57,757 nt of DNA from Nemertoderma westbladi (Eukaryota > Animalia > Xenacoelomorpha): NCBI GenBank assembly GCA_032718475.1, contig JAUCBJ010000894.1, positions 1 to 57,757 on the forward strand. Direction: 5' to 3'. The notes below the pieces were generated by a model that ran no database searches, was not told the origin of the DNA, and saw only the letters and a program-made list of their open reading frames with translations. Position 1 is the stretch's first letter. The number at the start of each line of letters is the position of its first letter. The position numbers were made by a program, and so were the translations under genes. This document shows positions 1 to 57,757 of this stretch, one piece after another.

Positions 1-151
1 CTCTCTAGGTTCCTCCATTTCATCTGCGTCCAAATCGACACCTACCGTCGATAAATCCTCCACGCTGTCCTTTATGCGTCCCCGGGCGGTAACCAAGACA
101 ACCTCCTGTCTATTAGACTTGAGTAATCGAACACAGTCAGTGTGCGTTAGT
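1..151 (-). CDS. Exon of PDZD2/pro-IL-16-like gene (end of PDZ domain); runs off window
   Basis: Acceptor ttgtag at 152-153 (minus). Translates (G)LTHTDCVRLLKSNRQEVVLVTARGRIKDSVEDL..., the PDZ alphaB/betaF region. Phase 2 matches the exon ending at 3280. Confidence 0.85.
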
Positions 152-237
152 CTACAACAAACACAGATTTAGGTGTAAGTTAATTCATCTATAATACAGT
201 CTTGGAGTTAATTAGAATACTAATGGGCAACTTATAT

Positions 238-310
238 CTATAATCGGCCTGCCGCATTGCAGCTGCATATGCCGGCTTAACAACAAAATTGCGCTGCCAT
301 CACACCATCC
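238..310 (-). mobile_element. Short degenerate 3' tip of the RTE LINE family
   Basis: Minus strand gcaattttgttgttaagccggca...tgcagctgcaatgcggcaggccgat resembles the 3' end at 2930-2992. Confidence 0.55.
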
Positions 311-324
311 ATAATCGGCAAGCT

Positions 325-1170
325 GTAGTTAGTAGTCTCGCGTGCGCACCGCCAACCAAGTTGGCGTATGCACGTATGCTAATAAAATTAAATCCTTTAA
401 AAATAAATAAAATATTAAAATCGGAGAAATAAAATATTACCAAACTGATAGAGCGATGTAATTAATTGACTCCAGATACGCCTTCACTTTGTCCAACTTT
501 GCCGCGAAGCTGACCATCTCCGATCCATAAATTGATTTGATTAATTCTAAATGACCCAGTTCAATAGAATCCATAACGTTGGTACCAAGATCGCAGACAG
601 GATCTCGTAGTGACGAGAGCTGTGGGACTGCATATTTTTTCGAGCATTTCCTTATAGTTGAACGAAGACCCAAATAGTGTTGCTGGTTGATTAGGGTGCC
701 GGTTGTCCGTGTTATTGATTGCAATAGTGTGTTAGGGGCTCTGATCAATCGCTGGACAGTTAGAATAGCTGATTGGTATAATTCTAGAATTAATTGATTG
801 ATTCCAAATAACCCATATAAAATGTTCGACGAAATTAATGTTCCATTAATATGGAGAAGTTTTCGTAGTGCATTTCTATACCTTACTTCCAACTGGTCCC
901 GCTGTAGGTTCCGCTGTGGTTCGGAGCTCCTATGTAAAACGGAAAACTAGCGAAATATTGGCAAAGAGTAAGTTTTCCAAAGTGTTGATAGTGTTTCGAT
1001 GGGGATTCGCTTGATTGTCCATCCCAGAGAGATGAAGCACTCCGCTAATGAATCAACAAGTCTAAGGCACTCCTGATATACGAACCGGTTAGTTCGAGGG
1101 ATTTTGTACCCGATGAAAGTGAGGTGTGTCGTTGTTTGGGGGATCAGGTGATCACTTATGTGCAAAAAAA
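325..1170 (-). mobile_element. 5'-truncated, degenerate RTEX/Proto2-like LINE 3' remnant
   Basis: ORF pieces LTFIGYKI...GWTIKRIPIETLSTLWKTYSLP and YRNALRKLL align by eye with the C-terminus of ORF2 at 54512-57529 (IKFIGYKL...GWTVRQYPLDVVSKLWNTIAVP...YRKSLRGLL). A hairpin plus ctactaactac tail lies near 325-375. Confidence 0.7.
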
Positions 1171-1356
1171 GTGGGGGTGTCTCAGCTGATCCTCTACCAC
1201 TAAGGAAAATCCAAGCTGATCTTCTCTAATTTTAGAATTATCGAGTCTATTTCTAATTCGATGTTAAACTTAGACTTAGAAATATATCATCCGCATATGA
1301 GAAGGACCAGCACTGGTTAGGGTATGAGATAAGCAATGCGTAGCAATCTTCATCAT

Positions 1357-1870
1357 TGCATAGCTGCATTGCTGAAGTTTACATTAAGAATGCTATGCCG
1401 GCTTGTCGAAAAAGTTGCACAGCCACAACTCCCTATCCCCATGACTTTCGCGAGATCATCCGCATCTCCAAGGTATGCAGGATCTCCATGGTCCGTATAA
1501 AGATGCGTCTCAAGAATGTCATGGGATGTCCACCATGCTTATTCACTCCATGGGGCTGCCAAAGCACAAGATTATGCACTGGCTGGTCCTCACGGCGAAA
1601 GCAATGTCCTGCAAAGTGGAGGCGACTTTGTTCTAGTGTCAAGCTTGGGGGAACCAATGAGACACCTTCAATGTTATATAGTGTCTGGTTGGAGATGTGT
1701 GCATTGTACTTGACACAATGAACCCGGCGTAGCATTCTTGTGAATGTGCCATCCAGAGATTTGGTGTCCTCAGCAGTTAGAGCCCAGCATGGACTCCCAT
1801 AGAGGAGTACTGGAACTAATGCTGCTCTAAATAATCGGACCTTAAGTTTCCGATTAATTCTCGGTGGTTC
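1357..1870 (-). mobile_element. RTE-clade LINE fragment (3' part of a minus-strand copy)
   Basis: Encodes RINRKLKVRLFRAALVPVLLYGSPCWAL...RLHFAGHCFR. Near-identical reverse complement of 2495-2985. Confidence 0.9.
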
Positions 1871-1874
1871 CAAG

Positions 1875-3007
1875 GCCTTTGATTCAGTCTCTCGCTCACG
1901 TATGTTCAGCATACTTTCATTATATGGGATTCCTGACGAAATTATTGCAGCAATCAGATCAGTATACGATGGTTCGACAACATTTGTGTCTACTGTTGAC
2001 GGTGACACAGAACCATTTGAAGTGTTATGGGGCGTCCTCCAAGGAGACACACTTGCACCATTCTTGTTCATTATTGTGGTTGACTATGTGCTACGCATGT
2101 CCTTAGATCATCATAATGATGATGGGGTGATGATAACTCCACCTACTGGCTCCAGAAGTCGAGGAAATCCTGCCAAGTACCTAACTGATCTAGACTTTAC
2201 TGATGACTTAGGAGTACTCTCAGAATCATTAGAGGGAGCCCAACGGCTCCTCAGCTCATTAGAACATGCTGCTTCTAGTGTTGGTCTTTTTATTAACTCC
2301 AGAAAGACCAAAATTCTGACAGTTAACTTTGAAAGTCCTCAGCAAGTCTCTGATCGGATGAGCATAAGCTCAAAGGATGGTATGCTTGAGCATGTGGACG
2401 ACTTCTGTTACCTGGGATCATGGATCCGGAAGTCTTCGAATACGTAAGGGAAAGGCATGGGCAGCCTTGAATAGGCTTTCCAGGATTTGAAAGTCACCGA
2501 GAATTAATCGGAAACTTAAGGTCCGATTATTTAGAGCAGCAGTAGTTCCAGTACTCCTCTACGGGAGTCCATGCTGGGCTCTAACTGCTGAGGACACCAA
2601 ATCTCTGGATGGCACATTCACAAGAATGCTACGCCGGGTACATTGTGTCAAGTACAATGCACACATCTCCAACCAGACACTATATAACATTGGAGGTGTC
2701 TCATTGGTTCCCCCAAGCTTGACACTAGAACAAAATCGCCTCCGCTTTGCAGGACATTGCTTTCGCCGTGAGGACCAGCCAGTGCATAATCTTGTACTTT
2801 GGCAGCCTCATGGAGTGAATAAGCATGGTGGACAGCCCATGACTTTCTTGAGACGCATCTTAAGGGACACTGGCCTTGAAGATGCGGATGATCTAGCAAA
2901 TGTCATGGGTGATAGGGAGTTGTGGAGGTGCAATTTTGTTGACAAGCCGGCACAGCATTCTTAAAAATGCAGCTGCAATGCAGCATGCCGATCCTAGTAG
3001 TAGTAGT
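1875..3007 (+). mobile_element. 5'-truncated RTE-clade LINE with (TAG)n tail
   Basis: RT motifs GVLQGDTLAPFLF and DLDFTDDL, YLGSWI, RLRFAGHCFR. Contains a frameshift and a stop. Ends ...gccgatcctagtagtagtagt. Confidence 0.92.
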
Positions 3008-3230
3008 GCGGATCCATGATCCCATGTAACAGAAGTCGTCCACATGCTCAAGCATACCATCTTTTGACCTTATGCCCATACAATCAGACATTTCCTAAAG
3101 GCTGTTGAAATTAACTGTAAAATGTTGGTCTTTTTGGAGTTGACAAAGAAACCAACACTAGAAGCAGCCTAATATAATATGCTGAGGAGCCGTTGGGCTC
3201 CCTCTAGTGATTCTGAGAGTACTCAGGTCA
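3008..3230 (-). mobile_element. RTE-clade LINE fragment (middle part of a minus-strand copy)
   Basis: Reverse complement similar to 2210-2428 (SKDGMLEHVDDFCYMGSWIR). Confidence 0.85.
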
Positions 3231-3279
3231 TTAGCAGATAGGTAGCAATACCTTAATAAGTTAACTAAGGAATACTGAC

Positions 3280-3406
3280 CCTTTAACAAATCTCCCGTTT
3301 ATTGAAAGAATTCTATCACCTTCTCTCAACCTGCCATCCTTGTGAGCCAATCCATCCTTAATCATTCGGAACACTTTAACATCCATAATCTCCTGATCGG
3401 ACCCAC
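3280..3406 (-). CDS. Exon of PDZD2/pro-IL-16-like gene (PDZ core)
   Basis: Acceptor ttccacag and donor gtcagt. Translates (G)GSDQEIMDVKVFRMIKDGLAHKDGRLREGDRILSINGRFVK(G), a canonical PDZ core. Phases match both neighbouring exons. Confidence 0.92.
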
Positions 3407-3683
3407 CTGTGGAAATAATATGAATATAAACCTCGGTTAAGAGGGGGCCGGTTCACCTATTGGATAAACCTTCAGTTCTTTGGGGGATTAAATTAGTTTT
3501 TGTTTGTATAATTGCATGGAAATTTTTTCGTCGATTTTCGTATGATTTTCAAGGAACAATTAATTTAAATTTAAACTTCCCTTCAACTTTAATTCAATTG
3601 TTATGATTTTCAATCTAAATGCTACCCCCCCCCCCCCCCCCCGTCAGTTTATACTACATTTGGAATCTATGATTGTGTCTATC

Positions 3684-5222
3684 TGGGTAAGTCTCTACAT
3701 ACAGACACACCATAGAGTATTAGGGATGGATGGGGACTACAGTGTGTTTATTTGTTCCATTGGGTAAGTCTCTACATACAGACACACCATAGAGTATTAG
3801 GGATGGATGGGGACTACGTGTGTTTATTTGTTCCATTGGGTAAGTCTCTACATGCAGACACACCATAGAGTATTAGGGATGGATGGGGACTACGTGTGTT
3901 TATTTGTTCCATTGGGTAAGTCTCTACATGCAGACACACCATAGAGTATTAGGGATGGATGGGGACTACAGTGTGTTTATTTGTTCCATTGGGTAAGTCT
4001 CTACATACAGACACACCATAGAGTATTAGGGATGGATGGGGACTACGTGTGTTTATTTGTTCCATTGGGTAAGTCTCTACATACAGACACACCATAGAGT
4101 ATTAGGGATGGATGGGGACTACAGTGTGTTTATTTGTTCCATTGGGTAAGTCTCTACATACAGACACACCATAGAGTATTAGGGATGGATGGGGACTACG
4201 TGTGTTTATTTGTTCCATTGGGTAAGTCTCTACATGCAGACACACCATAGAGTATTAGGGATGGATGGGGACTACGTGTGTTTATTTGTTCCATTGGGTA
4301 AGTCTCTACATGCAGACACACCATAGAGTATTAGGGATGGATGGGGACTACAGTGTGTTTATTTGTTCCATTGGGTAAGTCTCTACATACAGACACACCA
4401 TAGAGTATTAGGGATGGATGGGGACTACAGTGTGTTTATTTGTTCCATTGGGTAAGTCTCTACATGCAGACACACCATAGAGTATTAGGGATGGATGGGG
4501 ACTACAGTGTGTTTATTTGTTCCATTGGGTAAGTCTCTACATGCAGACACACCATAGAGTATTAGGGATGGATGGGGACTACAGTGTGTTTATTTGTTCC
4601 ATTGGGTAAGTCTCTACATACAGACACACCATAGAGTATTAGGGATGGATGGGGGCTACGTGTGTTTATTTGTTCCATTGGGTAAGTCTCTACATACAGA
4701 CACACCATAGAGTATTAGGGATGGATGGGGACTACGTGTGTTTATTTGTTCCATTGGGTAAGTCTCTACATGCAGACACACCATAGAGTATTAGGGATGG
4801 ATGGGGACTACAGTGTGTTTATTTGTTCCATTGGGTAAGTCTCTACATACAGACACACCATAGAGTATTAGGGATGGATGGGGACTACGTGTGTTTATTT
4901 GTTCCATTGGGTAAGTCTCTACATACAGACACACCATAGAGTATTAGGGATGGATGGGGACTACAGTGTGTTTATTTGTTCCATTGGGTAAGTCTCTACA
5001 TACAGACACACCATAGAGTATTAAGGATGGATGGGGACTACGTGTGTTTATTTGTTCCATTGGGTAAGTCTCTACATGCAGACACACCATAGAGTATTAG
5101 GGATGGATGGGGACTACGTGTGTTTATTTGTTCCATTGGGTAAGTCTCTACATACAGACACACCATAGAGTATTAGGGATGGATGGGGACTACAGTGTGT
5201 TTATTTGTTCCATTGGGTAAGT
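3684..5222. repeat. Minisatellite, 76/77-bp unit, about 20 copies
   Basis: Unit tgggtaagtctctacat(a/g)cagacacaccatagagtattagggatggatggggactac(a)gtgtgtttatttgttccat. Confidence 0.97.
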
Positions 5223-5234
5223 AGTCATTAGGGC

Positions 5235-5298
5235 ACAAGCCGGCACAGCATTCTTAAAAATGCAGCTGCAATGCAGCATGCAGATCCTAGTAGTAGTA
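5235..5298 (+). mobile_element. Very short RTE 3'-end copy with (TAG)n tail
   Basis: acaagccggcacagcattcttaaaaatgcagctgcaatgcagcatg...cctagtagtagt, near-identical to 2942-3007. Confidence 0.85.
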
Positions 5299-5318
5299 AT
5301 TATTGTAATTCTACCTAC

Positions 5319-5512
5319 CAGATATAGAGAGACCAACACCCGAACCGTTGTCTCTATGTAAGACAACTACGTTTATCTCTGTGTCGCTATCCCCGCTGTC
5401 GCTCTGTGTGTCATTAACTTCCTGAATCAATCGCTCGATCTCATCAGCCGCCAATAGTTCGGTTACACTGCTGGCTATACTGGCCACAGACATAGACCGC
5501 CGGGGCCAGGTG
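5319..5512 (-). CDS. Exon of PDZD2/pro-IL-16-like gene (pre-PDZ helix and PDZ start)
   Basis: Acceptor ttccccag and donor gtaggt. Translates ...SVTELLAADEIERLIQEVND...INVVVLHRDNGSGVGLSIS(G), resembling pro-IL-16 SLLSSEELKKLIEEV...[21 protein letters not shown] as I recall it. Confidence 0.9.
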
Positions 5513-5553
5513 CTGGGGAAACAAAGAGAAAGTAAGTAGAGTTGGGGATAAAA

Positions 5554-8500
5554 TAAACATAATTGCTTATTGGGTTGATATATTAAACATAATTGCTTAT
5601 TGGGTTGATATATTAAACATAATTGCTTATTGGGTTGATATATTAAACATAATTGCTTATTGGGTTGATATATTAAACATAATTGCTTATTGGGTTGATA
5701 TATTAAACATAATTGCTTATTGGGTTGATATATTAAACATAATTGCTTATTGGGTTGATATATTAAACATAATTGCTTATTGGGTTGATATATTAAACAT
5801 AATTGCTTATTGGGTTGATATATTAAACATAATTGCTTATTGGGTTGATATATTAAACATAATTGCTTATTGGGTTGATATATTAAACATAATTGCTTAT
5901 TGGGTTGATATATTAAACATAATTGCTTATTGGGTTGATATATTAAACATAATTGCTTATTGGGTTGATATATTAAACATAATTGCTTATTGGGTTGATA
6001 TATTAAACATAATTGCTTATTGGGTTGATATATTAAACATAATTGCTTATTGGGTTGATATATTAAACACAATTGCTTATTGGGTTGATATATTAAACAT
6101 AATTGCTTATTGGGTTGATATATTAAACATAATTGCTTATTGGGTTGATATATTAAACATAATTGCTTATTGGGTTGATATATTAAACATAATTGCTTAT
6201 TGGGTTGATATATTAAACATAATTGCTTATTGGGTTGATATATTAAACATAATTGCTTATTGGGTTGATATATTAAACATAATTGCTTATTGGGTTGATA
6301 TATTAAACATAATTGCTTATTGGGTTGATATATTAAACATAATTGCTTATTGGGTTGATATATTAAACATAATTGCTTATTGGGTTGATATATTAAACAT
6401 AATTGCTTATTGGGTTGATATATTAAACATAATTGCTTATTGGGTTGATATATTAAACATAATTGCTTATTGGGTTGATATATTAAACATAATTGCTTAT
6501 TGGGTTGATATATTAAACATAATTGCTTATTGGGTTGATATATTAAACATAATTGCTTATTGGGTTGATATATTAAACATAATTGCTTATTGGGTTGATA
6601 TATTAAACATAATTGCTTATTGGGTTGATATATTAAACATAATTGCTTATTGGGTTGATATATTAAACATAATTGCTTATTGTGTTGATATATTAAACAC
6701 AATTGCTTATTGGGTTGATATATTAAACATAATTGCTTATTGGGTTGATATATTAAACATAATTGCTTATTGGGTTGATATATTAAACATAATTGCTTAT
6801 TGGGTTGATATATTAAACATAATTGCTTATTGGGTTGATATATTAAACATAATTGCTTATTGGGTTGATATATTAAACATAATTGCTTATTGGGTTGATA
6901 TATTAAACATAATTGCTTATTGGGTTGATATATTAAACATAATTGCTTATTGGGTTGATATATTAAACATAATTGCTTATTGGGTTGATATATTAAACAT
7001 AATTGCTTATTGGGTTGATATATTAAACATAATTGCTTATTGGGTTGATATATTAAACATAATTGCTTATTGGGTTGATATATTAAACATAATTGCTTAT
7101 TGGTTGATATATTAAACAAATTGCTTATTGGGTTGATATATTAAACATAATTGCTTATTGGGTTGATATATTAAACATAATTGCTTATTGGGTTGATATA
7201 TTAAACATAATTGCTTATTGGGTTGATATATTAAACATAATTGCTTATTGGGTTGATATATTAAACATAATTGCTTATTGGGTTGATATATTAAACATAA
7301 TTGCTTATTGGGTTGATATATTAAACATAATTGCTTATTGGGTTGATATATTAAACATAATTGCTTATTGGGTTGATATATTAAACATAATTGCTTATTG
7401 GGTTGATATATTAAACATAATTGCTTATTGGGTTGATATATTAAACATAATTGCTTATTGGGTTGATATATTAAACATAATTGCTTATTGGGTTGATATA
7501 TTAAACATAATTGCTTATTGGGTTGATATATTAAACATAATTGCTTATTGGGTTGATATATTAAACATAATTGCTTATTGGGTTGATATATTAAACATAA
7601 TTGCTTATTGGGTTGATATATTAAACATAATTGCTTATTGGGTTGATATATTAAACATAATTGCTTATTGGGTTGATATATTAAACATAATTGCTTATTG
7701 GGTTGATATATTAAACATAATTGCTTATTGGGTTGATATATTAAACATAATTGCTTATTGGGTTGATATATTAAACATAATTGCTTATTGGGTTGATATA
7801 TTAAACATAATTGCTTATTGGGTTGATATATTAAACATAATTGCTTATTGGGTTGATATATTAAACATAATTGCTTATTGGGTTGATATATTAAACATAA
7901 TTGCTTATTGGGTTGATATATTAAACATAATTGCTTATTGGGTTGATATATTAAACATAATTGCTTATTGGGTTGATATATTAAACATAATTGCTTATTG
8001 GGTTGATATATTAAACATAATTGCTTATTGGGTTGATATATTAAACATAATTGCTTATTGGGTTGATATATTAAACATAATTGCTTATTGGGTTGATATA
8101 TTAAACATAATTGCTTATTGGGTTGATATATTAAACATAATTGCTTATTGGGTTGATATATTAAACATAATTGCTTATTGGGTTGATATATTAAACATAA
8201 TTGCTTATTGGGTTGATATATTAAACATAATTGCTTATTGGGTTGATATATTAAACATAATTGCTTATTGGGTTGATATATTAAACATAATTGCTTATTG
8301 GGTTGATATATTAAACATAATTGCTTATTGGGTTGATATATTAAACATAATTGCTTATTGGGTTGATATATTAAACATAATTGCTTATTGGGTTGATATA
8401 TTAAACATAATTGCTTATTGTGTTGATATATTAAACATAATTGCTTATTGGGTTGATATATTAAACATAATTGCTTATTGGGTTGATATATTAAACATAA

Positions 8501-9021
8501 TTGCTTATTGGGTTGATATATTAAACATAATTGCTTATTGGGTTGATATATTAAACATAATTGCTTATTGTGTTGATATATTAAACATAATTGCTTATTG
8601 TGTTGATATATTAAACATAATTGCTTATTGTGTTGATATATTAAACATAATTGCTTATTGGGTTGATATATTAAACATAATTGCTTATTGGGTTGATATA
8701 TTAAACATAATTGCTTATTGGGTTGATATATTAAACATAATTGCTTATTGGGTTGATATATTAAACATAATTGCTTATTGGGTTGATATATTAAACATAA
8801 TTGCTTATTGGGTTGATATATTAAACATAATTGCTTATTGTGTTGATATATTAAACATAATTGCTTATTGGGTTGATATATTAAACATAATTGCTTATTG
8901 GGTTGATATATTAAACATAATTGCTTATTGGGTTGATATATTAAACATAATTGCTTATTGGGTTGATATATTAAACATAATTGCTTATTGGGTTGATATA
9001 TTAAACATAATTGCTTATTGT
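5554..9021. repeat. Minisatellite, 30-bp unit, about 115 near-identical copies filling an intron
   Basis: Unit attaaacataattgcttattgggttgatat, with few variants (tgtg, cac) and two 1-bp deletions near 7103-7120. Confidence 0.98.
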
Positions 9022-9038
9022 GTAAGATAAAAACATAC

Positions 9039-9241
9039 CGGAAATGACCCCAACCCTCACAGAAGGCCGTATCATCGGCACAGACAGACATGTCGTACTC
9101 CGTCATATCTGAGACATCACTGTCGTCCATAGGGTCTACTGATCCGGAGGAATTCCGACCGCGGTGCCGAGAGGTCAGACCCTCGGTGGATAGGGAGGTA
9201 TCCAAGGTAACAAGGTCGTTGAGTTGCTCAAAAGATCGGAT
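9039..9241 (-). CDS. Exon of PDZD2/pro-IL-16-like gene
   Basis: Acceptor tattag and donor gtatgt. Translates IRSFEQLNDLVTLDTSLSTEG...EGWGHF(R). Phase 0 in and phase 2 out match the neighbours. Confidence 0.8.
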
Positions 9242-9299
9242 CTAATATAAATAGACGATTTTTATTATTATTATCACTCGACTTTATTATTATATATAA

Positions 9300-9900
9300 T
9301 TCAATATAAAATATCAATAAAAATTGCGATCACAGTTGATGATTCAACGATTAAATTTACAATATGACATCAAGTCGAAATCTAGTAATCTACCGGAAAG
9401 ATATACCTATCTTTAGAGTTAACAATATCTTCAGGTAAGGAGTTCCAAAGTGCAACAACACGATTAGAAAACTAATATTTACATATTTGAAGCCTTGATA
9501 TTTTTATAAATAGTTTTCGACTGTGGCCTCTCAGGCCTTGTCTAGACGGGCGCCTAAAAAATCATTAAAATACAGCCTGACCAGATTTCTTTCGATGAAA
9601 TACACCATTTTGAGGTCATAAATTAAACGCCTTAATTCCAAAGGTTGTAAATCCAAATATGTGAGACAATCAAGGTAATTCACGTATGTCAAACCGCAGC
9701 GAGCATAAACTCGGCGAGGGAGACCACAATGACTTACACGCTGTTATAAGGACCCTGGTGATTTTGGTATAGAAACAACGTAAAATTGTATTGTAGATTT
9801 TAAATGCCTTTGTAACTTGTTCGCAACAGTAGACATCAAATTTCAAATCATTTGAAATTATAATTCCTAGGCCTTGCATTGAGATTCTACTTTAAGTTGG
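9300..9900 (-). mobile_element. Degenerate CR1-clade LINE 3' fragment
   Basis: LGIIISNDLKF...ILRCF followed by LRGHSRKLF...FSNRVVALWNSLPEDIV, typical CR1 ORF2 C-terminal motifs. Confidence 0.75.
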
Positions 9901-10497
9901 TTATTTAAAAGTCGATACGACTTCAGTGCACTTATGACCAGCAATGCTGATCTGCTATAGGGCAGAGAGTGAATCGCTCAATGATTTTGTTATTCCGAAG
10001 TAGTTAGTAGCTGTATTTTTTTAAACTCTCTGAGTTAAGTTGGATTTACCAGAGTTTCTAAATTGCCTGACGAATATATAAAAACTGGTCATTCACGGTG
10101 GTAATCTTAATCTAAATCAACGTTTTCGCGCTGAGACAAACAATATTATAATTATTGACTAGTTATAATTTGTGAATGGGTATACGTGTACTATTATACA
10201 ATAAATATATTAAATGTTAGTGAGGCTGAGCCCAACCAAATACAAATATTATTGGCAATAAAGTAGTCAGTCAGCTCAGCATGTAGAGAGTCATAAAATG
10301 ATAGGTCTGCTTTAGACTCTTGGTTTAGAAATTCATAATAGGAATTAATATGTTACGAATTATAAACTAAATTGTATTGTAATTTCATTGTATTTGCTTA
10401 TGTTTAAATTTGTTTGAATTTAAAAGAAAATTTGTTTGATGTTCTTTTTTTTTGAAAATCTACATTAATTTTAAATTTTGTCAACAATTCGTTGAAA

Positions 10498-10602
10498 TGG
10501 AAATCCGGCCAAAAAATTGAAATCCGGCCGGAGCCGGAACCGGATTTTTTTCTCAAAATCCGGCCGGAATTCCGGCCCGGCCGGATATCCGGCACACCCC
10601 TA
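10498..10602. mobile_element. Probable terminus of a non-autonomous hAT-like DNA transposon
   Basis: GC-rich island of repeated (a)atccggc/ccgg motifs ending ccggatatccggcacaccccta (minus TAGGGGTGTGCCGG), set in AT-rich DNA. No partner end found. Confidence 0.5.
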
Positions 10603-11197
10603 ATTAATGCCTATATTTTTTGCTATTTATATTATTATTATTATTATTATTACCCGGCTTACGCCCCGGTGGCTTTATTACATGTAGATTTATATACATA
10701 AAATAAATTAAAATACCCAAGTGCAGGCACAATGTGGACTTAGCAAAAACACTGCACAAGAGTAGTATAAAAGCATAATTAGTGTAAAAGTTTTATAGTT
10801 TAAATTAAAAGTTTAGTTTAATAATTTTTTAGATTAAAAATTTAAGAATATAAACCCTAATGCGATAAAATATATTATACCAGCAATGATTAATGTATGA
10901 CAGACAACATGGAAGTAAATATTAAATTATATACCTAGGCGATAATTAATATAAGACAACATGAAACATGAAAGTGCATAAAATGAAATACAAATTAGAT
11001 AAATTAGATACAATACAATGCCGCGAATGAGTTATAATAAAACACAATTATGATGAGTAAAATAGTAATGTATGTCTGTTTGATAAATAAAATAATGTGA
11101 GTGGAAATAATAAGGGTCGGAATACCTGAGTTAAAAATATATAAAAACAGCAACGTAAATAAATATCGCACATTGGACGAAAAAGGTTAAACCGTAT

Positions 11198-12027
11198 AGT
11201 TGGATGTGGATGTGAATGTGGATGGATGGAGTTGGATGTGGATGTGAATGTGGATGGATGGAGTTGGATGTGGATGTGAATGTGGATGGATGGAGTTGGA
11301 TGTGGATGTGGATGTGGATGGATGGAGTTGGATGTGGATGTGAATGTGGATGGATGGAGTTGGATGTGGATGTGAATGTGGATGGATGGAGTTGGATGTG
11401 GATGTGAATGTGGATGGATGGAGTTGGATGTGGATGTGAATGTGGATGGATGGAGTTGGATGTGGATGTGAATGTGGATGGATGGAGTTGGATGTGAATG
11501 TGGATGGATGGAGTTGGATGTGGATGTGAATGTGGATGGATGGAGTTGGATGTGGATGTGGATGTGGATGGATGGAGTTGGATGTGGATGTGAATGTGGA
11601 TGGATGGAGTTGGATGTGGATGTGAATGTGGATGGATGGAGTTGGATGTGGATGTGAATGTGGATGGATGGAGTTGGATGTGGATGTGAATGTGGATGGA
11701 TGGAGTTGGATGTGAATGTGGATGGATGGAGTTGGATGTGGATGTGAATGTGGATGGATGGAGTTGGATGTGGATGTGGATGTGGATGGATGGAGTTGGA
11801 TGTGGATGTGAATGTGGATGGATGGAGTTGGATGTGGATGTGAATGTGGATGGATGGAGTTGGATGTGGATGTGAATGTGGATGGATGGAGTTGGATGTG
11901 GATGTGAATGTGGATGGATGGAGTTGGATGTGGATGTGAATGTGGATGGATGGAGTTGGATGTGAATGTGGATGGATGGAGTTGGATGTGGATGTGAATG
12001 TGGATGGATGGAGTTGGATGTGGATGG
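11198..12027. repeat. Compound minisatellite, about 32-bp unit built from GGATGT/GAATGT/GGAT/GGAGTT
   Basis: Unit tggatgtggatgtgaatgtggatggatggagt, with 26-bp and other length variants. Confidence 0.95.
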
Positions 12028-12658
12028 AGCATCAGTGATTCTATCTTTATTTTTATTATAGGCCTCTCGCTATCCTACCATCTTTTTAATGCCAACTACC
12101 TTGAACTATTTCTAGAATGCAATCAATGTCTTTTGATGGAGAAGGATGTTCCTGAGGTGTTCAGTATTCCTTCTAGGTACTGGAGCAAGAATTCATCCCT
12201 CAAGCTCCCATCTTCTCTTGCGATGCGATCGAAGCACCATTTGAGCCTGTATCTGGCTGTAGTCAGGGCTTCAAGGCTGGGTAGCCCGAGCAACCATGCA
12301 GAGCGCCTGTAGTCCGACAGCATCTCCTCGCTTGCTACACCGGCTAGATGACGAGTAAGGATACGACTGAATAGGAAAGAAACTTTGGTGTTCCACAGTT
12401 AAAGATAGAATAGATGTTTCTTGCCCTACATATGCTGGCCAGAGTGTTGCAATTAAATGTGTGGAATAAAGCATAACGACAGTTATTCGTTATGTAGCAT
12501 CCCATCCTCAATACTGACGTCACAGCCCTACGGTGAATTATATCCAAAGTCTCCAATATGTGATGGGGTATTATTGCTGAGCCATAGAGGATTGATGGGG
12601 TGGTAATGTCTAATGGCACATCATCTATTGTAACAACATATTTAAGGAGGCTATTCTG

Positions 12659-14482
12659 ACACCAGTATTGAAGAAAGCTCGACTCAATCCTGAAATCTTT
12701 AAAAATTTCAGACAGATATCGAATCTGAGATATATTGCGAAACTTACAGAAAAGGTGGTAGCTGACCAACTAATTAGTCATCTCAATCTGAATAACTTAC
12801 ACGAACCATTGCAAAGTGCCTATCGTAAATACCATGGAACAGAAACAGCGATGTTAGCAGTAACTGACAGTATCTTACGTGACATTGATGATGGATCCAC
12901 AGTCTTAATGATTATGTTTGATCTGAGTGCCGCCTTTGACACGGTGGAGCATTCAAAAATCTTAGATATCCTACGGTCGGATTTAAAGATCGATGGTCTG
13001 GCACTTGATTGGTTCCGATCTTACTTGGGGGATAGGAAACAACAGGTCCGCATAGGCGATGTTTATTCAGATATGAAAAAACTTAAGTTTGGATTACCAC
13101 AGGGATCTGTATTGGGGCCGGTATTATTCAGTATCTACACGCGATCGTTGTCCTCCGTGATAATTAAACATGGCCTTAAATACCATCTATATGTGGACGA
13201 CACCCAAATATATATCGCCTTTAAGCCTGCAGATATAAATCATGCGGTAACTGTAACAGAAAAATGTCCTGAAACTTGTTTCCTGAAACTACAGATAAAA
13301 CTGAAATATTGGTCTTGCAGTCCCGCTTCAACCCGGACTTAAAGAGTTGGTGTTGATACCGTTGAATGCAAATCTGGTGCACGTAGTCTGGGGTATCAAA
13401 TGGATTGTTATATGATGAATTCCAAACAGATCGCTATCACTGTCAGAGACGCGTTCTACCATTTGCGTAGTCTGTCAAAAGTAAAGCGTTATTTTGGAAA
13501 TAAAGAGCTCGAAATTCTTATTCATGCGCTTATATCCAGTAAACTAGACGCGTTTAATTCACTATATTATGGGTTGCCTGCGAAATACACCTGTACGCCG
13601 CCGAATAAATTATAAAATAGCCTCACTAACGTTTAAGTGTTTACACGGGCTGGCTCCGCAATACTTATGCAATCTACTTGTCCCATACATTCCAATCCGT
13701 GCATTGAGATCAGGCTACTACTAGGATCGGCATGCTGCATTGCAGCTGCATTTTTAAGAATGCTGTGCCGGCTTGTCAACAAAATTGCACCGCCACAACT
13801 CCCTATCACCCATGACATTTGCTAGATCATCCGCATCTTTAAGGCCAGTGTCCTTTAAGATGCGTCTCAAGAAAGTCATGGGCTGTCCACCATGCTTATT
13901 CACTCCATGAGGCTGCCAAAGTACAAGATTATGCACTGGCTGGTCCTCACGGCGAAAGCAATGTCCTGCAAAGCGGAGGCGATTTTGTTCTAGAGTCAAG
14001 CTTGGGGGAACCAATGAGACACCTCCAATGTTATATAGTGTCTGGTTGGAGATGTGTGCATTGTACTTGACACAATGAACAGGGTGTGGATGTGGGTGTG
14101 TTGAGATCAGGCAGTGCTGGGCTACTTACTGTACCCCGGTACAGGATGGAGCACTATGGTAAACGTTCCTTTTCGGTTGCTGCACCAACTATCTGGAATT
14201 CGCTTCCACTATATGTGCGGAATGCCACGACGGTCGAAACGTTTAACTCTCGTCTAAAAACCCACCTGTTTCGATTGGAGTATTCTACAGACTAATCTGT
14301 ATTTTAATTTTTTATTTCACTGTTCCACAATTAAGTTTATTCAAAACTTATTTTTACTGTACTAACTATATATATATTTTTAAGATACTATAATTGGTTT
14401 TTATCATTGCGCCCTGAACAACTTGTACTAACTGATAGGGCGCGTTATAAATAAAATATTATTATTATTATTATTATTATTA
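12659..14482 (+). mobile_element. 5'-truncated L2-clade LINE with (ATT)n tail
   Basis: LKKARLNP...NFRQISNL, DLSAAFDTV, GLPQGSVLGP, YVDDTQIY, then LAPQYL...LRSG...FSVAAPTIWNSLP...LKTHLF. 3' hairpin gcgccct...agggcgc and attattatt tail. Confidence 0.9.
13716..14100 (-). mobile_element. RTE 3' fragment inserted in the L2 element, 12-bp TSD
   Basis: Same family as 1875-3007, with (CTA)n tail at 13715. Direct repeats ttgagatcaggc at 13704-13715 and 14101-14112. Confidence 0.92.
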
Positions 14483-14760
14483 TCTACTGCTAGACCTCTC
14501 GTGTCTACTCGAGAACGATTCATCCATATTCGTTGGGTGAAGTGATCCAAGATATTCTTATCAGTTGCTGGTAGTGGAAGCCCCAATAACTTGCATGAAT
14601 TTGTAGGTGTAATTAGTCCTCCAGACTCGGTGATGATGAATCTATCCGAGGTTTGTTTCAGAATAACTTTACTACAGACAACAAATATTAATTTTGTAAT
14701 GTTGAGGGATAAATTGTGTCTACTGAAGTAATAATCCTCGCAAATTTGAAAGATACTGTT

Positions 14761-17352
14761 AATGTCATTAAAGAGGTTGGCCTTTAGTGTAATGCCATCT
14801 GCAAATCCAAGTGAAGGGTAATGTCATTAAAGAGGTTGGCCTTTAGTATAATGTCATCTGCGAATCCAATTGAAGGGTAATGTCGTTAAAGAGGTTGGCC
14901 TTTAGTATAATGTCATCTGCAAATCCAAGTGAAGGGTAATGTCATTAAAGAGGTTGGCCTTTAGTGTAATGTCATCTGCGAAACCAATTGAAGGGTAATG
15001 TCGTTAAAGAGGTTGGCCTTTAGTATAATGTCATCTGCGAATCCAATTGAAGGGTAATGTCGTTAAAGAGGTTGGCCTTTAGTGTAATGTCATCTGCAAA
15101 TCCAAGTGAAGGGTAATGTCATTAAAGAGGTTGGCCTTTGGCATAATGTCATCTGTGAATCCAATTGAAGGATAATGTCGTTAAAGAGGTTGGCCTTTAG
15201 TGTAATGTCATCTGCAAATCCAAGTGAAGGGTAATGTCATTAAAGAGGTTGGCCTTTAGTATAATGTCATCTGCAAATCCAAGTGAAGGGTAATGTCATT
15301 AAAGAGGTTGGCCTTTGGCATAATGTCATCTGTGAATCCAATTGAAGGATAATGTCGTTAAAGAGGTTGGCCTTTAGTGTAATGTCATCTGCAAATCCAA
15401 GTGAAGGGTAATGTCATTAAAGAGGTTGGCCTTTGGTATAATGTCATCTGTGAATCCAATTGAAGGGTGATGTCGTTAAAGAGGTTGGCCTTTAGTGTAA
15501 TGTCATCTGTGAATCCAATTGAAGGGTAATGTCGTTAAAGAGGTTGGCCTTTAGTGTAATGTCATCTGTGAATCCAATTGAAGGATAATGTCGTTAAAGA
15601 GGTTGGCCTTTAGTGTAATGTCATCTGCGAATCCAAGTGAAGGGTAATGTCATTAAAGAGGTTGGCCTTTAGTATAATGTCATCTGCGAATCCAATTGAA
15701 GGGTAATGTCGTTAAAGAGGTTGGCCTTTAGTGTAATGTCATCTGCGAATCCAAGTGAAGGGTAATGTCGTTAAAGAGGTTGGCCTTTAGTATAATGTCA
15801 TCTGCGAATCCAAGTGAAGGGTAATGTCGTTAAAGAGGTTGGCCTTTAGTGTAATGTCATCTGCGAATCCAAGTGAAGGGTAATGTCGTTAAAGAGGTTG
15901 GCCTTTAGTGTAATGTCATCTGCGAATCCAAGTGAAGGGTAATGTCATTAAAGAGGTTGGCCTTTAGTATAATGTCATCTGCGAATCCAATTGAAGGGTA
16001 ATGTCGTTAAAGAGGTTGGCCTTTAGTATAATGTCATCTGTGAATCCAATTGAAGGGTAATGTCGTTAAAGAGGTTGGCCTTTAGTATAATGTCATCTGT
16101 GAATCCAATTGAAGGGTAATGTCGTTAAAGAGGTTGGCCTTTAGTATAATGTCATCTGCGAATCCAATTGAAGGGTAATGTCGTTAAAGAGGTTGGCCTT
16201 TAGTGTAATGTCATCTGCGAATCCAATTGAAGGGTAATGTCGTTAAAGAGGTTGGCCTTTAGTATAATGTCATCTGCGAATCCAAGTGAAGGGTAATGTC
16301 GTTAAAGAGGTTGGCCTTTAGTGTAATGTCATCTGCGAATCCAAGTGAAGGGTAATGTCATTAAAGAGGTTGGCCTTTAGTATAATCATCTGCGAATCCA
16401 AGTGAAGGGTAATGTCGTTAAAGAGGTTGGCCTTTAGTGTAATGTCATCTGCGAATCCAAGTGAAGGGTAATGTCGTTAAAGAGGTTGGCCTTTAGTGTA
16501 ATGTCATCTGCGAATCCAATTGAAGGGTAATGTCGTTAAAGAGGTTGGCCTTTAGTATAATGTCATCTGCGAATCCAATTGAAGGGTGATGTCGTTAAAG
16601 AGGTTGGCCTTTAGTGTAATGTCATCTGCGAATCCAAGTGAAGGGTAATGTCGTTAAAGAGGTTGGCCTTTAGTGTAATGTCATCTGCGAATCCAATTGA
16701 AGGGTAATGTCGTTAAAGAGGTTGGCCTTTAGTGTAATGTCATCTGCGAATCCAAGTGAAGGGTAATGTCGTTAAAGAGGTTGGCCTTTAGTGTAATGTC
16801 ATCTGCGAATCCAAGTGAAGGGTAATGTCGTTAAAGAGGTTGGGTTTAGTATAATGTCATCTGTGAATCCAATTGAAGGGTAATGTCGTTAAAGAGGTTG
16901 GCCTTTAGTGTAATGTCATCTGCGAATCCAATTGAAGGGTAATGTCGTTAAAGAGGTTGGCCTTTAGTGTAATGTCATCTGCGAATCCAAGTGAAGGGTA
17001 ATGTCGTTAAAGAGGTTGGGTTTAGTATAATGTCATCTGTGAATCCAATTGAAGGGTAATGTCGTTAAAGAGGTTGGCCTTTAGTGTAATGTCATCTGCG
17101 AATCCAATTGAAGGGTGATGTCGTTAAAGAGGTTGGCCTTTAGTATAATGTCATCTGCGAATCCAATTGAAGGGTGATGTCGTTAAAGAGGTTGGCCTTT
17201 AGTGTAATGTCATCTGCGAATCCAAGTGAAGGGTAATGTCGTTAAAGAGGTTGGCCTTTAGTGTAATGTCATCTGCGAATCCAAGTGAAGGGTAATGTCG
17301 TTAAAGAGGTTGGCCTTTAGTGTAATGTTATCTGCGAATCAAACTGAAGGGT
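14761..17352. repeat. Minisatellite, 59-bp unit, about 44 copies, derived from LINE RT coding sequence
   Basis: Unit aatgtcgttaaagaggttggcctttagtgtaatgtcatctgcgaatccaattgaagggt. The minus strand reads YPSIGFADDITLKANLFNDI. Confidence 0.95.
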
Positions 17353-17754
17353 ATGACTTTTTACCAATATGTAGTCCTAAACCTGAAGAAGCCAATTCCT
17401 CAAAGAGGTCGGCGAGATAAATGTTGCAAGGATGTCACCCTGTCTTATGCCGCACGACAAGGACATCTTTGATATTGAGATTCGCCCATTTATCACTATA
17501 GAAGCTTTTGATTGGATGTAGTTACATAGTTGTCATAGTTGGACAGAGATATTTAAGTTTGGTTTTGCCAATTTGCCAAAGAGCTGTGTATAAGATCGAA
17601 GGTATCGAAGGCGCTTGTGAGATCCATTGAAATTATGTGAACATTAGAACCTGAATTATTAAAAAGTTGAATCAATTTGGCCGCTGCAATATATGGTGTT
17701 TCGGTGCTCATTTTCGTTTTGTACCACATTTGCAGATCATTCGTCTTATATAAT

Positions 17755-17855
17755 CCATATATATGACATTTCCAAGATAATGAGTTGTGTAATATTATTC
17801 CCAAGAATTTAATTTTATCAGTCTCTTCAATTACCGAATTACCTATAGAGATGGA
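17755..17855 (-). mobile_element. Small L2/CR1-type LINE fragment
   Basis: IGNSVIEETDKIKFLGIILHNSLSWKCHI, a post-RT motif. Confidence 0.55.
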
Positions 17856-18225
17856 GAGATTTTCTTTTTTCTAACTCTTCTAACTTCTAACTTTTCTAAC
17901 TCGGCACAGTTTGTTCGACCTAGCTTATGTTGATGTACGCTGTAGCGGAAGTCTGGCAATTCCGCAGTCTGTTATGCTAAGATCAGAGTACAGCAGTATC
18001 TCCCAGGTCAGAGCATTACCCTAATATGAACCATGTATCTCTCATACTCGTCCGTTAAGTTTTGCTATATCGTAGGGATTTTTTTGTTCGACTGGAATAC
18101 AGTCTGACAGTAGTAGCGTAGTACTCAATGCCGGTCAGACGGTACAGTAGTCAAATATGGAAAGAAGTCTTAACTATGATTTATCAATTTTAAAGCAAAA
18201 AAAAAATGAAAAATCGATAACAATA

Positions 18226-18913
18226 CTACTACTACTACTAGGTCGAGCGAACTCGGACAGTGGAAATGAGATCCTTCCAGGCTTCCCGATTCTACATAGT
18301 TGTCGCAATTTCGTTTCTCCCAAATTCAGTATCCCTTTCAAGTTGATCTATATATGTTATGGCAGGTCGTCCACGACTACGCTTTCCATGAGTTGGTTGC
18401 CAGAGAAGTAGATCTGGTATGACCTCGTCTTTACTTCGCCAGCAGTGCCCACTGAATCTTAATCTGCGTTCACGGAGGGTGGTTGATACAGGCGGTATTG
18501 TACCATAAAGCTCGGCGTTTGTCATGTGTTGTCTCCAGCTGATGTTTAGGGCTGCCCTTAGTAGTCTTGTGTAGCAACCATCAATTCGTTGTTCAAGTGA
18601 TTTAGTCAGTGTCCAGGTCTCACCCCCGTATAAAAATACACTTTCCACGGTGGCTCGAAAGAACTTGGTCTTCAGGTGCCTGGAGAGATCTGATTTCCAG
18701 ATGGTATCCATTTTTGATAGAGCTACCCAAGCCTTTGCTTTCCTAACTTCTATGTCCTTTTTTCTACTCTCTATCCATGATCCAAGGTACTGGAAGTCAT
18801 CGACCTTCCTTAGTTGATTATTATCAATGGTTGTCAAGTTTCCATCAACATTAAAGGTCATGAATTCGGTCTTGGTAGTATTTATATGCAATCCAACCTC
18901 CTTAGCAGCCACA
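18226..18913 (-). mobile_element. 5'-truncated RTE LINE (second family), 11-bp TSD
   Basis: GLHINTTKTEFM...DFQYLGSWI...LYGGETWTL...RLRFSGHCWR. (TAG)n tail. Direct repeats cgataacaata at 18215-18225 and 18914-18924. Confidence 0.92.
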
Positions 18914-19018
18914 CGATAACAATATCAACTTAGGTACAAGTAAAATAACTATAAAAATTTAACTATACGTCAAGGGGGCGTAAAGGAATATGATAGCTGC
19001 AGCAGATAACTGCCATAC

Positions 19019-20019
19019 CTTATTGTCTGTCCCAGCACCATCACTTCCTCTCCGATCTTCCTCAATATCCCCGGAAATATTCCGCTCTGAACCGAAATCA
19101 TGGAAACTCCGAGACTGATGTATTGCGTTCCGAATCTCAGAATCTTCCGGTTCGAGCCGCAGGGACGAATGCTGAAGGCCAGTCACACAACTGAGATCGT
19201 AGTCCGACCGCTGGGTGTTGTTACTCGGTTCCTTCCCGCGCCGCTGTGTGGCGCTATTAATTGGATCCCCGGCGTCCCGCTGGGCGGCGCTATTAATTGG
19301 TTCCCCGGCGACCCGCTGGGCTTCACTATTAATTGGATCCCCCGAGGTCCGCTGGGCGGCGCTATTAATTGGTTGCCTCGAAACCCGCTGGGCGGCGCTA
19401 TTAATTGGTTCCCCGGCGACCCGCTGGGCTGCGCTATTAATTGGTTCCCCCGAAGTCCGCTGGGCGGCGATATTAATTGGTTCCCTGGTGACCCATTGGG
19501 TGGCACTATTAATTGGTTCCCCGGCGACCCGCTGGGTGGCGCTATTAATTGGTTCCCCCGAGACCCGCTGGGCGGCACTATTAATTGGTTCCCCCGAGAC
19601 CCGCTGGGTGGCGCCATCAACCGCCGTACTGCCCAGCACATCTATCGAATAGATGGTTGTAGACAGTTTCCGGGGCGGCTGAGACTTCAGATGCGACGCC
19701 CCCCAACGGCGCTCTGGGGAACTCCGTAAGTCGGCAGTCGGACGCCGACATCCGGACAAATCGGGGTGTGAGAACTTCCGGGTCATCTCGTCTGGAATGT
19801 CGCAAGGTTCTCGGGGCGGCTCGCAGCTGGACGCGGTGCGACGTGGCAGTGTCCCTTGGTCACCATAGTAACCGCTACCACGGTAACCAACATCGTCCGC
19901 ACTACCCACGCTGGACCGCGATACCAGCCGTTTATTACGCAGCATCGAGAGTTCATCCTCAACCGATAAAGGTGATTCAACTTCCGCTTCCGGCAGGTTC
20001 AGTTGGATGACGTCATTAT
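19019..20019 (-). CDS. Large exon of PDZD2/pro-IL-16-like gene (low-complexity linker with 13-aa repeats)
   Basis: Acceptor ttttag and donor gtatgg. Open frame (D)NDVIQLNLPEAEVES...MLRNKR...GAGTDNK. Phase 1 in and phase 0 out match the neighbours. Confidence 0.8.
19245..19620 (-). repeat. Coding 39-bp tandem repeat, about 9-10 copies (AAQRVSGEPINS-type)
   Basis: Unit ccgctgggcggcgctattaattggttccccggcgacc..., in frame within the exon. Confidence 0.9.
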
Positions 20020-20090
20020 CTAAAACCGAATAAAGAATATATTTCGCTACAGTATTAAAGCTCGTTCGCGTATTATTGCAGTAAAGTGGT

Positions 20091-20846
20091 TGAGTGCGTT
20101 ACATTGAGTGCGTTACATTGAGTGCGTTACATTGAGTGCGTTACATTGAGTGCGTTACATTGAGTGGGTTACATTGAGTGGGTTACATTGAGTGGGTTAC
20201 ATTGAGTGGGTTACATTGAGTGCGTTACATTGAGTGCGTTACATTGAGTGAGTTACATTGAGTGAGTTACATTGAGTGCGTTACATTGAGTGCGTTACAT
20301 TGAGTGCGTTACATTGAGTGCGTTACATTGAGTGCGTTACATTGAGTGCGTTACTTTGAGTGCGTTACATTGAGTGCGTTACATTGAGTGCGTTACATTG
20401 AGTGCGTTACATTGAGTGCGTTACATTGAGTGCGTTACATTGAGTGCGTTACATTGAGTGCGTTACATTGAGTGCGTTACATTGAGTGCGTTACATTGAG
20501 TGCGTTACATTGAGTGCGTTACATTGAGTGCGTTACATTGAGTGGGTTACATTGAGTGCGTTACATTGAGTGCGTTACATTGAGTGCGTTACATTGAGTG
20601 CGTTACATTGAGTGCGTTACATTGAGTGCGTTACATTGAGTGCGTTACATTGAGTGCGTTACATTGAGTGCGTTACATTGAGTGCGTTACATTGAGTGCG
20701 TTACATTGAGTGCGTTACATTGAGTGCGTTACATTGAGTGCGTTACATTGAGTGCGTTACATTGAGTGCGTTACATTGAGTGCGTTACATTGAGTGCGTT
20801 ACATTGAGTGCGTTACATTGAGTGCGTTACATTGAGTGCGTTACAT
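20091..20846. repeat. Minisatellite, 14-bp unit ttgagtgcgttaca, about 54 copies
   Basis: Directly visible array starting about 70 bp from the acceptor at 20020. Confidence 0.97.
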
Positions 20847-21249
20847 ATGTTACGTTTCACGTTTCGCTTTTTATTTTAACTAATGGTGTTAACAAATAAG
20901 CCAACGTGTTTTATATAAAATAGTATAATAATGTCTCTGAGTCTGTAGTTGGTTTCTAAAACTCATTTATTCTTTCAATTAAAGTAATCTAATATATTTC
21001 TGCCTCTAGGGCCATTATCAGAGTAGGGACCGGTAAGGCAAGGCCTCGCCGAACTGAACTAAGAAAATCGGTCCATCAACATCTTCATGCTGTATTGATG
21101 TCAAGACAGCATGAGGCTGTCTTAACCCAATCAACTTAAACCTTCTCCGGGAAAAATACACAAATTACAGCTGTTTACAGGCAAAATGCAACTATAACGC
21201 CAGCAATTGGTTATCGTTTATTGTTTTGGTTATAATAACATACCAATAT

Positions 21250-22177
21250 AACTTTCTCGCCCTCCCGTTATCAAGTAATAAATATAGTATAGGGTCCGAA
21301 ACTCTAAAAAATTTTTATTTAGAAAAGTTACAAAATTCAGAAAAGTTATTTTTAAAACCCGTTTCTGAGGATTTCGTTTTTAAAAATCTACTTAGCCTAT
21401 CAGCCTCAAAAAGTACCGGTCTAGATCTAATACCTGCCCGTTTTCTTAAGGATGGTGCTGAAGTACTTAAAGTGCCTATTACTTTTATTATTAATTACTC
21501 TATCGTAGATAATGTAGTACCAGACGAACTGAAATTAGCTAAGGTTGTTCCTCTGTATAAAAAGAATAGTAAAGTAGAACCCTGTAATTACAGACCTGTT
21601 AGTATCTTAAGTATTGTATCTAAAATTCTAGAACGTTCTGTTTTTCTACAGCTGGAGGCACATCTTAGTAGGCTAAATCTGATCTATGAACTTCAGTCCG
21701 GTTTTCGTAAATCATATTCTACAGACACCTGCCTTATTAACTTAACTGATACGATTAGATGTAATAACGCAAAGGGTTTATATACTGGTATGGTAATGTT
21801 GGACCTACAAAAGGCTTTCGATACTGTAGATCACGAAATTCTGCTTGGTAAGTTAGGCCTGATGGGTGTAGGTTCTATAGACTGGTTCAAGTCCTACCTG
21901 TCAGACAGAGGTCAAACTGTAGTCATTAGCAAATCGCTGTCTACTGTACAAGAGATTACCTGTGGTGTACCGCAAGGTAGTATATTAGGTCCTCTGCTTT
22001 TTGTATGTTATGTAAATGATATGATAAGTAGTATAGATCCCGATTTTAAACTCATTTTATATGCCGACGACAGTGCTCTTATTTTCTCTCATAAAGATCC
22101 TATCCATATTTCCCAAAAGTTAAGTGCAGTTCTAGAATCCTGTAATGAGTGGTTGGTTGATAATAAGCTATCCATTC
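21250..22177 (+). mobile_element. CR1/L2-group (Crack-like) LINE, 5'-truncated, left part (RT domain)
   Basis: [46 protein letters not shown]. Interrupted at NKLSI|HYGKTE by the BEL element. Confidence 0.92.
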
Positions 22178-24312
22178 TGTTAAACAACCGCGACACCTAT
22201 ACTAACAGCAGAACTGTTGAACAGACAAATACCCGTATACCTCTCTGCCAACCTAATGAGCTCTCGCCTAACCAATAAGACACAAAGACTGCTCTACTGT
22301 TAAGTAAAGGGGATCAGGAGCGTGCTATTACTAAATTGTAAGGGTTGCTAAATACAAAACCGCTACTTACCGTTGGATGGCGCTAATCTGCCGTCCGCTA
22401 ATATATTTTACTAAATTTACACAGCTCCTGCAAAATCGCTTGTTCCTTTCTCTACCGATCGCTCGATAGAGAGCTAACTGTTCGAATCTATGAGCCACGC
22501 GGGAATAACCAAAACAATAAACCCGAGTCGGCTCCCTAAGCTTACTTAAGACGAGTGCGAGGGGCTTTGCACTCAGAGTATATTCTTACGCCTAATTTTA
22601 CTACTGTTGAAGTACGCTAATGCCTACGTCTTTTCTAATCGCGAATACGGAGGGTTCCCTAACGAAATGTGTGAATGCGAGAATATTTAAATAAATCAAA
22701 ATTGGTACAGTACAATGTCTTTCGTGGGTGATACCGCTCTGGGTCTAAACTTGCCTGCAGCTGGCTTTAGGCCAGCAATTCACTAGTGTCTTGCGTACTA
22801 ACTATTGCGATCTAGTTTATTGCCCGCTAATTCAAATAACCGCTCAGCGTGAATAGTTTACGGTACTCTAATTATTACCTTAGCTACTCTCCGCTATGCT
22901 GCGTACTAATTCTTAATTTTACTAATTAATTACAGTCACAAATATGTAACAGCCTAAAATACTGTATTACTTTGACCTAATCAGTAATTATTTACAGTAA
23001 ACTAAGAGATAGAAATCAATCAAAGGGAAAAGAGCGCCTATCTAAGCATTCGTAATCTTAGGCACACTTTAGTAACACATCAATCAGAGTCAGCAATCAC
23101 GGATCACAATAGCACGACTTGCAATTATACAATCTGCAATTATATAATTCGCAACTTACTTACGTACTTACCCACTTACTTACTGTAAGGTATGCAGGCC
23201 CCTCCCGGGTACATCTAGGCTTCCTAACTAACCCAATTCCTGCCCCCTAATACTAAATAGAGACAAAACCTTGGATCATCAGCCCCCTAATTACTGTACC
23301 GGCGAGCGGTCTCCAACCCACAGTCCAAATTGCCCGACCACAACGTTGACCCCCGACAGCGTTGCCCGCCTTTGAATCCTCCGCTCTCCCTTAGTCGCCC
23401 AACCCCCCGATGTGCCCACCGCCTACTGGCACCTTAGCCCTCCATTATGCTAATAGCTACCGTAGCGGCGCATGCAAATCACAAAGTCGGACAGTCTCAG
23501 AAATCCCTTAGGATTATTGCGCAGAAAGGAATCACATAGAACCATTAATCAAAAGGTAGAAATCATAGTTCAGTTGTAATTAGCAGTAATCGAAGGAATT
23601 AATTGAGAAACACAATCAAGAGTAATCGCACTAGCAAATCATTCCAAGAAATTAATCAAATTGCAGAAATACTCTAAAATCCGTCAAAAATGAATAGAGA
23701 CAGCTCAGCAAGTACAAAGGTGATAGCAGATCATGTGAGGGATAACAGTACACAGTAAGGCTCTACCGGCACACCGCCAATTTATAGGTGATCCGGGTGG
23801 GATGATGCAATAGGGTGACTCAATCGCTCTCCTATTGGCTCTCCAGTCCATGCTAGCATTAGACCAACCTGGAAGCAGTTAATCCAATAAGGAGGCCGGA
23901 TTGTAGCCCTATTGCTCAAATTATTACCATATATGGTAATGGTTCACGTCTCTGGCTACTGAATGGCCAGGACAGCGTCCCTATGCTAGCCCTATTGAAG
24001 CTAATATCAGCAAGCACGAAATCCAGGGTCCGACTAAACTTGCTACCCTGGGACTATCTACATATATCCTAATACAAAATTACGTAGGTAGGGCTACATA
24101 CTATACAAAATGGATGGATTCGAATATATGGGTGTTTCGAATTCCCTATCTAAATATCATTGCGTTATTATGCCTTATCTAAAATATTATGCTGCACAAC
24201 GGACTAATATTACGTACAGTATAACGGACTAATATTGCATACTGCATAACGGACTAATATTGCATACTGCATAATGACTAATAATGTGGATACAGCGCCA
24301 TATACCGTAACA
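22178..24312 (-). repeat. 3' LTR (2135 bp)
   Basis: Direct repeat of 36155-38290. Preceded on the minus strand by a short purine-rich run (tggagcgg), a possible PPT. Confidence 0.96.
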
Positions 24313-24464
24313 CCGCTCCAAGGGAAATCATACAATGTTTCCCTCCAATTGTAGAAGAGTATAAGGTGATGTATACAAACAAAATAAATTTCTTCCAACT
24401 AATCTAAATACTTGATACTATAAATCCTACTATTTACAAATATTGCTATAGATATTGCATAATG

Positions 24465-24615
24465 AATTACATACAAATTAAATTTACAAAATATTATCTC
24501 TCTCATTGTTTAACGATTATTACATACAAATTAAATTTACAAAATATTGTTTCTCGTTCATTCTTACTACATAATGATTACTACATACAAAATTAAATTT
24601 ACAAAATATTACTTC
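24465..24615. repeat. About 3 degenerate copies of a 53-60 bp AT-rich unit in the BEL 3' UTR
   Basis: tacatacaaattaaatttacaaaatatt recurs three times. Confidence 0.8.
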
Positions 24616-25284
24616 CTTCGATTTATTTACAAATTAACAATTTACTTATTGAAATGGAACATGGCTAGGACAATGTCCCCCATTTCCCATCTCAAATTAA
24701 CGATCAACATTAACAAGATAAACTAAATATAAACGTATTTGAGGCTAAATTTTTAACTAAATTGCATTAAAGGCCGATAATCAAACTAAATATAAAATAC
24801 GTAATAATTTCTTTCATTTTCGGACTTTACTTAATTTCTTATAAAAAACGCAAATCATCTTGGTTTGATGATTGCTCAGGTAAGTGAAAGGAGTAAGCCA
24901 AACCCGCGGGTTCGTCTCCCCAATCACTTCCTTTGCCTCTTTCAATAAACTTTAGAGCAAATAAAGTCATATACACAAAATCAAATATAGTTAAAGTATT
25001 TACTATTTCCAATCGGACTACAAAGTTAAAGTATTTACTTTCAATATTTTTGGCCTTCGAAAATAAAATTCTAAAACATGGATACGACTAGTGTATATGA
25101 GTCCAGTCGAATGTTTATCAAACCTACGATATACATCAGAGCGACGATGATGTATATGTCTAGAGTTTGTCGCTCCGTGATATTATAGTCTCATCGGCTA
25201 GCTCCTGGGTCTCTCGGGCTCGCTCCCTTCTCCAGATACACCAGTCTACCCCCTGTAGACTCTGTTGACGGCGTCCTTGAGGCG

Positions 25285-25980
25285 TCACTTCCCGGAACCG
25301 GCGACGACGTTCCCTGGGCACCGACTATCTCCCGACTGGTGCTCCTCCCTCGGCCTCGTCCCATTTGCCGTGTCCCGATGCCGTGGCCGTGGCCGTGTTA
25401 TGGCGCGAATCTCGTCTGGATACTCAGGCGTGAGTTTCCTCTCCTGGTGAAGCGAAGTGAACGTGGTCCAGGAACTCGAGTCCCGTGCCGCTTCGCGCCG
25501 CGCCTCTAGGTCTTTATAGGCTCGGTATAGCGAAATGGCCGCTGCCGTGTCTATCAAACTGGGTGTCGAACAGGGTTTAATCTCCGTATACGGATCTAAT
25601 GTCGTAACGGTCGGCGTAATGGGTCTCGGAGGTCGCTTTCCGCTGAAGTCGATACTGATCATCGGGTCGCTCATCGGGTAACCTCCCTCGTTATATCTAA
25701 GGAACTGGTGAGCTTGACAACGCGTTAATATCGGTTATGGATGTTGCTCGTCTAGTCGGTCGGGAATCGTGGGTTTGTATTTCCCATTTAGCTCCATCAC
25801 CGACCGCCCATGGTAGTAAACGTTCGAATCTTTACATCCCGGTCGCGCGAATGGTAACTCCGCCTCCTCTCCGGCAGTAAATCCTCTGCGCGGTTGCGCT
25901 CTAATATCCTTCTCCATTATGCCCCGCGTATATACATATATAACCCAATAAGTGTTCCGTTACGCAAACCAATTACACTG
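25285..25980 (-). pseudogene. Degenerate extra ORF of unknown function downstream of BEL pol
   Basis: ORFs 25735-25917 and 25285-25674 share one frame and are separated by a single TAA plus 20 sense codons. A further in-frame TAA lies at 25960-25962. The region is GC-rich relative to its flanks. Confidence 0.5.
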
Positions 25981-26787
25981 TGGGTAATCAGTTAGATGTC
26001 GCCGAAGGACAGACCTCCCGAACCCCCCCCCGCTGCCTTCCAGCAGTTCAGGTTCGACTCTCTAGATCCCGTCTCTTCCTAACTAACTATCCTCTAACCT
26101 ATTCCCATGCATAGCGCAAAAACTTTGGAGATAAACTGGCCGTGACCAACTCACTTTTTGATGCCCAAACTACTCCCATTACTCGTACTAAACTACAGTA
26201 GTTAGAAAGGACTATAGCCACAATACTCGACTATACCAAACCCACAGGTTTGATAATCGAACATCACACATCACTGCAAACTACTGAGTGGGGTCCATGT
26301 ACGCCTCTGGTGCTACTAACCTTTAGCACCTTAGTTGCACTGTTGGCACCAATCTGTGGAAGTTGCTAAACTCAATTTACACTCCTACGTAATATAGCCG
26401 TCACCATGGTTTCTAAATGCTATTTTCCAGGCTTCACGACTTTTCAAATTACTGTATATCTATAGACGAATTCTAAAACGCGTCTATACACAGCGTCTGG
26501 AATTGTCTTGGGTTCACTTTTCTAATTTTAAAATTTTTTAATTTTCCAAAATATTTTTGAAATAAAATTTTGTTTTGATACCCACCAGACAAAACTCGAC
26601 GCAAATCACCACAACCCCGCTCCTATGCATTTCCTTGTATTTGCATACGAGGAATGCATATGAAGTGAGTTGCGACCAACACTAATTCTGTTTTGAGGCA
26701 GGAGACAAACTATAATCTCCCGTCTCGATACGTGTCTCCTCTAATAACACGATATCTTGGACCGGTCGGTCCAATTTGTGTAAACCA

Positions 26788-29700
26788 TTAGTTCTTCTTT
26801 GGGTGCGGACACTTGCACCTAATTTTCACAGTGACTGTGCGCACTATGTTTTGCACGTCTGGGTGTATGTGCAAGATAACTCCCGTCTCCCAATACTTTC
26901 TCTTGACAATCGGTTCGGTTATCAATACGTAATCTCCCCTTTGGAGACTCCGAACCGTTTTGTACCACTTTGTTCTGGTGGATATGGTGGGAAGATAGTA
27001 TTCCCGCCAATATTCCCAGAATGTGTACGCTACTAATTGAGTCACTTTCCAGCTTTTACGACTATATAGGTCGGCACTAACGGGTTCTGATGCCGACACA
27101 AGAAATGCTGGACTCTGCATTAGCAAATGATTCGGCGTTAATGCAACACCGTCTGGCAACATAGCTATCGGCCTCGAGTTTAGGGTATGCTCGATTTCAA
27201 TGAAAGCTGTGACCAGTTCGTCGTCGGTAAGTTGTTTGTTCACAGGCAACGTTTTAGCAATGGCCTGCTTTACAGAGCGAACTAAACGCTCCCAACTTCC
27301 TCCTCTCCAAGGACTTTCTGGAGTATTAAATCTCCATTCTACTCGTTGCGGCAAAAGTGCTGCAGAAATTTCTTTATTCTGTGCCGCTTTATGAGCCGCG
27401 TTCAACTCGCTATTCCCCCCGACAAAGTTTGTACCCTTATCGGAGTAGAACGCCTTTACTAGTCCTCTCCTGGCCATAAATCTCTTCAAGGCCAGGAGCA
27501 GAGATTTGGTCGACATGTCTGCCACACGCTCGATGTGTATGGCTCTACTAGCCATGCATGTCAGTAGCAGACCCCATCGCTTGTGGGTCAGCCGTCCACT
27601 CTTTGCTTCAATCGGACCAAAACCCACCCCTGTGTTCGTAAAGGGTGGGTCATATGCCTGCACTCTCGCTTCCGGGAGTTCAGCCATCTCCTGTTCCAAT
27701 ACTCTGGCGTTCACCCTTTTGCAAACCAGACAGGCGTCGTACATAGTGCCTACTGCCCTGCTTGGCTGCAATAGAATGAATCGCTGTCTCGCTGCCGACA
27801 GACAGTGTAACTTTCCCGCGTGATGCAACCTCTTGTGTATATCCCATAGAATTGCTCTTTGCAATTCTATTGGGTGACTAGGGATTATCACTGGGAACCG
27901 AAACTGTGAGTTTATGTCGACAGTCTGGATTCTCGATCTATGACAAATTAAACCCTTATGGATTAATGGACTCCATTTTCTAAGGGGTTTATAGAGAACT
28001 GGTCGTTGAGCCGATAATAGATGGAATTCTTTGGGGAAGGCACACATTTGATAATGTTTCAAATGCTTTAATTCCGCTTGATCAATCTCATCCTCTGTCA
28101 GAGGTTGTTTCAATTTCCGAATTCGCTCACTATTGGTGCTCAATTGTTCTCTCAAATGTTTCGAATGTTTTAAACAAAGGTACAAAATGTATCGGCTTAA
28201 CCACGCAGTTCTTTTACAAATTGTCAGCCAAGAGGCAGACGAATTTAGTAATTTGTCATAAACACTACATGGCTCTAATGCCAGCGACGGTTGTCCGCTA
28301 ACCAATGGAAGTTTCGAATCCAAACCCGCAGGTTTGGAAACCAAAGGCTCCATTGTGTCGGTCATTTTCTGTCCGTCACTTACCAACTGTGACTCTGGTT
28401 TAGTCTGTAAGGGTGGTTTTACGTCATAACTTACCCTTCCGGACCTAGTAGTCACGTAAGTCTGTTGGTCTGACAGGTCTCCAGGCCGCTCCAATGACTT
28501 TTCAGGCCGCTCCAATGACTCTTCAGGCCGCTCCAATGACTTAAGTTTGGCTTTAGACTTCGACTCAGAGACTTTCTCCACTTTGACTTCTGCATCTTCA
28601 GGCATCGGATTGGTCACTATCTTTAGTCGCTCTGGCCAATGTTCCTGTGTCCTCGTTAGAAAATCAGGTCCATGCAACCAAAACTCCTGCGACTCTTCCT
28701 GACAGAATTCTGCCGGCATTGCACCTCTCGAAGTTATGTCGGCCGGGTTCAACACTCCCGGACAATGTCTCCATTGTTCCTTCGTCGAAAAATCAACAAT
28801 CTGAGCGCGTCTATTGGCCACAAATGTCTTTAGTGCAATATTGTCGGCCGCAATGTATACTAACACTAAGGATGCGTCCGTCCAATAAAATAAGGTCAAT
28901 GTCGTGTCTAACTCCTCTGTTATCTGCTTACTTACCTCGACCGAAACTACAGCCGCCTGTAACTCTGCACGAGGGACAGTCATGTATTTGACCGGCATTG
29001 TCTTTGATCTAGAAGTCACAAAGGCCGTCTCAAACTTGTCCTGACTTACCTCTCGGCGAAGGTAGGCTACCATACCAAAGCCGGTGTCACTTGCGTCACT
29101 GAACAAATGCAGTTCGAGATCAGCTGGAAATACCAGCTGATTCGGAAAGTAGGAACGGGGTACGTCTATGTTTTTCAATAGATGTAACTCGGCTTCCCAC
29201 TCCCTCCACTGCTTTGCATGTATAGGAGATATTGGTTCGTCCCACTCTAAGTCGGACAACCAAATTTTCCTCATGCACGCTCGTGCCTGTAATATAACCG
29301 GACTGATAAAGTTCATCGGGTCAAATAGTCTACTTAATGTCGATAAGCAAATTCTCTTTGTCAAAACTTTGTCTGGGCTACTGGGCTCAAATCTAACTCT
29401 TACCTGGAACTTGTCTGAGTTCGGGTTCCAAGCAAGTCCCAGTACTCGCGCCATGGGGATTGGTTCTACCCCCAATTCTATGTCTCCGCTCCCGCGATCT
29501 TTTACCGGGAACGATTCTAATAGGGCCTCCGAATTAGTAGTGAACTTGGTCAGAGGAAATCCCCCTGTAGCCAAGCACTCCTGTAGGCCGTGAGCCACTT
29601 CTATGGCTTGTTCCGCCGTGTCCTTGGACACCAATCCGTCGTCCATATAGAAGTTTCTCAAGATGGACTCGATTACTTCTACTGGGTGCTTACCAATCTG

Positions 29701-32031
29701 GGCTGTTGCCGTTTTCTTTAAAACGAACAGCGTGCCATTCGGACTATCGCGGGCGCCAAATATCCTAACGTACATTTGGTATGTAACCACTGGGCCGGAT
29801 AAGTCTTCATTCTCAAACCAGAGAAATCGAAGGCTATCCTGGTCTGCCTTACAGGCTCTTACCTGGTGGAACATCGCCTCGATGTCACAAGTAAATGCGA
29901 ATCGCCGCTGTCTAAAACGCAACAGTATTCCTATCAAATAATTGCTCAGGTTGGGACCATCCATCAACTCTGAATTTAGGGACATACCTCTATAGACTGC
30001 TGCGCAGTCGTTGACTACTCGGACTTTGTCTGGCTTGTCAGGGTGAGTCACATAGTGGTGTGGAAGGTAATAAGTCTGGTCTGTCACTAAGTCAGGGTCC
30101 TCTACCTTCCCAGCAAATCCCTTGGCGAAATAGTTGTTGATCTGGGCGCAATACTTCTCCCTAATGTCTGGATTCTTCAACAACCGAGCCCTTACTCCGT
30201 TCAATCTTTTCAAGGCTAAGTTGTAGTTGTTCTCCAACTTAGGTGGTTGTCGACGCCACAACATTCCAACTTCAAAATGTCCAGTCGGTAGCAGACGTAT
30301 GGTGTCTTCCATCATCTCCAGCGACCGTTTCTCATCAGTAGACATGGCTAGGTCATATCCACCGGGTTCCATTGCGTCCCTATCCAGCCATTCGACGGTT
30401 CTGGCTCCTGTCTCGAGGTCCTGGCGTATCAATTCCTTCTGTAATTCCTCCTCACTGTATTGGAAAATGTCTAGGTCTCGATATTTAGCCACTTGACCCT
30501 CCACTATGTCTGTATAAGTCAAAACGTTAGTCAGATAAGTAGCGTGGGCCGCTGAACCAGACCCACGGGTCTGATAACAGTAGTCCTCGGGTTCACCATC
30601 TGTCCGGTCGTTATGAAGTGGTTCCGACAACCTAACATTATCGGGAATCAACTCCTCGTCCGACTCGCTAAAGTCACTATAGTGGTCAATACAGGTTCTC
30701 CTAAACTCGTCTATGTCTGGTGGTTCTACTAACGGTGGTTGAGTTATAGGCTGTAATTCGTCGTATCTGTTTATTGGCTTGTCGCCACCTGTAAACTCAT
30801 AAGACATGGGTACTCTTGTATACCAACCTAGTATGGTCCTATGGGCATGTGGTCCGTTGACATGCGGCTCAGCTGGTCTCGTTTCCCATATTTGGTGTGC
30901 GATCAGCTGTTCTGCACCAATCAACATAGAAACATTCCTATAACCTACCTGGTGTCTTGGTACTCTGAGTTTGTCAAAATACTCCTGTGCTATGGGACTC
31001 ATCGGCGGCACCTTACCTAACTGCCTGCCGAATCCCTTCATAGCTAGACACTTAAATCCGTCCAATGGCAAAGCTTTCCGTTCTTGTCGAGTATGTTGGT
31101 CTCTCGGAAGTAGGGAATCTAGTTCTACCGAAATTCTGTGTCCCTTGAGGTCTTCTACCCCATGCATAGACTTCAACTCTATTTGGATCTCCTCAGCGTT
31201 CTGGAAGCTAGAAACGGCTCTCGCCACTTCCTCGTCGATATAAGATAATGTGGACGCAGTGTCCAACATCACATATATTCGTTTCGATCCCTTATCTCCA
31301 GTGAGTTTCACCGGAATCACGCTAAATATTTCCGACGTGGCCAATGATAAATACGTCCGCGCGCTGGTCGATGAACTATCCGCGGTGAAACCTTGGCAGG
31401 TCACTTCTCTCGCGCTCGACTCGCCATCCTCGTCCGACGAACCTGGTTGGTAACCATCGTCCTGGATGCCAGTATACGTATTCCTCCTTATCGATACGGG
31501 TTCTTTGCTCCCCTTCCTGTGAGGATTTCGCTGTAAGTAACGGTCCGTTGGGGTGTGGAAATCCGCATGTAGCAACTTGTGATGTAGTCTGCCGCATTCC
31601 ATGCATCCGTCCTTGCTGTTCGGGCACTGCCGCCGTACATGACCTGGCGCAAGACATGCCCAACAGGTGTCCAACGTCCGCACTTGAACTCTTCTCTGTT
31701 CCGAATTTAATTCTTTGAACCGTCTGCAACTATCTAACTTATGGTCGTCAGATCTTACCTCCTTTAGTAAACAGTATTGGCAACCTACAAATCCATCCGG
31801 CAACTCCTGTTGCTTTAACCTAGGTCTATCTAACCGCTCACCTGACCATACTCGCGAGTCTGATCTAAAGGCTGGGGTATTCGAATTATATCTGTCTACT
31901 GAGTTAAATGTCACAGTGGTCCTGTCATCGTCAAAACTTACCATAGACTTACCGGTAACAGGTTTAGACTCTCTCATATTCTCTTCTGAGAAGTTTGATT
32001 TCATCTCTGCTACTGCGTCTGTGGCTATCAT
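26788..32031 (-). CDS. pol: BEL/Pao polyprotein: gag Zn knuckles, aspartic protease, RT, RNase H, integrase (damaged)
   Basis: CWACLAPGH..C and CMECGRLHHKLLH; MLDTAS; YYLPHH..KVRVV; DIEAMFHQV; FYMDD; LHLFSDAS; VPRAEL; NPAD..SRG; SDKGTNF; GGSWERLV; LNSRP. Confidence 0.95.
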   Translation of the reverse strand: MIATDAVAEMKSNFSEENMRESKPVTGKSMVSFDDDRTTVTFNSVDRYNSNTPAFRSDSRVWSGERLDRPRLKQQELPDGFVGCQYCLLKEVRSDDHKLDSCRRFKELNSEQRRVQVRTLDTCWACLAPGHVRRQCPNSKDGCMECGRLHHKLLHADFHTPTDRYLQRNPHRKGSKEPVSIRRNTYTGIQDDGYQPGSSDEDGESSAREVTCQGFTADSSSTSARTYLSLATSEIFSVIPVKLTGDKGSKRIYVMLDTASTLSYIDEEVARAVSSFQNAEEIQIELKSMHGVEDLKGHRISVELDSLLPRDQHTRQERKALPLDGFKCLAMKGFGRQLGKVPPMSPIAQEYFDKLRVPRHQVGYRNVSMLIGAEQLIAHQIWETRPAEPHVNGPHAHRTILGWYTRVPMSYEFTGGDKPINRYDELQPITQPPLVEPPDIDEFRRTCIDHYSDFSESDEELIPDNVRLSEPLHNDRTDGEPEDYCYQTRGSGSAAHATYLTNVLTYTDIVEGQVAKYRDLDIFQYSEEELQKELIRQDLETGARTVEWLDRDAMEPGGYDLAMSTDEKRSLEMMEDTIRLLPTGHFEVGMLWRRQPPKLENNYNLALKRLNGVRARLLKNPDIREKYCAQINNYFAKGFAGKVEDPDLVTDQTYYLPHHYVTHPDKPDKVRVVNDCAAVYRGMSLNSELMDGPNLSNYLIGILLRFRQRRFAFTCDIEAMFHQVRACKADQDSLRFLWFENEDLSGPVVTYQMYVRIFGARDSPNGTLFVLKKTATAQIGKHPVEVIESILRNFYMDDGLVSKDTAEQAIEVAHGLQECLATGGFPLTKFTTNSEALLESFPVKDRGSGDIELGVEPIPMARVLGLAWNPNSDKFQVRVRFEPSSPDKVLTKRICLSTLSRLFDPMNFISPVILQARACMRKIWLSDLEWDEPISPIHAKQWREWEAELHLLKNIDVPRSYFPNQLVFPADLELHLFSDASDTGFGMVAYLRREVSQDKFETAFVTSRSKTMPVKYMTVPRAELQAAVVSVEVSKQITEELDTTLTLFYWTDASLVLVYIAADNIALKTFVANRRAQIVDFSTKEQWRHCPGVLNPADITSRGAMPAEFCQEESQEFWLHGPDFLTRTQEHWPERLKIVTNPMPEDAEVKVEKVSESKSKAKLKSLERPEESLERPEKSLERPGDLSDQQTYVTTRSGRVSYDVKPPLQTKPESQLVSDGQKMTDTMEPLVSKPAGLDSKLPLVSGQPSLALEPCSVYDKLLNSSASWLTICKRTAWLSRYILYLCLKHSKHLREQLSTNSERIRKLKQPLTEDEIDQAELKHLKHYQMCAFPKEFHLLSAQRPVLYKPLRKWSPLIHKGLICHRSRIQTVDINSQFRFPVIIPSHPIELQRAILWDIHKRLHHAGKLHCLSAARQRFILLQPSRAVGTMYDACLVCKRVNARVLEQEMAELPEARVQAYDPPFTNTGVGFGPIEAKSGRLTHKRWGLLLTCMASRAIHIERVADMSTKSLLLALKRFMARRGLVKAFYSDKGTNFVGGNSELNAAHKAAQNKEISAALLPQRVEWRFNTPESPWRGGSWERLVRSVKQAIAKTLPVNKQLTDDELVTAFIEIEHTLNSRPIAMLPDGVALTPNHLLMQSPAFLVSASEPVSADLYSRKSWKVTQLVAYTFWEYWREYYLPTISTRTKWYKTVRSLQRGDYVLITEPIVKRKYWETGVILHIHPDVQNIVRTVTVKIRCKCPHPKKN

Positions 32032-35000
32032 GTCATGAATATGCTAAGTGTCAATACTTTACCTTGGCCCTCCAACTTATTCTCTAATTTGCGCCATTTC
32101 TGTCGGTAACGCATGTTTAGACGTCTTATTACGCTCTTTAAAACTTCGGCGTGATCACCATGATGAGGTAGATTCACCGTCCTCAAGATGTCCAATGCGT
32201 TCGAAATAGCGTTCGCTAAGTTCAACAGCTCTAACGGAGTTGTAATCCTTCCGCCCTTACCCAAGTCTTCTACTATCGACTGCGCCATCTTGGTTTTATT
32301 CCCGTAGATGTCACTAAGCGTCTTCATCGCTAACTCGAATGCTCTTTCATTGCCGACGAAGTTATCAGCAATGGCTCTAGGTTCTCGATGGAGCATCTGA
32401 AGCAAATAGTTGAACTTCTCGTTGGGAGTAAAGGTGCTGTTGGTTAGCTGCTCGTCGACATAGGTTTTGAAGGTCCTCCAATGTTTATGGTTGCCCATAA
32501 ACTTCTGGGGTTGTTGCGTCGGCAGTCCTTGCCTAGCAGCAAACTTACCTATGTCCCTAAGGGTTACGTCGTTCCGGGTTAACAAATGGTTTAGTTCCGC
32601 AGGGTTGTTAAGTCTGTTCCTTTCCCGGTGGTTCAAACTTACCTGCTCCGCGTCCGTCTTTCTTTCCTTATAGTTTCGGGACTTCTGACGTCTCATGTCT
32701 TCCTCTTCATCGCTTGACTCAGTGTCAGTCCTTAGCGCTCGCGATGGTTTGCGCGCCGAGGCCCTGATCCAAGCCTCCTCAATAAATTTCTCGGCCGAAT
32801 TTTCGAAATTGGGATTATGGATATTCGGGACAGGCGTCCTTACCTGAGGTCTATGCGGTATAGTCTCCTCTGATATGCGTACTCGTTGACTAGGCTGGAC
32901 TTTATCTAACTCAGGCCTGCTAGGATTAGAATTACTTCTTACCTGGGCTGCTTCCTTTAACCGTAGGTTGCTAAGCATGTCCGTTATAGGTTGGATGTGC
33001 GGCGATATAGCTTGCGCTAAACTAGCACTTAACTCATCCCTCGTAATAAATTCCTGGCTAGGGTTCTGTTGTATAGTCGGCTCTATCTGAGTAATTCGCT
33101 GTCTCTCATATGATCCCTCTTCCGGTTTAACCCGGAAGTTCTCCGTCGAACTGGGTCGGCGCTCCGTCCGCGTATTCCAAACCCGCGGGTTCGGTTCGCC
33201 AAATACTCGGCCCGTCGGAGTTTCTCTAAACTCTTCGTTCTCGCGTTCGGTGTATAGTGGTGCGGTGTTCCGATGACGTGGATCCTGAGCGATGGGTGAA
33301 GCACCAATACCAACCGGCGTGCGATATGTAGAGAACGGTTTAGCGATCCGTGTACTCGTAATAGCTGGACCGGGTATAGGAATTCTGGTCGTCGTCGACT
33401 CGCGTATGGTCGGAGTTCTCGCTTCCTGTTCGGCCTTCTGCAGTGCGAACAGTTCTCGCAACTCTGTCCCTACACTCGCCCCACATTCTTCGATCATTCG
33501 CATCCCCTTCTCGGCGATTTCGTTCGCCTTCCTAGTCCGTTCTTCGCTCTCTAAACTTAATCTCGCACTTTCCAACTGCGCCAGTTTACGTTCTTCTTCT
33601 TCCCTCGCTCGTCTCGCTGCGCCCTCTTCTTCCACACACGCCTTCTCTTCATACAACGCCCGTCGCTCCCTCTCGCGCTCAAGTTCGCGCTCCTTGCGCT
33701 CGCGTTCGAGTTGGAGTTCGCGTCTTCTTTGCTCGCATTCCTTAGCTTCCCGTTCGCGTTCGCGTTGAAGTTGAAGTTCGCGTTCTTCGCGTTCGCGTTG
33801 GAGTTGGAGTTCGCGTTCTTCCTGTTCGCGTTGAAGTTGAAGTTCGCATTCTTCGCGTTCGCGTTGGAGTTGGAGTTCGCGTTCTTCCTGTTCGCGTTCC
33901 GCTTGCTCACGCTTACCTTTTTCTTCCAACTCTCGCAACTTTGCGTCTAACTTACGTGTGCGCCCCCGTTCCCGCTCGGCTTCCTTCCGTGCTTCCTGTG
34001 CACGCAAAACTTCCGCCTGCTGTTCGTCTAGTCGGCGTCTTCTCTCCTCCGCCGAGTTGTGAGAAACAAGGGATCTAGCACATATAACCTTCCCTCGCGC
34101 GTGACTAACCTGGGAATCGCCGCTGTCTCTGGATGCATCGTCGGGTGGAGTCAACGTCCTCTGTTGGATGTTCTCCGTCGTCGGTAGCACCTGGCCCGGC
34201 ACCACCACTCCATTCTGCATCAGCCAGCTAGTAACTTCCCTTTGATACCGGCGCTCTTCTTTATCTTGGATCTCTTCTCGCTCCACTAACTCTCTCAACT
34301 CTGCGTCACTCACTTGAGTCGCCTGCGCTTGTGATGCCCATAGCAGCCAGTTCTCCGTCCTAACTCGTCGGAATCGCTCCGATAACTCGCGGTGCTCCAA
34401 CAAGGCTGCTAAAACCCTGTCGTAAATCCTCGTCGCCACGTCGCTCGACTGAGACTCTACTGCCTTCTTCGCTAGGACTGCAAGCTCCTCCGTCTGCTTG
34501 AATAACGCTGAGTTATATCCTCTTCTAATCTCTACTAACTCTACCCTCCCGATGTTGGCTGAATCAGCTAACATCTTCCTTACCTTGTCCGTCGTCCGAG
34601 TTATATGTCCGGCATGCGCGCGAAGTTTCTTCTTTATCGCGATATCAAGTTCTCTCTCGCTTACCTGACTCACACTCGGTGGACTTGAAGGATTATTTCG
34701 GGAACTACGGGTACTCCTTACAGCCGTCGGGACCACGGCACTTACCATACCCACAGGTCTGGAAACCGGGCTCCGGGCTCTCGCTTCTGCTACACTATCC
34801 TCCCTATCACTCACCTCTGTCCGGGCTGCTGTGCAGTCCTTCCTTACAGTAGCGGTAGGGGATCCTAATACTATTACTTGAGGTTGTTGTTCTTCCTCAC
34901 TAGTCACTGTCTCGTCCTCCTGTTCACTTACGTCAGCGTCGCTCGCTGCGTCGTCATAGTCGGCATTGTCATCAACAGTAATATTTACGCTATCGTCAGT

Positions 35001-35060
35001 CGGCGGTCCGGCCGCCGTCTCGTAGCTGTCCTCTAGTGCCTCCTTGTCTGAGACACTCAT
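32028..35060 (-). CDS. gag: BEL/Pao gag N-terminal part (coiled coil with ELQLQRERE repeats, DUF1759-like core)
   Basis: FMGNHKHWRTFK...EKFNYLLQML...AMKTLSDIYGN gag core. Overlaps the pol ORF by ATGA. Confidence 0.88.
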   Translation of the reverse strand: MSVSDKEALEDSYETAAGPPTDDSVNITVDDNADYDDAASDADVSEQEDETVTSEEEQQPQVIVLGSPTATVRKDCTAARTEVSDREDSVAEARARSPVSRPVGMVSAVVPTAVRSTRSSRNNPSSPPSVSQVSERELDIAIKKKLRAHAGHITRTTDKVRKMLADSANIGRVELVEIRRGYNSALFKQTEELAVLAKKAVESQSSDVATRIYDRVLAALLEHRELSERFRRVRTENWLLWASQAQATQVSDAELRELVEREEIQDKEERRYQREVTSWLMQNGVVVPGQVLPTTENIQQRTLTPPDDASRDSGDSQVSHARGKVICARSLVSHNSAEERRRRLDEQQAEVLRAQEARKEAERERGRTRKLDAKLRELEEKGKREQAEREQEERELQLQREREECELQLQREQEERELQLQREREERELQLQREREREAKECEQRRRELQLERERKERELERERERRALYEEKACVEEEGAARRAREEEERKLAQLESARLSLESEERTRKANEIAEKGMRMIEECGASVGTELRELFALQKAEQEARTPTIRESTTTRIPIPGPAITSTRIAKPFSTYRTPVGIGASPIAQDPRHRNTAPLYTERENEEFRETPTGRVFGEPNPRVWNTRTERRPSSTENFRVKPEEGSYERQRITQIEPTIQQNPSQEFITRDELSASLAQAISPHIQPITDMLSNLRLKEAAQVRSNSNPSRPELDKVQPSQRVRISEETIPHRPQVRTPVPNIHNPNFENSAEKFIEEAWIRASARKPSRALRTDTESSDEEEDMRRQKSRNYKERKTDAEQVSLNHRERNRLNNPAELNHLLTRNDVTLRDIGKFAARQGLPTQQPQKFMGNHKHWRTFKTYVDEQLTNSTFTPNEKFNYLLQMLHREPRAIADNFVGNERAFELAMKTLSDIYGNKTKMAQSIVEDLGKGGRITTPLELLNLANAISNALDILRTVNLPHHGDHAEVLKSVIRRLNMRYRQKWRKLENKLEGQGKVLTLSIFMT

Positions 35061-36154
35061 AGTCTAAATAATGTTTTGCCTTCCGGCAAAAATATCTCGC
35101 AAAGGTTCGAGATATAATTATAATTTAACCGAAATACGGTCAAATTATTTGTCTATCAGTTGGTCCAAAATGTCAAAATAAATTCGCAATGCAATATTGT
35201 GAATTTAATGGGGTATATAGTTATAGCAAATACTAGCACAATATTTAAACAAAAATATTATTATATAGCTATTATATAGCATTAAATACCGGTATAGCAC
35301 AAAATAACCTTGAATCTAATACAAAATATTCAAAATATACTTGCCACCCGAATATTTCTAATTTTATATATAGCTCTAATCAACATAATTTTAGTTTCAA
35401 ATATTATATGTATCCACTAGCGCGTGGCTACATCTTCGGGTTGCGACTCTCTCTAACTCTCTCTCTAACTTGAGCGATTCAAAAAACCATGGCCGGCTAA
35501 ACCTAAATATCCTAACTAATAAATTGAGTTCAGCTTCGCAGTTAAACAACCGATAATTTTTTTACTGCTTCCACAAACACACTGGTGCCAACAGAACAAC
35601 TAACCTTGTTTGCTGTGAGATTCCACGTCCGCGTCCAAAGATTCAGGCCCTTCGCTGATTGCAAACCGAACCCGCAGACCCACACGAACCCCAAACTCAG
35701 AAGTTCCGTCTTGCCATGTATCTCCAGATGGTATAAAATAACTAAGCGGTTACCTAACATACCGGTACAAAACTCTAGAATTTTACAAAATAATTTTGAC
35801 CGAAACTGAATTCTCGCAAACCTAGCTAAAAATTTCAAAAAACTTACTAATTACAATTTGCCCTAAGGCCTAAGGAACTGCTGTATTCGCAATTAGCAAA
35901 ACGCACTACCGTACATCCACTGTATGCAGTACAGTAAGTAAAACAGTACACCAACCTAACAGCCTAATGATACTGTATGTGGTACGGCAAAACAAATGTC
36001 CCTTCTACCGTAAGCAGTAACAACAATCAGCCTAATGTACTACTGTACTATTGTACGCGACCAGTGAATACAGTAATCTAAACTAACAGCCTAAAAGAAT
36101 ATACTCAATGTTCTACTGTACGCTACACCCTACAGCAAACAAAACATACCTCAC

Positions 36155-38290
36155 TGTTAAACAACCGCGACACCTATACTAACAGCAGAACTGTTGAACA
36201 GACAAATACCCGTATACCTCTCTGCCAACCTAATGAGCTCTCGCCTAACCAATAAGACACAAAGACTGCTCTACTGTTAAGTAAAGGGGATCAGGAGCGT
36301 GCTATTACTAAATTGTAAGGGTTGCTAAATACAAAACCGCTACTTACCGTTGGATGGCGCTAATCTGCCGTCCGCTAATATATTTTACTAAATTTACACA
36401 GCTCCTGCAAAATCGCTTGTTCCTTTCTCTACCGATCGCTCGATAGAGAGCTAACTGTTCGAATCTATGAGCCACGCGGGAATAACCAAAACAATAAACC
36501 CGAGTCGGCTCCCTAAGCTTACTTAAGACGAGTGCGAGGGGCTTTGCACTCAGAGTATATTCTTACGCCTAATTTTACTACTGTTGAAGTACGCTAATGC
36601 CTACGTCTTTTCTAATCGCGAATACGGAGGGTTCCCTAACGAAATGTGTGAATGCGAGAATATTTAAATAAATCAAAATTGGTACAGTACAATGTCTTTC
36701 GTGGGTGATACCGCTCTGGGTCTAAACTTGCCTGCAGCTGGCTTTAGGCCAGCAATTCACTAGTGTCTTGCGTACTAACTATTGCGATCTAGTTTATTGC
36801 CCGCTAATTCAAATAACCGCTCAGCGTGAATAGTTTACGGTACTCTAATTATTACCTTAGCTACTCTCCGCTATGCTGCGTACTAATTCTTAATTTTACT
36901 AATTAATTACAGTCACAAATATGTAACAGCCTAAAATACTGTATTACTTTGACCTAATCAGTAATTATTTACAGTAAACTAAGAGATAGAAATCAATCAA
37001 AGGGAAAAGAGCGCCTATCTAAGCATTCGTAATCTTAGGCACACTTTAGTAACACATCAATCAGAGTCAGCAATCACGGATCACAATAGCACGACTTGCA
37101 ATTATACAATCTGCAATTATATAATTCGCAACTTACTTACGTACTTACCCACTTACTTACTGTAAGGTATGCAGGCCCCTCCCGGGTACATCTAGGCTTC
37201 CTAACTAACCCAATTCCTGCCCCCTAATACTAAATAGAGACAAAACCTTGGATCATCAGCCCCCTAATTACTGTACCGGCGAGCGGTCTCCAACCCACAG
37301 TCCAAATTGCCCGACCACAACGTTGACCCCCGCCAGCGTTGCCCGCCTTTGAATCCTCCGCTCTCCCTTAGTCGCCCAACCCCCCGATGTGCCCACCGCC
37401 TACTGGCACCTTAGCCCTCCATTATGCTAATAGCTACCGTAGCGGCGCATGCAAATCACAAAGTCTGACAGTCTCAGAAATCCCTTAGGATTATTGCGCA
37501 GAAAGGAATCACATAGAACCATTAATCAAAAGGTAGAAATCATAGTTCAGTTGTAATTAGCAGTAATTGAAGGAATTAATTGAGAAACACAATCAAGAGT
37601 AATCGCACTAGCAAATCATTCCAAGAAATTAATCAAATTGCAGAAATACTCTAAAATCCGTCAAAAATGAATAGAGACAGCTCAGCAAGTACAAAGGTGA
37701 TAGCAGATCATGTGAGGGATAACAGTACACAGTAAGGCTCTACCGGCACACCGCCAATTTATAGGTGATCCGGATGGGGTGATGCAATAGGGTGACTCAA
37801 TCGCTCTCCTATTGGCTCTCCAGTCCGTGCTAGCATTAGACCAACCTGGAAGCAGTTAGTCCAATAAGGAGGCCGGATTGTAGCCCAAACCTCAAATTAT
37901 TACCATATATGGTAATGGTTCGTGTCCCTGGCTGCTGAATGGCCAGGACAGCGTCCCTATATGCTAGCCCTATTGATGCTAATATCAGCAAGCACAAAAT
38001 CCAGGGTCCGAATAAACTTGCTACCCTGGGACTATCTACATATATCCTAATACAAAATTACGTAGGTAGGGCTACATACTATACAAAATGGATGGATTCG
38101 AATATATGGGTGTTTCGAATTCCCTATCTAAATATCATTGCGTTATTATGCCTTATCTAAAATATTATGCTGCACAACGGACTAATATTACGTACAGTAT
38201 AACGGACTAATATTGCATACTGCATAACGGACTAATATTGCATACTGCATAATGACTAATAATGTGGATACAGCGCCATATACCGTAACA
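36155..38290 (-). repeat. 5' LTR (2136 bp)
   Basis: Direct repeat of 22178-24312. Short acggactaatatt repeats near the U3 end. Confidence 0.96.
37755..37870 (-). promoter_or_regulatory. Putative LTR promoter (TATA and CCAAT boxes)
   Basis: Minus-strand CTATAAA at 37764-37758, with CCAAT/ATTGG motifs near 37811 and 37861 upstream. Confidence 0.55.
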
Positions 38291-38295
38291 CATTC

Positions 38296-39373
38296 ACTAC
38301 GGTAAGACTGAAAGTATTTTGTTTGGTTCCAAAAGAAAGTTAAAGAAGGTAACTAAGTTTGAAGTCACTAGTAATGGACATAAGATTGAAAATAAAAAGG
38401 AAGTTAAATATTTAGGCGCCACATTGGATAACTGCTTATCAGGAGAAAGTACAGTGAAAAATATTTTCTCGAAAGTTAACAGTAGGCTTAGGTTTCTATA
38501 CAGAAATAAAAATAGTTTAAACACCGACTCCCGCAAGTTACTTTGCTCTTCTTTAATACAGTGTCACATGGACTATGCGTGCTCTTCTTGGTATGAAGGC
38601 TTAACCAAACAGCTTAAATGTAAATTACAAGTAGCTCAGAATAAAGTAGTACGATTTATTAAAGACTACAAACCTAGGCACCACCTAACTCCAGATGACT
38701 TTTCTGAATCTGGACTATTTAACTTAGATAGTAGAGTTAAGCAGCTACGCCTTAACCATGTGCATAAAGTGTATAATGGTAAATGTCCCAATTACCTAAA
38801 ACAAAAATTCAACAGAGTACGCGATACACACTCTTACAGTACCAGAGCTAGTGCTTCAAACCTCTACCTCCCGAATTGTAAATCCTTTGAATCTGATACT
38901 TTCTTTTTTAACGGCATTAAAAATTGGAACGCTCTGCCTAATGAAATTAAAAACATAAATAATCAACATTCTTTTAAATCTGCAGTTAAATCTCATCTCC
39001 GTGTGCAATGTAAAAATAGGTACAATAGTCCTACAGTAAGTTATTAGTTTATTAATTATTTACTATTTATACTGTAATTACGTTTTATAATAAATTGTTC
39101 TGTACATTACATCTTTATCGTTGAGTCGGGCATTGTCACGCTCTCGGTAAAGTTGTACATGTACATAGTGTAATTACGTTTTATATTGGTTTTAGGTTAG
39201 CGTAGTGTAATATTGTATTTGTAACCAAGTAACATAAAGGACCCCCTTGGAAATAAGCTGCAAAGCTTTAGGGGTAATCCTATATGTTATGTTGGACAAT
39301 ACCTTTATACCGGTACATTGTTTGGTGTATTTGTTATTGTTTTTACATAATGTATAAATAAATCTATCTATCT
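38296..39373 (+). mobile_element. CR1/L2-group (Crack-like) LINE, right part and 3' UTR
   Basis: HYGKTESILFGS...KYLGATLD...DYACSSWY...WNALP continues the frame of 21250-22177. 3' end ggacccc...ggaaataag...ggggtaatcc and aataaatctatcta tail. Confidence 0.92.
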
Positions 39374-39405
39374 CCCCCCATATCAAACGAAAATAAATAA
39401 CTCAC

Positions 39406-40052
39406 CGTGTTCCGTTAACCTCAAGTGTTGCGTCCCATCAACAGAAACCGGTCGTCGTAAAGGAGATGCACTCTCAGACACCCCCTGGGCAGGTAAGGTG
39501 CGAGATTTAGTCGCAGTGGAAAGTACTACAGTAGGTTTGGTTGATTGTGGCTCGAATCTACTGAGAAGGGACTTTACGTCACAGGGGCTTTTATTGGGAC
39601 GTGTGTGAACAGTGGTGCTAGTGGTAGTGCGGGTGCTAGTGGTGTTACTGCGGGTGTTAGGGGTGTTACTGTCGGTGCTAGGGGTGTTACTGTGGGTGCT
39701 AGGGGTGTTACTGTGGGTGCTAGGGGTTATACTGTGGGTGCTAGGGGTGTTACTGTGGGTGCTAGGGGTGTTAGTGTGGGTGCTAGGGGTGTTACTGTGG
39801 GTGCTAGGGGTGTTAGTGTGGGTGCTAGTGCTGTTAGTATGTGTAGTAGAAGTAGTGTTAGTGTGATGCCTAATTGTGTCTGAGTTACTTTTACGGGAGT
39901 CAATATAGGAAGGGTTAACTGATACAATAGGTTGGCTGGTATAATTATTGGATGGGTAGAACGTGGAGTAACTGAGGGGGTTGGAGTCCTTCTGGATAGA
40001 AGCTTCAGAGAATCGTCGGGTAATACAACTAGATTCGGTTTGGGGTTTGTAC
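39406..40052 (-). CDS. Exon of PDZD2/pro-IL-16-like gene (S/T-rich, 7-aa repeats)
   Basis: Acceptor ttttag and donor gtgagt. Open frame YKPQTESSC...(STHSNTP)n...CDVKSLLSRFEPQ...LTEH+G. Phase 1 out matches the exon starting at 20019. Confidence 0.72.
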
Positions 40053-40425
40053 CTAAAACAACAACAACGATATATCCTTATAATATACCGACAGACAGGC
40101 TATAAGGTCAATAAATACAACCATTCAACCACCAAATGTTACTAGTAACGAGATCCCAGAACGGGTTTTAATTCTACATTCAATTTTCTTAAGGCATCAT
40201 ATTTATAAAGCTTTATTTCACACTGTTACTGAAACATTAGTAAAATAAAATGATGATAAAAATACCTTTTTGGTTTATTAGGCCTCCTGACATATCTTTT
40301 AATATTAGAAATACTTTTAGAGTGGAGAAACTAATTGTCTTCACTATTTAAACTTCGGGATGCTATAAAATCAGTATCTGGACAGGGATTATATTATTCT
40401 CACCGAGATCCAGCTTTAAAACAAA

Positions 40426-43400
40426 AACCCACCCAAACTACAACCCCCCAAAACTTCCACCCACCCAAACTACAACCCCCCAAAACTACCACTCAACTAA
40501 ATTACCACCCACCCAAACTACAACCCACCAAAACTACCACTCACCCAAACTACAACCCACCTAAATTACCACCCACCCAAACTACAACCCACCAAAACTA
40601 CCACTCACCCAAACTACCACCCGCCCAAATAGCCAGCCACCCAAACTACAACCCACCTAAACTACCACCCATCCAAACTACAACCCACCAAAACTACCAC
40701 CCACCCAAACTACAACCCACCAAAACGTCCACCCACCCAAACTACAACCCACCAAAACTTCCACCCACCCAAACTACAACCCACCAAAACTTCCACCCAC
40801 CCAAACTACAACCCACCCAAACTACAACCCGCCCAAATAGCCAGCCACCCCATCTAGAACCCACCAAAACTTCCACCCACCCAAACTACCACTCACCCCA
40901 TCTACAACCCACCAAAAGTTCCATCCACCCAAACTACCACCCGCCAAAATAGCCAGCCACCCGAACTACAACCCACCTAAATTACCACCCACCCAAACTA
41001 CAACCCACCAAAACGTCCACCCACCCAAACTACAACCCACCAAAACTTCCACCCACCCAAACTACAACCCACCAAAACTTCCACCCACCCAAACTACAAC
41101 CCACCCAAACTACAACCCACCTAAACTACCACCCACCCAAACTACAACCCACCAAAACTACCACCCACCCAAACTACCACCCGCCCAAATAGCCAGCCAC
41201 CCAAACTACAACCCACCTAAATTACCACCCACCCAAACTACAACCCACCAAAACTTCCACCCACCCAAACTACAACCCACCCAAACTACAACCCACCTAA
41301 ACTACCACCCACCCAAACTACAACCCACCAAAACTACCACCCACCCAAACTACAACCCACCAAAACGTCCACCCACCCAAACTACAACCCCTCCAAAACT
41401 TCCACCCACCCAAACTACAACCCACCAAAACTTCCACCCACCCAAACTACAACCCACCCAAACTACAACCCACTTAAACTACCACCCACCCAAACTACAA
41501 CCCACCAAAACTACCACCCACCCAAACTACCACCCGCCCAAATAGCCAGCCACCCAAACTACAACCCACCTAAATTACCACCCACCCAAACTACAACCCA
41601 CCAAAACTTCCACCCACCCAAACTACAACCCACCCAAACTACAACCCACCTAAACTACCACCCACCCAAACTACAACCCACCAAAACTTCCACCCATCCA
41701 AACTACAACCCACCCAAACTACCACCCGCCCAAATAGCCAGCCACCCAAACTACAACCCACCTAAACTACCACCCACCCAAACTACAACCCACCCAAACT
41801 ACCACCCACCCAAACTACAACCCACCCAAACTACAACCCACCCAAACTTCAACCCTCCCAAATAGCCAGCTACCCAAACTTCAATCCTCCCAAATAGCCA
41901 GCTACCCAAACTACAACCCGCCCAAATAGCCAGCCACCCAAACTACAACCCACCCAAACTACCACCCGCCCAAATAGCCAGCCACCCAAACTACAACCCA
42001 CCAAAACTTCCACTCACCCAAACTACAACCCACCAAAACTTCCACCCACCCAAACTACATATAACCCACCCAAACTACCACTCACCCCATCTACAACCCA
42101 CCAAAACTACCACTCACCCAAACTACCACCCGCCCAAATAGCCAGCCACCCAAACTACAACCCACCAAAACTTCCACCCACCCAAACTACATATAACCCA
42201 CCCAAACTACCACTCACCCCATCTACAACCCACCAAAAGTTCCATCCACCCAAACTACCACCCGCCAAAATAGCCAGCCACCCAAACTACAACCCACCTA
42301 AACTACCACCCACCCAAACTACCACCCACCCAAACTACAACCGACCAAATAGCCAGCCACCCAAACTACAACCCACCTAAATTACCACCCACCCAAACTA
42401 CAACCCACCAAAACTACCACTCACCCAAACTACCACCCGCCCAAATAGCCAGCCACCCCATCTAGAACCCACCAAAACTTCCACCCACCCAAACTACAAC
42501 CCACCAAAACTACCAGCCACCCAAACTACCACCCGCCCAAATAGCCAGCCACCCAAACTACAACCCACCTAAATTACCACCCACCCAAACTACAACCCAC
42601 CAAAACTACCACTCACCCAAACTACCACCCGCCCAAATAGCCAGCCACCCAAACTACAACCCACCTAAATTACCACCCACCCAAACTACAACCCACCAAA
42701 ACTACCACTCACCCAAACTACCACCCGCCCAAACAGCCAGCCACCCAAACTACAACCCACCTAAACTACCACCCATCCAAACTACAACCCACCAAAACTT
42801 CCACCCACCCAAACTACAACCCACCAAAACTACCACTCACCCAAACTACAACCAACCCAAACTACAACCCACCTAAACTTCCACCCACCCAAACTACAAC
42901 CCACCCAAACTACCACCCACCCAAACTACAACCCACCCAAACTACAACCCACCCAAACTACAACCCACCCAAACTACAACCCACCCAAACTACAACCCAC
43001 CTAAACTACCACTCACCCAAACTACAACCCACCAAAACTACGACTCACCCAAACTACCACCCGCCCAAACAGGCAGCCACCCAAACTACAACCCACCAAA
43101 ACTACCACCCACCCAAACTACAACCAACCCAAACTACAACCCACCTAAACTACAACCCACCCAAACTACCTCCCACCCAAACTACAACCCACCCAAACTA
43201 CAACCCACCCAAACTACAACCCACCTAAACTACCACTCACCCAAACTACCACCCGCCCAAATAGCCAGCCACCCAAACTACAACCCACCTAAACTACAAC
43301 CCACCCAAACTACCACCCACCCAAACTACAACCCACCCAAACTACAACCCACCAAAACTTCCACCCACCCAAACTACAACCCACCCAAACTACAACCCAC

Positions 43401-44125
43401 CTAAACTACCACCCATCCAAACTACAACCCACCAAAACTTCCACCCACCCAAACTACAACCCACCAAAACTACCACTCACCCAAACTACCACCCGCCAAA
43501 ACAGCCAGCCACCCAAACTACAACCCACCCAAACTACAACCCACCTAAACTACAACCCACCTAAACTTCCACCCACCCAAACTACCACCCATCCAAACTA
43601 CAACCCACCAAAACTTCCACCCACCCAAACTACAACCCACCAAAACTACCACTCACCCAAACTACCACCCGCCCAAACAGCCAGCCACCCAAACTACAAC
43701 CCACCCAAACTACAACCCACCCAAACTACAACCCACCTAAACTACCACCCACCCAAACTACAACCCACCCAAACTACAACCCACCAAAACTTCCACCCAC
43801 CCAAACTACAACCCACCAAAACTACAACCCACCTAAACTACCACCCATCCAAACTACAACCCACCAAAACTTCCACCCACCCAAACTACAACCCACCAAA
43901 ACTACCACTCACCCAAACTACCACCCGCCCAAACAGCCAGCCACCCAAACTACAACCCACCAAAACTACCACCCACCCAAACTACCACCCACCCAAACTA
44001 CAACCCACCCAAACTACCACCCACCCAAACTACAACCCACCCAAACTACAACCCACCCAAACTACAACCCTCCCAAATAGCCAGCTACCCAAACTACAAC
44101 CCACCTAAATTACAACCCACTCAAA
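40426..44125. repeat. 3.7-kb degenerate 15-bp satellite (ccacccaaactacaa) with higher-order variants
   Basis: Directly visible C/A-rich array, with recurring variant ccgcccaaatagccag. Confidence 0.96.
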
Positions 44126-44337
44126 CAAACACCCACCCACCCATCGTTAGAAAATATGAATAGGATGTGACATTAATTAGCCTATTACAAAACAAAATCA
44201 CAATACATAAAAACACATACAAAACAAATATAATATGATTGGAGTTCCGAATAAAATATTGTCTTACCGAATACTTTTATACAGTAATTAATAATAAATC
44301 AATTAGAAATGTTTTTATTAATATTATACAGTATCAA

Positions 44338-46209
44338 TTAATATCTTCTTTCTGGAATCTCAGGTACTTTCTCATCACATTCCTCGGGTTTTTCTTCCTC
44401 GTTGTTGTTAACAACTACATTAGGAACTGCAACAGGATTGTTTATAACTTCTACGTCGACATTCCCATTAACATTCTTCGGTATATCATAGACAGCATCA
44501 GAGTCAGTTTCTTTTTCAAGTCGTACTTTGTTCATCTCAGTATACAAAACATCATCTCCAGCAGAAACAGAATCAACTGTCTGTAACTCGTCAGTGTAAA
44601 CTTGATGACGCAGTTTCGGTGTTGGTTTATTTCCATGGAAACCTTTAGTAAAACCAACTGCTTCGTAACCACCACCACTATCATAATCTGTAATATCAGC
44701 GCCATCTATCGATTCGTACTGGTCCACCACATTGCTGTCAGAATTAACTATTGGTGATGTTGGAGGGTTTATACAAGTAGATTGATTAGTACTGACGTAG
44801 CCTGGATTTGTGTTACCTTGAGGTTGTCTAACATTTTGACGAGTATTATCACTAGAAGTGTTGTTACCAGTAACTCCATCTACAATATCTAATGTCGAGT
44901 AATAATATCCATCAGCCACATCATTAAATCTACCAATATCGCCCCCATCGCTATACACATTGTCTACAACATCTACAACGCTCTCCCCCAAAGGATTCGG
45001 TCTCTCTTCCTTAGAGCGACGCTTCTTACAAACAAAATACAAGACCAGCGTTGTTAGGAGCAACGCAGTCACTGAACCACCAACACTAGTCGCTATGACT
45101 ACGACAGATACACCTTCACTTGCATTGTTTGTATTTACAACCACCACGCTGACATTCGGACTAGTTACATTCTGGTAACCAGGGATACAATAAACTTCGT
45201 ACCAATACACTCCACTGTCTCCCGTAGCAACTGTATAGCTAATAATTGTATCAACATTAATTCGTTCCATTTCGTTGTCTGAAGTTTCTCTGTACCAACT
45301 GACGTTGTTATCTGGCCACCCTTCTATAAAATCAGCTTTTAGAACAAGTAAATCACCTTCAACTAACTGAATGTCACTGGCAGAGACATCGTTGTCAGTG
45401 GTGATCGTTAGGTTGGTTGCTAAGTAACTAATTTCCATGGATACCGTACAAGTTTCAACGCCGTTAGTAACATAATTATTTGCCTGGCAAGTAAATTGGT
45501 TATTTAAACTTAGAAAGAAGTCGGCGTCAGAAGGAATCTGGTAATAATTAATTTGTGTATTTGTGACATCTTTATTTATACTGTTAACTGGGTTACAGTC
45601 TTTATCAACCCATTGGAATATTCCGTTGTTATGGTAACGAGTTTCCCTAGGTGAAGGCATCCAATCATTAGCCTTGCATTCTATATAAGGTGGTAATTGG
45701 TTATCGTCGCTGCTAATATATTTATTTGAATTTCTATCGAATATTAGTTGACAGTTTCTGTTCTGTGTCTCTGCCTGTCCGTTACATCCGCATTCTGGAA
45801 CAGAATACCGACACTGAGGAAGTGTAATCTCCTGCCCGGGTGACAAATATTTCCAATACCAATAACAACTATATTCAAAAGTCCCATTGTATTCATAATC
45901 ATATATAAGTCTATTAACAGTAAACGTAGCAGTGTGAGCACTTCTGTCAAGGTAAACACTTCCTCTATTGGAGTTGGTTACTTGTGACCCGTAAACACGT
46001 AATATGGTTTTCCAATCTGAACCAACTACAATATACAACCCAATATCAATATTTGAACGCCACCTTATTCGACTATCAGTACAAACCAACTGTAGTTTGT
46101 CATCTTTAACAAGACAATCTCGTCCAACTGGGAGAATCTTTTGCAAACTATTAACTGACCCAGACAAACTCAGAACAACCGAACAATAAACCCAATTAAT
46201 AATATTCAT
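44338..46209 (-). CDS. Intronless type-I membrane protein, 623 aa, with Ig-like ectodomain and tyrosine-rich cytoplasmic tail
   Basis: Signal-peptide-like N-terminus. Ig-like patterns (LQLVC..W..ATFTVNRL..YSC; FTCQANN; EGDLLVL..VSWYR..DSGVYW). TM VVVIATSVGGSVTALLLTTLVLYFVC followed by KKRR. Minus-strand AATAAA just after the stop. Confidence 0.8.
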   Translation of the reverse strand: MNIINWVYCSVVLSLSGSVNSLQKILPVGRDCLVKDDKLQLVCTDSRIRWRSNIDIGLYIVVGSDWKTILRVYGSQVTNSNRGSVYLDRSAHTATFTVNRLIYDYEYNGTFEYSCYWYWKYLSPGQEITLPQCRYSVPECGCNGQAETQNRNCQLIFDRNSNKYISSDDNQLPPYIECKANDWMPSPRETRYHNNGIFQWVDKDCNPVNSINKDVTNTQINYYQIPSDADFFLSLNNQFTCQANNYVTNGVETCTVSMEISYLATNLTITTDNDVSASDIQLVEGDLLVLKADFIEGWPDNNVSWYRETSDNEMERINVDTIISYTVATGDSGVYWYEVYCIPGYQNVTSPNVSVVVVNTNNASEGVSVVVIATSVGGSVTALLLTTLVLYFVCKKRRSKEERPNPLGESVVDVVDNVYSDGGDIGRFNDVADGYYYSTLDIVDGVTGNNTSSDNTRQNVRQPQGNTNPGYVSTNQSTCINPPTSPIVNSDSNVVDQYESIDGADITDYDSGGGYEAVGFTKGFHGNKPTPKLRHQVYTDELQTVDSVSAGDDVLYTEMNKVRLEKETDSDAVYDIPKNVNGNVDVEVINNPVAVPNVVVNNNEEEKPEECDEKVPEIPERRY

Positions 46210-47540
46210 ATTGGAGAAATAAAATTACTAAAACTGAGTTGTTTTAAAATCAATAAAATTGTGAATAATATTGTAAAATGTAATTCAATAAATAAAGTTT
46301 AAATTATTATAACTTATATAAACAAACTATTGGATATATAGAGCTAATCGAATCGCATTATACGGAAGGCTTTCTTGACTCTTTACTGTACAGTACAGGG
46401 TAGATATGGATATATATATATACCAGGATGCGGTGTGGAGATAAGGTTAACGACAAACCCTAATGGTGCCAATACAATCATTATGGTCCATATATAAAAC
46501 AATGCATCACCCTACAGAAACAACTCTCAGATTCGCCTGTTGGTCCGTTTGACTGTCGGTCTGTCCGTCAATATAAAGCATACTATCTGTCTAAACAATT
46601 ATCTACATGGGTTTTCTTGGTCCGTGACTTCATTTCTGATGTCATTATTCAAACTTGGCCTCGTCGTTTCTGTCTGTATGGCTGTATATAACCGCCGAAA
46701 TATAACCGACAGCCCAACGACCAAACAAACCATTAGGAAATCATAAAATCGTATAACTGACACTCGAAAATAATTCTGCGACAATGAAAACCCCTATAGA
46801 TAAACATTGAAAACTAGATTGTACGCCCTTTTCTTATATTTGACGGACAGTTGTCGGATAGTCAAATAGACCGACAGAAAGACATACAGACTAACTATAG
46901 TTTTCATAAAAGTGAAAACTTACATCAGAAATGAAATCATCGACCAGAAAAAACCCCCTAGCAAAATTCTTAGCATGGTTTTGTGCTTTCTTGTAGCAAT
47001 TCTCTCGGAATGGAATTGTTTCATTATTAAAAGACTACTCCTCCGCCATTTTTCCACCAATTTGTAAGTTTTTGGTATAAAATGAAATCTAGTAGTGTGC
47101 GCAATAATAACATTTTAAGCAATTTAGTTTTGCAATTGTTTTCTACTGTTATAAAAAATTTCACGAAAATAAATTTATTTTTAAAAGTAGCGGCATTTTT
47201 CTTGAAAAGTTTTTTTTTCACGTAATCAATCATGCTAATTCTAAAAAAACAGGTTACAACTTTTGAAAATAAAGCATAACAAAGGAGACGCATTTTAAGA
47301 CAAAAATATATATTTTGGCTCTGGCCGCTAAGGCCATTAAGGCCGCTTTTTGGAGCTGTATGCATTTCAAAATGTTGACTTCCAAGCCAACACCACCCCC
47401 CCCCCCCCCCCCCCTTTGAGATTTTAGAAGGACAGAAAGCGGCCAAAATAATTTCTATTTGATAAGAATTTTCTAGAATTTCAACTGGGTAGAAATTAAT
47501 TTCACCAGCCATCACAGATCCGCTTAGAGAGAGATCTCCT

Positions 47541-48093
47541 TTACTACAACTACGATCGGCATGCTGCATTGCAGCTGCATTATATATATATTAAAAATAT
47601 ATTAAGAATGCTGTGCCGGCTTGTCGACAAAATTGCGCCGCCACAACTCCCTATCACCCATGACATTTACTAGATCATCCGCATCTTCAAGGCCAGTGTC
47701 ATTTAGGATGCGTCTAGTCATGATGACTCTGGTCTGGTCTGGTAATGGAAGTCATGGGCTGTCCAAAGCGGAAGCGGTTCCGTTCAAGTGTCAAGCTCGG
47801 GGAGACTAATGAAACACCTCCAATGTTATATAGTGTCTGGTTGGAGATGTGTGCATTGTACTTGACACAATGAACCCGGCGTAGCATTCTTGTGAATGTG
47901 CCATCCAGAGATTTGGTGTCCTCGGCAGTTAGAGCGCAGCATGGACTCCCATAGAGGAGTACTGGAACTACTGCTGCTCTAAATAACCGGACCTTAAGTT
48001 TCCGATTAATTCTCGGTGACTTCTAAATCCTGGAAAGCCTATTCAAGGCTGTCCATGCCTTTCCCTTACGTATTCGAAGGTCCTCACCAGTAG
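47541..48093 (-). mobile_element. RTE LINE 3' fragment (same family as 1875-3007), internally deleted
   Basis: Reverse complement matches 2435-2992. Confidence 0.9.
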
Positions 48094-48159
48094 TATACAA
48101 TACTATGACACTGGATAATGGTCACCCGTAGTCCATCATTACCATCCATTTCTGGTACT

Positions 48160-48322
48160 GCAGCCAATCAGAAGCAACCATTTCAACCTTTTGCGGTGGT
48201 CGTTATTATTTCAACCAATCAGATGTCAGCATTTCATCCGTAACCATGGTAACTTCTCAAGTTCCCGCTTATTCCGCTAGAGGCGTTATTAGTCACCCAA
48301 CTCTAGTACTGCATCCAATCAT
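48160..48322 (+). promoter_or_regulatory. Putative promoter: three CCAATC boxes and an RFX X-box-like palindrome
   Basis: ccaatc at about 48164, 48215 and 48315. gtaaccatggtaac at 48240-48253. Confidence 0.45.
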
Positions 48323-48326
48323 AAGC

Positions 48327-48575
48327 CTTTATTTTACAGGTGTTCGGGTGTCTACACTTAGCAGCAGGTAACTTCTACTATTTTTCAAATCGCTATTTTT
48401 CACCAACCAGTATTTTCATATTTACCAACCTTTATTTTACAGGTGCTACGAGTGTCTACAGGTAACGTCTACTATTTTTCAAATCGCTATTTTTCAGCAA
48501 CCAGTATTTTCATATTTACCAACCTTTATTTTACAGACGCTAGAGGTGTCTACAGGTAACTTCTACTATTTTTCA
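48327..48575 (+). repeat. About 2.5 tandem copies of a 94-bp unit containing an acceptor, a micro-exon and a donor
   Basis: cctttattttacag|19-28 nt ending cag|gtaac... occurs three times. Confidence 0.8.
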
Positions 48576-49127
48576 CCAGTAACTAAATTTAATTTTGCAA
48601 TTTTTCAGATAACAAAATATTCAACAGGGTTCGAACTCGGGACCATTATAACTCCCCCACAACTCACCAATCACTCTTCCATCCAACCTCGAGAGAAAAA
48701 GGCGATAAATATCTGAGTTATACCATAGTCATTGAATTCTTCATCTTCATCACCGGTAGCAGATGTTTATAAATAGCTTCTAGTTCCTTAACATAATTAC
48801 TATAGCGTAGAATACATTAATTCGACTATTAATAATAATCGATTTCTTTTATCGATGTAACTGGTCGATCAACTAAGTTGAATATAAGTTAGAATGACAG
48901 GGCTAGCATTGATCACGTTGCATCTGTTACACGTTACTGCTATTTCACTCTCTAACTCGCGCTAATGTAATAAATTTAGCTGTACACGTTGCATCTGTTA
49001 CACGAAGCTACTATATTCCTCACTGTAAGTCACTCTGTTTTATTAAAGCAACCATATAAACCGAAGTTTTACAATCTAATAATCATTTATTTAGTTTTTA
49101 TTTTTCAAAATAGTTTTCATTCTAATT

Positions 49128-50174
49128 ATGGATTTATTTAAAAAAACTTCAAGCAATACTTGGAAATTTACATTTAATAAATATACCTGTAGTATTGTTT
49201 ATGGCAAGTACTTTATATTACTCTCATGCGATAGCAATGTAACAACGTGCTTCTCTTACCAGGATACACTCTACCTTCTAGACGTCTTAGAAATATTATT
49301 CAACCGACAAAAGGAATCACCAGTTTCAAGAGGTAATATTTATCCTAATATAGAATTTACAAGAGGAAAGTTAAATATTTCCACCTGTGTTATTACTGAA
49401 AACGTATATATTCAGAAGCAAGGCAAATGTCAAATTCTAAACAAATCACTCATTAATTTATTACTTCAGAGTAAGACAGAAATATTAGAATTGTTATCAC
49501 CACCACTCGAAATAATAAATCAGTGTTATGTTGTTAATTTAACCAACCCATCTTTTGTTGGTTTTGTAAGCAAATATAAAGGAGCGACTTATATGGGACT
49601 ATGGGAGATTTCAGCTAGATATTCTGATGCTATTGGTCTTAGGTATTATAATGGGTTTAACTTAACAGCATCGGAAGTAAATTCATTGTGGTATGAATGG
49701 AATTATGAAATTAGTAACAAAGGTGTCTTTTCAGAGCTAGATACGGACGATAAAGTAGCTTTATCTGACCGACTTAAAGTAAAAATAAATGTACAAGAAA
49801 AAAAAGTAATTATTACTGACAAGGAAAGCAAATATTTACAGTTACATTACGATAAAGACATACCTCATATAGAGTTTCTCTATGATATGATGTTAAAGGT
49901 TTCATCAACTGATATAGCAGACGGTTTCGTGATTCTATATCCACCAACTTGGAAGTTTAAGGATAATAAGTCATTTCCAGAAGTAGTTTCATCCACATTT
50001 AATCCAAAGACATACATCGAAGAGACCTCGAGTGATAGAAAGCGCAGATCTACATCTCAATCATCTTCCATTCCCAACAATGATTCTATACCTACAAAGA
50101 AAATAAAAGTTACAAAAGCAAGTGAAGAGGTAGCAGATTACAATAAGGAACATATAAAAACAGTATCAGATTGA
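49128..50174 (+). CDS. Intronless 348-aa protein, possibly tandem PC4/Whirly-like ssDNA-binding folds
   Basis: Long AT-rich ORF with TATA-like catataaa at about 49053. Segment VGFVSKYKGATYMGLWE...NGFNLTASEVNSL resembles the PC4 pattern. Basic NLS-like motifs RKRR and KKIK. Confidence 0.6.
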   Translation: MDLFKKTSSNTWKFTFNKYTCSIVYGKYFILLSCDSNVTTCFSYQDTLYLLDVLEILFNRQKESPVSRGNIYPNIEFTRGKLNISTCVITENVYIQKQGKCQILNKSLINLLLQSKTEILELLSPPLEIINQCYVVNLTNPSFVGFVSKYKGATYMGLWEISARYSDAIGLRYYNGFNLTASEVNSLWYEWNYEISNKGVFSELDTDDKVALSDRLKVKINVQEKKVIITDKESKYLQLHYDKDIPHIEFLYDMMLKVSSTDIADGFVILYPPTWKFKDNKSFPEVVSSTFNPKTYIEETSSDRKRRSTSQSSSIPNNDSIPTKKIKVTKASEEVADYNKEHIKTVSD

Positions 50175-51333
50175 TTTATTATTAACTAGAGACTTTTCTT
50201 TTTCAGTTTCACACTGACTTGTAAAGGTAACTTTTTATCACAAAGCGTGATTATTATAAAGTATTTGCATGTAAAGGTGACTTTATTGAGTAAATATTGG
50301 TGATAGTTTAATGTGAGCACGGGATTAGGTATAAAACATTCGCATGTAAATGCATGAGTTTACACCACCATAATAAAACATTTGCATGTAAAACCTACTT
50401 TATCAATGAAAATTAAAAACGCATTAGACACATCTTGGTTTAGACTTGATTTTATTATAAAGAATTCAGTTGTAAAAGCAACTTTATTTATGATATTAGT
50501 TTCCAATGTAACTGTTATTTATGATTGGTTGGTATAAGTAGAAACTTGAAATATATATATATATATATAAAGAGCTCAACTGATTCATTCGAGCTCATTC
50601 TGAAAATATTAAATTAATTAAAGTTTAGATATTATATTTTATTTACGTTGAGTAGCTTATGAATTTTTTTGATTATATCAGTCTATCAGTTTCTATCAGA
50701 TTCTATCAGTACCGAACCTAATACTGCTGCTAATACTGCTGTACAACTACAGAACTGTCTGCCTGTCTGCTGGTGGTACGAGCCTGTATCCGTTTGCGGT
50801 CCAGGCACCGGTTGTAGCAGAGTTTTAGCGAACTTTTTTATTTCATTTTTATTGATTATTCTTGGTACTGTACACTGCAGCGCCGGCACACTGGTGCTAC
50901 ACGGTTGCTGCAGTATTATTAACGGTATACTGTGAGTACCGTACCTGGGACCTGACTAACTGACTAAGGAATATATATCTACTGTAACGGGTGTAAACGG
51001 AGGATCTGAACCGAAGCTACCGTTCAGTTGGTAACTAACTCTGGTGGGTTGAGGACAGAGTCGCCTCCTCCCAGATACTTGGAAAAGAAGAAACCAGAGT
51101 TAGTGAGTCCCAACCTGCTTACCGCAGCAGTACCGGAGTGGATACTGTCATACCTATCTGCCTATACCGAGTTGACGTTCAATCAGTTATACTAATTTCA
51201 TACACACTACACCATTGGGGTGGCCCAAAAAAAAAGGAATATTACTGAATTGCTGTGAAATTAAACGGCTATTGCTATTGCAACCTGACTGCCTGAACTC
51301 CTATGGTTCAGTATCTCTGTTTAGCTAGGAGAA

Positions 51334-54300
51334 ATGACTACCATCCTGCAGGAGAACAGCATGGAAGACTTACGACGGGCGAATACGCAACGTTTAAAAA
51401 CTGTTATGCAAAAGAACGGCCTGTCTGCATCGGGCACAAGAGCTAATTGCTTACTGCGGGCAGCAAAGTCACGCATATTCCCAGACGTTCCGGTAACCAG
51501 CCTTACTCCTAATGCAGTAACTCCGCTGGAAACGACCATGGCAACGACTCGTATACTGCCGTATACTGGCTCTCCGCCATCAACTTCCGCCACTACTAGT
51601 ACCAATCCTCTACCCGAATCCATCCCAGTAACCACCACGGATACCCCTATTTCGCTGGTATCGCCCACGACAACTACCGGTACCGTTTTTTTGCCGGAAC
51701 CGGTATCTGTCCTCCCAGTTATTGCTGGTGCTCTGCCAGAACTTACCCCAGTAAATAGTGGCACTGTACTATCAACTACCCGTATCGCTACACGACTGGT
51801 ATCGACCACACCAATGACTGGCTTTCCACCGGAATCTATCCCAGAACACTCTCTACAAGTAACCACCGGCGCCACTCCTCCACCGGAATCTGTCCCAGCC
51901 ACATCCAGTATGTCTTTTGGAATCGAAGATGATATATGTGCTGAGAGATGTGGAACTACGGATATAAGAAATTGGCTTGTTAATAACAATGATAACAGCG
52001 CTACACCTCTTCCTCTCATCAGTAGAGGAATTAAGAAGAAGCACTCCAATAAACCTCACAATCCCGATCAGCCCATTGTGGAAGACCTAGAGTCCGATGG
52101 ATCATGGAAATTAAGACCAATTATTCCCAAATGTGAAGCCAAACAACCAGATGAAGAGAATAAGTTCTTTCCTGATATAGACGTAAGGTTTCATGAGACT
52201 GAAGTCAGGGCTGCAGCTCTATACACTGGTGGATCCAAAGGTTTGGTAATGCTGAAGGCTTCAGATGTAGACTGGGAATACCTGAATCAAGGTAAATATT
52301 TATCTACAGTTATAGTGGACTCATTTTTATCATTGCTGAGTAATAACTATGAACATGTGTGCGCTGTGGATTCTGCTCTCTGTTCAATGAAACTTCAGCA
52401 GAATAATTATGACGAAGCGAGTGCTATTAAATATATCACACACAGCTGCAACATCACTGATACGTCACTGCTTCTATTCCCACAATGCACTGAAAACCAC
52501 TTTTCATTACATATTGCTAACCGAAACGATTTTACAGTGTTCACCCTATGTAGCATATCTGCTGTGATGGAACCCAACATTATAACAAACCGACTATGTG
52601 ATTTATTAAATACCATAGAATTTTACACAAACAACCAAAGGAGTAAGAGCTGGCATCCAGTTTCGTATAGCAATTCATTTCAACGCCAGACTAACAGCTT
52701 TGATTGTGGTACATACTTATGTGTCTACGCATTGTTACTTGCAACAAATAGCACATTAGAGGTTAACTACGATAGCAATTCTCTGCGTGTTTGGTTAAAA
52801 CGTTGCTTAAGTGACATAAAGATATACGATCCATTGATACTGGAACCTCTTCTCTACAATGAGTGGAGGAAAGTTCCCCCAGTGCCAGTACCTAGCATGT
52901 TCGAATCAACATCAGCCAGCTCTTCCTCGAAACTCAAGGCAACATGTGAAACAAAGGATAGAGTTGACGAAATTCTCCACCTACGTGAACCATTAACTCT
53001 TATTATGCGTCGTCCAAGGAAGACTGTGCTTGCTACACTAGAGCAGTGTGATTATGAAGACTTAATCCAAGCACGGCAATCACTTTTTGAAGAGGTAAAA
53101 TCACTTATGAGTAATGTTGATAAAAATACTCTAGTGCTGCAGTCAAGATCATCAAAGACCCAGCTAGCCAATGATCTCTATGAATTAGTACGCACCAAAA
53201 CAGAATCAACCCTCACTGCAGCATTAAAAAAACGTCTCAAAAGGAATCCAGTAGAAATCCTCGATGACTCGAATAATATACAAGAAATACTATCTGTCCT
53301 GGCTGTGGTGCAAACTCGTCTTAGTGTCATGGAACTTCAAATATCTAAGCTTGAGGGTGAAAATATAGGATTGAAGGACCAATTGGCCCATGAGCGGCAG
53401 CAGAGAATTATAATAGACAATAAACTGCAATACGTGAATCGGGATCCCAATCATATGTCTAATGCATTGCATAATTGTAATGGTATTGAGAATAAACACG
53501 TGGAAACCATGACACTTACAAATATGAAAACCTATAATAAGAGTAAAGGTGACCAAGCATACCAAAACGCAAGTACTACAATGACATCTAATGAGAGATC
53601 CAAATTTGAAGGGTATATGGATGACGTTGATAACAGTTCATCCAATCTAATGTGTACAACAGTGAATAGTAAAACCGCCAATACAAACTGTACGTCCATA
53701 GGCAATGATTACAATGGTTCAGAGGAGCCCTGGCATCTTGCATCTATGAATCCATATACAATATTAGCAGCCTATCATGAGAACTGCATGGTGAAAGTGA
53801 TGGATGAAAAGGATGGTGAAAGTGATAAAATTGTAAACAGTAGAAAATCTGATAGAGAGCGAACTCATTCAGTGTATCAAACAAATGAAATCAAGCACGA
53901 GAACGAAGGAGACCAACAACCCCACTCTGTAAGTAACCAATATAAGTATGTGAATGTACGAGGCCAGCGTGTCCTCTCAGTTAACAACTATAATGATGTG
54001 AATGGATCTGGGAACCAAAATGTACATAGCAAAGAAAAGAAACCAGCACCATGGCATACAAATAAATTGAAGAATTACATTGACACACAAAAAGTCAATA
54101 TCAACAATCCAAGTGTAAGTGAGAATCGAGAAATTCAAAATCGGTCGCAATCGAACTACAGATCGAGAATGACAACATATAATGAAGTTCTCTATCTGGC
54201 CACTAACAACCCAAACTATGACGAGGATCGTATATTGGGATACTGTTCAATTGGTGGTGTCCAGATAGAACGAATTACAACCCGCAATTACGGGGGCCGC

Positions 54301-54444
54301 AGGAACTTTCGACTAGTTGTAAACAACAGGGATGTGAACAAACTGGTAAGTCCGAACTCTAGTTTCTGGCCAGCTGATGCGAAATGTGTAATGTGGCGAG
54401 ACCGCCAATCTGTCTACAATCACACTCCCTTTCAATCCATCTAA
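51334..54444 (+). CDS. LINE ORF1: SAP-like motif, T/P-rich linker, Ulp1/SENP (C48) protease-like domain, coiled coil, C-terminal RRM-like domain
   Basis: LKTVMQKNGLSASGTRANCLLR; YLNQGKYLSTVIVDSFL...LLFPQCTENHFSL...QRQTNSFDCGTYLC; heptads LSVMELQISKLEGENIGLKDQL; NFRLVV...FWPADAKCVMW. Confidence 0.82.
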   Translation: MTTILQENSMEDLRRANTQRLKTVMQKNGLSASGTRANCLLRAAKSRIFPDVPVTSLTPNAVTPLETTMATTRILPYTGSPPSTSATTSTNPLPESIPVTTTDTPISLVSPTTTTGTVFLPEPVSVLPVIAGALPELTPVNSGTVLSTTRIATRLVSTTPMTGFPPESIPEHSLQVTTGATPPPESVPATSSMSFGIEDDICAERCGTTDIRNWLVNNNDNSATPLPLISRGIKKKHSNKPHNPDQPIVEDLESDGSWKLRPIIPKCEAKQPDEENKFFPDIDVRFHETEVRAAALYTGGSKGLVMLKASDVDWEYLNQGKYLSTVIVDSFLSLLSNNYEHVCAVDSALCSMKLQQNNYDEASAIKYITHSCNITDTSLLLFPQCTENHFSLHIANRNDFTVFTLCSISAVMEPNIITNRLCDLLNTIEFYTNNQRSKSWHPVSYSNSFQRQTNSFDCGTYLCVYALLLATNSTLEVNYDSNSLRVWLKRCLSDIKIYDPLILEPLLYNEWRKVPPVPVPSMFESTSASSSSKLKATCETKDRVDEILHLREPLTLIMRRPRKTVLATLEQCDYEDLIQARQSLFEEVKSLMSNVDKNTLVLQSRSSKTQLANDLYELVRTKTESTLTAALKKRLKRNPVEILDDSNNIQEILSVLAVVQTRLSVMELQISKLEGENIGLKDQLAHERQQRIIIDNKLQYVNRDPNHMSNALHNCNGIENKHVETMTLTNMKTYNKSKGDQAYQNASTTMTSNERSKFEGYMDDVDNSSSNLMCTTVNSKTANTNCTSIGNDYNGSEEPWHLASMNPYTILAAYHENCMVKVMDEKDGESDKIVNSRKSDRERTHSVYQTNEIKHENEGDQQPHSVSNQYKYVNVRGQRVLSVNNYNDVNGSGNQNVHSKEKKPAPWHTNKLKNYIDTQKVNINNPSVSENREIQNRSQSNYRSRMTTYNEVLYLATNNPNYDEDRILGYCSIGGVQIERITTRNYGGRRNFRLVVNNRDVNKLVSPNSSFWPADAKCVMWRDRQSVYNHTPFQSI

Positions 54445-54511
54445 GGATCCACCACAGAGGGGGGATTTCAATAATGGTAGCAGCAAAAACTCTTGTCAAG
54501 GAACTGTAAGA

Positions 54512-57500
54512 ATGGTAACATTCAATTGCCATGATGCCATAACTAGTATTGACTATATTAAATCTTTATGTGCTTCTAATGATGTAGTAGCACTACAGGA
54601 GCACTGGTTGGATACTGAGGAAATAAAGGAGCTCCTGGTAAACCAGTTAGGCTCAGATTACCATTGTTTATCATTGGTTTCAAAGAAAATGGATAATCCA
54701 AACAAACGCCGTGGCGCTGGTGGTGTTTCACTAATTGCAAAAAAGTCTAAATTAAACCTGGTCCAAAAGATAGAATCCAATGACGACATCATTGGGGGAA
54801 TTTTCAAACCAGCTAATGCCTCCTGCCGTCTTCTCATATTGTGCGGTTATGTACCTGATGCTGGTAAACCACTAGAAATGTACATTGATCTTATGAATAG
54901 AGTAGAATCAATTATCAAAACAAACCCAGACTGCATTCCCTATTTGTTAATGGACACAAACTCAGATATTGGCATTGCTCATGGTCCAAGGTCATGTCGG
55001 TCTTCACCTACCTTGAGGGGTAAAGAGTTAATAAAATTTTGCTCTAACAACAATTTGGCTGCAGTTGACACATATAACAACTTTTCTGGCCCCACATATA
55101 CATTTCACAGCGCTGCGAGCAACACAAACTCATATATAGATCATATATTATCTTCACACCATGGTAAAAGTCTTGTTGTTGATGGCAGTGTGATGATGGA
55201 AACCTTTGAGAACAACCTCTCTGATCACCTACCAGTGTTTTGTCGTATTGATATAAGTCGTTTTATTAAAGCTGAAGGCTACAAAAACTCTATGAAAACA
55301 TTTAGCTCAGTGAAATTCAACTGGGAGAAGGCCAGTGTGGCTAACTTAAGGCAGTATAACGAAAAGGTCACAACTGAGTTGAATATGCTTAGAATCCCTG
55401 CAAAGCCAAATGAGAAATGGACTAAATGTATGTTAAATGATTATACAAATGACTTGACAGCTATACTTCTTAAGTGTGCGAAACAATGCATACCAATCTC
55501 TAAGCGGAAACGTAAGAGTAAAAATATACTTATCCGCAATAAACAACTACGAGACTATTCAAAAACATCAAAGAAACTATATAAAATGTGGATTGGTAAA
55601 GGTAGTCCTCATAATGATCCTCTGTGTGAAGAAATTAAGTCCTCAAAGCGAGCTACTCGACGGCTAAAGCGTAAATTATACAAAGAAATGTTAAATAAAC
55701 GACTTAGTCAAAGACTGAACACGGGGTCTGCTAAGACATTTTGGTCAAACTTTTCTAAAACGTCTCACTCTGCTCCTCCAGACATGGAAGATAAAATAAG
55801 TGAAGCAATTCAAAACGATCTTCAGCATAAGGGTGAACAGAATTTTGATGACATTGAAAGATATCTACGTTCTAGAATGGAATCTACAAGCATGCCTACA
55901 ATTGAAGCAAACACGATATATGAGGCTATCTTATCACTATCAAAGCGAAAGGCGCCCGACAGTAGGAGTCTAGTTGTTGAACACTTAATATGTGCAGATC
56001 CATCTGTAATATGCTATCATATCGGTATTGTCCTAAATACGAGTATTCAAGTTGGATGTGTGCCAGACGTGTTTGGAGAAACCATCCTCTCAATGGTTTA
56101 CAAAGGTCATGGTAGAAGTTTATATGAGACACCGTCATACAGGCCGATTGCCAGCATCAACATATATGCAAAGGTTTTAGAGGCGATCTGCTTATCGGAA
56201 TTTCTAGTAGAGATTGACAAACCTCATAGCATGTCAATGGCCTATCAAAAAAGAATTGGTTGTGATGAGGCCATATCTCTTGCATTGGAGGTGATTAATT
56301 ATTTTCAATCCAGGGGATCCACTATCTACGCCTGTCAAACAGATATCAGTTCCGCTTTCAACATGGTGGATTATGTTGTTCTATTCGACCGGCTATCCAA
56401 AATATTGAATCCATTCATCTGCTGTATATTACTTTATTATTATCGCAACACTAAATACTTCATCAAACATGGTGAAAGAATAAACAGAAGCTTTTTTATT
56501 GGGTTTAACGGAGTTAAGCAGGGCTCGCTGCTTTCGCCCTCTCTGTTCAACTTCTATATTCATGATGTTGTTGATAATATGGAGCGACTTGGCCTTGGCT
56601 GCTTTATAAAGGATACCTGGGTTGGAATTATCAATTATGCAGATGATTTGCTCCTTCTAGCATTGTCACGTACTGAAATTGAAAAAATGTTAACTGCCTT
56701 AGAAACACAGCTGACCCTTATTGGTTTGCACTTATCTGTAAGTAAAACGTCATGGACCACTATGGGTGACCAAACTAATGGAAGCAACCAGCAGATAATG
56801 TTTAATGGTTCCTCGATCAATCTGTCAGAATATATTAAATTTATTGGTTACAAATTATACAGCAAACCTGATCATATAATCGTTGATCTTAGACGGCGAA
56901 TCGGTATCTGTTCTTCTGCGTTCCATCAGAAGGGATGGACAGTCAGACAATACCCCCTTGATGTTGTCAGTAAACTGTGGAACACAATAGCTGTCCCGTT
57001 CCTTTGCTACGGCATGGAGATCCAAGTTGGTAGTCTTTCCTTGTCGGACATAAAGCGGTTAGATTCTCAATACAGAAAATCTCTACGTGGTCTTCTTTAT
57101 GCGGGAAATTATATCAGTACTCAGACACTGGAAATTGTGTTTGGTAATGCTTGTATCTCAACTACTGCCTTCAAGAGATTGGCCAATCTGATAGAGCGCA
57201 TTAAGTGTTGCCCTAAATACGACCTTCAACATATGCTACGGTTTTTATGCTCGATTGGTCAATGGGATGGTTACCTAAATAATAATCTGCCTAGTATTGC
57301 AGCTTCTTATAGTAAGGGCAGAAAGTTATATGCGCTACCATCATTATTTAACATATTTAATTTTGATTACTCTTACAAGGAACTGACACAGAGAATGTCA
57401 CCAGGTGCACCAAACATAAGTGATTGCTGTAGCGCAGATTTTCTCTCTATGTGCTACTCCAATAATGGACTCAGTTTCAAAAGTAAACGTGAAATATTTT

Positions 57501-57529
57501 CCTCTTACTATAATAGAACTGATGAATAA
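54512..57529 (+). CDS. LINE ORF2: AP endonuclease and reverse transcriptase
   Basis: APE motifs TFNC, LQEHWL, GGV, MDTN, YIDHI, SDHLP. RT motifs YRPI, DISSAFNMV, GVKQGSLLSPSLF, YADD. Confidence 0.95.
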   Translation: MVTFNCHDAITSIDYIKSLCASNDVVALQEHWLDTEEIKELLVNQLGSDYHCLSLVSKKMDNPNKRRGAGGVSLIAKKSKLNLVQKIESNDDIIGGIFKPANASCRLLILCGYVPDAGKPLEMYIDLMNRVESIIKTNPDCIPYLLMDTNSDIGIAHGPRSCRSSPTLRGKELIKFCSNNNLAAVDTYNNFSGPTYTFHSAASNTNSYIDHILSSHHGKSLVVDGSVMMETFENNLSDHLPVFCRIDISRFIKAEGYKNSMKTFSSVKFNWEKASVANLRQYNEKVTTELNMLRIPAKPNEKWTKCMLNDYTNDLTAILLKCAKQCIPISKRKRKSKNILIRNKQLRDYSKTSKKLYKMWIGKGSPHNDPLCEEIKSSKRATRRLKRKLYKEMLNKRLSQRLNTGSAKTFWSNFSKTSHSAPPDMEDKISEAIQNDLQHKGEQNFDDIERYLRSRMESTSMPTIEANTIYEAILSLSKRKAPDSRSLVVEHLICADPSVICYHIGIVLNTSIQVGCVPDVFGETILSMVYKGHGRSLYETPSYRPIASINIYAKVLEAICLSEFLVEIDKPHSMSMAYQKRIGCDEAISLALEVINYFQSRGSTIYACQTDISSAFNMVDYVVLFDRLSKILNPFICCILLYYYRNTKYFIKHGERINRSFFIGFNGVKQGSLLSPSLFNFYIHDVVDNMERLGLGCFIKDTWVGIINYADDLLLLALSRTEIEKMLTALETQLTLIGLHLSVSKTSWTTMGDQTNGSNQQIMFNGSSINLSEYIKFIGYKLYSKPDHIIVDLRRRIGICSSAFHQKGWTVRQYPLDVVSKLWNTIAVPFLCYGMEIQVGSLSLSDIKRLDSQYRKSLRGLLYAGNYISTQTLEIVFGNACISTTAFKRLANLIERIKCCPKYDLQHMLRFLCSIGQWDGYLNNNLPSIAASYSKGRKLYALPSLFNIFNFDYSYKELTQRMSPGAPNISDCCSADFLSMCYSNNGLSFKSKREIFSSYYNRTDE

Positions 57530-57757
57530 ATCACTTAGATATTAAGACTTTTAGAGTAGCTGGCTTTTTAGTAAACCGGTTTAGTCACGTTTTAATTCAA
57601 TATTACGCAATGTGGTATTCTTTTAATCTTCTGGTCGATCCATAAGACCTTTTTTAAAATGATTTTTAATGTGTTAATTGTTAACTGTCAATTATAATAA
57701 TAATTAAATGCCAGCTCGACTGGTGAGGCGCGAATATGCGCGAATAAACTAACTAAA

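Follow-up and report, generated by a model that had tools for sequence, protein, structure and literature searches.

A C48/Ulp1-type domain in ORF1 of an intact APE-type LINE from Nemertoderma westbladi

Organization of the element

The window, by which we mean the whole stretch of DNA analysed, comprises the 57,757 nucleotides of contig JAUCBJ010000894.1 in the Nemertoderma westbladi assembly GCA_032718475.1. An intact APE-RT LINE occupies its 3′ end and has likely been mobile recently. The features are as follows.

50703..51333, + strand, 5′ leader (UTR), with the 5′ edge inferred at about 50680-50703
51334..54444, + strand, ORF1, 1036 residues from the ATG
51361..51474, + strand, SAP-like motif, residues 10-47 (PF02037, under the Pfam cutoff)
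51496..51933, + strand, Pro/Thr-rich linker of degenerate internal repeats, seen in the translation (repeat families D1-D3)
52240..52851, + strand, C48/Ulp1-fold domain, residues 303-506 (Pfam, PDB, homologues, fold model)
52498 (His389), 52549-52551 (Cys406, in the Asp slot), 52687 (Gln452) and 52705 (Cys458), active-site codons
52951..53238, + strand, helical domain, aligning weakly to the N-terminal domain that related ORF1s conserve
53266..53433, + strand, predicted coiled coil (weak Pfam matches, heptads by eye)
54181..54399, + strand, C-terminal 'WP' domain common to related ORF1s
54392..57529, + strand, ORF2, 1045 residues stop to stop (APE and RT)
about 54512-55230, APE endonuclease, and about 56130-56855, reverse transcriptase with YADD at 56636, both within ORF2
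57530..57757, + strand, 3′ UTR, with AATAAA at 57743 and then the likely start of a tail of short repeats, truncated where the window stops

At the 5′ edge a near-identical contig aligns from position 50703, preceded by 53 unrelated letters, and a high-depth repeat upstream of the element stops near 50678. At the other end the window stops 9 nt past AATAAA. Neither ORF is interrupted, as the first-pass annotation had stated, and ORF2, which lies in the +1 frame, shares 53 nt with ORF1. The first 539 codons of ORF1 are open, where shuffled sequences average 30 stops with a minimum of 16. GC3 in the C48 region (0.37) agrees with that in ORF2 (0.36).

The downstream half of ORF1 lines up weakly with that of related elements. 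The helical domain is collinear with related ORF1s in the alignment and retains an invariant Asp, with a profile score (0.5 bits) no better than shuffles. Pfam coiled-coil matches are weak (E 0.02-0.09), with heptads visible by eye. The C-terminal FWP domain, which may be RRM-like, has no Pfam match; a profile of 25 related ORF1 C-termini scores it at 5.7 bits, and three domain hits in 1000 shuffles were higher.

The 631-nt leader carries a single ATG against 10.3 expected, as few as this being seen in none of 2000 shuffles (z -3.8, rank 2 of 64 trinucleotides). The N-terminal extension of ORF1 shows no such depletion (29 ATGs, 32.5 expected), as coding sequence should not. The ATG-poor leader is upstream of the SAP motif and not of the ORF1 core. 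With so few ATGs ahead of it, ribosomes would be expected to start at the ATG at 51334, in which case the entire SAP-linker-C48-ORF1 fusion would be made.

Copies of the element

Contigs of two studies join C48 to ORF2. One contig of X1 covers 52041-55679 with four differences and no gaps relative to the window; that from another study (X2) covers 52460-55415 with two. A decayed sister copy, approximately 2.5% diverged, holds the SAP motif, the linker and, of C48, the C-terminal half, and carries a stop at residue 232 and a 386-nt deletion at a 4-nt microhomology. Together with the ATG depletion of the leader, these observations establish that the SAP-linker-C48 half belongs to the mobile element and not to this copy alone.

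As to dispersal with 5′ truncation, copies occur at several divergences, some contigs differing by 14-17% in the linker, and there is a loose end at 51782 in X2. Contig depth, which is no copy number, climbs toward the 3′ end in three of four runs; the run X4 barely covers the element. The module is present in several copies. A signal of purifying selection did not emerge. The 36 changes listed for the decayed copy (40 of 95 difference rows) divide into 12 synonymous and 24 non-synonymous, look neutral given an expected synonymous share of approximately 0.25-0.30, and come from the sole diverged copy, which is uninformative on selection because it is dead.

ORF2 and related elements

Two Pfam families match ORF2, Exo_endo_phos at E 2.7e-9 and RVT_1 at E 3e-20, with the catalytic motifs of APE and RT present and no RNase H match. 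The RT shares at most 30% identity with its relatives. In a tree that lacked named reference rows it forms a very long branch (2.85) within a set of 69 Proto2-like rows and does not group with the two further RTs of the window. The element is probably a divergent Proto2, a label that comes from comparison by eye with reference RT rows in part of the PMC10294476 supplement. The names of the ORF2 matches indicated no clade, and those in a gastropod supplement carried no clade labels. RTEX membership was set aside because, judged by eye, the RT motifs are closer to those of Proto2, and NeSL/Utopia membership since it needs one ORF with an RLE endonuclease, where here there are two ORFs and an APE domain.

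In the Proto2-like relatives, too, ORF2 encodes APE and RT and gives no RNase H match, and the core of ORF1 consists of a helical domain, a coiled coil and a WP domain at the C-terminus. Their ORF1s are approximately 300-610 residues long, compared with 1036 residues including C48 here. Some fill the same N-terminal slot otherwise, with a Cys-rich module in L014, L020, L040 and L057 and a 230-residue extension in L013. That related APE-LINE ORF1s do without C48 was borne out, the domain occurring in none of 79 related metagenome loci, about 12 of which have a complete-looking ORF1 5′ end. A homologue search with ORF1 residues 270-1036 returned none among 7636 candidates, and the related-ORF1 alignment none among 7992 proteins of 917-2615 residues, the latter being weak evidence. 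Atlas matches (0.76 and 0.83) serve as leads only, and a scan of viral contigs gave two weak loci. Within these comparisons this is the sole C48-bearing APE-LINE found, a single family from a single species.

The C48/Ulp1 domain and its active site

The C48-like domain proposed in ORF1 is supported by several lines of evidence. With the whole protein PF02902 matches residues 319-478 at 20.7 bits (E 3.9e-4), equal to the curated cutoff of 20.7; the excised domain scores 25.5 bits (E 1.4e-5). The top PDB sequence match is 6dg4, a Ulp1-like SUMO protease (E 6e-5). A search of 1.84 billion representatives with ORF1 gave 14 matches, all in the C48 region, at 22-31% identity. The fold model has a pLDDT of 75, where a single-sequence model reaches 36, and best matches SENP5, SENP3 and SENP1 (Z 20-22, rmsd 2.4-3.2, approximately 180 aligned), SENP5 giving Z 22.0 and rmsd 2.4 over 180 aligned. 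Scores are Z 16-17 against NEDP1 and 12-13 against viral processing enzymes. The match to the SENP fold is partly circular because the alignment behind the model was built from C48 hits. Taken together, sequence and model argue that the domain is a genuine C48/Ulp1 fold.

The catalytic His389 (52498-52500) and Cys458 (52705-52707) are where the first-pass annotation had placed them, the oxyanion residue being Gln452, and all three are present in the correct order. Three changed positions had been missed. The slot of the triad Asp, about 17 residues past the histidine, holds Cys406; 12 of the 14 relatives have Asp here, the other two Asn and Ser, and the X2 contig is identical to the window across this stretch. 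Residue 325 is Thr, whereas Asp occupies this position, which presumably lies in a SUMO-contacting motif, in 12 of 13 aligned relatives. The residue after the catalytic histidine is Phe390, in place of a Trp found in all 14 relatives and linked to a preference for di-glycine (PMC6759571).

All seven columns invariant in the 14 relatives are retained (Pro383, His389, Gln452, Asn454, Asp457, Cys458 and Gly459), despite an identity to them of at most 31% and the long branch. This suggests long selection on the C48 active site, with the caveat that the relatives were found via those same residues. We file the domain as a C48-fold variant and not as a canonical SENP since Cys406 replaces the triad Asp. 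A Cys-His-Cys triad, if that is what it forms, has no counterpart in the C48 relatives compared, and a literature search found no paper on what loss of this Asp does in SENP1. In the C48 tree the domain took no firm position, and the tree therefore points to no donor.

The SAP-like motif

An N-terminal SAP-like motif had also been proposed. It is the top Pfam match (PF02037) for both slices tried, yet the chosen 38-residue slice scores 17.8 bits (E 0.0027), under the curated cutoff of 23.9. The whole ORF1 protein gives no Pfam match to SAP and there are no PDB matches to the motif. Given that score and the lack of PDB matches we call it SAP-like only.

Possible functions

What might such a protein do for the element? 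The reading that we tentatively favour, quite possible on the sequence evidence, is that the domain is an atypical but active SUMO/Ubl isopeptidase working against host silencing. The C48 domain would be an atypical His-Cys protease taking SUMO or a related tag off host nuclear proteins, so blunting silencing. The SAP-like motif and two basic patches (residues 234 and 632) would bring it to nuclear DNA or chromatin, whilst the C-terminal half (helical domain, coiled coil and WP domain) would package RNA as in relatives. Substrates might be silencing or repair factors that carry SUMO, either at loci of the element or where it inserts. ORF1 proteins are usually cytoplasmic RNA chaperones, so that nuclear action is assumed here. 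Cys406 could orient His389 by analogy with the papain-fold amidase Tae1, a precedent for Cys as third catalytic residue (PMC10318531, in part). In Drosophila, piRNA-guided SetDB1 silencing requires SUMO (10.1101/533091, in part).

Against this reading stand the altered triad Asp, Trp after His and upstream Asp, and the sub-cutoff SAP score. With those three residues lost, SUMO specificity and even activity are putative. The initial suggestion of a DNA-tethered deSUMOylase, resting on the sub-cutoff SAP motif and an active site changed at three positions, is weakened. Its fuller form, a SAP-anchored deSUMOylase with a Cys-His-Cys triad that removes the SUMO needed for piRNA/SETDB1 silencing of the element, we regard as rather doubtful.

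The same three alterations (Cys406, Phe390, Thr325) would suit a weakened or dead pseudo-protease, serving as a SUMO/Ubl-binding or structural module or as a slowly decaying passenger held open by ORF1 translation. None of the 79 related loci needs such a domain, and the ORF1 core downstream demands a stop-free frame anyway. We consider this unlikely. The histidine, the oxyanion Gln and the N-x-x-D-C-G motif are intact at a divergence of at least 69% from the nearest relative, where a passenger would be expected to lose active-site residues randomly or be deleted in frame, and active papain-fold enzymes vary in the third triad residue (PMC10318531, in part).

A self-processing protease, cutting the ORF1 protein or a +1-frameshift ORF1-ORF2 fusion and not host SUMO, is also unlikely, although several features would fit it. 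Changes at SUMO-contacting positions suit a new specificity, and a Gly-Gly site, LYTGG/S (residues 296-301), lies at the N-terminal edge of the C48 domain; the protein has three GG pairs with 1.1 expected, however, which is not significant. The sole ORF2 Met is four residues before the APE catalytic Asn, where 30 of 31 correctly anchored relatives (33 rows, two mis-anchored) have a Met at least seven residues upstream, and ORF2 is open for 40 codons ahead of that Met and shares the 53-nt overlap with ORF1. Relatives without a protease also show short ORF1/ORF2 overlaps. Polyproteins are processed by related CE-clan enzymes in adenovirus, poxvirus and ASFV (PMC10318531, in part), but SENPs, at Z 20-22, are nearer in fold than the viral processing enzymes, at Z 12-13, and the SAP-like motif fits chromatin substrates better.

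It is very improbable, and largely refuted, that the SAP-C48 half joined this copy alone by chance, as an in-frame insertion or chimera, or that it arose in assembly: no relative with the same layout was found, but C48 is connected to ORF2 in contigs from both studies, the older copy, about 2.5% diverged, shares the N-terminal half, and the ATG-poor leader precedes the SAP motif rather than the ORF1 core.

If the fuller form of the deSUMOylase reading is true, the ORF1 protein of a LINE lineage would have gone from packaging RNA to countering host defence as an enzyme tethered to chromatin. To our knowledge a role for element-borne Ulp1/OTU domains has been proposed and never shown. An independent capture of C48 by ORF1 of an intact APE-type LINE would offer a compact test case; LINE retrotransposition assays being standard, one Cys mutant can probe silencing, insertion or self-processing roles. 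The Asp-to-Cys change in the triad would be a natural experiment in CE-clan catalysis.

Comparison with known systems

A literature search found no APE-LINE ORF1 with a Ulp1 domain, Repbase, Dfam and subscription papers being beyond its reach. The main text of a survey of 448 Jockey-group ORF1s, Proto2 not among them, is without the terms 'protease', 'peptidase', 'SAP' or 'Ulp1'. Esterase and PHD domains are described in ORF1s of CR1, L2 and RTEX (PMC3905857, PMC4120745); accessory domains shuffled into ORF1 are a feature shared with other APE-type LINEs.

Cellular SENP/Ulp1 enzymes (MEROPS C48) share the fold, the His...Gln...Cys order and the QxNxxDCG motif. They differ from the domain described here, which has Cys for the triad Asp and Phe for Trp and is internal, not C-terminal; in structural alignments its identity to solved SENPs is below 20%.

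Zisupton carries SAP plus a SUMO protease; our literature search found no paper on this element. DNA transposons of the Ginger1, Mutator or Zisupton type are a possible donor of the SAP-C48 module, although these are DDE elements in which the domain forms the C-terminal end of the transposase. Ginger1, Mutator and Helitron elements repeatedly carry Ulp1/OTU domains (PMC2836005, in part), and Ginger1 and Mutator have in common with this LINE an element-borne C48 domain, a proposed aid to transposition.

Among retroelements, Ulp1 domains are published for NeSL of nematodes and for Utopia-1_TSP, both of RLE type (PMC4640811, in part). There a single protein carries the RLE endonuclease; here the protease is part of a distinct ORF1 that comes before an APE-RT ORF2, with a SAP-like motif on its N-terminal side.

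The C48 domain of ORF1

Peptidase_C48 matches the whole ORF1 protein at the Pfam curated cutoff (20.7 bits) and the excised domain above it (25.5 bits), in agreement with the Ulp1/SENP-type domain proposed in the first-pass annotation. The top match by sequence to a solved structure is the Ulp1-like SUMO protease 6dg4 (E 6e-5); SENP7, Ulp1, SENP1 and SENP2 come next with weak E-values. When 1.84 billion representatives were searched exhaustively, 14 matched, all of them over the C48 region and with 22-31% identity; the named proteins among them are SENP-like or of the Ulp family. A model derived from the alignment of these relatives (pLDDT 75) has SENP5 as its closest fold (Foldseek E 1.3e-9; Z 22.0, rmsd 2.4), a predicted C48 fold as had been anticipated, the match being partly circular in that the model rests on an alignment of C48 matches and no usable model was obtained without it. 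The proposed SAP-like motif does find a Pfam match, but a weak one (E 0.0027 on a chosen slice) that falls below the cutoff.

The active site

His389, Gln452 and Cys458 occupy the positions first assigned to them, and all seven columns invariant across the 14 relatives are retained. Three further conserved positions are changed. The triad Asp, which 12 of 14 relatives have, is replaced by Cys406, the residue after His is Phe where all 14 relatives have Trp, and Thr325 is at an upstream position that is Asp in 12 of 13. Host C48 genes vary at the triad Asp too: the other two of the 14 relatives, the tunicate SENP-like proteins P0016 and P0020, have Asn or Ser there. These changes are not assembly errors, because a contig from X2, a public DNA run from this organism, is identical to the window over 52460-53750 and the two differences in a contig from another such run, X1, both lie outside the C48 domain.

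The available text of a review gives the triad as His-Asp-Cys and ties the Trp after His to di-glycine preference (PMC6759571). In papain-like enzymes the third catalytic residue is variable, and Tae1 stabilises its His with a cysteine (PMC10318531, in excerpt). The three changed positions, together with this variability, indicate a C48-fold variant rather than a canonical SENP. Judged from its residues the variant may have protease activity or may lack it.

Possible functions

What might such a domain do for a LINE? Our tentative preference is for a SUMO/Ubl isopeptidase that is atypical yet active: the SAP-like motif would carry the protease to chromatin, where the C48 variant would remove SUMO/Ubl. 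This reading is favoured because the domain, although it differs by at least 69% from all known sequences, keeps His, Gln and Cys together with the motif surrounding Cys, because the fold is closest to the SENPs, because piRNA-guided SetDB1 silencing in Drosophila requires SUMO (10.1101/533091, in part), as the first-pass annotation had held for silencing of this type, and because Ulp1 or OTU domains have been captured repeatedly by unrelated elements (PMC2836005, in part). A pseudo-protease, to which the loss of three conserved residues points, is rather unlikely alongside the catalytic residues retained. Self-processing, the other role first proposed, we regard as unlikely; in its favour, a Gly-Gly site is present at the domain edge, though the three GG against 1.1 expected are not significant, and ORF2 has an unusual start, its sole Met lying 4 residues before the APE Asn, a distance of at least 7 in 30 of 31 anchored relatives.

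The protease as part of the mobile unit

Copies were assessed via contigs of the public DNA runs, which come from three studies; X1 and X3 represent one sample, and X1 is possibly the source of the window itself. One X1 contig spans 52041-55679 with four differences and no gaps, and one X2 contig spans 52460-55415 with two differences, and each contig joins the catalytic residues with ORF2. Another lineage, which differs by about 2.5% (29 of 1063 nt and 28 of 1201 nt changed), carries the leader, SAP motif, linker and C-terminal half of C48. It has a 386-nt deletion (52067-52452), found in X2 and X3, with a stop at aa 232. This lineage is defunct, and the 36 changes listed for it, 12 synonymous and 24 not, look neutral; it shows that the ORF1 extension is older than the present copy and is no gauge of selection. 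With the contigs bridging to ORF2 and the extension shared by a diverged lineage, a private chimera is very improbable and largely refuted.

Leader copies with differing upstream letters, a loose contig end at 51782 and other contigs 14-17% diverged in the linker suggest that further copies exist, and with them a sister family. Although it gives no copy number here, contig depth climbs toward the LINE 3' end as expected from 5' truncation. The deleted form dominates X3, yet its joint is absent from X1, although both runs represent one sample.

Reading frames and relatives

ORF1 (51334-54444, 1036 aa) and ORF2 (54392-57529) stand as originally drawn, ORF2 being an APE-RT protein with APE endonuclease (Pfam E 2.7e-9) and RT (E 3e-20) matches, both with catalytic motifs. 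Its closest database relatives share just 22-27% identity. In a 74-row RT tree the ORF2 RT forms a long branch (2.85) among them, the position of such a branch being unsure, and the two other RTs of the window are separate. By eye, the relatives' RT motifs resemble Proto2 reference rows rather than RTEX rows in the accessible part of the alignment supplement of PMC10294476, and those of ORF2 do so less closely. Other LINE fragments lie at 12614-13342, 21115-22278 and 38289-39047, their two RT pieces clustering away from the element.

At the ORF1/ORF2 junction (54392-54514) there is a 53-nt overlap in the +1 frame containing CCC TTT CAA, which we take to resemble known +1 slip sites. A modest hairpin directly 3' of the ORF1 stop has a raw energy, calculated without shuffle control, of -7.6 kcal/mol.

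ORF1 was compared with 79 metagenome loci carrying related ORF2s, drawn from 4 of the 64 parts into which the collection is divided. The ORF1s of these loci, about 300-610 aa long when complete, have in common a helical domain and a coiled coil; most also have a C-terminal domain that finishes with a WP motif. From aa 540 onward the window ORF1 is collinear with this order. The relatives' C-terminal profile scores 5.7 bits in the expected place (three higher domain scores in 1000 shuffles), and the helical-domain profile 0.5 bits, not above shuffles. The C48 profile had no match in 2074 frames of these loci (best E 0.43), of which about 12 have a complete-looking ORF1 5' end (14 listed, two with a misplaced motif). 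The collinear core and C48-free relatives identify the first 540 aa as an extension on a clade-typical ORF1. Different N-terminal add-ons occupy the same slot in several loci.

Proto2-like ORF1s at four loci (L014, L020, L040, L057) share a conserved Cys-rich N-terminal module and another (L013) has a 230-aa N-terminal extension, neither with a Pfam name. The C-terminal domain is of another type in L014, L024 and L040.

Leader and surroundings

One ATG is present in the 631-nt leader where 10.3 would be expected; none of 2000 shuffles had so few, and by depletion ATG ranks 2 among the 64 trinucleotides. By comparison, there are 4 against 6.5 on its reverse strand and 12 against 12.9 in the preceding 631 nt. 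ATG is not depleted in the ORF1 extension, whose 539 codons run without a stop, against a mean of 30 stops and a minimum of 16 in shuffles. The ATG-poor leader and stop-free extension fit scanning initiation at 51334, by which the full fusion would be synthesised.

The sole leader ATG opens a 47-codon out-of-frame uORF (51303-51446) that overlaps the ORF1 start and could damp its translation. Within the leader, a module of about 120 nt (51019-51139) contains a 12-nt inverted repeat without mismatches (51034-51104). It has copies with 85-90% identity at other loci, where both flanks differ, and may be a small mobile element or a promoter module that several families have in common.

One or more repeats (47764-50678) immediately precede the LINE. 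Their contig depths run from thousands to over 1 million, compared with about 100 for the LINE, which appears to have inserted at their right end. An intronless 348-aa ORF there (49128-50174) has no Pfam match and, by eye, what we take to be a PC4-like motif. Two further features were recorded:

BEL/Pao LTR retrotransposon on the minus strand (26788-35063), its two long frames giving 1011 and 1751 aa
single 628-codon frame on the minus strand (44338-46224) with weak Pfam matches only, likely encoding a membrane protein that has Ig domains and, in its cytoplasmic part, Tyr-rich motifs

The BEL/Pao frames contain DUF1759, a zinc knuckle, Peptidase_A17, an integrase and DUF5641.

Comparison with known elements

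Zisupton presumably combines SAP with a SUMO protease. Published excerpts bear out the first-pass statements on Ulp1 domains in RLE-type NeSL, joined by Utopia-1_TSP (PMC4640811), and in Mutator, joined by Ginger1 (PMC2836005), and on esterases, for which RTEX ORF1s are known (PMC3905857). Our literature search found no Ulp1 in an APE-LINE ORF1, the likeliest places, Repbase and Dfam, lying outside it; in the available text of PMC4120745, which surveys 448 Jockey-group ORF1s, no protease is mentioned, nor do the accessible portions of PMC11203168, PMC5408684, PMC10175614 and PMC5753468 hold such a case. Element-borne Ulp1 is already on record from other classes of element, and the APE-LINE case is one known family. 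In NeSL and Utopia-1_TSP the protease is part of a single RLE protein, whereas here it lies in ORF1 of an APE-type LINE, a real and well-supported new domain arrangement in which an element-borne Ulp1 with an unusual triad has moved into such an ORF1.
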